In this document: in pieces, positions 1 through 64,000 of the stretch
How the letters are laid out: each line of letters starts with the position of its first letter
How positions within the stretch are numbered: the stretch's first letter is position 1
From: Schizochytrium sp. TIO01
Taxonomy: Eukaryota; Protista; Bigyra: Labyrinthulomycetes
Length of the DNA: 64,000 bases
NCBI GenBank assembly: GCA_004764695.1
Contig: SMSO01000033.1
Span: 2,728,001 to 2,792,000, forward strand
Reading direction: 5' to 3'
Notes under the pieces: model-generated
What the model was told of the DNA's origin: nothing
Database searches by the model: none
Seen by the model: the letters and a program-made list of their open reading frames with translations, nothing else
Translations under genes and position numbers: made by a program

Positions 1-29
1 GCTGGAGACAAGCTGATTCGATAAGAACG

Positions 30-723
30 TAGCTGTCCCTGCGGTTGTATCCGTTCTGAGTATCGCAGTGCAAAGTCGAGGTTCTTGGGCTCTCCTACAA
101 GGTCTTAAAGCTCGGCGGTTATTTCTTCAACCATCGCTGCTTTTGATGAAAAAACTTTGATTGCATGTACGCAAACTATACAGACGAGAACGGGAACCTA
201 GGGAAAGTTTGATCTCGCACGAGATTTCGAAGCGTTGTGCAATCCAAGAGTCTTTGCCGCGGCAGTTTACATTTGATAGAACGCGGTTCTTGAGGTTAAC
301 TTAGATCTATCGAAAGACGCAATTCTGCTTAACTCAAACCTCTCCCCATCACTCATAAAGATCTCGTCCTAACCCAATGCAGTTTCGGTTCTGTTTTGCC
401 GATTGGTGCCAAATCAACGCTAGGTACAGTGTCGAGGTCGACGAACTCTTAGCTGTCATTTAAGCTTCCGAAATGAGCTTGTGATCAGCGTCAGCTAGCA
501 TATCATGTTATTCACCTTGCTTTCTTTCATTCTCGTTTGCACAGATATAAATCACACCAGAGAAGGCTTCACCAATGTTGCGCGGTATTCCCATTTATCT
601 ATCGAAGACCTCTTGCCAGTCATCCAGCGTCTTGGCGGCGGTATGCATATGCTTGCCTTTGTAGGTGGCGAGGTACTCCAAGGTTATGCGTTGAGCGTAC
701 TGTCGGCTATCCAGCTTGTATAG
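30..723 (+). mobile_element. Decayed CRE-like non-LTR retrotransposon relic (RT N-terminal half)
   Basis: In order: LKPLPI (~325), LVPNQ (403), LVCTDI...GFTNVAR (532-585), LLPVIQRL, VLQGYALS (673-696), resembling RPIA / P.Q.GV / D..NAFN..R / QGDPL. Confidence 0.5.
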
Positions 724-1029
724 GCGCTATAACCCACTTGTCGGCCTATACTGTACTTTACACGGTTCTATACTTCACTTGTGGGGGCGCTATAACCGAC
801 TTTGGGCCAAAACATCGTTAGGTAGGTAGCGCGGCGTGCGTTGCAGAGGTTTGTGTGAAACGGTTATCCGAGTTTTTGGGATGCAATATGTATTCTGTAC
901 CTAGAGAGGAGAATAAGCGATGTTATTGTAAATCGATCTGGACGAAGGAAGAGGTTGAGGCCGTGCAGCAGAACTGGAACTGGGCACGCAAAAGCCGCTT
1001 GAGAAAGTTGGGCGTAGGACAAGAAGAGG

Positions 1030-2397
1030 ATGTTGGCGGAGAACATGGATGCGACGGAGCTGAGCGTGGCGCTGGCGACCTGCGGCGCGGTTCTGGCGGT
1101 GGTGCAGCTGGCGGTGCACTCGGTTCAAACAAAAAGGTCGTGGAAGGGACACCTCGACAAAGCTAAGGTCAAACTGCAAGAGATCCTTGCTGAAGAGGCC
1201 CAAGGCAGTGGAGATTCGGAGTCTCAGGAGCAAGAACTTACGGGCGAGGTCCTCGAAAAGAGCAAAGTGCTGTCTGAAGACAGCGAGGAAATCGCAGCGG
1301 AATTAGAACAAGAAAATGCCCTTCAAGACAGAGAGGAGGTTGAGGAGGAAGAGAAGGAGCCGACCATTGCAATCACAGAGGAGGCCTCTTCAAAGGACGT
1401 CTTGAATGATCAAGATCAGGATGAAAAGGAGGCCTCTGAGGACGAAGAAGAGATCATCGAGGAATCCAACGATTCCAAGGAAGAAATTGCTCTTGACGAC
1501 AACGAGATAGTACCTGAGACTGCCCAGAGCACAGGCCTGGTAAACGAGGACATCGAAGAGAATGGCGACGATCTTGAGAACGATTCCGAAAAGCATAGCG
1601 ACACTGAAGGCGTCGAAGAGGTCCAGGAAGAGGTTGTTCAAGCAGAGGTCCAGGAAGAGGTTGTTCAAGCAGAGGTCCAGGAAGAGGTTGTTCAAGCAGA
1701 GGTCCAGGAAGAGGTTGTTCAAACAGAGGTCCAGGAAGAGGTCCAAGAAAAGGTCCAGGAAGAGGTCCAAGAAGAGGTCCAGAAAGAGGTCCAAGAAGAG
1801 GTCCAGGAAGAGGTCCAGGAAGAGGTTCAAGAAAAGGTCCAGGAAGAGGTCCAAGAAGAGGTCCAAGAAGAGGTGAAGGCTACTGAGGATGTTGAAGAGC
1901 ACGAGGAAGAACTTGTAGATGGCGCTGAGAGTGTTGCAAAGTCTCACGAGACCTTGACAAATGCCATAGAGCTAGACGATGAGGCCAGTAAAACTGATCG
2001 TAATTCCTTTTCAGGGGACGAGGAAGAGCTCGAAGAGTCATCTCCACGAACACCAGAGCCCGCACCAACACCAGCGCGGCGATCGAGGCAATCCAAAGTA
2101 GCTGCCTCGACAGCACGTAAATCTACCAAGGCCCCACCGACAACAGCGCGACGAGCGAACCGGAGGAAAACCACTTCGGTCATTGACATGTCGGTGGAAG
2201 AGCAAGAGGAAGACGGCAACGAAGAGAACATGCCCCTGCAGTCTAACCTTATGTCTGAGAGAGATTCCGTGTCGCAGCTTGGCAACAGCAAGAAGAAGTT
2301 TTCTCTTGACTCCAATGAAAGCGTTTCTTCAATGGCATCTTCTCGCCGATCGACTCGCACGCGTCGTGCTCCTGACGCTTATCAACCTGCCTGGTGA
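1030..2397 (+). CDS. Acidic Glu-rich low-complexity protein with N-terminal hydrophobic anchor, VQEE repeats and basic C-terminal tail
   Basis: 455-aa ORF (ATG at 1030 or 1045); hydrophobic segment LSVALATCGAVLAVVQLAV; long Glu-rich region; coding-like GAG/GAA usage. Confidence 0.8.
   Translation: MLAENMDATELSVALATCGAVLAVVQLAVHSVQTKRSWKGHLDKAKVKLQEILAEEAQGSGDSESQEQELTGEVLEKSKVLSEDSEEIAAELEQENALQDREEVEEEEKEPTIAITEEASSKDVLNDQDQDEKEASEDEEEIIEESNDSKEEIALDDNEIVPETAQSTGLVNEDIEENGDDLENDSEKHSDTEGVEEVQEEVVQAEVQEEVVQAEVQEEVVQAEVQEEVVQTEVQEEVQEKVQEEVQEEVQKEVQEEVQEEVQEEVQEKVQEEVQEEVQEEVKATEDVEEHEEELVDGAESVAKSHETLTNAIELDDEASKTDRNSFSGDEEELEESSPRTPEPAPTPARRSRQSKVAASTARKSTKAPPTTARRANRRKTTSVIDMSVEEQEEDGNEENMPLQSNLMSERDSVSQLGNSKKKFSLDSNESVSSMASSRRSTRTRRAPDAYQPAW
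1612..1875 (+). repeat. Coding tandem repeat: 27-bp units (EVQEEVVQA) followed by 12-bp units (VQEE)
   Basis: gaggtccaggaagaggttgttcaagca x~4, then gtcca[ag]gaagag-type units. Confidence 0.9.
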
Positions 2398-2469
2398 TTG
2401 AGTGAGTGAGTGTGTGACTACATCCGCTCCTTGCCCACTTGCTTGATTGATATGCATGAAAGATTGAAA

Positions 2470-3040
2470 CCATGATGCTGCGTGGCTGTCATCATTACCA
2501 TTTGCCCGTTCCTCTAGTAGACTCTCTTTCCCATCTGTTTTTAAAATCTCAACATCACACCCGTTCATTTTACCACGATCACTGGTTGTTCATTCATAGC
2601 GCTCGCCGACTCTTTCACAAACAAATATACCGATGCACGGAGTCTCTTTTCATCTCCCAATCTCCATCTGCTGGCCTAACGAGTCGTTTGGCGGTGTATT
2701 GCATGCTGCCGTTGCATTTGTAATCCAGGTTGAAACTGTAAAGAGTCTCTCTTTAGTATGTACTTGCCATGGATGTCAAAACGTGGCGCATTCAACATGA
2801 TACGACAAGGCGTGATTTTATGCTAAGGCAGATAAGCCTGCTGCATTCGCTGGAATGTAGCTCGATACTTTTAGTCAGATTTGGTAGTTGATGTATTGAC
2901 GTGGTTGACAAAACACTGGACAGGGAAGAATGGGTCCCTTCCGCTTCCATGGCATAACAGACATTCTACCAAATATCGCTGTAAAGAATGCTAACGAGGT
3001 ACTACTCCACTCTCTCGATCATGCGAGCTAATAATCATAT
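2470..3040 (+). mobile_element. Decayed CRE-like relic (post-RT region and REL endonuclease)
   Basis: DAAWLSSLP (2474-2500), YHD (~2571), AMDV (2766), LDTFSQIW (~2861), LSIMRAN (3012). Confidence 0.45.
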
Positions 3041-3249
3041 TGAACAAGCAACGCATATGATCTCTGCTCTGCCGCTTTTATTACAATTTATAAAACACAG
3101 AAAGACGAAGAAAATTGAATTTATATCAAGATCAACAGAATCACACCCATCTTTACCAATTGATTCATCATATCGAATAGGAGATGATACCTTCATTGAA
3201 AGAAGACATCTCACATCAAACGATGTTGAGCCAAACTTGAATATGTAAA

Positions 3250-5260
3250 ATCACTTTCGAGCCTAACAATACACCCAGATGAGGTCCATCATGCACTGGT
3301 GGATAATCATGAGCTGAATTCCACAACAATATCAACTTACCATTGCTTGCCAAGAGCGTAAACAACAACCAGGGTAACATGGACGGAAATGAGGCGGGCT
3401 TGAGCACTTCATTCACAGTTACCACTAACAACGGCGTACTTGAAGACAAACAGCATACTTACAACTCAGGTCTAATATTACATATTTATCAAGTCGTGTG
3501 GAGATGCTCAAACATTGAGGGTAATTTTTGTGTGACAACTGCAAGAAAGAAGAAATTTAAAAAGTACCTATCGCACAGGTTAAAAGTTATCATCTACTAC
3601 TTGACAAGAAAAAGAACAAATCATCTTTCAATGAGTCATACTGTTCCGTAAGAAACGTCTTTTGCCGGATCAATCAAACAATCCAAGGACATGACGAGTA
3701 CGGACCCAGTAATTTGGCTCTTTGAAAGCAGGGGTGATGCGGCTGCGACGAGGACGATGGCCCTCCTCTAATAGGAAATGTTCAAACGATGGTGACGTTC
3801 AATGCAGCACGGGGAATCGCGGCTCCGAGCGCTCTCCAGCTTTAAAAGAATTCTTCTTTACTCATGAGGTCATCAGGTTCAATCTCAATTTTTATTTTTT
3901 GGAGAAAGGAAATTGCCGTGTTCATGAGGTATTGAAAAAAGAAAATTCATAAGCTGTGAGCTGAGCGGAGGGAGCCATGTGCATTGCGGAGGCGCATATA
4001 AAAAAGATTGTCATCATCATCATCATCATGGTACTCGCCGGGGCGACATCACTAAAAATTGGACAGCAGAAACAGTTTTCGGGGAAATTGGAGAAGGGGC
4101 AGCAGCAGCGGCAAGGCGACCAACCTGGACTAGCTGCAGGAGCAGACAGAGAGAGAGAGGGAGTGCTCAATCCCACCGGGTCTGCCGGAAATTCGAGGGG
4201 GTTCACCACCCACCGTTTGCACAAAGAGCTTCTATTTTCACTACTAGCGCGGCCACTTGCGAAGAAGAGGCGATCTACACTGGACCCCAGACGATACGCG
4301 GGCGCAAAAAACCAACCCAAGTAGTCCAACCGCGGCGGCTCATCGCTTTCTCTGATTTTTTTTATTCAATGCCAGTGACACATCATCTTGAACGATGCGG
4401 GCGTTGTGTCTCTTTTCCCCCATATTTAATTTTGTGTATAAATGGTTGGATTGAAAGAGGGCACGCAAAGCTCGATAAATGATGGGCATTTGATTGATTG
4501 ATTGATTGTAAGAGAAAGCGACGGCACGGCCATTTGGTTGATTCCATTTGAGTGACGGAGGAGCAAGGGTGGTTATAATTTTACGCGCGGGCGTGTGACG
4601 GCAGTCCTTTTTGGTGACTTCTATTCATTCGTCTATCATCCTGTGAATATGTGTGATGGGATGAAAGAACAGAAGAGCGTGATATTAAGGGCGTAGACCC
4701 AAGCGGGCTGAAGAAGCATCTCCTCCTCATTGAAGAGTGAAGACGCTGCTGCAGAGGCGCGCGTTAGTGCCCCGAGTCGAGCGAATGAGTGTACATACAT
4801 GCATTTATGTACGACATTCTGCCTCGGTAAAAAGATAAAACGGGGCGAAGTGAGAATGAAGCTGCGAGTGTGAGGCGGGCGTAGCCGTCATTGACGACTA
4901 TGGTATTAAAACGAAAAGATTTGGAAAATCCGGGCAGATCTGGCATTAAATAGGAGAGAGCAAGCTCGGCTAGGCTCGCCCTCACCTCAACTCTGCCGGT
5001 TCGAGAGTTACTTGAGGAATGCATCGATCGGGTTATTATTTATCGCTGGAGTGCCGCGTTCGCATATCAATCTCCGCCGAGCATTTGTTCATTCTTTATA
5101 CATCCGTTTTCTCTGAGTGAAAGACGGGGATGCATGGAATGAAATGCCAATTGACAGAATTGCGAGTGCGGCAGGCAGCCGAGCGTTGGGGGACCACCGA
5201 TGGATGTTTTCCCAAGCCAGTAAGTTGGGTTGGTTGGTATGCAGGCATTTAGTTCGCGAG
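3250..5260 (+). mobile_element. Decayed CRE-like relic (pre-RT region to end of RT)
   Basis: LSSLTIHP (to 3277), GNEAGL (~3385), VQCSTGNRGSE (~3800), RQGDQPG (4109-4129), PSGLK (~4700), WMFSQASKLG (~5200). Confidence 0.45.
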
Positions 5261-5343
5261 CAGGCAGGTCGTCTTGCTTTTTGTTGCTGAGTCGCATCTC
5301 AATTTGGGCAACTCAATCAACAATCGACAACCAACCTGGTCGC

Positions 5344-6360
5344 TTACGGGAGCACGTTCTCGAGAAGATCACGTGTACGCTCAACGCCCCAGAAGAGCGC
5401 CGCGTTGGAAGGAAAGGCGCGGACGAAGGTGGCCATGAGTCCTCTGTAGAAGCCTCTGAGACCCTCAGAACGCAGAATCATCGAGGCAGTCTCGCTCATG
5501 TTGAGCTTGGTACCGGAGAAGAGCTGCTGCTGAGTCTTGATGGCATCTGCAGGAAGCGCTACAAGCCAGAATGCGACACCACCAAGTCCTCCGGCAGTGA
5601 GTACCTGGGCATCCGGGGAAGTCATGACCTTGTTGCCCTCGAGTGCCTTGCGGGCAAACTCGTAGACACCAAAAAAGGCAATGTTTCCGGGCACTTCGCG
5701 GGCAATGGTGGCGTTCATACCGTGGAAGAGGCCACGAACACCCTCACGACGCACAACAGAAGCAGCGCAGTGCATGGCAGAAGGACCTTCTCCGGCCTGC
5801 ACGCGGACCTTGACGAGCTCGATGGGGCAGAGGATGGCACTGGCAACGATAGCAGCGATGGAGCCTGCGAAGGCACCCTTGGAGAGGGAAGCTGTCGCGT
5901 CGGAGAGCTGTCTGTCGCCGAGGACTCTGTCAAAGACGGCATCAGTGGTCTTGAGGATCTGCGCGTAGCTCATGAAGAGCACAGCGTTCTCGAGGGAGTT
6001 GGCAAGGACCGCAGGGCCAGAGCCTGCGTAGAGGCCGTTCCACACGCCACGGGTGCGCACAAGAGACACAAGGCAGCCGAGGGTAGACGTGGGAGCAGCA
6101 GAGTAGCGGACCTGAGTCGTGGACTGGGCCTGCATGAGAACCTTGGCGGTGTCAAAGGGGTGGCCTACAGCAACGCAGCAGAGACCACCGATAGTACCGG
6201 CGCTAAGGTCTACAAAGACGGGCTTGAACTGAGTGAGGGCAGCACCAAGCCAGCGGCTGGCCGCGGGGGCGTGGTCCACCGCCGCCGCGGCATCGCGCAC
6301 GACGATGTCCGAGGAGCTGCCAGAAGCAGTCGCAGAGGTTGGGCTCGAGAGCACAGTCAT
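5344..6360 (-). CDS. Mitochondrial carrier protein (SLC25; ornithine/carnitine/basic amino acid carrier-like)
   Basis: Three Px[D/E]xxK signatures (HPFDTAKV, CPIELVKV, LPADAIKT) with GLYAG / GLFHG / GFYRG motifs; 338 aa. Confidence 0.95.
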   Translation of the reverse strand: MTVLSSPTSATASGSSSDIVVRDAAAAVDHAPAASRWLGAALTQFKPVFVDLSAGTIGGLCCVAVGHPFDTAKVLMQAQSTTQVRYSAAPTSTLGCLVSLVRTRGVWNGLYAGSGPAVLANSLENAVLFMSYAQILKTTDAVFDRVLGDRQLSDATASLSKGAFAGSIAAIVASAILCPIELVKVRVQAGEGPSAMHCAASVVRREGVRGLFHGMNATIAREVPGNIAFFGVYEFARKALEGNKVMTSPDAQVLTAGGLGGVAFWLVALPADAIKTQQQLFSGTKLNMSETASMILRSEGLRGFYRGLMATFVRAFPSNAALFWGVERTRDLLENVLP

Positions 6361-6889
6361 ACCTACCGCTCGATGGAGCGGAGCGGGATACTTAGCGGGC
6401 GAACCCGGTCCTGTCGACGGTCAGAAGAGGAGGAGTGCCGAAGCTGCTAAAGGAAGACGCTAAGAAGGCGCGGAGGACGCGAGTAAGTTGCGGCGGGAGC
6501 GAGTGGAAGGTTTGAGGTTTTGGTTTTGCTTTGCCTTGGCAAACCAAAACCAATCTCTTTCTGTTGTGCTTTGCCTGCTTTTAATAGTGCTTTTGGTATG
6601 AACAAACTTTTTAAATCTGTTCTTGCGCTTTTGAATTTTTGAATTCTTCTTATAAAACACTGCTAAAACAGAAGAGGTGAAAGGGAGGTTTATTTTTTAT
6701 TTTTATTTTTATTTTCAAAATTTCAAATATATTTCATCGACTTTATCTTTAAAGTTCATCAAAAAAGCGTTTAAAAACAACAAACATTACCTTTTGTTTA
6801 GTCTAAAACAAATAACAACTTGAGAAGAAAATAAAATGAAAAAATACTAAAATAAATCATGGCAAAAGCTGCATTTTTCGCTAGCAGGA

Positions 6890-9800
6890 ACGAATGTGCG
6901 TGCTCGTGATGGTGGTGTCTCGAAGGAGGAGACTGCTCGAAGAAGAAAGGACACGACTCAATTATCTCTGCGCTGCCTTTGCGTATATGTGCAGCCTCTC
7001 CCTATATATATATATGCGTGTGTGCCGTTTGCACGCATAGACACCGCTTTCGATGTTTCAATTCACTCGATTTCGTTCGCATGATTGCCCGAATGGCTTT
7101 TTTATCCAATGGGTTTGGGAAACATTCTCTTTCAATGTGCTTTGTTGTGCTATTGTGAATCATGTTAACATTTTGATTTAAAATTAAAAAGGCATTCTGC
7201 ATATATGTAATGTTTTTAAACATCAAAAAAGCTATAAATGAGCGTGAAAGCAAAGCGATGCATGAAAAGGCAGGACAGAGACAACCTACGAAGGAGACAG
7301 AGACAGCCATAAAGAGCTCAGCATGTGCCGCTTCTTCATAAGCTGCGAGGCGACCGGCGTCGTGAGCGAGAGGGAGAGCTAAAAGGGCGTACAGGCCGTG
7401 CAGAAGAAGCACCACCTGCAGCACCTGAGCTTGGCTGCCGCCACGTTTGTGTCTGCATTTCCAGTTTCTTGGGGGGACCTCTAAAAAGCTGAGGAAACAG
7501 TGAGACTCAAATTGATCATTGGAAAAAGAGCAGGACCCATATTAACAGGGGATATAAATTATTCCAGCAAGGCCCGTGGCGGCGAAGTCCCAGCTCAATA
7601 TGGACTCTTTATTAGCAGGAGAAGGACGATTGAAAAATGCTTATTTCTTAATTGAAGTAATAAAATAAAATAAAAATATATGTTTTCATCGTCGTGAGTA
7701 TATATGGATAATTAAAACACTAAAATAAAAAAACAATCGAATAGAGTTGACTCAGCAATAAATGAGCGTCGAGAGCGATAAATGGATGTGGGTCGTTGAG
7801 TTTCTCTGCATGATAATAATACTGCCTGCTTTGAAGGTCAGTCAGTCAATCTCGCCTCCTACTCATGATACGTGTTACCTCCTACCTCCATAATGCTCTT
7901 TCGTACCTCGCTTGCGAGTTATGAACCCAACTCAGTCAGCTCAATCAATCAATCAGAAAAGTGCAATCTATTTTTCTAAGCGCCCTCTCGAATACTTTCA
8001 CACAATATATATGTACACAATAACTTGGCAAAATAAACAGTAAATTAAAACAAAACAAAACAACAGCACAACAGCACAAACAAACAAACAAACAAACAAA
8101 CAAACAAACAAACAAAAAGCGCGGCACATATACATAAATACACACGGACTGAGAGAGAGAGAGTCGAGACAGCGGCTCTGCTCTGCTCGGAGAGCGTTTC
8201 TTGCGTTGCCCTCGATCTCTACAGAGTCCAAGGTTGCCAACTTGCTACTGTCCACTTCGGCTGCTGCACAGGTTGGAGCACAGCGTATCTCTGGAGGAGC
8301 GAGATCGATGATCTTCGTGCAAATTCGAGATCGAGGTGAGCTTACTTGACACGGAGAGATAGATTGGTGGATAAGGGAGGAATGAATGAAGCCAAGGTCT
8401 AAAATCCTTCTCACTCTACTAGGCAGCCATTGGGTTGAAATGAGCTTCACGCAGTGTTGAAGACGAGGAGAAATGCGTCGAGCGAAACGCAATTGGTTGG
8501 GGAGTTATGCGCCAAGATTTTTGGCGTACGCAAGTTTTCATGGCGCTGTTGTTGTTGTTTCCCAGGCTGATGTGATACCCCCATTCCAAGGCATGAGAGA
8601 AACTCGAGAGGGATTTCAGGTTTTCTCTAAGAAGATAGACAATCAAACAGATAAATATATACATATATATAAATAAATAAATAAATAAATAAATGAATAA
8701 ATACATGAATGAATGAATACGAAGCAGAGCATGCCAATCTAATGTTCGTCCTGCGGCATTTTCTATTTTATTGCTGATTTATTAACTTCACCTTTAATAC
8801 ATATCTTCTAGCGCAAAGTGCCTCTATTTATAATACCTCGGAAAAAAGAAAGAGAGAGAGAGAGAGAGAAAGAAAGAAAGAAATCGCGAGAACACTTTTC
8901 ACAAACACAATTAAACACCACTGATGAGGCGTGGCTCGCCAATTAGGCGTAAGCAGCGGGCCCTTCTCCCTTTTCAAGAGCTCACGCGCTCCTTTTCGCA
9001 CATCGCTGCCCGTATTTGCCACATCCAGAACACAGCACCACCGCCAACAGCAGCCGCAAGAACAGCGAGAACAGCAAGAACAGCTATAAGTTGTGCTACA
9101 CCAGATATACGGCGTGAAAACGAAAAGCAGGTACAGCTAGTACCTACCTACCTACCTGACTAGGCATGGATGGATCGATCACGAGGCTCAAAGAGAGAGA
9201 AAGAGAGCGGATGGAATGGAAAGCCATTCATCGAGATGCGCAGGTCCCGTATTCTTCGCACGGGCGCCGGTGTGGAATTAAAGCTTGTCGGCGGAGCTGC
9301 TAGCGGGGTAGTAGAGACTATTAAGACGAGGGGACAGAAAGAAAGCCAATCTTTCGAACAGTCAAAAGAAAGAGCTGACCTGACTATATATTGTGAAAGC
9401 TGATCATCATAGTTCAATTGGATGATGAGATGAGCCTCTTCGCCTATTTATTTCTTTCTTTGTTTATTTATTTGATTGTTTGATTGTTTGATTATTTATT
9501 AGTTTGGTTTGGTTTGGTTTGTCTTACTTCTCTTTTCCTGATAAGTCCTGAAGAGTGAGAGTCACCATCATCATGGCGCGGTAACTGATGATAATGGCGA
9601 AAGGGCTTTCAGGGGAGGTTTGAATAGGCGAAGAAATATGGCGTTGGTGTTTGTTTCCCTCTTCTATATAAAAACAAGTTCTGCTTTCTTGAAAATGGCA
9701 GGCCTTTCGATTTGTTATTCTTTTTCTTTCCTCACTGAGTTTAGCACTAAAAACGCAATGAAAACTTTGAAGGGAGGCGTTGAGCGAATGGACTGACTGC

Positions 9801-10990
9801 GAGGAGGCAGAGAAAAGACGCACAGCGCTCGCTTTCTTTCTCTCTTTCTCTCTCCTTTCACGCGCGTGTGTCTGTCACCTTCTTTGGAGGCTGGTCTTCG
9901 GCTGCCTTAGCCTCGTCTTCCCACGCTCTCTGAGCATCGCGGCGGCAGCCTCGCAATCGTTTGCAACGATCAGATTGGCCTCCTCATGGCTATAACGACC
10001 CGAAATGGCCAAAGCTGCACGTATATGAATATATATATATCACAGTTCGATGATGTCTATCTATGTTTGGTTCTTGATTCTCTGCGCAAAGCAGCGCAAC
10101 TGTGCTTTTTATTTATTAGCAAAACATGACGAAGAAGAGCATTTGAACTCTATCTATTCTGTTCTCTCTCGTTCAATAAAGGTTTTTAAATGATTTTTGT
10201 TTTAAAATTAAAGTAATTGAAATTAAATCATTGCCTATAAATTAAACAGTATCATTGCAGAGAAAGAAAAAAAAGTCGGGACTGGATCTCGACAAGGAGG
10301 GAGGGAGGGCGAAAGAGAAGCCGCTCAGCGAGTGGCGGAGAAGCGTTGCGCAGTTCTCGCTCGCTGCTTTGGCCGACTCGCTCTCCAGCGAGCCTTATCA
10401 GGGGGTGGCGGCGTGCATGCACACCCTGGCCAGCTAGATAATTAATCAGATAGTACACGGCGATACTCACTCGAAACACGATGCCTTTGATCGACCAATC
10501 GCCGCGAGTCCTGAATGCGGCGCATGCATCAAACTATTATCTATCTTTCTTTTCTCTTCAGAAAAGAGGCTTAGAAAGGGAAACAACTTTTTTTTTTTCT
10601 TTTTTTTCCTGTTTACATTAAAAAAAATAGAGCAATAGTATTTAACTTTATATTTAATTTTAGTTTTTAAAAAAATGTTATGATGGAGAATGGTAAAAAA
10701 GGCGCCTCTTTCATTTATTAGACGGTTCGATTTTAAGGTCGTTTGAATACATTTTCTAGCGAAAACAATTAATCAACTGTAGTGGAAGTGCCATCAAGTA
10801 CAGCCTGGTTCCAATAGAAGTATATGGAGCATCGTGTGGCTCTGAAGGCCTGAGAAACGAGCAAAGCAGTGCGTTGAAAACCACAAAAATAGACTCGTGG
10901 ACCACAGGCTGCTGCCTCAAAGGCCGTGTGTTAGCGATGAAAGTCGATCAGATGCCGCACTTTGCAGGCCCCTGTGCTGGTTGGCTTCGG
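6890..10990 (+). mobile_element. Decayed CRE-like element, array copy A
   Basis: IDTAFD (7037), S*KGVQ (~7380), AAQVG (~8265), GLK...LGS (8395-8430), TQVFMALLLLFPRL (8528), MAR*L (~9574), SLVPIEVYGA (10802); split by microsatellites and AT-rich tracts. Confidence 0.5.
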
Positions 10991-11479
10991 CTTTTTGGCG
11001 CTTCACGGATGGGCTCTGTGACCTCCAAGGAAACAGACCACTGAGACCCGAGGATAAGGAACATAATAAGTAACCCCCCTTTTGGCATATAGTCTCACTC
11101 CCTATCTTGAAAGTGCTAAATATCAGGCACAGCAAATTGCTGCACATCAAAACCGATCGATTATCGCTGGCTGACGGAGAGATGTCCTGGGAAACCCGAG
11201 CCTGTGTATACTTTGGGCGTAAGCAACTGCGTGCACCATTATCGCACGAACTTGAATGTCACAGTGAATGATTGGATGTAAGCCATCTATCTATCTTGAA
11301 GATGGTTAATTGTTGTTCAACTCTTGAGCACATTTGGAAAAGAAATAAAACTATAGGTATGTTACTACTACCTAATCTAACTAACAAATTAGCCAACTAA
11401 CTAAGTTATGCTAAGCTATGATAAGTAAGTAAAACTAAGTAAAACTAAGTAAGAAGGTACCTCACTAACTAACTGATAC

Positions 11480-15470
<3,991 letters not shown>

Positions 15471-16371
15471 ATACTTATTTCTACTTTTTTGTTTTTCCTC
15501 CTTTTTCTTCTTCTGATCGATCGGTTTTAATTGCTTCACTTCATACGAAAGTAGACTCAACTCAACTCAACTCAACTCACTCACTCGTTTTGTGAACTAA
15601 CTTGATCCTGAACGAAAGAATACATAGCTTAGGTATACCTACTCCAGAGTACCTGCCTACTTTTGTCTAAATCTACGTATCCATCTATCTATCTATCAAC
15701 TTGATAAAAGGGTTTATTCAATGTGTGAATTATACGGGTATAGCCATTCATATTCACTCGAATTGAGCTCATTCACAGCCAATGCACTGCGAGCTCACGG
15801 CTTCGGTGGGCCGCGTACGTACGAGGCAAATGAAGAAGCGAGCGAGCTAGAGAAGGATCGATTGAGTGATTGATTGATTGATCGATCGATTGACTGAGTG
15901 AGTGAGTCATGAACTGAAAGCAACTGCGGACAGCCGTCCGTCCTCACTGGGAAAGAAAGCCCAGGACCACGCGAAGAACGCCGAAGGGGGACAAATGAAA
16001 GCAAGGATGAAGAATGCATTGATGTAACAATGAAGCACATTTTCGCAAACCAATGAAAGGAAAACAACCAACAATAAATCATCAGCATCAGCAGCAGCAG
16101 CAACAATAGCAACAACCACAACGACAACCACAACGACAGCAATAGCAGCAGCGAGAAGAACTTGTTGAACCCCTTTCTCTGAATGGACGGGTAGAGAAGA
16201 GAACGAAACAACGCGAAAGCGTCAAAAGAAGAACGCGAAGACAATGTCAGCTGCCGCTCGCGACTGTTGAATGGAGTAGTCGCATCATATGACACGATGA
16301 GCCAGCCTGAGTTTTGCTGAGGATTAATGTCCGCGGTATCCAGGACCGCAAAATTTGTGCGTAAATGAAAA

Positions 16372-16373
<2 letters not shown>

Positions 16374-16421
<48 letters not shown>
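16374..16421. repeat. (TGAT)n microsatellite, ~12 copies
   Basis: Perfect run; reverse complement of the ATCA array. Confidence 0.95.
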
Positions 16422-16422
<1 letters not shown>

Positions 16423-18013
16423 TTAGAGCAGAAATGAAAACCTTGCTGGCTGCTGTGGCATATACACCAGTCCGGTATGCTTGTCTCTCGCGTGGTATTA
16501 GGGATCTCTCTTCAGTAATACTCTCTTCTTTGATAGTATGCTTTTTTTAAGAATACATTTTTATCAAAAAGGTGAAAGCTTTTGAGATGATCATCGGTCT
16601 CTCTTCGAATAATAAAATATTTTATAAACATGATACTTTATTTAATAATCTTTGAAATATATGTATGCATCAGGCAACTTTGGTACAAATGAAAGTCTTG
16701 ATGAGATTAAATTTTAATACTTCTATGAGTAACACTCTTAAAGCGTTTTTTGTATTTTTCAAGCTTCATCCCCCCCCTCTGTTTCGCATTTCCGCGCAAG
16801 GTCCCCTTCACGTATCACGAGCTTCTTCTTATTTTCATAAACAACACAGCGCGAAACAATATTTGTTTTTAATTTAATTTTAATTTAATCCAAAAAACAA
16901 TTATAACCGTGTCTCCCATTTCTTTACATTTAAAAAAAAATAAAAATTAAAAAATCACCTTTAAAATGTAGAATAAATTAAAACATTTTCCCTTAAAACT
17001 AATTTTAAGATTTGTTAACGTCAACCTGAACGATAGTGACTAAGGTGCTAATGAATATAAGGGGCTGCGAGGAAACTTGTGATACAAAATTACTTCCAGC
17101 GGTCACGAGTCACGACCAGAGGAAAACACACACACTGATGAAGAGATGAAGAAAAGACTGAGTGAAAGAAACAGCTGTGAAGAGAGAGAGAGAGAGAAAA
17201 AGAAAAAGAAAGAAGAAAGGAGGGAATGGAATGAGTGAATGAGAGAGAGAGGAGTTCTAAGGAGTAACAGTCAAGCAATGGGCGCCGAGAACGAAGCAGG
17301 CCGAGGATGACGCCGGAATAACCATCTGCAGACAGACGCCCGCGAGCGAGCGAGGGAGCGAGGGAGCGAGGGAGGGGCGATCTTGCGGTGCTTGGCTTTG
17401 CTTTGTGGATTCGACAACTCTTCTCCCTTGGGCGGCGCGGTACGAGTGCTCTCGCTTCGCTAAGAGCTTACGCGGAAGCATGCCATAGAAAACCTAGTAG
17501 TGTAATTAGCTTAACGCCTCTCAAATGATGGTGGAGATAAGAGCGCCGCTGCTGACCTGTAAGGCACCGGAGAGCAGCTTGCTCGCTCGCTTGAGTTGGA
17601 GAACATGTCCTCTACAGCTCAAAGCAAACCCTCCAAGCCTGGTCGTCGAGAAGCCACGGGCAAGCATCCATGCATGCATCCATGCTTGCTTGCTTGCTTG
17701 CTTGCATACATACGTAATCATAAATATCACCATACATACATGTTAGTTCATTCAGCACTTCGCCAGTTATTGAAAGTACCAGGTGCGGTGCGCCCGTTCC
17801 GGTGGTATAGCCCCACCCGCCGTGCGTCCTTGCGGCGTGCGCTACGCGTGCGCATGGGGAAGGAACCCTAGCAGTGGCGGCGGGTGGCCCCGGGTCCTCT
17901 ATCTGCGCAGCGCAGCAGGGCAAAGTTGACCAGACCCGGGCCCAGCGAAAGCTTTGTGGGGCTTGGGTAACCCGGGTCCAAGACCATCATAACCACCGCC
18001 AATAGACAGCTGG

Positions 18014-18108
18014 CAAAGCCAAGAATGCAACAAAGCCAAGAATGCAACAAAGCCAAGAATGCAACAAAGCCAAGAATGCAACAAAGCCAAGAATGCGAAG
18101 CCAAGAAC
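18014..18108. repeat. 17-bp minisatellite CAAAGCCAAGAATGCAA, ~5.5 copies
   Basis: Four perfect copies at 18014-18081 plus two truncated copies. Confidence 0.95.
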
Positions 18109-21100
18109 TTGGACGCTGGCGGAGAAGCAGCTGCTGAGCAAGGGTGTCAAGGTCGGCGCGGCGGCACGGGATTTCGACGATCGGTTCGTAGCAGAATCCA
18201 AGCAAGGAAGGCTTGATGGATAGTGAGTGAGTGAGTGAGTGAGTGAGACTGAATGTTTGATGATAAGAGAGAGGAGGTGGACAAAGCTTGGAGCTCAGCT
18301 CTCGTCATGGGATGGGCCGTTTGTTTTCCTGTGCTTTGAATTACAGAGCACCCATGTGCGATCAATCAGGAGTATAATGACGTGTGTTTGTTTGTTGTTT
18401 GTGCATGTGTATCTGTGATTTTGTTTGTCTATTAGAGTATTTGTTTGATTGTTTGATTGTTTGATTGTTTCTTTGTTTGTTTGTTTATTGATTGGATGTA
18501 CGTGCGTACGTATGTCTGATAAAGCTCGAAAGAACTTTTTCCCTTCGCGATGGCGGTGTCGAAGGCGGCGCTTCTCACTTTCCGCCAGCTCTTGTGAAAG
18601 GTTTCGCAGCCAGGCAGACCGACCCGCCTGTCTTCGTCGTTGCTGCGAACGATAAACAGGTATCTCGCAAGACGAAATCACTCCTTCGCATTCCATTCCC
18701 CGCGGAGGCCGTCGCTCGAATCGATGACGGCTGCGAAGAGCGGCGTAGAGAACCTTTCAGAGGCCTTGAAGTTCTTCTTCAAGTCCAACTCGTGCGACGG
18801 CAGAAGATCTCGTCTCGCTGCCACGCGAGGACTGACTGACTGACTGACTGTTGGTGTGCTCTGCGACTTAGTTGGACTTGAGGAAAGTATCTTCTCGACG
18901 TCTGTCTTTCTTCTGTCTGTCTGTCTATCTGTCTGTGTATCAATCCATCCATCCGCCTTCGCCGTAGTTTTGAGGAGGCAGAAGAAGAAGAAGAAGAAGA
19001 AGAGATCTTTGGAGGGAACTTGAAGGAGGTCCATAAAACCAACACTGTCGGTACGTTTCTTTCGAGGAAGGTCGCCGTGAAGGAGTTCGAGGCACGAATG
19101 AATGTTGACGTTGAAGCTGCAGAAGGATAGATCATGCACACGAAGTGATCGATAACTAATGATGCATAGTACATACCGTCCGTATTACTTACCTTCGTAG
19201 GTAAGTACGGGCTCCGATACGCTTTCGTTGCTCATGGCATTGCGTGTGTGTGTATGTGTATGTGTATGTATGTATGTATGTATGTATGGATGGATATGTT
19301 GTGCGCTGTACGAAAGAGAGTAATTTGGGTGAGATTGTCGTAAAGCGCAGAAGTTGAAGGTGTGTACAGGAGGCAGTTGATTGCCAATGCGGATTCAGGT
19401 CGAAAGCACCTCCTTCCCAGGCAGCGGAGGGAGATTGCACCATCAGTCAGTCAGTCAGTCAGTCAGTCAGTCTCTGCGATAGATAAGCTGCCTGCGACAA
19501 GGCTACCCGAAAGACCAGGATTTACGAAGCTTCGAGGTGAAAGAGATAGGCCGTACCTGTCACATTTCCGCAACCTCCGCCACGGCTCAGCTCACATTGT
19601 CCGCGCCGATATCGCAAAACCATCGACCACCGCCAATATCATACACTCGCAATACCATACATACATGCACATAATAAATAAACGCTCTTTGTTCTATTCA
19701 TTTATTCATTCATAAGTGCGCCTTTCACAACAACTTCTTCAGTATGAAATATCAGTACCTAATAACAACCATGAGGCCGCATAGAGCTGTTGAGGCACAC
19801 TGGTAGGGGCGCTTAGAACCCGCTTAGGGACGCGTAAGTATGGTCCCCTGAGGCGGTGCGCTTCATGCGGGACCCGTGTGGAGAGGACGTGGCAGCGAAG
19901 ACATCAACGTCATGTCACTCAGTGAAAGAATGGTGAGGGAGACTCAGAACGACTCACTCGCCATATGAAGGATGGGTTGGAGATGGCGGTGAAGGTGCCT
20001 TTGACAGTGTATTATTCTGGACGTGATTGACTTGTAGGTTGGTTATCTATCAAATGAATGAGTGAAGCAATCAATTGTAATGAATGGGCCAATGAACGAA
20101 GGAGTAAATGAATCGGATGAAATGCTTGCGTTGTTGTTTTCTGAGAAGAGACTTTTTTGCTTGCCTGCTTGCTTCGAAAAGCTTTGACATTTACAAAGAG
20201 AGTAGGTGAGCAGGTACTTGTTGAGACTCCATTTATCATACGAAGGTTTTTGCGTTTAGTTTCTCTTCTGTTTTTATTATTATTATTATTTTTTAAAAAG
20301 AATTTTCATAACTTTCCCCCCTCTTTTAAAAGAAGAAACTTGTTTATTTAAAAAGGGAAAAAAGGAAAAAAAGTTTTATTTTTTTAATATAACTTCTTTC
20401 CCCTAAAGTTTCAAGAAAGCAGTTAGAATGAGTGAAGAGCTCGAAAAAGCCGCATTCTCGTCGTGGTGGGTCATAATGGAGTTTATCCATGGACGTATTC
20501 CGCTTCTCTCGCGCTGAATGGAATGGAAAGGGCCTCAGAGAAATCGAAATCGAAATCGAAATCGAAACCAGCCGACAGCCATGGTTCATCATATCTTGCT
20601 TGCTTGTATCCTTTCAAGAAACCCGACGGGCTGATCGATTGATCATTGATTGCTAGACAGACGTGCATCCATCCATCCACCCAACAAAGAGAGAAAAAAA
20701 GAAAGATACGTACGTGCGTACATAGGCCCGTGCCTAGCAGCTCCTACCGGGTACGTCAAATCGAAGGAAGGAACGACGGGAGAGCAATGAATTCGATGCC
20801 GACGGAGTTCGGGTACAAAGGCCGAAATCAGCGAGGAATACCAAAGCGCTCTCCGACTGCTGATCACGAACGAGGCATCTAATCTAACCCAACCCAATCC
20901 AATCCAGTCTGATCTGATCTGATGTAATTCATCTCCATCTCCACAATTAAGATAAGCCGTGCCAACTAGATGGCAGGGCAAACAAGCAAGCTCTGGAGAG
21001 CTAACAGGGAAGCGGAAGCTGTAATTTGGGCCAATTGAGTTGAACTCACTCACGCACCAGGATCGAAAGATTGGCCAACTAACTTGCAGCAGAAGCCCAA

Positions 21101-22107
21101 ACTGGGCACCAGCTAGCTCATCGTCAGCCTGGACTCGACTCGACTCGACTGGACTCGACTCGACTCCTCGATGGCGATCGTCGAGGAGGGGATGGTCGTG
21201 CTCGGGTGCTTCATGGGCTCTTGAGAAGAACATGTGCTGCATTCTTTAGCTGCAGAACAAATGGCAGACTGGATTGAGACTCCATGAGACGAGTAGAGCG
21301 AGCGCAACGAGAACTCGAGCGCCGTCAAGCTGCCACAGGACGGCGAGTGAATTCATTCATTCAATTATTCATTCCTGAGGACGGAGACTGACCAGAACGG
21401 CGGCGAGACCATCGACGAGTCCACTCTTCTTGGAGCAGACACGAACGGAGAAGAGAAGAACTCCATCCAAGGCACTCGAGAATGCCAAGCGCCCTCCCTC
21501 CAAGGCGAGCAGAGGAACGGCAAGTTGATCGCCTGCTACCTCGCAGAGAAGTGCTTGCGGAAAGCCACCGCGTTGACAGCGCAGAGCGAGGCAGCCAGAA
21601 CCGAGGGAGGGCGCCATGACTGACTTGACTGACTCCTGGCCGCAGGTGGGGCCTCGCAATGGTGGCATTCCAGGGAGGGTGGGTGGCCCAAGGGTGGCGC
21701 CGCCGCGATGAGAAGAGCACCCGCACGGTCTCAGGCAAGGCGCCGCGCTCCGAGCAGTCAGTCAGTCAGTCAGTCAGCAATGCACAAGCAAAATAAATAT
21801 CGCCGCGCCATGCACATCTCCACCAGGATCCTGCTCGCCACGACACCGCCATCGTCGGCAGCCTCCTCCTTGCCAAATTGATCCGCAAGGCCTGCCCGCC
21901 TGCTCGCCTGCCTGGACTTTGGGCGCCCAAAAGACGAAGTAACCGCTATCTGGCCCCCTTCCAGAGCATCCCTTGGGCTGCACTGCACAGTTTCTGGCCG
22001 TGAAGCAGTGCACGCCGCGCATGGATGAGACGAGCGGAAGGCCAGGAAGAAGGAGCTAGCTGCTAGGACCTCGAGTGCGTGCTGCCAAGTGCTGCCACTG
22101 GGCGTGT

Positions 22108-22268
22108 CATGTGATGCAATCTATTGTGATGTGATGTGATGAAACGTAACGTAACGTAATGTAATGTAATGTGATGTAATGTAATGTAATATGGTATAAT
22201 ATAATACAATGTAATTTGATGTGATGTGATGCAATGCAATGCAATGCAATGCAATACAATATAATGTA
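22108..22268. repeat. Compound pentamer microsatellite (ATGTG/ACGTA/ATGTA/ATATA/ATGCA)
   Basis: 5-bp periodicity with unit switching. Confidence 0.9.
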
Positions 22269-23606
22269 AGTTGGACTTGATTCTATGAACAGGACTGCCA
22301 GCGAAGGGCTTTGGTAGGGCACCTGCCCTTCAGGTGAAGGGGAGGTGGCCCAGAGTCTTATATCGAAGCGGATCGCCGCGACGCCAAGGCCGTGAAGTGC
22401 GCAGAGTTCCCACCTCCGCTCCCGGCCGAGGGTCTGTCTGATCAGGCAGCACAAGCCTAAGAAGCTTCTATCGAGCTTTAGAAAAAGGCAGTCAATTTAT
22501 GGGTGCTTTCGGCCTGTGCGAGAGACACCGCGTTACAACAACATCATCAAAGACATCTGTGTTTTGCTTGTTTGCTTGTGTTGTTTGTTTGTTTGTTTTG
22601 GTCATACGAAGTCTTAGAAGAGGGCATTGTGTACTTCTTACAGGTAAGCAAAAGCCTGCACAGGACTCCTCGTGTGTTGTCGGTCGATAGCGTTGCGTGG
22701 GTCCACTGCAGCCAGTGCCAAGCTGCACAAGGAACGAGCGACGCGGGCAGGCTGATCAAACCTAGGCTTGAGCCGACCTTGAGTTCACGCAAGGGCTCAG
22801 GACTCGGGTGGATCCTGCGAGCTCTCTGAGTTCTACTCAAGCTACAGATTGCAGTGCCGATGGTTGCGATGCTCCGGCGTCAGCCATACGAGCAAACAGA
22901 CAAAGGGTGCGCTCGCAGACCTCCGCACCCTATCCTCAATCGCATTTGATTCTCACTCTTCTTGCATACTCTCGTAAATGAGCAGCTGAGCTCAACAGCG
23001 CTGCGGCGAAAAGTCTTTGGGCGGTAACCAACCCTGAGCTCGTTGCCTCTGCTCCTGCCAGGCACCCTTGTAAAACCCCCATCGCCGACTCTGCAGACAG
23101 GAGCATGCAAGACTGACTACGCACATGTCTTGAAATCCTCGGCCTCCAGGCGACCGTGAGCATCGCCGTTGAGCGCTTCTCGCGGAGAGCGTCGTGCTTG
23201 CATTCATTCATGCATTCATTCACTCACTCCGCCAACGTCCAAAGGTGCGTGCAATTCGAGGAACTCGAGGGATCCAGGCACGCAAGCAGAGCGGCAGTTC
23301 CTGCGACAGAGATTCCCAATGCGCTCGGCTTCCTCCAGGCGCGCGAGGGGGTCAAAGGCGATCGATCTCGGCCAGCGGCTGCAGCCGAGATACGTCTGGA
23401 GGTGGCCCTAATCTACAGCAATGGGGAGAGGAGACGCCAACCGTTCCACTGCGCGCGCCGTCGATTGGCTGTATCCTTGTTTACGGTTATGATCATTATA
23501 GATAGATAGATAGATATCATAACGCTCGTTCTTTCTTTTATTCTTTTCTTTCTTAGTAGTAGTAGTTTTTTAATAGAATTTAAATATGAGTGAAGACTGA
23601 TTCTTT

Positions 23607-23890
<284 letters not shown>

Positions 23891-25312
23891 TAATGATTAC
23901 TTCTTCTTAGAAATATTTAATATGGAAAGAAAAAGAAGGCATGATTTTTACCGTGTGCGTTTTAAAATATATCATAATAATACAATATATTTATATGCGC
24001 AATGATAATATTAATACTTTGTTTTAAAAATAATTATTATTATTATTTTGGAAATGAGAATAAGATTAAACAGTAACAAATATTTTGGGAAGGGAGGAAA
24101 AGAGGAAAAAAACATCAAAAAAGGGAAAAAGGAAGGAAAAAAAGAAAGAAAAAAAAGAGGAGAACGTTGGGTTCTAGGCAGTAATGAGGTAAACATTGGT
24201 TCGCCTTTTTAAGCTGTTCAGTCAGGACAATACTTATTCTTTTTATTATTATTTTTTTAATGTACTCATAATAAATTATTATTCTTCTCTAGCTAGCTAG
24301 AGAAGCATAAATTTAATTTTAAAATGTTAAAGCTTGTTGTTTATGATTGTTAGAACTATATGGTTGAGAGCGGCAAACGCCATCGCGAGCGCGCATGAGC
24401 ATAAGCATGAGCATAAGCATGAGTAATTCACATTCTTCACGATGTTGGACCATGGCGTGCGGGAGTTGAGTTTATCACGGTGAAGCTGCGCAGTGGCTTT
24501 TGTTTGCTTGAAATGATAGATTCTTTGGAGCCAAGAGCCAGACGCAGAACATCAACGACGCTCCTCCATATAGAGCCGAGTGCTCTAATGAAATGAAATC
24601 AATGGCTGTGCAGCTATTGAATTGATGGCGAGCGAATGTAGATCGAGGAAGGCAAGTTAGTATCGACAACTATTCACGGCTTTGGCACGAGCAATGTCTC
24701 AAGTTGGCTCAGCTGAACGTAAGTGGCCATTTGTGGGAGTTATTGAAGTTATTAACGTACTTGAAGCAGTCGATGTGGATCTCATTTGGTCTTACTTGGT
24801 AAGCGTGGGAAATCTCGCGAGCCATCGCCAGCATAATTGTTGACGGCACATTGTCACCAAAATGGCAGCATCATCCACGATGGTTGCTACATGGTCTTGG
24901 GCTCAGCAACGAAGTACTGGTACTATACTACTACTACCACCCACGTGCCTACTATAATACTGGAGACTACATTGAGTTTCCTGGGAAGTTGAGATACGTG
25001 GTGGAAGAGCCGACAGATTGAACAATGGCACGCGAGAGCGGGACTAAATGGTTGGGCGAGGAAGCCTATGACGGCTTCCACATCCTGGCAGGATATCGTG
25101 TCACTACTGCCGACTCTTTCTGTGAGACTACTGCGTGCAAAACGTGTGGAGGTAGAATGGTGAAAGTTCCTGAGGGAGATTAAAAAGCGGAGGGGAGAGA
25201 CTATCACAATAATCGTTGCTGATCTTTTGCTTGAACAGCAAGAATTGCTTACTAGGTTTTACTTTTAAACAAAACAAACATCAACATATTTCAGTATTGC
25301 ATTCAGAGAAAT

Positions 25313-25690
25313 ACTGAATGCAATGAATGCAGTAGTATATGCTGGATCATGAGCTTTTTTCAATTAAACCCCTTTCAACCTCGAAAGGATCTTATTGTGT
25401 AAATTGAATCAATGTGTCAGCTAGGCAGCAGTTCAAGTCAGGGTAGTTCAAGAATCTCTCGCCCATGACACCTTGAAGTTGATGTATTTACGAGATGCCC
25501 TACCCTGTCTTTGATTCTGAGAGAATGCAATAAATGCAATACGCTGATATTGCTGGACCCTGCTAGCTTTTTTAAAGTGAGCCTCTTTTACCTCATGAGG
25601 ATTTTAATTTCATTCTGTAGATTGAATCAAGGCGTCAAGTTCAAGACTCACCTTTGACCTTGAAGATTAACTTCTTTGCAAGGTGCTCTA
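25313..25690. repeat. Degenerate ~200-bp tandem duplication
   Basis: Shared colinear blocks gaatgcaat.aatgca / tgctgga / agctttttt / aggat / ttgaatcaa / agttcaaga / accttgaag at 25313-25500 and 25520-25690. Confidence 0.7.
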
Positions 25691-26690
25691 GTTTTTACGC
25701 TTACATATTTGTTAGATTTTGAAGAAATCATGCCAGGAAGATGTGATTCTCAGCTTTCTAGGCGCACAGTAATTTGAAATTTAATTAAACTTGTAATTTC
25801 ACGTTCGCTATCCATCTCAGACTCCAGCTGACGTACAGATAACAACATCGAGCCCACATGTGAACGAAAATCCTCATTCTCCATTGTCGTGAGCTCAATT
25901 TCAATCGTGTTGCGTTCGAGGCTCAACTTATAATGTGACTCTTGAAGATCATTTGAGAATTTGTTTTGGACTGTTGCATGTGGTAAACACGCTTACATCT
26001 CAAAAGCCGAAGCTGAAGGCAAAGATTGATGGTTGAATATACCTAGCTCCCAATACTATTTCGGACCAGTAATACAAATGTAGTGGGATGTGAATATGTG
26101 GTTCTCAGGAGCAAACGCTAATTTCATGTATATATGCCTCGTCTTCATCAAAGCAACAATAGCTGCCCGGCCTAGACAGAATTTTCGTCTTCTCAGGGTA
26201 CAAGTTGATAGTGAATGGCCCATCCACAACCCAATCAATTTACATCCTGCAACACCTTCTAGCTAGAACTAATTCGAAACTATAAATATTGACACACAGA
26301 CAAGCTGGTGTTAAGTACTTTTCCTTCTTTCTAAAAATGTGATTAGAAATAAAGTCAAACGTTTGCCATTTTCATGAATGTTAACAGCCCAAGCTTGAGG
26401 AAAATGCTCTTCGTATCGCCAGTTCTCTGAACGATCGTGATGGCCAGGATTGATCTTCTCGCGAATTATATGTTTACAACCTTTGTATCTGAGTATTGGG
26501 ACCTAAAATCATTGTCATCTAGGATTATCAGTTGAAGCCATACTTTCTCACCAAGAATGCCTGCTTATGCACATACGCGAACGCGAACGCAAACGCAGGA
26601 TCTTACTTTGCTTTAGTCCCCGATACGAAAGTCGCCAAAAAACACTGATAGCCATGATTTTTTTCCCATGCACTATAAGCTACGCACTCG

Positions 26691-26895
26691 AACCTAATCT
26701 AACCTAATCTAACCTAACCCTTCGAAAAGCTTCACCTTCTAAGCAAAACCTTAGAAGCCGGTACGACGGTGAACCCAACATCCTCCCGAACTGACCTAAT
26801 CCAGTAAACCTAACCCACGCTCGGCAGAAACCTAACACGTCGGTCAGGTTTAGCTAGGTTGCGGGTGAGGTTCTCGGTTAGGTTTCACTAGGGTT
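26691..26895. repeat. Telomere-like CCTAA/TTAGG repeat cluster
   Basis: AACCTAATCTAACCTAATCTAACCTAACCC at 26691-26720, then scattered AAACCTAAC, ACCTAAT, GGTTAGGTT, CTAGGGTT. Confidence 0.6.
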
Positions 26896-27215
26896 GACTC
26901 TCCAATTGTGTGTCCTCCAGGTCCTTCCAGCCCAGGTCCGCGAGGCCAGGAGCTAGCTAGCTAGCTAGCTGCAGGGTTCCGTGGAGCGAGAAGAAGCTTC
27001 TCCACTGGATCGAGTGCCGGCTGCCTTGGATTCAGTAGGCCAGGCTTCTTAAATCTCCTTGCCAGCTTCGTTGCGCTGAGACAGAACTGAGTTGAGTCTA
27101 GCTGGTGTCTCTGCTGATTCAAGGCGGTTGGTTTTTTCCCATACGCTGACATTGCCCTGAAGAACGTGAGGAAGCAACAAAGCAAGTCGAAACGATTGCA
27201 AAAGAAAAGAGCACG

Positions 27216-29489
27216 ATGGTGGTGAGACCACTCAAGACGTACCGTAGTGAGATGCGGAAGCTGAGCGAAAAGATGGGTGTGATTGAAAATACAATGACCA
27301 AGCAAGAGGCGGAGAACTTAGATGCCATGCTCGTGGAAATCGCAGCTGCCCGGTGGCAACTGCCCATGTTGGAGGCATTCAAGGAGTGCATGAGCTCTGA
27401 AGTGATTCACTCCATCAGCACCAAAAATGACCGTGCCAATATCTTTGTCTGCTTCGCCTCCATCCGCGACTCGGCGAGGGACCCCGAAAACGACCTCGAC
27501 TCCATGATGCACGAATTCAACGACATCGTTGCCAAACTTACCTTGCCCGACTCTGCACTTGGCATTAGCGAACTCGTTGCTCTCGAGTTTCGCATCCAGA
27601 CGGTTCTCAGCAAATTCGCAGGCCCTGTGCCGCCCCCTGTGCATGAGCGTGTCATCAACGATGAATCCACGCAACATACACAATCTGGGGAACGTGAACA
27701 TGCCGACAGTATCAATGATGATGATGATGATGATGATGAGGCAGGTGAAGGTCCTGCAACTCAAGCTCCTCGCGATGATAGTGATGACGAGGACGATGGC
27801 AAGGAAGCAAAAGCAGGCAAAAGCGACAAGAGCTCTGATGGGAGTAGCGAAGCAAGTGCTCTCCGCACAGACCCGCCGAGCAAAGACCCTGCCACGAAAC
27901 TGCGCAAAGCCATTGACTCCACTTGGGTTGAGGAAGATGATATAATGAGCGCAGAAGATAACATCAATCTTTGGCCTGCTCGTGCTGCAGCTAAACTTGC
28001 TCGCGACAGCCTTGAAGAAATAGTTGAGGCCTACCGCACCGCACAACGTTCTCGGCCTCGAGGCAACCGCCGTGGTGGACAGAACCAAAGTGACAAGAAC
28101 TTGCAAGATGCCCACAATCTCTTCTGGGCATTTGAGACAGCACACAGCTGGCCTGACTTTATCAAACTCCTAGAAGAGTTCATGCGTTTCTGCCAAACTT
28201 TTGTAGTCCAACACCCACCCAAGCTTCTTCAACTCATGCGCCAAGGTCGTCAAGCAATCAGCCGTGCGAGCTCCCAGAGTGCCTCCATGCATGGGAATGA
28301 TGATGACGACGATGTTGTCATCAGAAACCGCAATACAAGTCTCTTGGGACCTGCCACTCCGCGGAGTCATCTTCGCAGGCCCACAAAGGTGGCGCAACAT
28401 TCATCTGCTGCACCACGTAGCGCACACCAGCAGCATATGGCGTCTTCCTCTTCTCCTCCTTCGAACAGAGTGCAAGGGGGCATCCCCCGCTCTAAACTCT
28501 ACACACAGTTGCAGAATGAGTTCCTTCGACGCCACGGCAACTCATACGAAGAATGGGAAAAGCTTCGAAACCTGACACCCTTCGACGCTCGCGAGAAGGT
28601 CACTACATTCGTTCAAAGTGCTGTAGCTGCCAATTCGTCAATGCCTCCCACCCGTAGTGCGGACATTATCGTGCACCACAATTCCAACCATGATTCGCAT
28701 CACCACCACCACAACCACCATCAGCATGAATCTGACGAGCTTCTTGATGAAAGTCGCTTTCACTATAATATGCACGGCTCTCACAGCAAGCGAAAGTTAC
28801 ATGCTGAAGTTCCCAAGCACTACGCTTCCGGCAAGCGTTCCCGTCACCATGATGATGACCATGACGATGGTTTCCCCCATATGGCTCCTATGGATGACAA
28901 CGACGATAGGGATACTGTCGTGGATGCTGCAAAAGCGTTGCGCGAAAACTCCAGGATGCTTCGCAACAAATTCAAAGATCCCTTGGATCTTATGCTTCTT
29001 CAGAGCAAGAAGCTAACCATCCAACCTGCTGCTACATCTTCAGGGCTTGCTGAGGGAGAGTCCTCGCCTACAAGCACCATGGCAGGTGCGCGGCCACGAC
29101 CCCGCGCAAAGCGTCGGCTAGAATACGATTCTAACCCCGAGAATGATTCTCCCTTCGCATCACAGTTTGGTCAAGATGAAAACCGATCTCCAGCCCATCA
29201 AGATGACCGTGCTAGCCACATTAATTCTGACACTCTCTTTGAACGGGCCATCAAACCCTTACGCAAGACACGCCGAAAGCCTGTTCCATGGACAATGAAG
29301 GAGACCGATGCTTTGGTTAATGGCGTTCGTATTCATGGTAAGGGTAATTGGGCGGAGATCTTGCGTGAGAACCGACCTGCGTTTCACTCGACCCGTACTA
29401 GTGTCTCCCTCAAAGATCGGTACCGCAATATTGAGTTGAAGCGGGTAAAGGATGATAAGGATGAAGCTGAAAGCGCAGTTGCTGAGTAA
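27216..29489 (+). CDS. Telomere-repeat-binding-factor-like protein with single C-terminal telobox Myb domain
   Basis: C-terminal PWTMKETDALVNGVRIHGKGNWAEIL...RTSVSLKDRYRN matches the telobox Myb pattern (W..EE...L..GV...G.G.W..I ... RT.V.LKD.WRN); 757 aa. Confidence 0.85.
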   Translation: MVVRPLKTYRSEMRKLSEKMGVIENTMTKQEAENLDAMLVEIAAARWQLPMLEAFKECMSSEVIHSISTKNDRANIFVCFASIRDSARDPENDLDSMMHEFNDIVAKLTLPDSALGISELVALEFRIQTVLSKFAGPVPPPVHERVINDESTQHTQSGEREHADSINDDDDDDDEAGEGPATQAPRDDSDDEDDGKEAKAGKSDKSSDGSSEASALRTDPPSKDPATKLRKAIDSTWVEEDDIMSAEDNINLWPARAAAKLARDSLEEIVEAYRTAQRSRPRGNRRGGQNQSDKNLQDAHNLFWAFETAHSWPDFIKLLEEFMRFCQTFVVQHPPKLLQLMRQGRQAISRASSQSASMHGNDDDDDVVIRNRNTSLLGPATPRSHLRRPTKVAQHSSAAPRSAHQQHMASSSSPPSNRVQGGIPRSKLYTQLQNEFLRRHGNSYEEWEKLRNLTPFDAREKVTTFVQSAVAANSSMPPTRSADIIVHHNSNHDSHHHHHNHHQHESDELLDESRFHYNMHGSHSKRKLHAEVPKHYASGKRSRHHDDDHDDGFPHMAPMDDNDDRDTVVDAAKALRENSRMLRNKFKDPLDLMLLQSKKLTIQPAATSSGLAEGESSPTSTMAGARPRPRAKRRLEYDSNPENDSPFASQFGQDENRSPAHQDDRASHINSDTLFERAIKPLRKTRRKPVPWTMKETDALVNGVRIHGKGNWAEILRENRPAFHSTRTSVSLKDRYRNIELKRVKDDKDEAESAVAE

Positions 29490-29619
29490 ATGTTAATGTA
29501 GGATAGTAAGCAAGCACTTTGCCAAAAGAAGCGAGCAGGCTAACAACTACACGTTTTTGCTCAAATGTTCTCGTATTGCGTTGAAAAGGAGCTCACTCCA
29601 TCCACATTGTTTTCCGTTT

Positions 29620-30650
29620 GTCACTTTGTCTTTTAAGTCAAATGCTTGAAGGAGGAGTGTCGATAGATTGAAGAACCCCATATATTTGCAGCTTTCTGAA
29701 ATTATTCTTCTTCTAATGGCAGTAAGTAACAAGCCAAATATGACCCTTAATTTCCAACTTCTCGCTCTCTCTTGGCGAACCATTCTTTACGCGCATGCTT
29801 GCTTGTGTAGCCTCCTAATATCGCTTTGCGTAATCTATAAACACATATTCAAGATTATTGGTGCGTTGAGGACCCAAGTTGAGTTCAAGATCCTGTTTAC
29901 CAGGATGCTATTTTAAATAGTTGCTGTAGTTTTTGCTTGGGGAAAAAGTACAGAGACGCACGCAATGTCCTAGACCTTCAACGACAACTTTACACAAATA
30001 CACTAGTTCTTGCATGAAGATAACTTAGCTGGAACGTATTTTTAGTTTAAGCGCTCAAAAAGAAATGTGAATGATCAAAATTTACTATTTCTTTTGTACA
30101 AGCTTTATTCTACAAATCCTCAGGTGCTCCTACCGTCTGATAATTTCAAACACTCTCCTGTCTTGTCCCTCCAAAGTAGTATTGTTTTCTTGGATTAAAA
30201 CTTAACCTGTAGCTCCCATCATCTCTCTAGGCTTTCCCTTGATATTTCTTTACTTCCGGGGCCGAATGATCACAAACTACTCTTCTTCTTCGCTTACTAC
30301 TTCCCGGAGGGCAGCCTGCAACCATCGTCATCCCAGTGTACCCAGAAACACACCTATTTCATAGTCCTGTTCCAAGAACCAAGTTTTCCTTTGTTTTTCA
30401 AGCACATCTAGTGCCTATGTAATGAATAATGAACCTGAGATTTGCAGTGGCTAAGAAGCCACTGCCCAGACCGCTTACTACTTGAACTATGCTTACGCTA
30501 CTTCATCTTCTGCGTTGGCCCAACCTCTTAAAGCTCTGCTACAACTGTAAGCTCGAGTGTTCTACCACGATACTTCCTCGTGGCGCCTTTTGGTGTACTC
30601 AACTGCTTCAACTCAATGTGATGACAACCACAGATGATAAATGCAATACA
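29620..30650 (+). mobile_element. Highly decayed CRE-like relic
   Basis: NPIYLQLSEII (29674), FQL, QVEFKILF (29875), LQIL/GAP (~30120), YSLLLR, TAY, RGAFW (~30580). Confidence 0.4.
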
Positions 30651-31281
30651 GTAAGTGCCCTTGAATAACTGCTGTAAAATCCCCGCTTAGTGTCTGCCGC
30701 TGCTACTATTCTCAAGTGAAGAAATGAAATCGTCAGCAAGCCCTCCCTTAGTGGTGCTGACTTGTCTTGTAGCACTGAGTAGCAACATAGCAGTCAGCAA
30801 GCAGTCAGCAGTGTGACGACGATTGTGAGTGATGGTGCTGATGATAATGCTGATCATCAATGTATGGAAGAAACCAATCAACGTAGCACCTCACAACTAT
30901 CGTAGCCATGAATGCAAAGAGTGACAATCGAAAGGCCTACTAGGGACCTAGTATTGTTAACTAGGCCCTTGATGATGCTACTCGGAAGCACAATTCTATG
31001 TCCCCTCTTTTATGAGCTGCTTTCGCCTTATTGTCCCTAATAAAACATGGGCCGCCACGCCAGTCATTACAGTACTTAGGATACAAGACTATTTAATTTT
31101 CATTTTAACAATTTTCATTAAAACTTTGCATTGCAAAACATCGTAGGTACCTATGTATTGCACTCAATCAGTTGAGTAGGTAGGAACACTAGCTACACAT
31201 TGCACAGAGACTGGACAAACCCGAAACAGAAGCTTGCAACCAGCATCGACTTCTCGCTAGAACGCCAGACACAACCGCAAA

Positions 31282-32378
31282 ATGCTCGCCGCCGTCGCCT
31301 CCCGCTCTAGCAAGAGCCTCGTGCGCAACCTGCAGCCGCAGACACGCGCCATGTCCACCATGAAGCACGAGGAGGTGCTCAAGCTGTGGAAGTCCGCCAA
31401 GGCAGTCTGCTTTGACGTCGATAGCACTGTTGTCACCGAAGAGGGCATCGATGTGCTCGCTGACCACTGTGGTGCAGGTAAGTGAACTTGGCGTAAACTC
31501 AGACTCAGAACTCTGTGCCAAAAGATTGGTTCTTCGATTAACGGTATCGAGTGAGATCGCACGAATCTTCTGCACACGTCACGATGCTAGTGTATCAAAC
31601 TCAACATGAAGAAGTCTTCGCGCTCTGAAAATATAAGCCACGCTAAGATGATGTGTAAAGAAACCCATGCAGATCCTTCTGATATGCTTAACCAAACTAC
31701 TGATTCACAAAGATCCAGCTTTGCGAAACAGGAGTGAAGTCTCAAAGCAGAACTTGAAAACTAATATGCTAACTTCTGGGGTATAAAATATGTCCAATGT
31801 TACGCTTATAAAACACAGGTGAGGCTGTCGCTGCCTGGACTCGCAAGGCCATGGGTGGCTCTGTGCCCTTCCACGAGGCTCTCGAGGCTCGCCTGAACCT
31901 CTTCGGCCCTTCTACCCACGACATCAAGGCCTGTAACGAAAAGCACCCGCTTGTGCTTACCCCGGGTGTGGCTGAGCTTATCAAGACTCTTCATGAGCGC
32001 GACGTCCATGTTTACCTTGTTTCTGGTGGCTTTCGCCAGATGATCAACCCCCTGGCTGACATTCTTGGTATCTCTAAGGACCGCATCTACGCCAACAACC
32101 TCCTGTTCAAGGAGGACGGATCTTTTGCTGGTTTTGATTCTGAGGAGCCTACCTCTCGTGCTGGTGGCAAGGCAAAGGTTGTTAAGTTCCTTAAGGAGAA
32201 GCACGGCTACTCCCCTATCTTCATGATTGGTGACGGTGCCACTGACATGGAGGCCCGTCCCCCCGCTGATGCTTTCATTGGCTTTGGTGGTATTGCTGTG
32301 CGTGAGGTTGTCAAGGAGGGTGCTGACTGGTTCGTCACTGACATGGATGACCTCATCCAGCCCCTCAAGGAGGCATAA
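31282..32378 (+). CDS. PSPH: Phosphoserine phosphatase (HAD family), 2 exons: 31282-31477 and 31819-32378
   Basis: FDVDST motif I, EGID, LVSGGF, GGK, IGDGATD; GTAAGT...CAG intron 31478-31818 with GCTAAC branch site; splicing restores frame ([16 protein letters not shown]). Confidence 0.95.
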
Positions 32379-32629
32379 AAAACTACCTTTTAGTTTGATG
32401 TTTCATTTTATACTTTTTCTTTTCCTTCACAATTTGTTCTATCACTATTGACATTCGTCAGAAAAGTCCTTATGCTTAATTATCAAATGCACCTCATTTG
32501 TTCAAAGCAGACTGTTGCAGAATGAAAAATATGGATTAACTCTAATAATTTACAATTATTTTCTTATGTAAGTGGCCTTGGTCGACAATTCTCTGCTAAG
32601 AATGTCTTTACACCTCTTTCATGCAAAAA

Positions 32630-34663
32630 TTACCTATCTTTCTCCGAATTGTTACTAAATGAAGCTACTGCCCAGGCTTCATGGATAGTTCTGCTTTTCT
32701 TGCTTCGCCCTACGGTAAGGACGCTATCCTCATCACTTTCATCGCTTTCATCACTGCCTTCACTTTCACTTTCACTACTTTCTCCACTTTCGTCTTCAGA
32801 AGACCAAGATAGAGACGACGAAGAAGAGCAACTTGGGCTGAAGTGGCTGTGCAAAGTTGAGCTTGGTGAAAAAATTGATGATTGTTGGGCTGGCGAAAAT
32901 GCAGGTGCATCTTGTGCTGCTCGAAAGTCAGCAAAAGGCCTTCCTAGGAATGCGCGTGCCTCTAGATCGGCTAATTTCCGTGGATCATGGACCTCTTGTA
33001 AATAGTTCAATAACGCGTGATGTGCACCATACCCTTCGACTTGCATTTTATCATATGCGTCGGCGGACGCAGAACTTTGAGAGCTCTGGCTCCGCCGTGC
33101 CCAAGCGTTCTGCCTCATACTTCGTTTAAGCAAGGATAGATACTTCTTATCGTAGAGGTGGTCAAGAGCAGACATGAGTGCTTCGTGTCGCAAACTCTGT
33201 TGTTCTTCACATACCGTTTCTAATTGCTGACGTTTTGACTTGAGCTGGTCTAGCTTGCCAGATTGTCTCAAGAGATTAAGACTTGTACGAGGATTTGTAG
33301 GTCCTTCAATTCGTTGCTTCTGGTGAGCAGCAAATTCATAGTCTAATACATTTACTTCTGCACAACCAATGTCATCTCTACTTGCTCCATCTTCATCTTC
33401 ATATTCCCAGTAAACTTGTCCTGAGAGCTCTCGTGCACAGCGTTCCTCACGAGCTTGCTGAAGAAGTTGCTTGCGGAAGCTCTCCATATCCAAAGGGAAA
33501 TCATCGTTTGTATCCTCATTGGTATTCTCCTCTTCACTGGAATCGTCCATAAACACTTTCTCCTCCTCCACTGGAAGAGTATCATCAGACTCATCTGGCA
33601 AGATCTGTGAAGCAGCTTTGGCAATTTCTTCGCGTACACTGGGTAGCACGAAGACTCGTTCGCGCTGATTAAAGTATCTTTTTGCTGCTTTATTCACGAT
33701 CCATTCGAGATGAGCCGCTCTACACTCCAGACGCCACGTACGCACTGCCCACGTATGCCACCATTGCAGACAACCCACCGCCAGACGACCTATAGTGCTG
33801 AGCCTTACATAAGCCCTTCTCGCGTTTTGACTTGATTGAAGAACAGCATACCACTTCACAAAAACTCCCCTTACTTGTGATGACAAAAGTATTTCTTCGC
33901 GATGTGCCTGCACCACCGCATGCATACCTACAAATGTACGATGGAGAGCACGAGTATTATAAAGGTGAAGTGCAGACGAACATGCAATAGCTTCCTTGGA
34001 ATTTGCCATCTTCACGAGCCACTTTAAACGACGAAAACAGGTTCGTTGCAAAATACTCAGGAAGAGTAGTTTCCAGCGACGATGAAAATCATGCCATGCA
34101 GTCCACCTTAATAGAACCACGCGCTTCAGACGCGTAGAAATAAATGGTCTGGCTCGACCGTTAAGAGCATACGCCCACTGGCGTTGCGATGAAAGTCTTA
34201 CAGCTTTCCATTGTACCATTGATTTTCTTAGGCGGCGTTCAGCGAGCCGAACATTCATCTTGTCCTCAAATCTCCGGCAACGAAGATGCAGGCCACATAC
34301 GAAAGTGTGCCATTGTGCGAGGATCTTCTTAAGAATCTTAAGCTGGCCTTGGCGCACATTCCAACACCATGAAGCCCATGCTTCCCGCAATTCTGCATTT
34401 GTCCAGTGGAGCATACATCTTCTCAAAATGACGCGATGTTTTTTTCTTTCTGCCGCAGTTTTTTGCCAGACATCAAAGCTCCAGGCAAGCTTCGCAAGCC
34501 TCGTTGCCCGTGCTTCTATTCGTTCTTGGGCAGCTCTCCGTTGCAAAAGACCAGCTCCAAAGCTCGCGAACTCTAGCTGCCTTGCCAGTGAGCCTGTCAC
34601 CTCGGTTTTACGCCTCTCCCCAGGTCTTCTTGTGTTTGGCCGTGCAGAAAGCGACCAGACCAT
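32630..34663 (-). CDS. Uncharacterised protein with periodic Trp/basic helical repeats (Sfi1-like) and acidic/Ser-rich C-terminus
   Basis: ~677-aa ORF from first ATG 34663; repeats such as WSFDVWQ, EAWASWC, LAQWHTF, MVQWKA, LLRWTAW, FVKWYA, LQWWHTW; start uncertain. Confidence 0.65.
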   Translation of the reverse strand: MVWSLSARPNTRRPGERRKTEVTGSLARQLEFASFGAGLLQRRAAQERIEARATRLAKLAWSFDVWQKTAAERKKHRVILRRCMLHWTNAELREAWASWCWNVRQGQLKILKKILAQWHTFVCGLHLRCRRFEDKMNVRLAERRLRKSMVQWKAVRLSSQRQWAYALNGRARPFISTRLKRVVLLRWTAWHDFHRRWKLLFLSILQRTCFRRLKWLVKMANSKEAIACSSALHLYNTRALHRTFVGMHAVVQAHREEILLSSQVRGVFVKWYAVLQSSQNARRAYVRLSTIGRLAVGCLQWWHTWAVRTWRLECRAAHLEWIVNKAAKRYFNQRERVFVLPSVREEIAKAASQILPDESDDTLPVEEEKVFMDDSSEEENTNEDTNDDFPLDMESFRKQLLQQAREERCARELSGQVYWEYEDEDGASRDDIGCAEVNVLDYEFAAHQKQRIEGPTNPRTSLNLLRQSGKLDQLKSKRQQLETVCEEQQSLRHEALMSALDHLYDKKYLSLLKRSMRQNAWARRSQSSQSSASADAYDKMQVEGYGAHHALLNYLQEVHDPRKLADLEARAFLGRPFADFRAAQDAPAFSPAQQSSIFSPSSTLHSHFSPSCSSSSSLSWSSEDESGESSESESEGSDESDESDEDSVLTVGRSKKSRTIHEAWAVASFSNNSEKDR

Positions 34664-35049
34664 CACCACCCACTCGCAAATGCAGCCTGTGCTTCGAAAT
34701 GCTATTTACTTGCGCCAACCTCGGCCGTTGTTTCCATGAGATCCTCGATTCCGTCGGGTCCCAAGACTCCAAGTTTTCTACTTCGATTCATACGTTGATC
34801 AAAACTACCGAGACTCCTATTGTTATCAATTTATGTCATTCAATCATCAGCTATTCCCAACTAGACCTTTGCTAAGTTAGGCTCCTAATTCCCCGTCCCT
34901 AACTCATACATACCGTAAACTTTAGTAATACCATGCTACTAAGTGTTCTTAAATCTCCTGCATTAGGAATATATCGTACATGTTGCACTCTATATCGTAC
35001 TATGCCTTTTTTTAAATAGCTGATAATAAGCAGTGCAGCTACGCAAAAC

Positions 35050-35440
35050 TGCTATAGACCACTAGACGGCATCAGCTTAAGAGGGTTACATACTACTACT
35101 AGCTTTACCCGTATATGTAAAACACCTCATTGCTAAACGGCTAACTTTGCTACTAACAGACCCAGTGTATTTGTACATGATTAATAACTGAATATTTCCG
35201 TAGTCTTATACAAATCACGCCCCTTTGCCAAAGCTTGATCGTAGTGCATACTGTACAAGACACTTCTCTGTAGTCATATTGAAAGCTTTTAATGTTGCTT
35301 TTTCTTTTAATATTTACACACTCCCCTACAGGACCTGTTGTATGTATCTGACTCTTTCAATGCTCTTAGTATTGTCAATTCAGGTCGTAATGTCTCCAGG
35401 TCTTGTGCGATATATTTTATTGGCTCCTGCGACTGCAGAA
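35050..35440 (+). mobile_element. Short CRE-like relic (RT domain 7 to AF..S motif)
   Basis: DGISLRG (35065), RLTLLLTDPVYLYMINN*IFP, AIYFIGS (~35410). Confidence 0.4.
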
Positions 35441-35840
35441 GAGGGGAGACGAGCCACTCGTGCTGTGTGTTGCTCCTACAGTTTCCGCTATGTGTCCTTG
35501 CTACAGTATCCCTGTCTCTTGTTCTGCTGTGTTGTCATAGTATCTGCAAATGCATGGATTGATTGCTTGCTTTCTACTCTCTCTCTGCAATCTTGGCATG
35601 GCTTCTAGTGGCTTTGTACGTAGCTCCTACGCTGCTCTTCCATCGCCTTTGCTCGTTGATCGATCGATCGATGCTTGCATGCATGCCTCATCGATTGACT
35701 TGCAATGAATGAATGAATGTATGAATTAGTTAGTTCACTTTAGTTCTAAGAAATCATGAAATCATTTCTCTTCTTCTCTCTCTCTCTCTCTGCTTAATGG
35801 CTATTACTCAATTCTTGGATAGTATACTGCACTTGCGGCC

Positions 35841-35903
35841 CCCATTCTCTACTTTGGGGCGCCCATTGTCTACTGTGCAGAGCCTATTCTCTACTGTGCA
35901 GAG
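35841..35903. repeat. 21-bp tandem repeat x3 upstream of QCR6
   Basis: cccattctctactttggggcg / cccattgtctactgtgcagag / cctattctctactgtgcagag. Confidence 0.8.
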
Positions 35904-36008
35904 CCTCGAGTACTATGCGCTATTTTCCCTCTGCTTCTCCGTGTTTCGTGGCAGGAGCATCGGCAGCAGAGCAGCGGCAGTCATCCTTGCAGCGAGCGCG
36001 AGCACGAG

Positions 36009-36815
36009 GTAGGTCGGCGGCGGGGACGGAGACGGCGCGCGGGCGCGGCGCGGAGGTCCCAGGGCACCGTGGGGGAGGGATCGCGCGGAGGCGAAGGCGG
36101 CGGGAGCGGCAGTGCCGCCGGAAGGCAGGCATGGAGGCCGCCATCGCCGCAGCTCGCTCGCCCTCCTATGTGTATATGGACAAACAAGGACGTATATAGG
36201 TTGACTTCCATTCTGCTGGGCGGTGCAATGGACTCCAATGAACAGCAGAGGAAGCATGCGTAGCGACGGAGAGCTGCCGTTAGGCCTGCGCCAGCAGGGT
36301 TGCTACGTGTGTGGAGGTCGTCTTATTGTTTTCTGTTTTTCGCATTACATTATATTGTCTTATTATGATGATGCTATGGTTAATAGATGTTTGTATGTAG
36401 AGGTTGAGGACGGAAAAACTGACGCGAGGACGATGTGCTTTTGACTTACTTTATGTTCGGGTTTGTTTCTCTTGTCGTGCCTCACTGGATGGTATGCTTC
36501 TTTTCCGTTTAATTGGATGTGGCATGTATGCTTTCTTTGAAATATCTTGATACGCTGTATATATATATATATATATGTACGCATATGCTGTGGCGATACT
36601 ATATCTGCCCGCTTGGTAAAATTGTGGGACTATCCTCAACCATGATGTTGACTGTGCGTGTGTGGTACACACGGATGTACAAATAAACTTATTCGACATC
36701 TCTATGGTTATATCATTTACTTATTTTCTGATACATTTCCGGGAACGCATGCTAATGCCGTTTGGTATCTGTTCGCAATGACACGACATCAACCGCACGG
36801 GTCAAACACGTTTAG
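36009..36815 (+). other. Probable 5'-UTR intron of the QCR6 gene
   Basis: GAG|GTAGGT donor at 36009; GCTAAT branch-like site at 36751 followed by an AG-free tract to TTTAG at 36815, 40 nt before the ATG. Confidence 0.5.
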
Positions 36816-36855
36816 AACTACTTAGGTCTTAATCCTAGCCCAAACACCAGCCAAA

Positions 36856-37056
36856 ATGTCGGACGAGCCTGTAGACCCCCGCCCGGAGATTGAGGAGAAG
36901 TGCAAGCCGGGCTGCGCCAAGTACTGGAAGGAGTACGAGGCCTGCGCCGAGCGCGTGCAGCAGAAGGGCGAGGGCCACTGCAGCGGTCAGTACTTTGACT
37001 TTTACCACTGCATCGACCACTGCGCCGCCCCCAAGATCTTCAAGACCATCAAGTAA
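36856..37056 (+). CDS. QCR6: Cytochrome b-c1 complex subunit 6 (hinge protein)
   Basis: 66 aa: VDPRPEIEEKC...C...YEAC.ERV...GHCSGQYFDFYHCIDHCAAPKIF; strong codon bias. Confidence 0.95.
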   Translation: MSDEPVDPRPEIEEKCKPGCAKYWKEYEACAERVQQKGEGHCSGQYFDFYHCIDHCAAPKIFKTIK

Positions 37057-37079
37057 GTACGATTTGACTGAGTAAAAAA

Positions 37080-40000
37080 TTACAGTGATACTGTGCCTCC
37101 TGTCAGCGCTATGTCGCTATCAATTTCCTTGACTGCCTCGTGGAGGCGTGTTTCCCACTCATGGACACCTCGTTGCAGGTACGTCACGTGTGGGAATAAA
37201 CTTGAAATGAGCTCTTCTAGAAGTGTTGGATAACTTGCGAGGGTATGAGTTGAGTCTGAGCAAAAGCGAGAGGACCATCTTGCTACTGATGAGCCCGCGA
37301 ACGTTTGTGTGAGTGCTTGTAGTGCTTGTTGGGCCTTGCGTGATTCGGCATTCAATACCCCGTCTCTCTCGCGCAGCCGGAGCGTTCCTGAGCGCCGGTG
37401 TGAATTCAGATAGATGAGGACTTGCAAAGACCGAACAAAGATTCGCAATTCCTCTTCCTTGACCAAAGAATCGCAGGGTTGGTATGACTGTGGATTCAAG
37501 CGGACCGGACTGAACTGCGCTGAGGATGGCGAACTACCGGAGAAATTTGCAGCACTATCATGAGCATGCTCTGTTGCTGTATCCCTTCCAGCTCTGCTCT
37601 CACCTCCACTTCCAACACTGCTACTTCTTCCTCCTTCCTCACTTGTCCCTACTAAACCTTGAGAGTTGCTGCTCATCGTTGTCGTTCCTGCTGTTGCTGC
37701 TACTGATGTTGTCTCTGCTCCTCCAATTATTGTTTGAGGCGAGGAAGATCCGTACCCTCCAAAAGGTAGGCTTGGAAGGCTCCTAAAGACAGCAGAAGCT
37801 AAAGCAGAAATCATGTTTCCCTTGTCAAGCACTAAACTCTGTAAAGCCGTCATGCTTACGTGCAGCTGCTGTACTTTAAAAGCAGCATCGTTTACAACAG
37901 CGTCATCGGGAAAATCCCGCACGACCAAATCTAGTAAAAGCCACATCAGAGGTAGGATTTTGACAGGGCTTGGATGCAGGAATGAACCTGGTGAAGTTGT
38001 TTCCGTGTGCACAGCCTGGGTCATTGCGTGAGCTAGCCTTGCCATGACCTCCGCGCCACTACTCAAGCCAGAACTCAATGCATACATCTCAAATGCATAC
38101 CATGAAAGCCATGCACCCCTACGAATCGCACATGCTTCGTATCGAAGAATAATGTCTTCACTACAAAGAACTCGTTGGTAACCCTTTCGTGTTCCCAGTG
38201 AAGCGAGAACTGGAGCCAAGTCATTAGACTCAGTAAACCAGCTGTCCAATGCTGCCTCCATCAGCTCAACGAACCGAGCTGATGAGGTGACAGCTTTGAG
38301 TGCGGCAGAAATGTACAATGGAGCACATGGAGGATTGTGCCTTATCATGGTATGTAAAAGTGTGCCAACGCCCACACCTGTTACCGAAAAATGTCCCTCT
38401 TTCTGTAGACTCGTGATATCCAATGATGCACAGTCCTTATTCGTAAAACCTGTCACTTGACCCCAGTTTGCTGGTTGACTTCCCGTGGAGGATACACCAC
38501 GTCGAGAGAGTCGCCGCATGACTAATCCAGCGGCCTTAAAACTACCTTCTGGTGAGCCTGTGGTTGGTTCGAGGGGTACAACTGAGGCAACACGATCAAA
38601 AGGCCGCTCAAGGCGTGCCGCGGCAATCATGCATGGCAAGACAGATCGCCACATGATTTTCCAGTGCGCCCACTGTAGGTATGCGAGTCCTCGCGTTGGC
38701 CCGTCTGTAGATGGCACCGCGACTCGCGATGATGATGATGGTTCTTCGTTGGATATAGCTCTCGAACTTGCCTGAGCGGACGGTGACCCAGCTATACTTT
38801 GGCCAGATCCATTGCGGCTGGTCTGTAAGTTATTGAGATGCTCTAAAGTTTCGCCACCTTCATGAAATTGCAGTGCAGGGGGGAGATTTTCGGAAATGGA
38901 GCGTAGCACATTTTCCACTTTCCCAAAAACTGCATTTGCAACACCGACGTCTCCTCCTTGAAGCTGAGAACGACTCGCATCAAGGCGAACACACACGACA
39001 CCTGGAACGTTAAGCAAACTTAGAAGTCCCACAAGTGTTGCCTGCATTTCTGCGAGAACTCGTTCACTAGCGGCCCCGGCCGCTATTTCTCGAACACCTT
39101 TTACATGAGAACCTACTTGTGCCCAGGGTGCGTTTCGATCATTCACCAACCGATGTAGGCGCTGCATGCTCTCGAAAAAAAGCATCACGAGAGCTCCAGA
39201 GGAAAAGGGGAGCTTGGCGGACTCTGAGCCTAATTTCCGAAGACAGGCACCGGTGTCACTACTATCCGATGATGAGCTTGATGAAGACAATCCCTCCCCA
39301 ACCCCAACATCTGAACTTTCTCCATTTGTATTTGTCCTTCCGGAGCCACTCTGACAGGTCAGCTGAAGTTGGTTCTCAAGCAAGCCCAAAAGACACCGTT
39401 CACGTTGCAACGCGTTAAAAAAATCGACCTCTCCATTTGTGTTGAGACGTCGCATATCAAATGCACCCAACATAGTCGCAGCCCCAAGCAGACGAATTGC
39501 AGCAACAGATTTTTTCTCTACAGAGTCTAATCCAATTCCTTGCGACTTTGCTTCAGTTGCTTCACGCGCCTTTGTTGACTTAGGCATATCGTTTAACATT
39601 ACTTCAAAATGCAATACTGTGTCACGATAATGGATTGGCGATACATATGTCCACGGTAAGCTATGTGCAATCTCAAAAAAGAATTGGGTAAAGTCCTTCG
39701 GTACTGGCATTTTCTCCTTCATCAGAATCGTTAAGAGTAACCGGAGGACCTGAGCGTAGAAGTCGCTATTGCTCGCCTGGCTATCGGCATCGTGTCTCAA
39801 TATCATTTCTCCGAGATGAGCTTCTCCAGTTAATGTGGCCGAGGAACGCCTCTGGTGAGTTTCTGTCAGAGTCCAGTTCAAATGTTCCAGAAGGTGTCGT
39901 ACCATATGAAATGTTGCATCAGTGGCTTCATAAGTTTCAACTAGCCGAACAAACTCTGCAAGAATTGAATCACAGAGACTCCATGTCTCCCAGGGAAGTT

Positions 40001-43000
40001 TTAAAAGAGCTCCTGCAATGGTCTTTGACACATACTTTTGTGCTGAAGGGGCGAGATCATCAATATAAAGCCACCATACCTGGTCCAGAACCCAAAATGG
40101 CTCTATTTGTTGTGCTGCAGACACGAGATCCCTGACGCAGGCAACAAAGCTTTTTAAAATTATCCCCGCTTGAGGCTCTAGAGCAACACTCCATGGGGCT
40201 TCGTACCTGCGATCTGATGGACCTGCCTCCTCTTGATTATGCTCTACACTAGATCTCGATGCTGAAGAACCTGAATTTGATGATGAACCTGAAGAAATAC
40301 CAACTCGATGCTGAGTTTTACGCGTTTGGCGTCCAAGAGTTGGAACCTCAACTGGTTCACTATCAAGATAACGCGTCGTAAAACCAGGGTTCATAGGCGA
40401 AAGTGCTTGCTCAGGGTGCTTCTGGAGGTATTCAGATAGCAACCAAGGCCTGAACAGAGTAGCCAGCGAGCCCCATGTACGCACGAGAACTTCTTTGGGC
40501 CAGATAGACTCATCGTATGCACTATTTTGCAGATGTGCACACATCAAAAGCACAAGCTTATGCGTGAGACGAGATATGTGTTCTACCAACTCGAGTTGTG
40601 TCCACTGTTGAACTAATGATCCTGGATTTGTACAAACTGTTAAAGCATTCCCACTGCCGTGCATTCTTAACTGGAAAAAATGGCTTCCAATTACCTCACA
40701 TGCCGTATAGAGGGTCTCCAACGAGAGATTAGAGTTCCAAATTCCAGAGCCAAGCTGTACTAGTACAGCATCCCAAACTTTATTACTTAGTGGAAGATTC
40801 ATTTGCTCCCCACCGCTCGATGGTACATAAATACGTAGATTTTCGGCTCCAGCACGTGAAATTTGCTTTCCGTTTTTAATTGTGCCGCTTGAACCTGTCA
40901 TAGACGAGCTCAAACTAGACTGTTTTCGTTCATCACGATCATCATCGTTTGCAAAGTGCTGCAACTCATCGATATCATCTATTTCTAAAGACTTTGCACC
41001 AATGAGAAGCTGTACCACGTCGATAAAGTGGTCCTCGGGGTCTGCAGCACAGATCTCAAGTAAAAGATCAAGATGAAATTCAAAAATCCTTGCTTCGGCC
41101 GCAACATCTTCGGGCGAGACATATGCTGGTAAGCCATCTCCTTGTAAATCTTGGGATTTCCAACTCTTCTGACGAAGAACGCTTCCAACCATGCAAAGAA
41201 GCTTCACACGCAATTTGCGGCTTGGTTTTAGTGCCAACCAGTCTGAAAACTCAAAATGCTCTAGAACCAAAATCATGTCTCGAGCTGGGATGCGAGGCGC
41301 GGCAGTCCACGCCATTGTATAAAAATCCAGGAGATATTCAACGCGATTTGAAGGTCTGAAAAGAGGACTTAAAAGGTGAATTCGATGTGTATCGTCTAGC
41401 ATCTTGGACAAAATAAGCAAGGTGTCATCCTCGTGATCTCGGGCAAATGCATGGCCCATTTTACTAATCGCGGTCCAAAGAAGTCGTTGCGCGGGCGGGA
41501 AAGAGCGTGTGCCTGGAGTTTCTACATCCAGGAGATCTCGAAACCAAATTAGACCCCGGCGATGCGCCTCCACACTTAATGTTGCGTCTTCCACCAGATT
41601 GGCATGATTACATAACATTTTTACAAGAGCAAAGATGGTAGCCACAAGCCCACAAATATGTTGTTCACGCTCCGAGGCTCCAGCCAGAGCTGTTGCTGAT
41701 GACAACGAATCTGCACTGCTAGTAGATAGCATACGTTCTCGTCCATGGCGTCCCCGGGTTACAAGAGGAGCAGGAGTCCATCCGAAAGACAAGGCCAGCC
41801 AACTTTCCCAGGCCTCCCCGAGCCTGTGGTCAACATCCTGGTCTACAATTGACTCTTCGAATGGAATGTCGAAACGATATGGCTCTTTATCTTTGGTGCT
41901 TGGGCCTTGCTGATAAACGGTTTCCACTCTTGATTGTTGCACATACAAATGGGGAAGTAAATCTTGCACTTCCTTGGCAAGTTCGCGAGCATGAGCAGTT
42001 TGTTCTGCGTACTGGCGCGCATAAAGCTGAAGTTCCTGCAAGAATGATGCGAGATCTGCCTTTCTATAATCGAGATGCTGTGGAAGCACTGGTTCACGGA
42101 AGAGGTAAATCGGGGCAGGGCGGTAATTTCCGAGGGTTTCCGACGCTGAACCGCCTCCAAAAAGGGTACTGCCAGCAGCAGTAGATGAGGTGGCATTGCT
42201 ATTGTGCAACATGTTTGCTCCAGCACGACCAGCGCTACCATGATGGCTTGCCGAGTTGATGGATGAAGCGTGGCGCCTTGCAGCACGACTCGGTGACCAC
42301 GAGCCAATCGAGACTAACATATCTTCACGAAATGGGGCAAGATCGATAATATCAAACCACATCAATGATCTCGCGCTCACGCCTAAATGGGATGAGGGTG
42401 ACTCTCTTATCTGTGATAAGCTAGAAGAAGAAACAGCAGCTGTGGCAGGGCGTAGAGATTCATGTAAGCGCTGTAACAATGGTGACTCCAGAATCGATTG
42501 TAAATGTGATACACAAAATTCGGCTCCAAGACGGGAGACCTGTACCGATTTACCTGGCTGGCCAAGCCAGCTGTGAGGATCTGGGTCTCTTAACCACAAT
42601 GCAAACGCCCCAAAAATTGAAGACATATAGTTGAGTTGTTCTATACCAGGGTTGTGCGAATTGAGACAACTGTCGCCTGTCACGGAGTGATCTCCAACGC
42701 TGGACATTGAGCTAGAGCGACGTCGTGCAACTGAGAACCGACGACGGGATGCTTTCCGGAAGGGTGAGGAACCAAGACCCCCAGCAGATGAAGAAGACGA
42801 GATCGATGTTGTTTTCATCGCAACAGAAGGATGTTGTCGCCGTGCAAGGTCTTTGAAGTGAAGCTGGAGCTCTCGAGCCCTTGTTAGTAATGCCTCGCGA
42901 ACATTGGCACGCCGTGTTTGCTTTCCCGCTCGAGTAAGGAAGCGAATGCCAAAGATTCGCTCATTAGAACCTTTGGAAAAGATTAATTTCAAAGTGATTT

Positions 43001-46000
43001 GCCAGTATAAAAATAGGAGAGGGTGGTCAGGGCTCAACTTGAGTGCGTAGTTAGCCCATCGATAGATTCGAAATTGAGAAAGCTTTTTCAAATCAACATG
43101 GAGAGCATGGTGTGCATTTTTGAATGCACCGTCGCCTTCTTTGGATACGAGCTCAGTTTCCATAGCGGTCCTCAAGCGATCAAGATCAACGTCACAATTT
43201 GTGGCCCGAGAAAGAAATTCACCTGTGCGTTGCCACAAAGGATACTCGCGCGCAGTTTCCACAAGCAAAGCTTCGAAGGAAAGCCAATCTACATGGGATA
43301 CTATTTCAGATACATCAGTACGAGCAAAGAAACCGCTTGCCGGAGGGGCAGGGACGATCGAGAGTGCCGTAGGATCTATATGCTGTTGCTGTTGTTCATC
43401 AAGAGCATTTGTAGCATTGACAAGACTATCTACGACATTCAGCAGCCTACCATCGACTTCAGAGATTAGATCTACGCTACGTAGTTCGGACTGCACGCAC
43501 ATACTGGCCATAACTATACCATCAAGAACAGTTCGACACGAAGCACGTGTTCTCCATTGAGGAATACTCAAAATCTGGTCCATCCAGAAATTTACACAGG
43601 CCCGAGCTATACGTTCTCGTACAGGTATTTGGTTTGGTTCCTCACAAAGAAGCGAGGAACATACGTGCGCTTCAACTAACGAACGAAGTCGCCCGGCTGC
43701 ACTTTGCCCGACACGTGTGATCAGGGTTTCAAATGCTGAGTTGTTACTTGAGGTTGATTGTGCGTGTGATACAATAGAGCTAGGGGATTGGGTGCCATCC
43801 TGCTGCGATTTTGGGCCATGGCCTGCAGCAGGTAGATCAGGCGTCATGACACGCGAAATGAGGTCACCAACAAGGCCAGAGCCCATTGCGACGATACCTG
43901 GCCCAGACTCCATGGCTCGGTCTCTGGCTTCAACTGATTCGAGGAAAGGAAAAAGCCATTGTCCAGGTCCAGGTAAAAGCTGGTACGTGAAAGTCGCCTG
44001 CTCATCAAACAACTCGAATGCATATTGGGGCATGAGATTTTGCAGTGCACAAAGATATGCTCTTTCAACAAGCTGCCAATTTGTAGACACCCCCGGGGAA
44101 GAAAAATGCAATAAAGATTTCAGAGGTACCCATCCGACTTTTTGTACATGATTGGAAGTCTCTAGAATGACAAAGGAAAGAATCGGATGCAGAAATTTAT
44201 GGACAGCCTCTTGTGCTGATGGGCTTGGGGTTGTTGTTTTTGAAGAAGAACTGGAACTATCCAGAGTCTTGGATGAGTCCTCTGCCATACTACGGGCACG
44301 ATGTAAGGCTGTGTTCCAAAGATGATATAGAGTGCCACCTGGGCCAGCGTCTGCTGGGTTGCTTGCATCAAGCAGTGGAATCAAGGGTTCGCCTGACGAA
44401 GATTTGTACATAGATAAAGAAAGGAGTGTAAGCCAACACCAGTGCTCAAATCGTGCCATGTCCTGTGAGTTGGTATAGTCTGTAGTCATTGGGATCCAGC
44501 GACGAAGAGTGGCAAGCGCTCCCGTATGTGTAACACGTTCTAAATGAGGCAAGACAGTTCGAGCCATACAAGCCTCCGCGATAATGAGAGCAATCGATCG
44601 ATGTATCCGCGCGTCAAGATAAAGCTCCCCGTTAGCATCTGCACTATAATCCAGTTCGCTGAGAATAGCCATGGCCATCTCTGTGTAAGCATCTAAAACC
44701 GGGGCAGTCTCTTCTTCGGAGCTAGTTCGGGGCATTAACCAACCACGAATAATATCAATATCGTCAGGCAAGTGAGGGGACCACTGACGAAGGGGCAATG
44801 CTTGAAAAAGCTTTAGGCCGCGTTTTGTAGTTTGTTTTGTCAACTCTTTATCATGCATTGACACAAAATGCAGGACTTCGCTCGTCAACTCGGGATGAGA
44901 TTTGCAAACCGAGGCTAACATATCGCAAATAGGATGCAACAGTTCATCGTGAGCTAACTCACAGTCAGCTTGAGTAAAGGCTGCGGTAGATATCTCAAGA
45001 ATCACAGCTTGCGCAAGATCTTTGCTGCACGCGGACCCAAGCGAAGATAAAGCAACTGCTCGATACAAAGCTTCGCCATGTCGAGGTGTTGCACTTATTT
45101 GAGTTTCCATACGTGCAGTTGCCTCGTCAACCTTTTTCGACCCAGATGCATGAGCGGTAGGAGGCGATGCCAAAAGAGTATCAACATCGGCATCACTAGT
45201 CTGTAGTACTTCATAGAAGCGTTTACGCACAGCGGGATCCGAATCCACAACAACTTTCCATTGTTCATAGCTGCAGATGTACTCATAGCGCTTAAACAGT
45301 TTTGCGGGCTCTGTCAAGTGCGGAGTAGCGGATTTTAATTTGCTAGAAGCACTTGAATGACGCTGTGCAGTCTTGACCGCAGCTTCGCCATCCTTTCCTC
45401 CAGGTACTGTATAAATGGCATCCATATTACAAAGATCAGGCTCGTGATAGCCTAGTATTAAGCCCAAAAAGAGGCGCCACGCAGCTTCGCAAGACAGGCG
45501 CTCTAAAGGTAGGTCTTTAATTGCAAGCCGAAGGTTTTTATTGCTACTAGTCATGACATAGGTGGCAGCGAGAAGGGTCAGACGATCAAAGTGCATCTGT
45601 GCGACAGCCCATGCTTCTGTGACTCCCCAGCACTCCAGGTCACGCAAAAAGTCTCCGGCACGAACGACAAGCCTAACAATTGCGTGAGCAAGCATACGTC
45701 CAAGCTGTGCAAACCACTTGAGACGAGTTGCCGCAGCGCCAAGGGAGAGAACATGTGCGTGAATTCGAGCAAATATTGCTTTAATTTGCTCTGGCATCAG
45801 TGTAGGCGCCATGTCGGAATTTGGGAGGAGATGTTCAAGAGCTAGTTCATAAGGGCATTGCTCTAATAGCGCAATATAATCTGCCTCAGAAAGACGACGA
45901 TCCAGAGGGCCTGCATCATCAACAACTTCGTAACCATCTGCAGTCCCAAAAAGTGGTTCAGCATGATCCAAAAGTGATTGTACCATGGCAAGACAGACCT

Positions 46001-47882
46001 GCACGTCGTCATCAGCCCATTCAAGGTCAGCGAGCTGAGCTGCAGAGGATGTTTGCATATGGATCAATGTCCCATTGCCCATACGATATGAGCTCGGGCC
46101 AGCTTGCAACAAAGGAACTGCCCATGCACCTTCGGGTGAGCCAACCCCAGGAAATGCAATAAGATGTTTGAGCAGAAAGAAGCGATCTTCGAGGCGTCCA
46201 CTCTGAACGAGCGCCGCACCTAAGTGAGCAAGCCAAGCTCTGATGCACCGTAGAAAGCGATTCCTCCAGCGTGATTGGGAAGGTAAAGCTTGTACGCGTT
46301 CGTGTTCAAGCTCCCGACGTGTTCGGAGCTCGAAAGATATGAGCACTGTGAAGTATATACGTGCCAGGTTCTCGGCCCGAGCATGCCGAATTGACGGAGA
46401 TGTATTTTTTGCACGATTTGACGAATCTGTACCACTAACCCCACTCAACTCCCGAGAAGCGTCTAAGCGAGGACAGAAACGTGGAGATAGGGCCAACTCC
46501 TCATAAATTTTCTGTTCTACATTGTAGGCTGTCATGGTCCTGTCAAAACCAAATGTCGTAAGATCCTTTGATCTTAAATCCCCAATGCGGGCCATATCAA
46601 TCTCGAAAGCGCGTGCTTTCTTTCGTGAGAATGCTGCGTGCTGAAAAGACACTGATGCCTTCACTGTGCCTGTGCCAGAACGCGTTTCTTGGGTTTGCTC
46701 TGCACGACCATTCTTGCGTGCCCAGACTTGCCCTCGCTTGAGACGACAATCTTCAATACGCCGCGTAAGTTGGCCTACGAAGTCTTCGTAGGATTCCTCT
46801 GCTGCTCGGAATTTACGAAGCAGTTGGGTGAATTCATCTTCCACGGGCTCAAGGCCTTCTGGAGCATTCAGGTCCAACGCTGCAACCGTGTTGTAGTGAA
46901 GATTGGCAAGCGGTGCCGACTCAGCGTTCGAAAGTATTTTTAGCACTGTATGAGGCGGCAAAACTTGCGTCAAATATCGATTGTCCGCGGTAACATTAAT
47001 GAGTTCCACAGGAGCGGCGGTGACTGTCGTAAAGTCAGGTGATGCATGATGTAACGTTGGAGCGGATGGCGCTGATGGTAGAGTTTCGTCATCAAGAAGG
47101 ATATCAGGTGCTGGCATAGGCAGCGGAACCATCGTTGGGTATAAAGGTGCGCGTGCTTGATGATTGCTAAGCCTTTGCTCCGAGGTCGGTCGAAGGGTGT
47201 GAGCGAGCTGGGCCAAGGCAGTCGTTGCTTCCTTCGCTGACATTTTGTTTGAATGTACAGCGACAGCGTCTTCCGCATTGTCAAAGTCAATTTGTTGCTT
47301 GCTGAGCGTTCTATCTTGGTGCTCAGGAATTTCAGTTCTTTCTACCGTTCCAGTGTCGATTTTAACGCTCCCATCTTGGACAGACCTGTTCAAAGAGGTT
47401 CCCAAGCCGTCATCGGTATCTTCCGCCAGAGGGGATCGAGGGGGTAATGGCGGTGCCGACGGCTGTACCTCCGTTGGTTGATCTCTGTGCTGTGTTTCTA
47501 AGTCAATTTCCAGGACTCCTTCATCGTCATAAAATCTTGAGTTCTGCGCAGAAGATCTCTCTGTTGTGACCATTAACGGTGGTGCACTAGGTTCCCAAAC
47601 TTGTCTATAATCACCGTCATCATCCCTGGGTGGAAGTGCTGGCGCCGAGGGTTCATGATCTGCACCACCTTCGTGAAGTTCGAGCTTTGGCAATAATTTC
47701 GCAAGTTCTTCGGCGTCGGTAAAGGTCTCTTGTTGCTCGTGCGACGGATAGAGCAGGTGTAGCGGCACGGGTTCTATCGACGCCAGGCCTTTTCTCAAGG
47801 CTGTTGTTCCCTCGGCACCATCGCCAGAGGTCACGCCAGAGCCCGAGGCGGGCCCTGCGTCCTGATCGCGAGACAACTCCAT
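37080..47882 (-). CDS. EPG5: Ectopic P-granules autophagy protein 5-like tether, intronless, 3600 aa
   Basis: DEFTQLLRKFR...DCRLKRGQVW and WLAHLGAALVQSG..EDRFFLLKHL..FPG....WAVPLLQ resemble recalled EPG5 N-terminal blocks; likely ATG at 47882 (MELSRD). Confidence 0.8.
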   Translation of the reverse strand: MELSRDQDAGPASGSGVTSGDGAEGTTALRKGLASIEPVPLHLLYPSHEQQETFTDAEELAKLLPKLELHEGGADHEPSAPALPPRDDDGDYRQVWEPSAPPLMVTTERSSAQNSRFYDDEGVLEIDLETQHRDQPTEVQPSAPPLPPRSPLAEDTDDGLGTSLNRSVQDGSVKIDTGTVERTEIPEHQDRTLSKQQIDFDNAEDAVAVHSNKMSAKEATTALAQLAHTLRPTSEQRLSNHQARAPLYPTMVPLPMPAPDILLDDETLPSAPSAPTLHHASPDFTTVTAAPVELINVTADNRYLTQVLPPHTVLKILSNAESAPLANLHYNTVAALDLNAPEGLEPVEDEFTQLLRKFRAAEESYEDFVGQLTRRIEDCRLKRGQVWARKNGRAEQTQETRSGTGTVKASVSFQHAAFSRKKARAFEIDMARIGDLRSKDLTTFGFDRTMTAYNVEQKIYEELALSPRFCPRLDASRELSGVSGTDSSNRAKNTSPSIRHARAENLARIYFTVLISFELRTRRELEHERVQALPSQSRWRNRFLRCIRAWLAHLGAALVQSGRLEDRFFLLKHLIAFPGVGSPEGAWAVPLLQAGPSSYRMGNGTLIHMQTSSAAQLADLEWADDDVQVCLAMVQSLLDHAEPLFGTADGYEVVDDAGPLDRRLSEADYIALLEQCPYELALEHLLPNSDMAPTLMPEQIKAIFARIHAHVLSLGAAATRLKWFAQLGRMLAHAIVRLVVRAGDFLRDLECWGVTEAWAVAQMHFDRLTLLAATYVMTSSNKNLRLAIKDLPLERLSCEAAWRLFLGLILGYHEPDLCNMDAIYTVPGGKDGEAAVKTAQRHSSASSKLKSATPHLTEPAKLFKRYEYICSYEQWKVVVDSDPAVRKRFYEVLQTSDADVDTLLASPPTAHASGSKKVDEATARMETQISATPRHGEALYRAVALSSLGSACSKDLAQAVILEISTAAFTQADCELAHDELLHPICDMLASVCKSHPELTSEVLHFVSMHDKELTKQTTKRGLKLFQALPLRQWSPHLPDDIDIIRGWLMPRTSSEEETAPVLDAYTEMAMAILSELDYSADANGELYLDARIHRSIALIIAEACMARTVLPHLERVTHTGALATLRRWIPMTTDYTNSQDMARFEHWCWLTLLSLSMYKSSSGEPLIPLLDASNPADAGPGGTLYHLWNTALHRARSMAEDSSKTLDSSSSSSKTTTPSPSAQEAVHKFLHPILSFVILETSNHVQKVGWVPLKSLLHFSSPGVSTNWQLVERAYLCALQNLMPQYAFELFDEQATFTYQLLPGPGQWLFPFLESVEARDRAMESGPGIVAMGSGLVGDLISRVMTPDLPAAGHGPKSQQDGTQSPSSIVSHAQSTSSNNSAFETLITRVGQSAAGRLRSLVEAHVCSSLLCEEPNQIPVRERIARACVNFWMDQILSIPQWRTRASCRTVLDGIVMASMCVQSELRSVDLISEVDGRLLNVVDSLVNATNALDEQQQQHIDPTALSIVPAPPASGFFARTDVSEIVSHVDWLSFEALLVETAREYPLWQRTGEFLSRATNCDVDLDRLRTAMETELVSKEGDGAFKNAHHALHVDLKKLSQFRIYRWANYALKLSPDHPLLFLYWQITLKLIFSKGSNERIFGIRFLTRAGKQTRRANVREALLTRARELQLHFKDLARRQHPSVAMKTTSISSSSSAGGLGSSPFRKASRRRFSVARRRSSSMSSVGDHSVTGDSCLNSHNPGIEQLNYMSSIFGAFALWLRDPDPHSWLGQPGKSVQVSRLGAEFCVSHLQSILESPLLQRLHESLRPATAAVSSSSLSQIRESPSSHLGVSARSLMWFDIIDLAPFREDMLVSIGSWSPSRAARRHASSINSASHHGSAGRAGANMLHNSNATSSTAAGSTLFGGGSASETLGNYRPAPIYLFREPVLPQHLDYRKADLASFLQELQLYARQYAEQTAHARELAKEVQDLLPHLYVQQSRVETVYQQGPSTKDKEPYRFDIPFEESIVDQDVDHRLGEAWESWLALSFGWTPAPLVTRGRHGRERMLSTSSADSLSSATALAGASEREQHICGLVATIFALVKMLCNHANLVEDATLSVEAHRRGLIWFRDLLDVETPGTRSFPPAQRLLWTAISKMGHAFARDHEDDTLLILSKMLDDTHRIHLLSPLFRPSNRVEYLLDFYTMAWTAAPRIPARDMILVLEHFEFSDWLALKPSRKLRVKLLCMVGSVLRQKSWKSQDLQGDGLPAYVSPEDVAAEARIFEFHLDLLLEICAADPEDHFIDVVQLLIGAKSLEIDDIDELQHFANDDDRDERKQSSLSSSMTGSSGTIKNGKQISRAGAENLRIYVPSSGGEQMNLPLSNKVWDAVLVQLGSGIWNSNLSLETLYTACEVIGSHFFQLRMHGSGNALTVCTNPGSLVQQWTQLELVEHISRLTHKLVLLMCAHLQNSAYDESIWPKEVLVRTWGSLATLFRPWLLSEYLQKHPEQALSPMNPGFTTRYLDSEPVEVPTLGRQTRKTQHRVGISSGSSSNSGSSASRSSVEHNQEEAGPSDRRYEAPWSVALEPQAGIILKSFVACVRDLVSAAQQIEPFWVLDQVWWLYIDDLAPSAQKYVSKTIAGALLKLPWETWSLCDSILAEFVRLVETYEATDATFHMVRHLLEHLNWTLTETHQRRSSATLTGEAHLGEMILRHDADSQASNSDFYAQVLRLLLTILMKEKMPVPKDFTQFFFEIAHSLPWTYVSPIHYRDTVLHFEVMLNDMPKSTKAREATEAKSQGIGLDSVEKKSVAAIRLLGAATMLGAFDMRRLNTNGEVDFFNALQRERCLLGLLENQLQLTCQSGSGRTNTNGESSDVGVGEGLSSSSSSSDSSDTGACLRKLGSESAKLPFSSGALVMLFFESMQRLHRLVNDRNAPWAQVGSHVKGVREIAAGAASERVLAEMQATLVGLLSLLNVPGVVCVRLDASRSQLQGGDVGVANAVFGKVENVLRSISENLPPALQFHEGGETLEHLNNLQTSRNGSGQSIAGSPSAQASSRAISNEEPSSSSRVAVPSTDGPTRGLAYLQWAHWKIMWRSVLPCMIAAARLERPFDRVASVVPLEPTTGSPEGSFKAAGLVMRRLSRRGVSSTGSQPANWGQVTGFTNKDCASLDITSLQKEGHFSVTGVGVGTLLHTMIRHNPPCAPLYISAALKAVTSSARFVELMEAALDSWFTESNDLAPVLASLGTRKGYQRVLCSEDIILRYEACAIRRGAWLSWYAFEMYALSSGLSSGAEVMARLAHAMTQAVHTETTSPGSFLHPSPVKILPLMWLLLDLVVRDFPDDAVVNDAAFKVQQLHVSMTALQSLVLDKGNMISALASAVFRSLPSLPFGGYGSSSPQTIIGGAETTSVAATAGTTTMSSNSQGLVGTSEEGGRSSSVGSGGESRAGRDTATEHAHDSAANFSGSSPSSAQFSPVRLNPQSYQPCDSLVKEEELRIFVRSLQVLIYLNSHRRSGTLRLRERDGVLNAESRKAQQALQALTQTFAGSSVARWSSRFCSDSTHTLASYPTLLEELISSLFPHVTYLQRGVHEWETRLHEAVKEIDSDIALTGGTVSL

Positions 47883-47947
47883 CGCCGCGCACGGCTCCCT
47901 GGAACGGGCTCGCGTTTGAAATCTGATTTCTGACTCGATGATTCCTT

Positions 47948-47978
<31 letters not shown>

Positions 47979-48609
47979 CGCAAAGAGCACTTCATTCGTT
48001 CGTTTGCCTGTTTTCGCCCCAATACTCTACTGTAGAGCTCCCTTTAGCCCACTGTATATCCCGCCCTGTACTATAGCCTATTTCTATCCGTCGACTGTAA
48101 GTGCCCGGAATAGTCAGTTTCCGGGTCTCTCAAGCGCGAGAGTTTTCCCCTTTCTTTTCTACCTGTGGAGGCTGGCTGTAAACCCATAGTACTGCTACAG
48201 CCTCAGCCGCGGAGAAGCCTCAGGGAGGCCAGCTCGCAGAAGCAGGAACAAGGCAGGTCGCACAGCGAGCTGGCGGCCAATGCCCTCGATCTCCAGCCCA
48301 TCAGCCAGGCACCTCAGAACTTACCAAAGGCGGAAGCGAACGACTTTCTCGAGAGCAGGCGCTCCATCCCAAGTCTCCGGCGCTAGGGCCGGCTAGGGTT
48401 TAGGGTAGCAGTGGAGGGGGTTAAAGGGCTCAGGAAGAGACACCGTAGAGAACAGAACAGAGGGAGAACGACTGCGGGCAAGGGGGGCGTTCTGATGGTG
48501 TTCCGGGAGGGAGGAGAACGGTCGCAAGAGACCCCGCGTGAAGGTTCGCAAAAAATGAAGAAAGGTTGGTCAAAGGAGGGGCAGTGTACAGGAGATATTA
48601 GCGGTGGGT

Positions 48610-49670
48610 AAACAGCGGGTGCCAACGTGAGGAGTGGCGGCTTGTGCATATGCAAGGAGCCACTATTGAATGATTGCGAGGTGCCTTCTACCGCATTGCC
48701 AGCGGCATCGGCTTCATTGTGGGAAGGAAGTCTGTGCACCCTGGCTGCAGGTTGGAGAGAATGACTGCGTAATGGATCATGGACAAGGAATTGGGGAAAC
48801 TTAGCAAGAGTAATGCGGAGCTTCTCAAGAGGTGGCGTTGGGGTTCAAGTTGTTTGCGCTAGATCTTTGGGATTTTGTCAAGTATTCTCGTAGAAACGAT
48901 CCTGGTGCTGTACTTGGGAAACCAATTCTGGCATCAAAAGGAGGAAAGCTCCAGGCTTGAATAAAAGGCGTTGAACTAAGGTATCGAGCTCATTACAGGG
49001 CGCATGGGGATGGGAAGTCCAAATAGTTTGGTGACACCTTGTAGGGTATGTGCTTAACGAGAGTGTATAAAAACTCTGATTCCCAGGTACAGCATGTTAC
49101 CAAAGCCATGATGAAGTCTTTGGGATTTACTATACGTTTAGAGCCATGAAAAGGGTAGCTGCGAAGTCCAGCTTCAAGTTTATTTGAGTATACGTTTAGA
49201 GCCATGAAAAGGGTAGCTGCGAAGTCCAGCTTCAGGTTATTTGAGTATAAGTTTAGAGCCATAAAAAAAAAGGGTAGCCAGCTTCAGTAGATCCCTGTTA
49301 CCACTTGACCTGGGTTGGCCACTGCGAAACTATTTTGCAAAGTCCAATACTCGGTTCTGAGGTACCAATGAGTTGAAACCAGGATCGGCAGCCAGTGTGC
49401 GGATGGTGGTTGCGGCCTTCTGTTTTTTACTAAGCCCATAGGCCTATATCACCAAGCCACTTGCAGCAGGACCATTTGCGTACCTCTCGATGAGGCATGG
49501 GAACTTGAAGGTGTTAAGAGATATTCCTGCATTTGTCATCATCGAGAGCTACCTTTTATTGTATAAACACATTCCCTGAAGTTAAGCATCTCTAAGGGAA
49601 GGTCCAGAAACGTCCGTAGTTGACTATTTTAAAAGTGTCCACGACAAACTTGCAGGTGCGCACGATGTGT
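48610..49670 (+). mobile_element. CRE-like relic (GGLG motif through Zn knuckle and REL)
   Basis: VRSGGLCI (48627), GAFY, RHRLHC...APWL (48703), RW/LGFKLF, FGDTL*GMC, MKSLGFTIRLEP (49111), KPGSAA, CVPL.EAW. Confidence 0.6.
49131..49287. repeat. 58-bp tandem repeat, ~2.7 copies
   Basis: tatacgtttagagccatgaaaagggtagctgcgaagtccagcttca.. twice, plus an internally deleted third copy. Confidence 0.9.
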
Positions 49671-50029
49671 AAAAGGAATCGACATTGCCTGCACTTGAAA
49701 TAAACGTGGATGGAACCTAGGTGAATCAAACAATTGAAGGAAGGGGCTGTTATTGTTAAACATCACGTTGCCTTGATGACTTCCGAATCAACTACCATGT
49801 GTACTGCGAACGATGCTGACTTAGTTTTATGCTCCAAAGCACGTGGGTGATTGAAAAATCATGCAACAGCCCCATTCTGCAGCACGAGTTGTACCTATGT
49901 AGCATAAGTTGCATGGCAGCATTTAGTGGGTAGGTAGGTACCGAGTAGTAACTAACACAAAAATCTCGAGTTTTCTAATTAACTCCGTAGTAGTAGTACT
50001 CAAAGATGCTGCCGCGGCAGTTTATGTGC

Positions 50030-50610
50030 AAGTTAAGATAGGGAATCTTCCTGAACGGTTTACGTATTCGCCTCCTCCGTTTGCTGGAGTTTCTTGAAAG
50101 CTGACGTTGTTAGATCTTCAAATGGCTGAAGAAGCTCGAAACTTGACACTCGTCAACATCCAAATGATCGCCGTCACCTTATGCGCTATGTCGCCTTCAC
50201 CAAGTTTAATAAGATTTTCACACAAAATTAAAAATTAAAATTAAAAATTAACTTTGCAAAGGTGGGAGCTGAAAGTGAGAAGGAATACACACTCGATGAT
50301 GTAGGTACCTATCACCAGGCTACGCAATCCATGGTTTCCAATTGAACGTCCGCAGGCCTCAAGAACCCCGTAGGTAGTATCTTATTTTGATCACATAAAG
50401 CACAGCAGGTCAACTTGGGCAAGAGCTCCCCGGCTGACCGAGGCGCCTCTCACATCATGATAGCTGCCTGTGCAAAATAAAAAATAAAAAAGTCACGAAG
50501 AAAAGACCATTGTGCTCTTATGAAGTACCTACTAAGAATCTAAGAGTATGATGGTCTCAAATTCCGGCTGGGACCGCCAAGCACCTACCCTACCCTCTAC
50601 TAGGGGACAA
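50030..50610 (+). mobile_element. CRE-like relic (RT regions 1-4) directly upstream of the Roco gene
   Basis: GNLPE (50041), LKADVVR (50094), MAEEARNL, HQV, GAE, RNPWFPIER, DRQAPTLPL. Confidence 0.5.
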
Positions 50611-50758
50611 CTACCCACAATGCGCAGGGGAGGAATTAGTTGAAGCAGACTTGGATTATCCAGCTCTAGCTCTACGTAATTGAAGCAAAACCCTATCGCC
50701 AAGGCGGAGTTTGATCGGGAAGCGAAGTTTATCGAGCATCGAAGAGAGGAAGTTGAGT

Positions 50759-53700
50759 ATGTCGGATAACCCGATTGTTGTAGAGGCTCTTCAAGAGCTT
50801 GCTAAAGGGGCAGCCAATCTCAAGTAAGTAAAGCAACAGAATGAAAGTTTGGTGCTGGACGATTTATTAACATGACAACGATGCTAGCCTGTCTCATGGA
50901 CGTATCAATGCTGAGGACTGCAAGACGCTTGCCTTAGCACTTGCCGATAATACTACATTGACATTGCTCAAGTAAGTCGCTGTGATTTTGTTTTTTTGAG
51001 CAGCTTACTGCGTTGTTTTCGAACTCTTTCTGTGAAAGGTATTCTAACTTTGAGTGTTGTTTCTCATCATGTTTTAGTCTGTACGTCAACGAGGTTGGTC
51101 CCGAAGGCGCAGCGGCGTTGGCAGAAGCACTGGAAACGAACAGTGCTCTCACGACTCTGAAGTAAGTTCTACTTTGTTGCTCTAAGACTGTTCCGAATCT
51201 CTAACGCATCGAGAATTGTCGTGTTTCTTAATAGCCTTTACAAAAACAAGGTTGGTGATGCTGGAGTTGAGGCTCTTGCAGAGGCTCTCAAGGTGAATAC
51301 GTCGTTGGCAGTTTTGAAGTAAGTGCAAATTGATGGCAGCGGTTGGTTGTCTTAAGACATCTCAGGTTTCAAAGTAGGAAAACTAACAAGCTCATCGCGT
51401 TACAAACAGCCTATATGGTAACAAAATCTCTGCCACGAGTATGGAAGCCCTTGCCAATGGGCTGCGGGTGAACACGTCTTTGCAGAAGCTCGAGTAGGTT
51501 GCCTTGAAATTTTGCATTGCTCAGACTATTAGATTGACTCACGTTATTTGCATGTATTCTTAGACTTCGGGGAAATCAACTTGGCGATGAAGGTGTCGCA
51601 ATTCTATCAGATTTTCTGAGGGTAAACGCCTCGCTGAAGGATCTAAAGTAAGTTTCGAACATTAAGTTGTTTGCTGCTGCAATCCTTAGTGATGCTGAAT
51701 TAAGTGACTGACTTTTTATTGATGATTTATGCAACAGCCTTGCAGACAACAGCCTCGGGGACGAAGGTATGCAGCCTCTTGCAGACGCGTTGATGGAGAA
51801 CACATCGTTAACGAATCTCAAGTAAGTTTCCCTGTTTGTTTTTGGTATTTTGAGACGATATCTAACATGAAAATAAATCTCCTTTCCTTAATGTTTCGTT
51901 ACTGTTTGTTTCCTGCAGTTTATACGGCAATGACATTCAGTCAGAGGGAATTGTGATGCTGTCTGAGGCAATCAAGGTCAACACTACGTTACAATGGCTG
52001 GGGTAAGTCGATAAAGCTGTTTGTTTTCAAGATGGCTGGTCAACAAATGTCCTCAAATAGTTCACTAACTTCTATACCTACCATGTGGTGTCACAATAAA
52101 ACAGACTCACGCGCAACGATATTGGGGCAGATGGCGCTGTAGCTCTTGCTGAGGCTTTAAAGGAGAACTCCTCCTTGACTTGGCTTAGGTAAGTTTCACT
52201 AGACTCATTCACTCATCTAACCATTGCAAAGTGGTGGTTGGAATAAGAGAGAGGATGCACGCTGACGTGAATATAACGTGATAACTTGTTCTGTAAACAG
52301 TCTCTACAGCAACGATATCGGCACTAGAGGTGCTTTAAGCCTCGCAGCGGTCCTTAAAACGGACAATCGGTCGTTGACTTCGCTGAAGTAAGTGATTCAT
52401 TTAGCAGGATCAGAAGACAGCCGACTGACAACGTAATACAATGCTATGGACGGTATTCTACTTTTATTCAATTGCAGTCTCTTCAATAACCGAATCGGAG
52501 AAGAAGGCGGGGAGGCATTCCTAGATGCACTGCAAGAGAACACATCGTTGCTCGAGCTTGAGTAAGTTTTGCGAGATTCGAGTATATTGCAGGGCGATTC
52601 AGTGCATGGGAGAGCTAATGTTGTTATATGAAATGGTAATATCCATGTTGGCATGCAAACAGCCTCGGAGATAACAAGATTGACCCGGTCGACGGTGCTC
52701 AGATCAAGGCCTTTCTTCAGCAAAATAATGAACGCCAATTGCCTGAAGACAATCAATCTGAAAAGTGGCTAGCAGCTGTGCGCAAGGCAATCGAAAACAA
52801 CGATGAGCATGCATGGGGTAGAGTGAAACTCATGGTTGTAGGGCAAGGAGCAGCAGGGAAAACTTCTACGGTAAGATCTCTTCTGGGCCTACCCTTTGAC
52901 ACGGCGCACGCATCAACAGAGGTTGCAGATCTACATCGTACTCGAGCAAAGGACTTTGCGGAACTTCCTGATGACGTAGGGGAATTCGACATGCAGGTTC
53001 GTAAGGCAGCGATGCGGCGCCTTCGTCCCTTGGCACAACCAAAGCATAAGAGTTTACGGAGGAGAGTTATTAACTCGATGCAGCGCTCTCTTAGCCGCGC
53101 AACCTCTTCATTCTCCTTACTCGCTGCAACGTCAAACTCGTCCCTTCCTACTGTTGAAGCTATCTCCTCAACGCCAATGTTGTCAGAGGAAGAGACCGCG
53201 AGGCGGTTTGAACTAACCAGTGAGGATCAGGAGTTTCTTCAAAGCTCTTATACCTCAAATGCAAAGCTAGACTTCGATGTGAGTTTTACAATCTGGGATT
53301 ATGGTGGGCAGGAAGTTTTTTATGCCCTGCATCATATTTTCCTGACAGATAATGGCCTATACCTGGTGGTCTTTGACATGGCTGAACTTAAATCTCCAGA
53401 TGGTCAGGGAGAGGCAATCCAAACTCTGAAGTTTTGGTTAAAGAGCATTAGGCTTCATGCGCCCTATGCACCAATTGCTCTCATTGGTACACACTTGGAT
53501 CAAATTGATAAGGCGGACTTGAGTGTTATCAGCAGTATCATTCGCAATAAGGTTCAAATCGTAGAATACCCGCAGTGCATGACTGGCCCAAAAGGTAGAC
53601 CCTTTTTTCCAATCAACAACAGCGCACCAGATAAGGACCAAATTGCAGAGTTGAGAAAGAGGATTGTCAATGTGGCGCTTGACCAGGTCTATGTTCGAGA

Positions 53701-55186
53701 GCAGGTCCCACTTGCTTGGCTCAAAATTTATGAAGATTTGATGCAGTGCAAAAAGCAGTATGTGCTTTCTTCTGACGTGGCGTACATTGCATGGCAATAC
53801 GGGCAAAAGCCAGGACAAGTGTCCGAGATGTTGCGTTACTTTCATGAAGCTGGGGTAGTTGTATACCTGGAGGCGTCTGAAGAACTTCAACATATAGTGG
53901 TAATTGACCCGCAGTGGCTGCTTGATAAACTAGCCCGCGTTATTGCTGATGACGCTCATGTTGAGTCAATTTACGAGACTGGTGAGCTTGTGGAAGCCGG
54001 GCTAGAGGCAGAATTCGTTGAGATGCGTCGAAAGGCGATCGCAACCCGCAGATTATTAGAATTTCTCTGGAATGATGAGGAGGTAGACTACCTCATTGCT
54101 TTTATGCGTGAAAACATGCTTTTGAGTACCTGGGATTTTAACCCCAAAGAGACCTCATATCTCATTTCAGGCTTGATTTCTGATATGATGGAGCCCATCG
54201 ATACAAGCAGGTTCACGGCAGGATGTGTTTGTGAGCTTGACTTTTCTTCAACATTTTTGCCAACTGGGGTCTTTCAACGCCTTGTAGCTCAATGCGCGCA
54301 TTACTCAACCAGACCTGAAGTCCGAGGCGATTGGCCTCTCACCACTCCTAAGGTTGGACGAGATAGTGCCAGAATGGCATTCGGTCAAAACAACTTTGTT
54401 ATTGAAGTTATAGACAATAGGATTCGATTTCGCATCCACGAAAGAGCTATGGCGCCAGCTATGGTAATAAAGTTTCTTGTTTCCATGTTTCGTCAACAGC
54501 AGCAGTCTTTCTTTAGGAAGCTTTCCTGGGACCTTTATCTTTGCAGCACAAAAGGGGACTGGGCTTTGTATAGTAAGATTGAAGGAGATCGTCAATCAAA
54601 CCAGAAATATTCTGAAAGCGTCGATGGCGTCTTTGTTGATTTGAGCGATTATGAAAGCTTCTTTGACGAGAAGGTTGGACGCCTCGACACTGATGAGGAC
54701 GGCCTAGTGGTACCTCATTATGATATCCCACCTTTGATTGCTAATGAAAAGACTCACCTTTTTTTGAGCCATATAGAAAAGACCGGGGGGAGTATTGCAG
54801 AGGCTCTGGAGGAAAAACTTTCAAGACGTGGCCTGAAGGTGTGGCTTTCACAAAAATTTCAAGGGAATCTCAATCGTGCGTCTATGGTCCGGGGTGTGAA
54901 AGAGACACACACATTTGTGTTAATTCTCACGAAGGATGTCTTCTCAAGTGCCGCTGTCTGTGATGAACTTCAGACTGCAATTACTGAAGAAAAGAACATT
55001 GTGCTTGTACACGAGAGTGAGACACATCGAGAAGGATACTTTCCGATAGTAGAGTACAAACCGTTGTTGCCATCGTTCTGTCGCACTCTCTTGGACGATG
55101 TCAACTCCATACCCATTCGTCGTAGATACTATGAAGAGGAGGCGTTTCTGAAAGAGCTCATTCGTCGTTGCATCCAGCCGTATTGA
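50759..55186 (+). CDS. LRR-Roc-COR-TIR (Roco) protein, 12 exons, 1143 aa predicted
   Basis: Exons 50759-50823, 50888-50971, 51078-51161, 51235-51318, 51410-51493, 51564-51647, 51738-51821, 51919-52002, 52105-52188, 52301-52387, 52478-52561, 52663-55186; all GT-AG phase-2 introns; RI-like LRRs; Roc GQGAAGKTS / WDYGGQ / GTHLD; COR VIDPQWL, FLPTGVFQRL; TIR LFLSH...LKVWL...FVLILT...VCDEL. Confidence 0.92.
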
Positions 55187-55565
55187 CCCAACTGAGATAT
55201 CTTCTAACAAACATCATCTTAATATTGTTTTTCAATTCATGATTCCAGACCTTTCGGCGTGTAGGAGTTGCACGATGATTATAAAACAGAGCAGTGAGAG
55301 CTAGATTTGTTCAACCCTTGAGCGTCTCTTGATTTCACATTCAATTTTATGCCCTGAACAAGTAAGCATTTAAAGTCGATGCAATTCCAGTATAATGTAT
55401 TTTACTGAATAGTTTTTTTATTATTTTTTGTCAAGGTGAGACGATAGGTATATGAGTATTGCTACATAAAGGTTTATATTATCAAGTCCGAGTCTGCAAG
55501 ATTCAATGCAAAATGAAATACGATCATTGATGCAACAAGAAACATACGGACACATAATGCTAGTT

Positions 55566-56879
55566 TTATTGCTCGTCATCGTCAGAGGGCTGCAACGAAG
55601 TGGGGAGACTTTTGATGTCCTTGACGTAAAATGGTTCGCGGTTCTTCTGGGGGAAAGATTTGAGCGCCTTGTTGATGCCAGCTTCGTCTTCACCATACTT
55701 GTACAGGTACCAGAAACTAATAAAGGGTGAGGTGCGAACACCGAGCGTAGAACAGTGATTCTGGAGACGGTCTTTGGAACGCAATCCCTTAGGAGTCCAG
55801 TAGTTGTAGCGTTTCTTCGGCACGAGGAACCCGTCGTGAGCTTTCTCATCATAATATGATTTTCCAGCGACATACTTTGGCATCAGCATAAGAGCCGGCT
55901 TGCCGTTCTTTTGAGCAAACTCAAGCAACTTTTCGACATGGTCAAAAGAGTAGGGTGGGTTAGTGACAATAACATCATGCTCAGGTGTTGGAGTGTTATA
56001 AAAGTCCTCGCATCGATTGTAAACGTTATGGAAGCCAAGAGCTGCAAGGTTGCGTACCACGGCTCCAGCGCAGTAGTATGGATCGTAGATGCTAAGTTCG
56101 GCGTCGGTTTTGCCAAGGCGCTTTGCTAGAGCACGGAGAAGTGGTGCGACATCTGCATAAGCCTCTGGTGCAGTTTCACAATGGTCGTCAGCAACAGTGT
56201 GGAATGGATGTTCAATCTTCTCAAAGTTGGCCATACATGCTTTCTTGTCAACTTCGACCAATTGATTACGCTGTTTCTTGGGAATCGTTTTCCAGCCCTT
56301 CTTTAAGGCTGACCAGTAGAATTTGTGAGAAGGGTTGAGCCAGTCTGAGAGCGTGCCCTTGCGTTTCTTTTCATCAAGGGCCCTTGCTACTTGGCCAGCA
56401 AGGCCATCTGCTGCAAGCAAATCCTCTTCGAGATCACCTTCCTTGGTACGCTGGCGTTTGTTGGCATTTTTACCTTTACCAGGGTTCTTCCCGGCATTCT
56501 TATCTGTAGGTTTGTCTGTCTCTCCTTCGTCTGAGTTGATTTTGCTGTCGTCATCAGCGCCGTCCTTATCTCCATCATCATCGTCTTTGGCAGGCTCAAC
56601 AGCATCCTTGCTGGTGTTGTTACTGGGTTTGGCCCGACCTTTGGCACCACGCTTGCGCTTTTTGCGATTGAGTCTGCGTCTCTCGCCCAGATTCAAGCCA
56701 GTTTTGTCATCTTCATCGCTATCATTCTTGGCGTCGTTGATGTCATTCTCTGCTACATCCTTGTTGTCACCCTCGGAGTTCTTCAACGCTTCAGAGTTCG
56801 TCTTGAGGGCTTCGCCCTCCATGCTCTTGGTATCGTCCATTTTCGGTTCGTCGGCGCCTGCGTGCTCTACAGCGCCCAT
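55566..56879 (-). CDS. N6-adenine (amino) methyltransferase-like protein with charged, NLS-rich N-terminus
   Basis: SAM-binding-like IYDPYYCAG and catalytic-type VIVTNPPYS, preceded by DDHCETAPEAY; basic stretch RRRLNRKKRKR; 437 aa. Confidence 0.8.
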   Translation of the reverse strand: MGAVEHAGADEPKMDDTKSMEGEALKTNSEALKNSEGDNKDVAENDINDAKNDSDEDDKTGLNLGERRRLNRKKRKRGAKGRAKPSNNTSKDAVEPAKDDDDGDKDGADDDSKINSDEGETDKPTDKNAGKNPGKGKNANKRQRTKEGDLEEDLLAADGLAGQVARALDEKKRKGTLSDWLNPSHKFYWSALKKGWKTIPKKQRNQLVEVDKKACMANFEKIEHPFHTVADDHCETAPEAYADVAPLLRALAKRLGKTDAELSIYDPYYCAGAVVRNLAALGFHNVYNRCEDFYNTPTPEHDVIVTNPPYSFDHVEKLLEFAQKNGKPALMLMPKYVAGKSYYDEKAHDGFLVPKKRYNYWTPKGLRSKDRLQNHCSTLGVRTSPFISFWYLYKYGEDEAGINKALKSFPQKNREPFYVKDIKSLPTSLQPSDDDEQ

Positions 56880-57109
56880 ACTCAGCCACTTGCTGTTGTC
56901 TGCAAGTGATGATCTGTCTCAACTTGAGCTAGGGGAGCTCGAAGAGACGGACCTTGCTCCAGCAGAACTCCAAACTCCGCACGGGTGGTGGTCCTCGCAC
57001 CACCAAGCAGTGAGTGGTAGGTAGCAAGCAAGACTTCACTATGAAGGATGATGGTAGAACTAGCTTAGTTGGTGTTAACCTTTTCTCTTCTGCTGTATGA
57101 CTAGGTTAC

Positions 57110-58880
57110 CTGGTGCACTGTGAATCGATCACAGTACTGCTAATGCATAGGTACCTCCTGCATCCTATCGCTTCAATTCATGAGCGATGGTGATAACCTA
57201 CCTAATTACTACCTACATGTCCAGTAGTTCTTACGTGGTAAACATCGCTTTGGTATGAGCTTTCGAGCAAGTGAAAGCACTGCCGATACCCTCTGATTAC
57301 TACGAGAGGCGAATGTGAACGTGACTAGGTACTACTAGAAGGTCCTACTGATACCTAACTAGGTGCCTTTTCAACAAGAAGTCTTCAGTCTAAGCCACTC
57401 CTGCAATCTTGAAAGAGCGTATCAATGTCATTTGATGATGATGATTGATACCCTTTACTTATAGTTTGTGCACTCATTGGTGACAGAGTCTTCGCTCAAA
57501 GAGGCACATCTGGTAGCTGGGGCTATGCAGTTCTAGCTTCCTTTCATTCGCTCGCTTGTCGATGTGGCTTGCTTGCTAATAGGAAGGGAAAAAACCCATG
57601 TTCGAAACGAGTGGATATAAGGCCTCGAGAAGAGCTCCGCCTTTCCTTTTGATTTCTCAGCCATTCTGGTATCTAATCCGATAGAGGAAACGATAGGTCC
57701 CATGCTCATTCATTGGTTCAAGAGAGGCAAACTAAAAAGCATTTGCCATCAGGAGCAAAACCAAAACCAAAACTGCGTTGCCTAACAACGCGAAAGATGC
57801 CCGCTCGCGACGGCTAAAGCTCTGAAGTAGAGAGCTGGCCGCTGGCTGCCTACTCGACTCTTGCTCGGAAGTCGACGTTGGCCACGGCCAATACTGCTCA
57901 TACGCTGGGCGGCAAGATGCGTACTTTCGTCATCGAGCTGCTGATGCAAGGTCATGAACAGAAGGGTCTCCTTCTATGAATAGAGAGACCCTTCCTCGGA
58001 TAGAGCAAATTTTGCTGCGAGAATATACCGTCTAACAGCAATACCCTGGGCCATCATACTGCTTTGAGCAAAATGGCATCCGAGGTAAAGTGCCCACGCT
58101 AAAGTCCTGTTCTCCCTGTCGCTCTTTGATTTCTATCAAGAGACAAAAAGCGAAATAATGGATGGACCTTTTGATCCTGAGTCCTGGTTGACTATTGCAA
58201 GAGATCAAGCAATATATCAAAAATGCCAGGCCCTGTCAAGGGACAAAAGACTGAGTGCATACAAGGTGAGTGCAATTGTAATCAAACTCGTATCAGACAA
58301 GAAACGAGAGACATGTTTGGGGAATGGAGAGGCAAGAGGTGATATTTCTATCCTGGCATATACTGTTGGATAAGAAATTATGAGGTGGAGAAGCAGTTCC
58401 TATCTCTCAGCTAGCTTTATGCAGGCGAGTCTAATCTTCATCTGATTCGTTTGTTTCCCACGCTTTTTGAGTCATTCATAACTGCGAGATTAACAGCATC
58501 GCTCCTGAATGCCCAAGCTGCCGGTTAACTTCTGTTGACTTTGCACGTGCTTGGGTGCGGGGCCGTGTGCCACACTTAAGTGATAAGGACCTTCTGGTTC
58601 TAAATACATGATGACTGTATCGATCGGTAAATACTGTGGCCGAAAAGGGGACAATACGATCTTCCTTGTTACGCATGTCCCATTGATCACTCTGACCCTT
58701 CTTTCTTTTAGTTTCCATTATCCTTATCACGAATTTCTCCAGGACGAGATTGCGCCCAAGCCCTATGGCTTTGCATGCGCTTCATGCAGTAGTTGAGGTA
58801 ATGTTCGAGAGTGCTGTGACGTAACAGTACTTATCGTGATGTCTACTTCTCTGTGCAACGAAGCAACTTGCATCGCGGCT
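57110..58880 (+). mobile_element. CRE-like relic (RT domain 7 through REL)
   Basis: SITVL/IGT (~57125), DAR...AGRWLP (57834), TLGHH (58046), GDISI (58338), KY...HVPL, VQRSN (58853). Confidence 0.55.
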
Positions 58881-59093
58881 GCAACTGTCTTTGGAATACA
58901 CGAGACGCTCGGAAGCTCCATGCACTATGCATGTAATTTATTTATGCGAGGTATTTTGGTGATTCTAGTTGCATTTGTGTGGCAAGTTTTGCAAGATATC
59001 CTCGTGTTTATTTATTGTGTGGGGGTGTACAAATATAGTATTCATCGAGTGGACAAAAAAACTGACTTTTATAACCTGCTGTGAAATGTGTTA

Positions 59094-59708
59094 CTATTTA
59101 TCACTGGTTGTGGTTGCTTTCGAGTAGACATGAACCTCCTCTGAGCTCTGGATTCTACGCCACGCCTCTGGAAGTGTAAAGACATTGCTAAAAATAAGTA
59201 CATCGTCCTTGCACTCATCCATCAGCTTAACACTTAGGCGATCCATAATCGGCGATAAGCCATAAACAAGAATAATATCTGCATTGCTTAAATTCACCTT
59301 CCATAAATCCCTGCATTTAAACTCCACCGAGGCTGTTTCTGGCCAAGGCTTGCGGTTCTTTAAAACCCGATGGGCGAGGTGCTGGTCCCAAAAAGCCCAT
59401 GTGTGAGACACAGCAACAAGCATTGGGTTTAGCTCATAACCAACTGCACGGTATCCGTGTCTTGCTGCTTCAATGACTACACGCCCATCACCTGAGCCCA
59501 GATCAACCATAATAGGTGTGGCTTTCCCTGCCTCCACTGGTTTGAGCTTAGGCAGCACCTTGCCAAATACTACATCAAGAGATTTCCTTAGAGTTGGCAT
59601 GTATGGTGCTCCTTTACCTGCAACAGCTGGCAGTGCTGACATGAACAAAGTAAAGTTGACAGCAAGAGCTGCACCGATTGCAGCGCCTATTGCGCCTCCA
59701 AGACCCAT
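59094..59708 (-). CDS. FAM173 (ATPSCKMT/ANTKMT)-type protein lysine methyltransferase
   Basis: N-terminal TM segment, then APYMPT, VDLGSGDGRVV, GYELNP, DLWKVNLS, SNVF; ATG at 59708. Confidence 0.85.
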   Translation of the reverse strand: MGLGGAIGAAIGAALAVNFTLFMSALPAVAGKGAPYMPTLRKSLDVVFGKVLPKLKPVEAGKATPIMVDLGSGDGRVVIEAARHGYRAVGYELNPMLVAVSHTWAFWDQHLAHRVLKNRKPWPETASVEFKCRDLWKVNLSNADIILVYGLSPIMDRLSVKLMDECKDDVLIFSNVFTLPEAWRRIQSSEEVHVYSKATTTSDK

Positions 59709-59899
59709 GATGTTAAAAATTAGAGTCAACCCCTACCTTCGTGATAGCCAAATTGCTGTTTCTCTTGCTTAGCGTATTTTGCGTCAACCTCTATTTTGGT
59801 TGACGAGCTGAGTTTGCGCTGCTGTTGAGCTTTAGCTCACGAGTCCACGACAGTGATTGTGAATTGAACGACTCTGCCCAGCAGTGAGATTGAAGTCTC

Positions 59900-60950
59900 G
59901 AGCACTTTTTATAGGTGTCTAGATGCCTCGCTTGAGGTGCTGGTAAATGCCTCGAATACTGCTGAGTCTACCGTCTGACAGACTCAAGCTCTGTCAGGAG
60001 CAGCACTTTTCTCCCAGAGTTGGTGCTCTACCTGCTGCTTTGCTTCGACTATTACTTTGCTTTGATTGCATTACACCTATTTATTCCTGTTAGAGATTAT
60101 CAGTAGCGGGTACTATAAAAGCACCTAAGTAGTTATCATGCTGTGATAGGGAAACATGTCTAAAGTTGTGTTCTTCATAGGGGAAGGCGTAGTATTAACG
60201 CAGTCGCATCAAAGGTTCACTTATGTCATCGCGATTCATATGACTTTAACGGAATTTAGTTTCTAATTTAATTTGCAATCTTTACTTGCAGGGCCTATGT
60301 TGGGAAGCGGAATCAATTTGGGCTCTTGTTTTTTGCTTTTCTATTTTGTGTTATTATATAAAAAAATAAAATAATAAATTAGATCTTGAAATTGCTCAAA
60401 CAAACAAACAGATTAATAAACATAAGCATGAACAATAAATGGTAATGCTATATTGCAGAGCCTCCAAAATATGAGCTGTATACGTCTCGAGCCAAATACG
60501 ATGCCTGCATGCAACATCTACAGGCACATCGAAAGTTGCATTCGTCTCACCACATATTATGAGCAAGAACATGGGAACGTAAGCACCTTTTTACGCCCTG
60601 GAATAGAACATTGGCCAAATTGTCATGGGCACTTGCATGAGCTGGACAGTCCCAGACAAGGACATAAATGAATTCCAGTTTGGGTCCTCTAGCTCTATCA
60701 GACAATGTGATGGTATTCCCATCGGGGTCAACCCCAAAATTGACTCCCTCGAGCCGAAGAGAAGCTGGCAACGTCTCGAGAATTCGGCGTGCACCACTCC
60801 TATCAATTCCTCTATGAGGCCTCTACTCGAGTCAATATTCTTAAGCTAGGATATCATGAAGAACCGGAGGCCTTCGGCGACCACCCATTGGAGCACGAGA
60901 AAGCATGAAAAAGCAAGCAGCAGAATGCCCAAGCCTAATTTACTGCTCAG
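59900..60950 (+). mobile_element. CRE-like relic (pre-RT region to RT region 4)
   Basis: HGNV/RTLAK, FQFG (60673)...CDGI, INSSMRPLL, PSLIYC. Confidence 0.45.
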
Positions 60951-61420
60951 GAGTCGCTATAGAGCGGGGAGCTAGCGCATGAGAGGTATCTCCGAGCGAG
61001 GAATTGAATGAGAATGAGTGTCTTGGACTTCATTATGTATACTTCATCCACGCTTTGGTAGGTTGGTACCTATTTAGTTTGTATGTGATGTTTCATAGTA
61101 GACTCACTCCTATAGAGTCTTAGCTGAGTCCTAAGTGAGAGTTTGCTTTGTTTTTGGCCAATGAGCAGAGGACTCGTCGGGAAAGCAAGCAAGCGCTCTA
61201 TCAATCAATCATCAATCAAGGCCTTCGCGCGGAAATTCCGTTGCGTTGGCGGTTGTTTGAGCGACGGAGAAAGGCGTGTGCGGGCTGAGGAGGTCCGCGA
61301 TAAGTTTTCTGGGTCTGCTGGAGGCTAGGTCCGGCGGCTTTTGGGGTCCGTGGCTGGGATTCGTCCTAGACTTAGTTCACTGATTGGCTGGTTGCGGAGG
61401 TCTAAAAACAGAGGACCAAG

Positions 61421-64000
61421 ATGGCGCGCAAGAAGAAGGCCGTTAATGATAAGTACTACCAGCTCGCGAAGGAGCAGGGATACAGAGCTCGTTCGAGTTT
61501 TAAGATCATCCAGTTGAACCGCAAGTATGATCTGCTCAAGAACGCAACCCGTGTGATTGATCTCTGTGCCGCTCCTGGAGGTTGGCTTCAGGTTCTGGCC
61601 AAGAGTATTCCGCAGAGCCCCGAGCGTCAGATTGTTGGTGTTGATTTGTTGCCCATCAAGCCCATTCGAGGATGTACTGTTTTCCAGGAGGATATTACCT
61701 CTGATACATGCCGTCAGAAGATTCGTAAGGAGATGCGTGGCAACAAGGCTGATGTTGTGCTTTGTGACGGTGCCCCCAACGTTGGTGCCGAATACAGCAA
61801 GGATGCCTTCGTGCAGAACGAGCTTGCCGTATACGCTCTCAAATTTGCTTGTGAACACCTCAAGCGTGGAGGTTCCTTCGTGACCAAGGTTTTCCGCTCC
61901 AACGATTACACAGCGCTTCTTTGGGCGTTCCAGCAGCTCTTCAAGAAGGTCGAGGCCACCAAGCCGCCCTCCTCCCGTAACGTCTCTGCAGAAATTTTCG
62001 TTGTCTGTCGTGAGTACCTCGCGCCGCATAAAATTGACCCCCGTCTTTTGGACCCTCGTCACGTGCTCTCGAGTGTTGAACAGGAGCAGGAGCTCACTGA
62101 GCAGCAGGCGATCAACAAGCTGTTTCACAAGCACGACAAGCAGCGCCGCTCCAGAGGAGGATACAGCGAGGATTCCGGAGCTCTGGTTTTCAAGTCTGCG
62201 AGTGCGCGGGACTTTATCGAGACGTCTGAGCCCGTGCAACATTTGGCTGTCATGTCTGAGATTAACTTCAAGGACGAGGCCTCCAAGCCACTGCTCGAAC
62301 TTTCTATCACGACCCCCGAGATTATTGAGTACCTCGCAGATCTCAAAGTCCTCGGCAAGGCGGAGCTTCGTGCTCTTCTGCAGTGGCGAACCAAGGTCCG
62401 AGACATTCTCAAGGAGCAGGGCAACGGGGACGATGATGTGGACATGGAAGCGGATGATTCCGAGGAGGAAGATGGCGAGGAGGAATCTGAAGGCGAAGAG
62501 CAGGAAGACAGTGATGCTGATGACGAAGACATGGACGATATGGAGAACCTGACCGAGGAGCTCAAGAAGATCAAGGAGGCCGAGCACCAGAAACGCAAGC
62601 GCGAGATCAAGAAGCTTCGCAAACAGCGCGCCAAGCTTCAGCGCCGTATTGACCTTGGCCTCGAAAACGAATTTGCGCACGACCTGTCAGAGCAGCAGGG
62701 ACCCTTTAGTCTTTCCAAGATTGGCCTCAAGTCTATGCAGGAGCTGAGTGCCATTCAATCTGGCGAGGTTCCAGAGGGAGAGTCCAGTTCTGAGGAAGGC
62801 GAAGAAGAGTCTGATATTAGCGAAGACTCCGAATCTGATGATGAAGAGGACTCCAACGCCGCCCTCAAGTACGAACGCAAGCGTCTCCGCGAGCTCGAGC
62901 GCGAGGCCGAAGCGCTGTACAAAATGGGTCGTGTTAAGGAGCAGAACAACGACCCTCTCACAGTACGTGAACGTCGTCAGCAACTCAACGCTGAGAAGAA
63001 GGCCAAGGCCAAGAAGCGGACCCTCGAGGCGCTCGCAGACCAGGATTTTCAGCGCGCTCTTGAAGAGGAGCAGGCAAAGGCCGTCAAAGACGGAAAGTAT
63101 TCTGCCATGCTTGACCAGGACAGTAGCGAGGATGACGAAGACGAAGAAGAGGAGGAATCCGAAGAAGAGGAGTCTGAGGAGGAGGACAACGCCACGGCAC
63201 AGGCCAAGAACCCTCTTATCAAGACCATTGAGTCCAAGCCCTCCGAGTCAATGCGCGCTAAGGCATGGTTCAACCAGGAGCTCTTCGATGGCGAGCTTGA
63301 CGGCATGAGCGACGATGATGAGGACGAAGAGGAGGCAAGCGAGGGTGACGATGAGAGCTCCGAAGACGAAGACGGAGACATGCCTCTGCCGTCAGACAGA
63401 ACCGACAAGGCGCGGCGCAAGGAGAAGCGACGCAAACTCAAGTTGCGAAACGAGCGCAAGGCCGAGAAGCGGCGGCTAGCAGCCGCACGAGAGGCGGACG
63501 GTGCTTTGAACGAGGAGATGCTGCTCCAGGCCATGCCTGGCGGCTTCAAGGAAGTCAAGGCGGACGGCGGTAAGAACAAGAAGCGCCGCCGTGGCGACGA
63601 GGCTGAGGACGAGGACATTGCAGGTGTCCTAAACCGCGACGTGTCTCGCGAGTCTGACGAGGAGGAAGACGATGATGCGACCCGCGAGAAAAAAGCAGCA
63701 GCGCGAAAGGCACGCAAGCTGATTCAAAAGGGTATGGGACGACTTGGTGATGTCAAGGAATCGGACGGCTTCGAGGTAGTTGCGGCAGAGAACAACGAAG
63801 ACGACAGCGGATCCGATATTGAGGACCACGAAGACGCCTACAACAGTGAGGACTACGACACAGATGAACGGGCTCAGCATATTGCCCTGGCGGCAATGTT
63901 GACCTCCAAGTCGAAGAGACGTAAGGTGCTCGACTCTGCTTACAACCGCTACGCCTTCAACGATGATGACGGTAGCTTGCCTCAATGGTTTATCGAGGAC
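61421..64000 (+). CDS. SPB1: Pre-rRNA 2'-O-ribose methyltransferase SPB1/FTSJ3 (3' partial)
   Basis: MARKKKAVNDKYYQLAKEQGYRARSSFKIIQLN, IDLCAAPGGWLQV, CDGAPNVG, FVTKVFRS, KPPSSRNVSAEIF, YNRYAFND; absent from the ORF track because no stop lies in the window. Confidence 0.97.
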   Translation, partial: MARKKKAVNDKYYQLAKEQGYRARSSFKIIQLNRKYDLLKNATRVIDLCAAPGGWLQVLAKSIPQSPERQIVGVDLLPIKPIRGCTVFQEDITSDTCRQKIRKEMRGNKADVVLCDGAPNVGAEYSKDAFVQNELAVYALKFACEHLKRGGSFVTKVFRSNDYTALLWAFQQLFKKVEATKPPSSRNVSAEIFVVCREYLAPHKIDPRLLDPRHVLSSVEQEQELTEQQAINKLFHKHDKQRRSRGGYSEDSGALVFKSASARDFIETSEPVQHLAVMSEINFKDEASKPLLELSITTPEIIEYLADLKVLGKAELRALLQWRTKVRDILKEQGNGDDDVDMEADDSEEEDGEEESEGEEQEDSDADDEDMDDMENLTEELKKIKEAEHQKRKREIKKLRKQRAKLQRRIDLGLENEFAHDLSEQQGPFSLSKIGLKSMQELSAIQSGEVPEGESSSEEGEEESDISEDSESDDEEDSNAALKYERKRLRELEREAEALYKMGRVKEQNNDPLTVRERRQQLNAEKKAKAKKRTLEALADQDFQRALEEEQAKAVKDGKYSAMLDQDSSEDDEDEEEEESEEEESEEEDNATAQAKNPLIKTIESKPSESMRAKAWFNQELFDGELDGMSDDDEDEEEASEGDDESSEDEDGDMPLPSDRTDKARRKEKRRKLKLRNERKAEKRRLAAAREADGALNEEMLLQAMPGGFKEVKADGGKNKKRRRGDEAEDEDIAGVLNRDVSRESDEEEDDDATREKKAAARKARKLIQKGMGRLGDVKESDGFEVVAAENNEDDSGSDIEDHEDAYNSEDYDTDERAQHIALAAMLTSKSKRRKVLDSAYNRYAFNDDDGSLPQWFIED

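What the first reader, a model, noticed from the sequence alone, without database searches (positions are those of the whole stretch)
50759..52663. One-LRR-per-exon cassette array: ten interchangeable phase-2 exons
Seen: exons 2-11 are 84 nt (one is 87 nt), each encoding one 28-aa RI-like LRR, with every intron at the same position inside the LxxLxL strand. Exons end in AA, GA, GG or AG, so any skip or shuffle stays in frame and cannot create a junction stop. Exposed positions vary (LSHG, LYVN, LYKN, LYGN, LRGN, LADN, LYGN, LTRN, LYSN, LFNN, LGDN). This gene holds 11 of the 12 coding introns identified in the window. Knowledge: brown algal (Ectocarpus) Roco genes have one-LRR exons proposed to diversify by shuffling, and animal NLR LRR exons have similar sizes. 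Inference: a diversifiable ligand-binding surface in a protist.
Basis: partly seen in the sequence, partly recalled or inferred. Interest (0 to 1): 0.8.

Follow-up and report, generated by a model that had tools for sequence, protein, structure and literature searches.

The report
One-repeat-per-exon Roco-TIR receptor gene
A marine protist gene builds the front end of a Roco GTPase protein from ten same-sized exons that each encode one leucine-rich repeat, laid out like the human immune sensor NOD2, and ends in a predicted NAD-cleaving TIR domain; it is likely an immune-type receptor whose family gains repeats by exon duplication, but this copy looks stable rather than actively shuffled.

Summary
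The exon array is real. Spliced contigs from four studies confirm all 11 phase-2 introns. The gene encodes a 1143-aa LRR-Roc-COR-TIR protein of a thraustochytrid-like protist. Its closest named relatives are 34 Hondaea fermentalgiana Roco proteins. The repeats are NOD2-type (28 aa), and the intron position matches NOD2 intron 8. The TIR resembles SARM1 and keeps a glutamate aligned to SARM1 residue 642.

This locus is not hypervariable. Exon number and order are unchanged in four DNA and four RNA-like runs. The exons are only 32-64% alike, the introns are unrelated, and LRR polymorphism is mostly silent (4 replacement, 9 silent). Three RNA-like runs give one full-length contig; the fourth shows one low-depth in-frame skip of exon 10.

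The family does evolve by this layout. Three distant marine Roco genes have the same 84-nt exons. One shows recent exon-plus-intron duplication with changes piled on the concave face, as do Hondaea repeat pairs.

Verdict: a new variant of known modular LRR genes (brown algal ROCOs, NOD/NLRC), likely an NLR-like receptor. Immune function is untested.

The parts
50759..50823 (+). Exon 1 coding part: start codon and N-terminal cap, ending at the same phase-2 position as the LRR exons
   Evidence: junction 50823-50888 in 3 of 4 RNA-like runs; a similar short first exon precedes the arrays in L005 and L008
50888..52561 (+). Ten one-LRR exons (nine of 84 nt, one of 87 nt at 52301-52387), NOD2/RI-type 28-aa repeats, separated by phase-2 introns of 70-112 nt
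   Evidence: profile of the exons matches PDB 5IRM best (E 4e-24; its identity as NOD2 is recalled)
52301..52387 (+). Exon 10 (87 nt), the only exon seen skipped, in frame
   Evidence: joint from exon 9 to exon 11 in run X15 only, depth 2.16 against 5.96 for the normal joint, 23 letters on the short side
52663..55186 (+). Single last exon: final partial LRR, Roc GTPase, COR and TIR domains, stop codon
52841..53623 (+). Roc GTPase domain with G1 (52841), G3 (53294) and G4 (53486) motifs
   Evidence: Pfam Roc E 7.7e-18; motif positions; fold matches LRRK1/2 and Chlorobium Roco
53708..54112 (+). COR-A domain
   Evidence: Pfam COR-A E 4.9e-12, above its curated cut-off
54761..55183 (+). TIR domain, SARM1-like; glutamate codon at 54965-54967 (residue 1071)
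   Evidence: Pfam TIR_2 E 2.7e-8; invariant in 11 of 11 and 6 of 6 aligned family members; aligned to residue 642 of SARM1
54545..54555 (+). 11 bases present in the window but absent from all four RNA-like runs; that allele would end at residue 935, before the TIR
   Evidence: table 4; not checked in DNA runs

Best explanation
This is an expressed LRR-Roc-COR-TIR (Roco) gene of a thraustochytrid-like protist whose ten one-repeat exons likely arose by old tandem duplication of an exon-plus-intron unit, and which likely works as an NLR-like receptor with a now stable sensor. Shown: gene structure, splicing, domain order, and a stable exon order in the strains seen. Inferred from relatives: unequal crossing-over copies a whole 84-nt exon with its intron, adds one repeat in frame, and the new copy then changes mostly on the concave beta-sheet face, so the family retunes its sensor over evolutionary time rather than within a cell. 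Inferred from known families: a ligand bound on the LRR concave face shifts the nucleotide-linked monomer-dimer cycle of Roc-COR, which brings TIR domains together to cleave NAD+ and signal or kill the cell. Ligand, enzyme activity and immune role are untested.
For: Splicing. Domains. Old array here: exon pairs are 32-64% identical (mean 48%), and the best intron-pair score (22) is at the level of shuffled introns (median 21). No second copy of any exon at 80% or more in 4 DNA runs. LRR SNPs are 4 replacement and 9 silent against 636 and 207 sites (p about 0.001, transition bias ignored). Live duplication in relatives: in L003/L008 two introns differ at 1 of 52 bases while two exons differ at 11 of 84 (Fisher p=0.03), and 7 of the 11 lie in the 18 concave-face bases (p=0.001). 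L006 also has look-alike neighbouring introns. In one duplicate repeat pair from each of three Hondaea proteins, 11 of 18 concave against 1 of 24 exposed helix positions differ (p=7e-5). Receptor-like family: 34 Hondaea proteins share the Roc-COR core, 28 with TIR_2 listed, with LRR, WD40 (8), kinase or SAM additions. TIR: SARM1 and TIR-1 are the best solved matches, and the invariant Glu aligns with SARM1 residue 642. Roco monomer-dimer cycling: PMC6337361 passages. TIR multimerisation switches on NADase: PMC8494770 passages.
Against: No functional data. The same repeat class occurs in flagellar and cytoskeletal proteins (LRRC34, radial spoke protein 15, DRC5, tropomodulin). This locus shows no sign of positive selection: 0 of 4 replacement SNPs are on the concave face, which is too few to test. 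The duplication and concave-face evidence comes from distant relatives: one metagenomic gene pair of unknown organism, and automatic Hondaea gene models with pairs picked after seeing them. All four RNA-like runs carry an allele that lacks the TIR yet is still transcribed; this fits a dispensable defence gene but also a TIR that does not matter. No whole genome was held, so paralogues in this organism could not be compared.
Confidence: 0.6

Rival explanations
1. The array is an active splicing cassette: cells make many isoforms by skipping LRR exons to vary or switch off the sensor, as reported for human NLRP3 and Ectocarpus ROCOs.
For: Every skip stays in frame without a stop. One in-frame skip of exon 10 is seen in run X15. 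Eleven introns are kept in a window whose other long genes are single open frames.
Against: Three of four RNA-like runs, including the deepest (depth 144), give one full-length contig only. The skip is one contig at depth 2 with a 23-letter side. In 18 pair comparisons of related transcript-derived proteins, no gap removes a 28-aa LRR unit. Contigs hide rare isoforms, so this is weak.
Confidence: 0.13
2. The protein is a non-immune Roco scaffold or signalling switch (cytoskeleton, motility, development), and the exon array is a neutral relic of how the repeats were first duplicated.
For: Purifying selection and a stable order at this locus. RI-type repeats are common in flagellar and cytoskeletal proteins. 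Dictyostelium Rocos act in chemotaxis and division (PMC11378527).
Against: A SARM1-like TIR with an invariant Glu, a large family with swapped N-terminal repeat domains, and concave-face change after duplication in relatives.
Confidence: 0.2
3. The locus is under ongoing Ectocarpus-style genomic shuffling, exchanging exons with other loci.
For: The layout permits it, and relatives show recent duplication.
Against: No spare, broken or inverted exons in the window, and the introns are too short to hold one intact exon with flanks. No near copy of an exon elsewhere in 4 DNA runs, and the same order in all of them.
Confidence: 0.05

Closest known systems
Brown algal ROCO genes (Ectocarpus; PMC3341825, PMC11378527)
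   Same: LRR-Roc-COR order, one LRR per exon, phase-2 introns, expanded family, proposed immune role, concave-face diversification.
   Different: Those have 72-nt, 24-aa exons of another LRR class, spare intronic and inverted exons, strong shuffling and many splice variants, and no TIR. Here the exons are 84 nt and NOD2-type, there is a C-terminal TIR, there are no spare exons, and the order is stable.
Vertebrate NOD/NLRC genes (NOD2; PMC6642158)
   Same: One 28-aa LRR per exon with the border in the beta strand. The repeat profile matches PDB 5IRM best. NOD2 intron 8 follows c.2798, which is phase 2 and 25 codons after Gly908, the same offset as here (that Gly908 sits just before the repeat's Asn is recalled).
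   Different: NLRs use a NACHT ATPase, with LRRs at the C-terminus and CARD or PYD at the N-terminus. This protein uses a Roc-COR GTPase, with LRRs at the N-terminus and TIR at the C-terminus.
Bacterial LRR-Roc-COR-TIR proteins and Chlorobium Roco
   Same: Clusters of bacterial proteins carry Roc and TIR_2, some with LRR. The Roc-COR fold matches 3DPU and 6HLU.
   Different: No introns; those clusters list LRR_4-type repeats; only distant similarity.
SARM1 / TIR-1 NADases
   Same: Best solved matches for the TIR (E 2e-6), with the Glu aligned to residue 642.
   Different: No ARM or SAM domains; activity not shown.
Hondaea and Aplanochytrium Roco proteins (database annotations)
   Same: 27-48% identical core; many with the same 28-aa repeats.
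   Different: Named only by automatic best hits (LRRK, Rab, NOD2); no description of the family or its exon layout was found in the searches run.

Membership tests
Roco family | Roc GTPase followed by COR | tested here: met
   Pfam Roc and COR-A above cut-offs; Foldseek best hits are LRRK1/2 and Chlorobium Roco
Roco family | Intact G1, G3, G4 motifs | tested here: met
Roco family | GTP hydrolysis and nucleotide-linked dimer cycle | not testable with these tools
   inferred from PMC6337361 passages
Ectocarpus-type shuffling ROCO | One LRR per exon, phase 2 | tested here: met
   PMC11378527
Ectocarpus-type shuffling ROCO | 72-nt type I exon, consensus with GxxPxxL | tested here: not met
   84-nt NOD2/RI-type exons against PMC3341825
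Ectocarpus-type shuffling ROCO | Spare, broken or inverted LRR exons in introns | tested here: not met
   six-frame profile scan of the window finds only the ten coding exons
Ectocarpus-type shuffling ROCO | Rearranged LRR domain between alleles or close paralogues | tested here: inconclusive
   no rearrangement in 4 DNA runs under 1% apart; paralogues not available
Ectocarpus-type shuffling ROCO | Positive selection on concave residues | tested here: inconclusive
   not seen at this locus; suggested in duplicates of relatives; no codon-model test run
Ectocarpus-type shuffling ROCO | Multiple LRR splice variants | tested here: inconclusive
   one low-depth skip in 1 of 4 runs; contigs only
NLR (NOD/NLRC) | NACHT or NB-ARC ATPase | tested here: not met
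   Pfam finds Roc, COR-A, Ras and TIR_2 only
NLR (NOD/NLRC) | 28-aa LRR per exon with border in the beta strand | tested here: met
   (one NOD2 intron compared)
TIR NADases (SARM1-like) | TIR fold with catalytic glutamate | tested here: met
   that SARM1 residue 642 is catalytic is recalled
TIR NADases (SARM1-like) | NAD+ cleavage on oligomerisation | not testable with these tools
   needs an assay

The most novel reading that the evidence does not exclude
Labyrinthulomycete protists have their own NLR-analogue family: a Roco GTPase switch joined to a SARM1-like TIR NADase, with exchangeable sensors (NOD2-type LRR or WD40). The LRR sensors grow by duplicating an 84-nt exon cassette with the same intron position and phase as NOD2 and diversify on the concave face. 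This would be a third route to intracellular immune receptors, in a single-celled stramenopile.
Probability: 0.4. Interest if true: 0.75.

Novelty: new variant of a known kind. Interest (0 to 1): 0.5.

Why it matters
One-LRR-per-exon genes are described in brown algal ROCOs and vertebrate NLRs. This joins the NOD2-type exon to a Roco switch and a TIR effector in a single-celled marine protist, which raises a testable question: is the shared intron position ancient or convergent? It also points to an expanded candidate immune family (34 proteins in Hondaea, against 'no more than four copies' reported for non-brown-algal SAR species in PMC11378527). A natural TIR-less allele gives a ready comparison. 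As a case of active exon shuffling, this particular gene is a negative.

Tried and rejected
No whole genome is held, so paralogues in this organism could not be catalogued. Viral contigs: 37 pattern matches, 0 relatives. Earlier scan findings: nothing. Metagenome scan: 22 loci, of which 4 show splice-bounded 84-nt exons (3 distinct genes; L003 and L008 are identical over the LRR region). L001 has a repeat hit without splice sites, and the other 17 gave no hit, many having little upstream DNA. Looking for intron read-through ('YV') in 14 Hondaea models gave 6 with a hit, of which 4 lie beside an LRR or cap; suggestive only and not used. Transcript-derived proteins in the same 90% clusters: 0 of 18 comparisons show a missing LRR unit. 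The tree is the quick version only (the careful search did not finish); it left out L014, L009 and P0036 (motif not found) and most later hits. It places the gene with Hondaea P0003, P0004 and P0006 (support 100) and L003 and L005 on a separate branch; no claim on order of events is made. The first concave-versus-other comparison counted semi-buried positions as 'other'; it was redone against exposed helix positions. One search used a miscount for the last exon (10/8); the correct figure is 11 replacement and 7 silent. No run is on record as RNA; the four laid are guesses, supported by GT..AG joints that the DNA runs lack. Six SNP rows were not shown, so the LRR count may miss a few. No structure of the LRR part was predicted and no complex prediction was run.

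Full report
Observation. The exon layout is as described. Twelve exons join into one open frame of 1143 aa. Nine internal exons are 84 nt and one is 87 nt. All 11 introns are phase 2 at the same place in the LRR beta strand, and 0 of 121 end/start combinations gives a stop. Contigs from four studies were laid on 49800-55500. Three show all 11 GT..AG junctions in a single contig; the fourth shows 10 of 11. Four DNA runs show no joints. The runs are RNA only by the tool's guess, but the joints speak for spliced transcripts. Other long genes in the window are single open frames and one further intron candidate is visible; the full count of 12 was not verified.

What it is. The last exon (52663-55186) encodes Roc, COR-A and TIR_2, each above its Pfam cut-off. 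The model (mean pLDDT 82) matches LRRK1/2 and Chlorobium Roco, then the SARM1 TIR. Of 61 homologues, 32 are named Hondaea fermentalgiana, one Mucochytrium and one Aplanochytrium; a profile search adds two more Hondaea proteins. The organism is therefore likely a thraustochytrid. Among the 34 Hondaea proteins, 28 list TIR_2 and 8 list WD40; others carry LRRs, a kinase or SAM, and several models are partial. A search of 50% representatives gives 290 hits at 1e-30. Of 161 stored proteins with the Roc motif, 49 have 1 to 14 detectable repeats and 112 have none, many being fragments. Several of the LRR-bearing ones are from Aplanochytrium. A profile of the exons matches PDB 5IRM best (NOD2 by recall), followed by flagellar LRR proteins. 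A family TIR profile matches SARM1 and TIR-1 best, and the invariant Glu (residue 1071) aligns with SARM1 residue 642.

Is this locus diversifying? Mostly not. The exons are 32-64% identical to each other, and the introns are no more alike than shuffled ones. The window holds no spare or inverted exon. In four DNA runs of four organism labels, exon number and order are unchanged: two runs span the array in one piece and two in two collinear pieces, and no other sequence at 80% or more was laid. These strains differ from the window by 3 to 18 bases in 2 kb, so the test is shallow, and one run is nearly identical to the window. The SNPs listed in exons 2-11 are 4 replacement and 9 silent, pN/pS about 0.14, p about 0.001 against neutrality with transition bias ignored. 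None of the 4 lies on the concave face, which is too few to judge. Between the ten repeats, concave positions are not significantly more variable than exposed helix positions (0.19 against 0.26, p=0.18). The one sign of skipping is an in-frame loss of exon 10 in one run at depth 2.16 against 5.96. Contigs drop rare forms, so minor skipping remains open.

Does the family use the layout? Yes, on limited evidence. Of 22 metagenomic loci, four show 84-nt exons bounded by AG and GT in the same register: L003 and L008 (one gene, 3 exons), L005 (4 exons) and L006 (at least 1; the contig is cut). Their Roc-COR regions are 30-40% identical to the window's and their organisms are unknown. In L003/L008 the three introns are near copies (two differ at 1 of 52 bases), while two exons differ at 11 of 84 (p=0.03). 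Seven of the 11 differences lie in the 18 concave-face bases (p=0.001). L006 also has look-alike neighbouring introns. In Hondaea, nine repeat pairs at 65% identity or more come from three proteins. Taking one pair per protein, 11 of 18 concave and 1 of 24 exposed helix positions differ (p=7e-5). These pairs were chosen after viewing and rest on automatic gene models. The no-stop rule fails in L005, so it is not a family constraint.

Mechanism. Shown: structure, splicing, domains and stability. Inferred: the array grew by tandem duplication of exon-plus-intron units, which also explains many introns in an intron-poor window. Inferred: new copies are retuned on the concave face. Inferred from known families: LRR ligand binding shifts the Roc-COR monomer-dimer cycle (PMC6337361, passages) and clusters the TIRs into an NADase (PMC8494770, passages). 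I put this at 0.6. Rivals are a non-immune scaffold (0.2), active splice diversification (0.13) and ongoing genomic shuffling (0.05).

An extra finding. All four RNA-like runs share one haplotype with an 11-base gap at 54545. It would end the protein at residue 935, before the TIR. Database protein P0001 shares 8 of its 11 substitutions with that haplotype but is full length, so the gap is likely a recent loss in one lineage. It was not checked in DNA.

Comparison with what is known. Brown algal ROCOs have 72-nt phase-2 one-LRR exons, spare intronic exons, shuffling, splice variants and no TIR (PMC3341825, passages; PMC11378527, parts 1-3 of 6 and passages). Most NOD and NLRC genes encode one 28-aa LRR per exon with the border in the beta strand (PMC6642158, passages and section 6). 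NOD2 intron 8 follows c.2798 (PMC8432186, passages): phase 2, 25 codons after Gly908, the same offset as here (the place of Gly908 in its repeat is recalled). Roc with TIR occurs in bacteria and in Chondrus. So the gene is a Roco, works like an NLR by inference, and is neither an NLR nor an Ectocarpus-type shuffling ROCO. Searches listed no paper on this family or its exons. The library lacks most subscription papers, I saw only the top rows of the larger result lists, and I did not open the supplements of PMC11378527, which include Schizochytrium ROCOs and may bear on novelty.

Verdict. A real feature and a new variant of a known kind. Interest 0.5.

Noticed in passing
window 54545-54555: 11-base gap in all four RNA-like runs; that allele is transcribed but would lose the TIR. 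P0001 shares most of the haplotype without the gap.
   Followed up: partly
window 54030-55157: In the one haplotype compared, the COR-B/TIR half has 11 replacement and 4 silent differences, against 0 and 3 in the Roc half and 4 and 9 in the LRR exons (LRR against distal p=0.056).
   Followed up: partly
L008 1555-1967 (same gene as L003): Three near-identical introns around two 87%-identical LRR exons: a recent exon-plus-intron duplication with changes on the concave face.
   Followed up: yes
L001 230-700: A relative with two upstream introns but its last LRRs in one exon with the Roc domain, so some repeats in the family lack the intron.
   Followed up: no
proteins P0017, P0033, P0062, P0041, P0031, P0008: Family members with a TIR-like domain at both ends, a doubled Roc-COR, a kinase, SAM domains or WD40 repeats in place of LRRs.
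   Followed up: no
window 53289-53340: A second contig in runs X15 and X17 matches only the Roc G3 motif region, which suggests at least one paralogue in this organism.
   Followed up: no
window 37080-47879 (- strand): An open frame of about 3600 aa with no Pfam match, divergent from the Roco gene.
   Followed up: no
   Followed up: partly
window 49131-49267: A 58-bp unit in 2.4 copies, 95% alike, in the spacer upstream of the Roco gene.
   Followed up: no
window 23607-23891: A perfect TTTA microsatellite of 71 copies.
   Followed up: no
window 27150-29489: A 779-aa open frame ending in a single Myb domain.
   Followed up: no

What the first reader, a model, noticed from the sequence alone, without database searches (positions are those of the whole stretch)
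52739..55186. Roco GTPase with a C-terminal TIR effector in place of a kinase: candidate NLR-like immune receptor
Seen: intact Roc motifs (GQGAAGKTS, DYGGQ, THLD), a COR region, then a TIR fold (HLFLSH, GLKVWL, FVLILTKDVFSS, VCDELQTA). Knowledge: enzymatic TIRs (SARM1, plant and bacterial TIRs) use a Glu at this alphaC position and are activated by oligomerisation, and Roc-COR modules dimerise in a nucleotide-dependent way. Inference: LRR sensing drives a Roc-COR switch that triggers TIR NAD+ cleavage or signalling. The Roc domain also carries a ~75-aa basic/Ser-rich insertion between G2 and G3 that could be regulatory.
Basis: partly seen in the sequence, partly recalled or inferred. Interest (0 to 1): 0.78.

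Follow-up and report, generated by a model that had tools for sequence, protein, structure and literature searches.

The report
Protist Roco GTPase with TIR output
A spliced gene of a marine protist joins eleven leucine-rich repeats, an LRRK2-type GTPase switch and a SARM1-like TIR domain, a likely immune-receptor design already described in bacteria and a few eukaryotes; the family is much expanded in a related protist, but this copy's TIR has changed conserved residues, is cut off by a frameshift in one lineage, and may be decaying.

Summary
All 11 introns are spliced in public contigs. The TIR model matches SARM1 best (Z 19.3, 1.8 A), and its Glu aligns with the catalytic Glu. The G2-G3 insertion is about 100 aa and family-wide. 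Relatives: 33 of 74 hits are Hondaea proteins, 27 of them with TIR, carrying LRR or WD40 fronts.

The architecture is not new: it is described in bacteria, Aplysia and Chondrus. The thraustochytrid expansion was not found in print.

Verdict: new member of a known, largely untested receptor kind. The family is probably catalytic; this paralogue is possibly decaying. Interest 0.45.

The parts
50759..55186 (+). Whole gene: 12 exons, 1,143 aa, LRR(11)-Roc-COR-TIR
   Evidence: Exon model gives one open frame; all 11 GT..AG joints in runs X4, X5 and X9, 10 of 11 in X1 and X13; in-frame stop upstream of ATG 50759
50759..50823 (+). Exon 1 (65 nt): start and N-cap
50888..52561 (+). Exons 2-11 (50888-50971, 51078-51161, 51235-51318, 51410-51493, 51564-51647, 51738-51821, 51919-52002, 52105-52188, 52301-52387, 52478-52561): one 28/29-aa ribonuclease-inhibitor-type LRR each, all phase 2
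   Evidence: splicing; weak Pfam LRR_6 hits (below cut-off) on 6 of these 10 exons scanned singly; the nine 84-nt exons are 50% alike on average at DNA level, at most 61%
52663..55186 (+).
52817..53683 (+). Roc GTPase domain, G1 52841-52867, G2 Thr 52916-52918, G3 53297-53311, G4 53489-53500; motifs match the family
   Evidence: boundaries from structural alignments
52949..53254 (+). About 100-aa insertion between G2 and G3: conserved helical flanks, variable basic then Ser-rich middle with low model confidence; family-wide
53708..54679 (+). COR region (Pfam COR-A 53708-54112; the rest aligns structurally with the COR of CtRoco/LRRK1)
54545..54555 (+). 11 nt missing in 5 of 8 laid runs (one SNP haplotype); frameshift, stop after aa 935, TIR lost
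   Evidence: (table 4)
54749..55174 (+). SARM1-like TIR domain (TIR_2)
54848..54850 (+). Ser1032 where related TIRs have Asp (176 of 190); position matches the VFID Asp of TIR-1/SARM1 (D594)
54965..54967 (+). Glu1071, predicted catalytic residue on helix alphaC; Glu in 181 of 190 related TIRs

Best explanation
This spliced gene encodes an LRR-Roc-COR-TIR protein that likely belongs to an expanded thraustochytrid family of cytoplasmic immune-type receptors, in which a front module (LRR or WD40) is predicted to hold the protein off until a cue arrives, GTP loading of Roc would open the COR-held resting state, and freed SARM1-like TIR domains would self-associate and cleave NAD+; this copy is probably a weakened or decaying paralogue. 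Shown here: gene structure, splicing, domain order, folds, intact GTPase motifs, catalytic Glu, family expansion and module swapping, loss of a conserved TIR Asp, and a TIR-removing allele. Inferred: sensing by the LRRs, GTP-driven opening (by analogy with CtRoco and LRRK2), TIR assembly, NAD+ cleavage, and any role in defence. My odds: family acts in defence or cell-death signalling about 0.6; typical family TIR is an enzyme about 0.6; this copy's TIR is an active enzyme about 0.3.
For: Architecture and folds. Splicing. Expansion: 33 of 74 hits are named Hondaea fermentalgiana proteins, 27 of the 33 with Roc and TIR_2, 7 with WD40 fronts; one more has two Roc-COR-TIR sets. In the Roc-COR tree (92 rows) the window groups with LRR-type Hondaea proteins (support 0.99); the WD40 proteins fall in a separate Hondaea clade of 19 (1.0), and a second LRR clade of 7 stands apart (1.0). 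Other outputs and fronts occur in relatives: SAM, kinase-PH, N-terminal TIR. Across 25 family rows the TIR evolves no faster than Roc-COR (total branch ratio 0.98), and Glu is kept in 181 of 190 related TIR stretches. The family profile places that Glu on WVHKE of TIR-1 and WTNYE of AbTIR; SARM1 E642 sits in WVHKE (primer sequences). Published parallels: predicted bacterial LRR-AP-GTPase-COR-effector systems with TIR among 24 or more effectors; Glu-dependent cADPR from protist TIRs; TIR genes induced in virus-resistant Gephyrocapsa. Decay of this copy: 11 of 52 conserved TIR columns broken versus 16 of 134 in Roc-COR; 3 of 5 marker positions changed, seen in only 6 of 152 complete rows, one being its own allele; frameshift allele.
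Against: No activity, ligand or infection data exist for any member. In an E. coli screen only 25 of 154 Glu-bearing TIRs (4 of 29 from unicellular eukaryotes) gave a detectable product. LRR exons show 4 synonymous changes and 1 changed codon between strains and no recent exon homogenisation (one search hid 15 rows), unlike brown-algal ROCO LRRs. Against decay: the terminal branch ratio TIR/Roc-COR is only 1.17; three runs from two studies, the window and P0001 keep the frame; one of the three marker changes (Asn1117) may match SARM1's own Asn (inferred from the primer-encoded NGIKWSH); N/S counts between alleles are not significant (Fisher p 0.40). The organism's own family size could not be counted (no genome).
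Confidence: 0.55

Rival explanations
1. Scaffold or decoy: the TIR of this copy (perhaps of the family) works by protein-protein assembly, like MyD88/TLR TIRs, without meaningful NAD+ cleavage. The TIR-less allele would be a plain LRR-Roc-COR protein that may damp paralogues through COR pairing.
For: Asp-to-Ser at the D594-like position, where SARM1 D594A reduces NADase; 129 of 154 Glu-bearing TIRs gave no product, and the authors note Glu-bearing TLR2 and IL-1R TIRs that are inactive; the frameshifted transcript is fully spliced in five studies, and its stop lies in the last exon.
Against: Glu and the pocket residues Ser and Asp are held across the clade (166, 176 and 181 of 190); the best structural match is the enzyme SARM1, ahead of MyD88 and IL-18R TIRs (Z 19.3 vs 16.1).
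Confidence: 0.25
2. Non-immune signalling: a Roco GTPase used in membrane traffic, cytoskeleton, development or general stress, as Dictyostelium Rocos are, with TIR-made cADPR as a calcium-type messenger.
For: Transcribed in runs from five studies whose conditions are not given; LRRs are not diversifying; brown-algal ROCOs respond to non-immune stress, and Dictyostelium ROCOs act in chemotaxis and cytoskeleton; basic insert could bind membranes (inference).
Against: Lineage-specific expansion, swapping of sensor-type fronts and effector-type ends, and a loss-of-function allele fit conflict genes better than housekeeping signalling; neighbours give no clue either way.
Confidence: 0.15
3. One reading: COR-mediated dimerisation itself brings two TIRs together and is the active state.
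For: Roco proteins dimerise through COR-B, just upstream of the TIR, and active LRRK2 was seen in a dimer of dimers; TIR activity depends on self-association.
Against: In CtRoco the dimer is the nucleotide-free state and GTP gives the active monomer; LRRK2 dimers hold an inactive kinase.
Confidence: 0.2

Closest known systems
Prokaryotic AP-GTPase (Roc)-COR counter-invader proteins, Kaur, Iyer, Burroughs, Aravind 2021 (PMC8195603; section 15 read)
   Same: LRR front, Roc-COR core, variable C-terminal effector including TIR; several paralogues per genome; predicted defence role, untested. Bacterial Roc-COR-TIR clusters also appear in the ESM Atlas.
   Different: Eukaryotic, spliced, RI-type 28-aa LRRs, 100-aa G2-G3 insert; no close relative found in prokaryote genomes or viral contigs by pattern scan.
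Brown-algal LRR-ROC-COR genes, Teng et al. 2024 (PMC11378527; abstract, part 1 of Results, exon section and part 1 of Discussion read)
   Same: Stramenopile Rocos with one LRR per phase-2 exon, ROC insertions, family expansion, proposed immune receptors.
   Different: Brown-algal exons are 72 nt, shuffled and under positive selection, and the proteins have no TIR; here exons are 84 nt, RI-type, divergent from each other, and followed by a TIR. That paper reports four or fewer ROCOs in unicellular SAR species (naming Schizochytrium aggregatum), while Hondaea gives 33 hits here.
Chondrus crispus TPR-ROCO-TIR and Aplysia ROC-COR plus TIR proteins (PMC9334734; passages)
   Same: Eukaryotic Roco fused to TIR, proposed immune role, untested.
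   Different: Other front modules or metazoan TIR contexts; not shown to be orthologous.
SARM1 / C. elegans TIR-1 TIR NADase
   Same: Best structural match (Z 19.3, rmsd 1.8); Glu position matches.
   Different: No ARM or SAM domains; lacks the SARM1-specific loop insertion; Asp matching D594 is Ser in this copy; activity untested.
LRRK1/LRRK2 and Chlorobaculum tepidum Roco
   Same: LRR-Roc-COR core, structural Z 22-29.
   Different: No kinase; TIR sits after COR; database names such as 'LRRK1/2' or 'serine/threonine kinase' on the Hondaea relatives are misannotations for proteins with no kinase domain.
NLRs (STAND NB-ARC/NACHT receptors), plant TNLs
   Same: Sensor-switch-effector logic; RI-type LRRs; the same TIR clade is also fused to NB-ARC in two relatives (P0103, P0144).
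   Different: Switch is a Ras-like GTPase, not a STAND ATPase; effector is C-terminal.

Membership tests
Roco proteins | Roc GTPase domain with G1-G4 motifs | tested here: met
   Pfam Roc 65.2 bits vs cut-off 27; motifs match family
Roco proteins | COR domain directly after Roc | tested here: met
   Pfam COR-A 46.4 bits vs cut-off 35.3; structural alignment through COR of CtRoco and LRRK1
Roco proteins | GTP binding and hydrolysis; nucleotide-dependent monomer-dimer cycle | not testable with these tools
   Needs biochemistry
LRRK1/LRRK2-type Roco kinases | Kinase domain after COR | tested here: not met
   No kinase match; TIR_2 occupies the C-terminus up to the stop
Catalytic TIR NADases (SARM1/AbTIR type) | TIR fold | tested here: met
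Catalytic TIR NADases (SARM1/AbTIR type) | Glu on helix alphaC at the catalytic position | tested here: met
   Profile alignment to TIR-1 and AbTIR, SARM1 E642 context; side-chain orientation in the model not measured
Catalytic TIR NADases (SARM1/AbTIR type) | Supporting Asp at the end of betaB (SARM1 D594); supportive rather than strictly defining | tested here: not met
   Ser in this protein and its allele P0001; Asp in 176 of 190 relatives
Catalytic TIR NADases (SARM1/AbTIR type) | Glu-dependent NAD+ cleavage on self-association | not testable with these tools
   Needs assay
NLR (STAND) receptors | NB-ARC or NACHT ATPase switch | tested here: not met
   Switch is Roc-COR; it works like an NLR at most by analogy
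Brown-algal exon-shuffling ROCOs (groups 1-2) | One LRR per phase-2 exon | tested here: met
   Ten phase-2 exons with one LRR each
Brown-algal exon-shuffling ROCOs (groups 1-2) | 72-nt exons, 24-aa LRR class | tested here: not met
   84/87-nt exons, 28/29-aa repeats vs 72 nt
Brown-algal exon-shuffling ROCOs (groups 1-2) | Exon shuffling, alternative splicing, diversifying selection | tested here: inconclusive
   One weak exon-10 skip (depth 2.16, 23-nt side); few, mostly synonymous, changes; paralogues of the same genome not available
Chlamydomonas-type 3'cADPR TIR clade (bioRxiv 2026.04.20.719644) | Groups with the C. reinhardtii TIR on the tree (clade said to include thraustochytrids) | tested here: inconclusive
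   Reference sequence not obtained; supplements closed; one unnamed relative has Glu at 264 but carries no name

The most novel reading that the evidence does not exclude
Thraustochytrids run a large NLR-equivalent immune repertoire on a Roco GTPase chassis: dozens of paralogues per genome swap LRR or WD40 sensors onto one Roc-COR-TIR core, GTP loading switches on a SARM1-like or 3'cADPR-making TIR, and paralogues are born and lost quickly, with TIR-less alleles like the one seen here acting as natural nulls or dampers.
Probability: 0.35. Interest if true: 0.75.

Novelty: new member of a known kind. Interest (0 to 1): 0.45.

Why it matters
I found no report of a full-length Roc-COR-TIR protein tested for function in the papers read. 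Such a protein offers a simple enzymatic read-out (NAD+ loss or cADPR) of the Roc-COR switch, whose direction is still debated for LRRK2. The family also points to a candidate antiviral system in a single-celled stramenopile group, and contradicts the published statement that unicellular SAR species hold four or fewer ROCOs. This particular copy is a poor first choice for the assay, but its natural intact and TIR-less alleles give a ready comparison.

Tried and rejected
Own-genome family count: no genome is held, so the count rests on Hondaea. Pattern scans with alignment A1 found no relative in viral contigs (0 of 39 candidate stretches) or prokaryote genomes (0 of 50); these need conserved words and do not exclude distant bacterial Rocos. 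The metagenome scan gave 9 loci from 596 stretches; 2 of 9 (L002, L007, identical exons) show 84-nt LRR exons. No run is on record as RNA; splicing is read from the joints. Single-sequence search of the TIR against PDB gave only weak hits (best E 0.17); the profile and fold searches were needed. PADLOC gave generic TIR matches only (best E 4e-06, TIR-SAVED). A TIR-only search of longer proteins found 2 of 307 candidates. A complex prediction of four TIR copies was not run, so self-association is untested. Rejected: the 11-nt gap as a micro-intron (too short, no GT..AG, travels with 11 other private substitutions); caveat: every run with the gap is spliced and every run without it is unspliced, and no separate genomic run of that lineage was laid. 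Rejected: the insertion as a feature special to this gene (family-wide). Rejected as unsupported: relaxed selection from allele counts (p 0.40). P0177 as the C. reinhardtii TIR could not be confirmed (unnamed). Literature searches without a hit: Roco+TIR+Labyrinthul, 'ROC-COR-TIR', Roco+Hondaea; thraustochytrid+TIR domain gave one preprint. The library lacks most subscription papers; the preprint's supplementary tables and figures, which list tested TIRs and architectures, could not be seen and may include a member of this family.
Full report
Observation. Pfam finds Roc, COR-A and TIR_2 above their cut-offs and no kinase. An AlphaFold2 model from a 42-row alignment (pLDDT 83) matches LRRK1, LRRK2 and CtRoco over Roc-COR and SARM1 over the last 142 residues. 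The TIR folded alone (pLDDT 94) has human SARM1 TIR as its best match among 48,161 chains (Z 19.3, rmsd 1.8, 131 aligned), then C. elegans TIR-1.

The gene is larger than the finding. The window is eukaryotic; the nearest named relatives are from the thraustochytrid Hondaea fermentalgiana (44-48% identity), so a thraustochytrid origin is inferred. Upstream lie ten exons of 84 or 87 nt, each one 28/29-aa ribonuclease-inhibitor-type LRR in phase 2, and a 65-nt first exon. Joined, they give 1,143 aa with 11 LRRs. I laid 8 of the 22 runs listed. All 11 predicted GT..AG joints appear in X4, X5 and X9, and 10 of 11 in X1 and X13; X15, X17 and X19 are unspliced. One weak contig in X1 skips exon 10 in frame (depth 2.16, 23-nt side). 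Two of nine metagenome loci, probably one organism, also have 84-nt LRR exons before a Roc domain.

The insertion. Relative to LRRK2 Roc it adds about 99 aa between G2 and G3. All 37 alignable rows have it (92-263 aa from G2 Thr to G3 Asp). Its flanks are conserved and modelled as helices; the middle is basic, then Ser-rich, variable and low in confidence. It is a family trait, and ROC insertions are also reported in brown algae. A regulatory role is possible but has no evidence here.

The family. Of 74 hits, 42 carry TIR_2, and 33 are named Hondaea proteins, 27 of them with Roc and TIR_2 and 7 with WD40 fronts (some are partial models, so this is a count of 90% clusters, not of verified genes). 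A further Hondaea protein has two Roc-COR-TIR sets. In a FastTree tree of 92 Roc-COR stretches (six near-identical Logan rows, P0056-P0061, dropped; midpoint-rooted), the window joins LRR-type Hondaea proteins (0.99), the WD40 proteins sit in a separate Hondaea clade of 19 (1.0), and a second LRR clade of 7 is distinct (1.0) (front-end labels set by hand). Other relatives carry SAM, kinase-PH or an N-terminal TIR. The TIR clade is wider: 488 representatives at E up to 0.001. Of 59 that I scanned, many are Roc-COR-TIR and others fuse the TIR to NB-ARC, SLOG, TLDc, EF-hand or kinase domains.

Is the TIR an enzyme? For the family, probably. Glu is kept in 181 of 190 TIR stretches, the betaB Asp in 176 and the betaA Ser in 166. 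The family profile puts the Glu on WVHKE of TIR-1 and WTNYE of AbTIR, and the Asp on VFID and VWYD. In SARM1, E642 lies in WVHKE and D594 in VFID, and both mutants reduce NADase (PMC8266388, passages and primer table). Across 25 rows the TIR evolves at the rate of Roc-COR (0.98). A Glu is not sufficient, though: 25 of 154 Glu-bearing TIRs, 4 of 29 from unicellular eukaryotes, gave a product in E. coli (bioRxiv 10.64898/2026.04.20.719644, sections 6, 8, 9, 10 read). That preprint lists Roc and COR among the domains of proteins whose TIRs made cADPR, without naming the protein in the text I could read, and places thraustochytrid TIRs in the clade of a 3'cADPR-making algal TIR. I could not test whether this TIR is in that clade.

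This copy looks weakened. It has Ser for the betaB Asp (5 of 152 complete rows lack Asp, one being its own allele P0001) and differs at 3 of 5 marker positions, as only 6 of 152 rows do. It breaks 11 of 52 conserved TIR columns but 16 of 134 Roc-COR columns. Five of the eight laid runs, from five studies and sharing one set of substitutions, lack 11 nt at 54545. This ends the protein at aa 935, after most of COR, and removes the TIR. These five are all the spliced runs, so expression is shown only for the TIR-less allele; the three intact runs come from two studies and are unspliced. The shared haplotype suggests one lineage, so the allele's natural frequency is unknown. Against decay: the terminal TIR branch is only 1.17 times the Roc-COR branch, allele N/S counts are not significant (p 0.40), and one marker change may match SARM1's own residue. 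The LRR exons give no sign of an arms race: 4 synonymous changes and 1 changed codon among strains (15 rows hidden), and the nine 84-nt exons are at most 61% alike.

Mechanism. The best reading is a sensor-switch-effector receptor. LRRs or WD40 would both sense and restrain; in LRRK2 the LRR blocks the kinase until released, and CtRoco is a dimer without nucleotide and an active monomer with GTP (PMC11052575, abstract and introduction). By analogy GTP loading would open the resting dimer and free the TIRs to self-associate and cleave NAD+. Every step after the anatomy is inferred. Rivals are a scaffold or decoy TIR, non-immune Roco signalling, and activation by dimerisation.

Comparison and novelty. 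The design is in print: bacterial LRR-AP-GTPase-COR proteins with TIR among at least 24 effectors (PMC8195603), Chondrus TPR-ROCO-TIR and brown-algal one-LRR-per-exon ROCOs (PMC11378527), and Aplysia ROC-COR-TIR proteins (PMC9334734). The Atlas holds bacterial Roc-COR-TIR clusters, and this scan already has 56 notes with the words Roco and TIR in at least 43 genomes (unchecked AI notes). What I did not find in print is the thraustochytrid expansion with 84-nt LRR exons and LRR/WD40 swapping, which exceeds the four or fewer ROCOs reported for unicellular SAR species. It is a Roco by test, not an LRRK kinase and not an NLR; it is a TIR with the catalytic Glu whose activity is untested.

Verdict: real, well supported anatomy; new member of a known but largely untested kind; interest 0.45.

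Noticed in passing
window 37080-48026 (-): Intronless 3,648-aa open frame with no Pfam or NCBIfam match; from recall it resembles the autophagy protein EPG5, not tested.
   Followed up: partly
window 49119-49267: About 2.5 tandem copies of a 58-nt unit in the intergenic DNA upstream of the gene.
   Followed up: no
window 55566-56918 (-): Convergent 450-aa frame with DPYY..G and NPPY motifs, suggesting an N6-adenine methyltransferase (motif reading from recall); no Pfam or NCBIfam match.
   Followed up: partly
window 59094-59732 (-): Small protein-lysine methyltransferase-like frame (NCBIfam NF041081 E 2e-06, far below cut-off).
   Followed up: partly
window 55127-55153 and 55413-55434: A second contig in runs X15 and X17 matches these two short pieces 3.1 kb apart; could be the tail of a paralogue or chance.
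   Followed up: no
P0076 (Hondaea GBG34516.1): One 1,621-aa model with two Roc-COR-TIR sets; tandem fusion or merged gene model.
   Followed up: partly
P0110, P0103, P0144, P0177, P0185, P0148: The same TIR clade is fused to SLOG, NB-ARC, TLDc and ADP-ribosyltransferase domains in unnamed proteins.
   Followed up: no
P0073: Relative with WD40, Roc-COR, EF-hand and PF00656 (caspase-like, label recalled) matches: another effector on the same chassis.
   Followed up: no
L002:308-527 and L007:1696-1915: Two 84-nt phase-2 LRR exons upstream of Roc in metagenome contigs, identical in both loci.
   Followed up: partly
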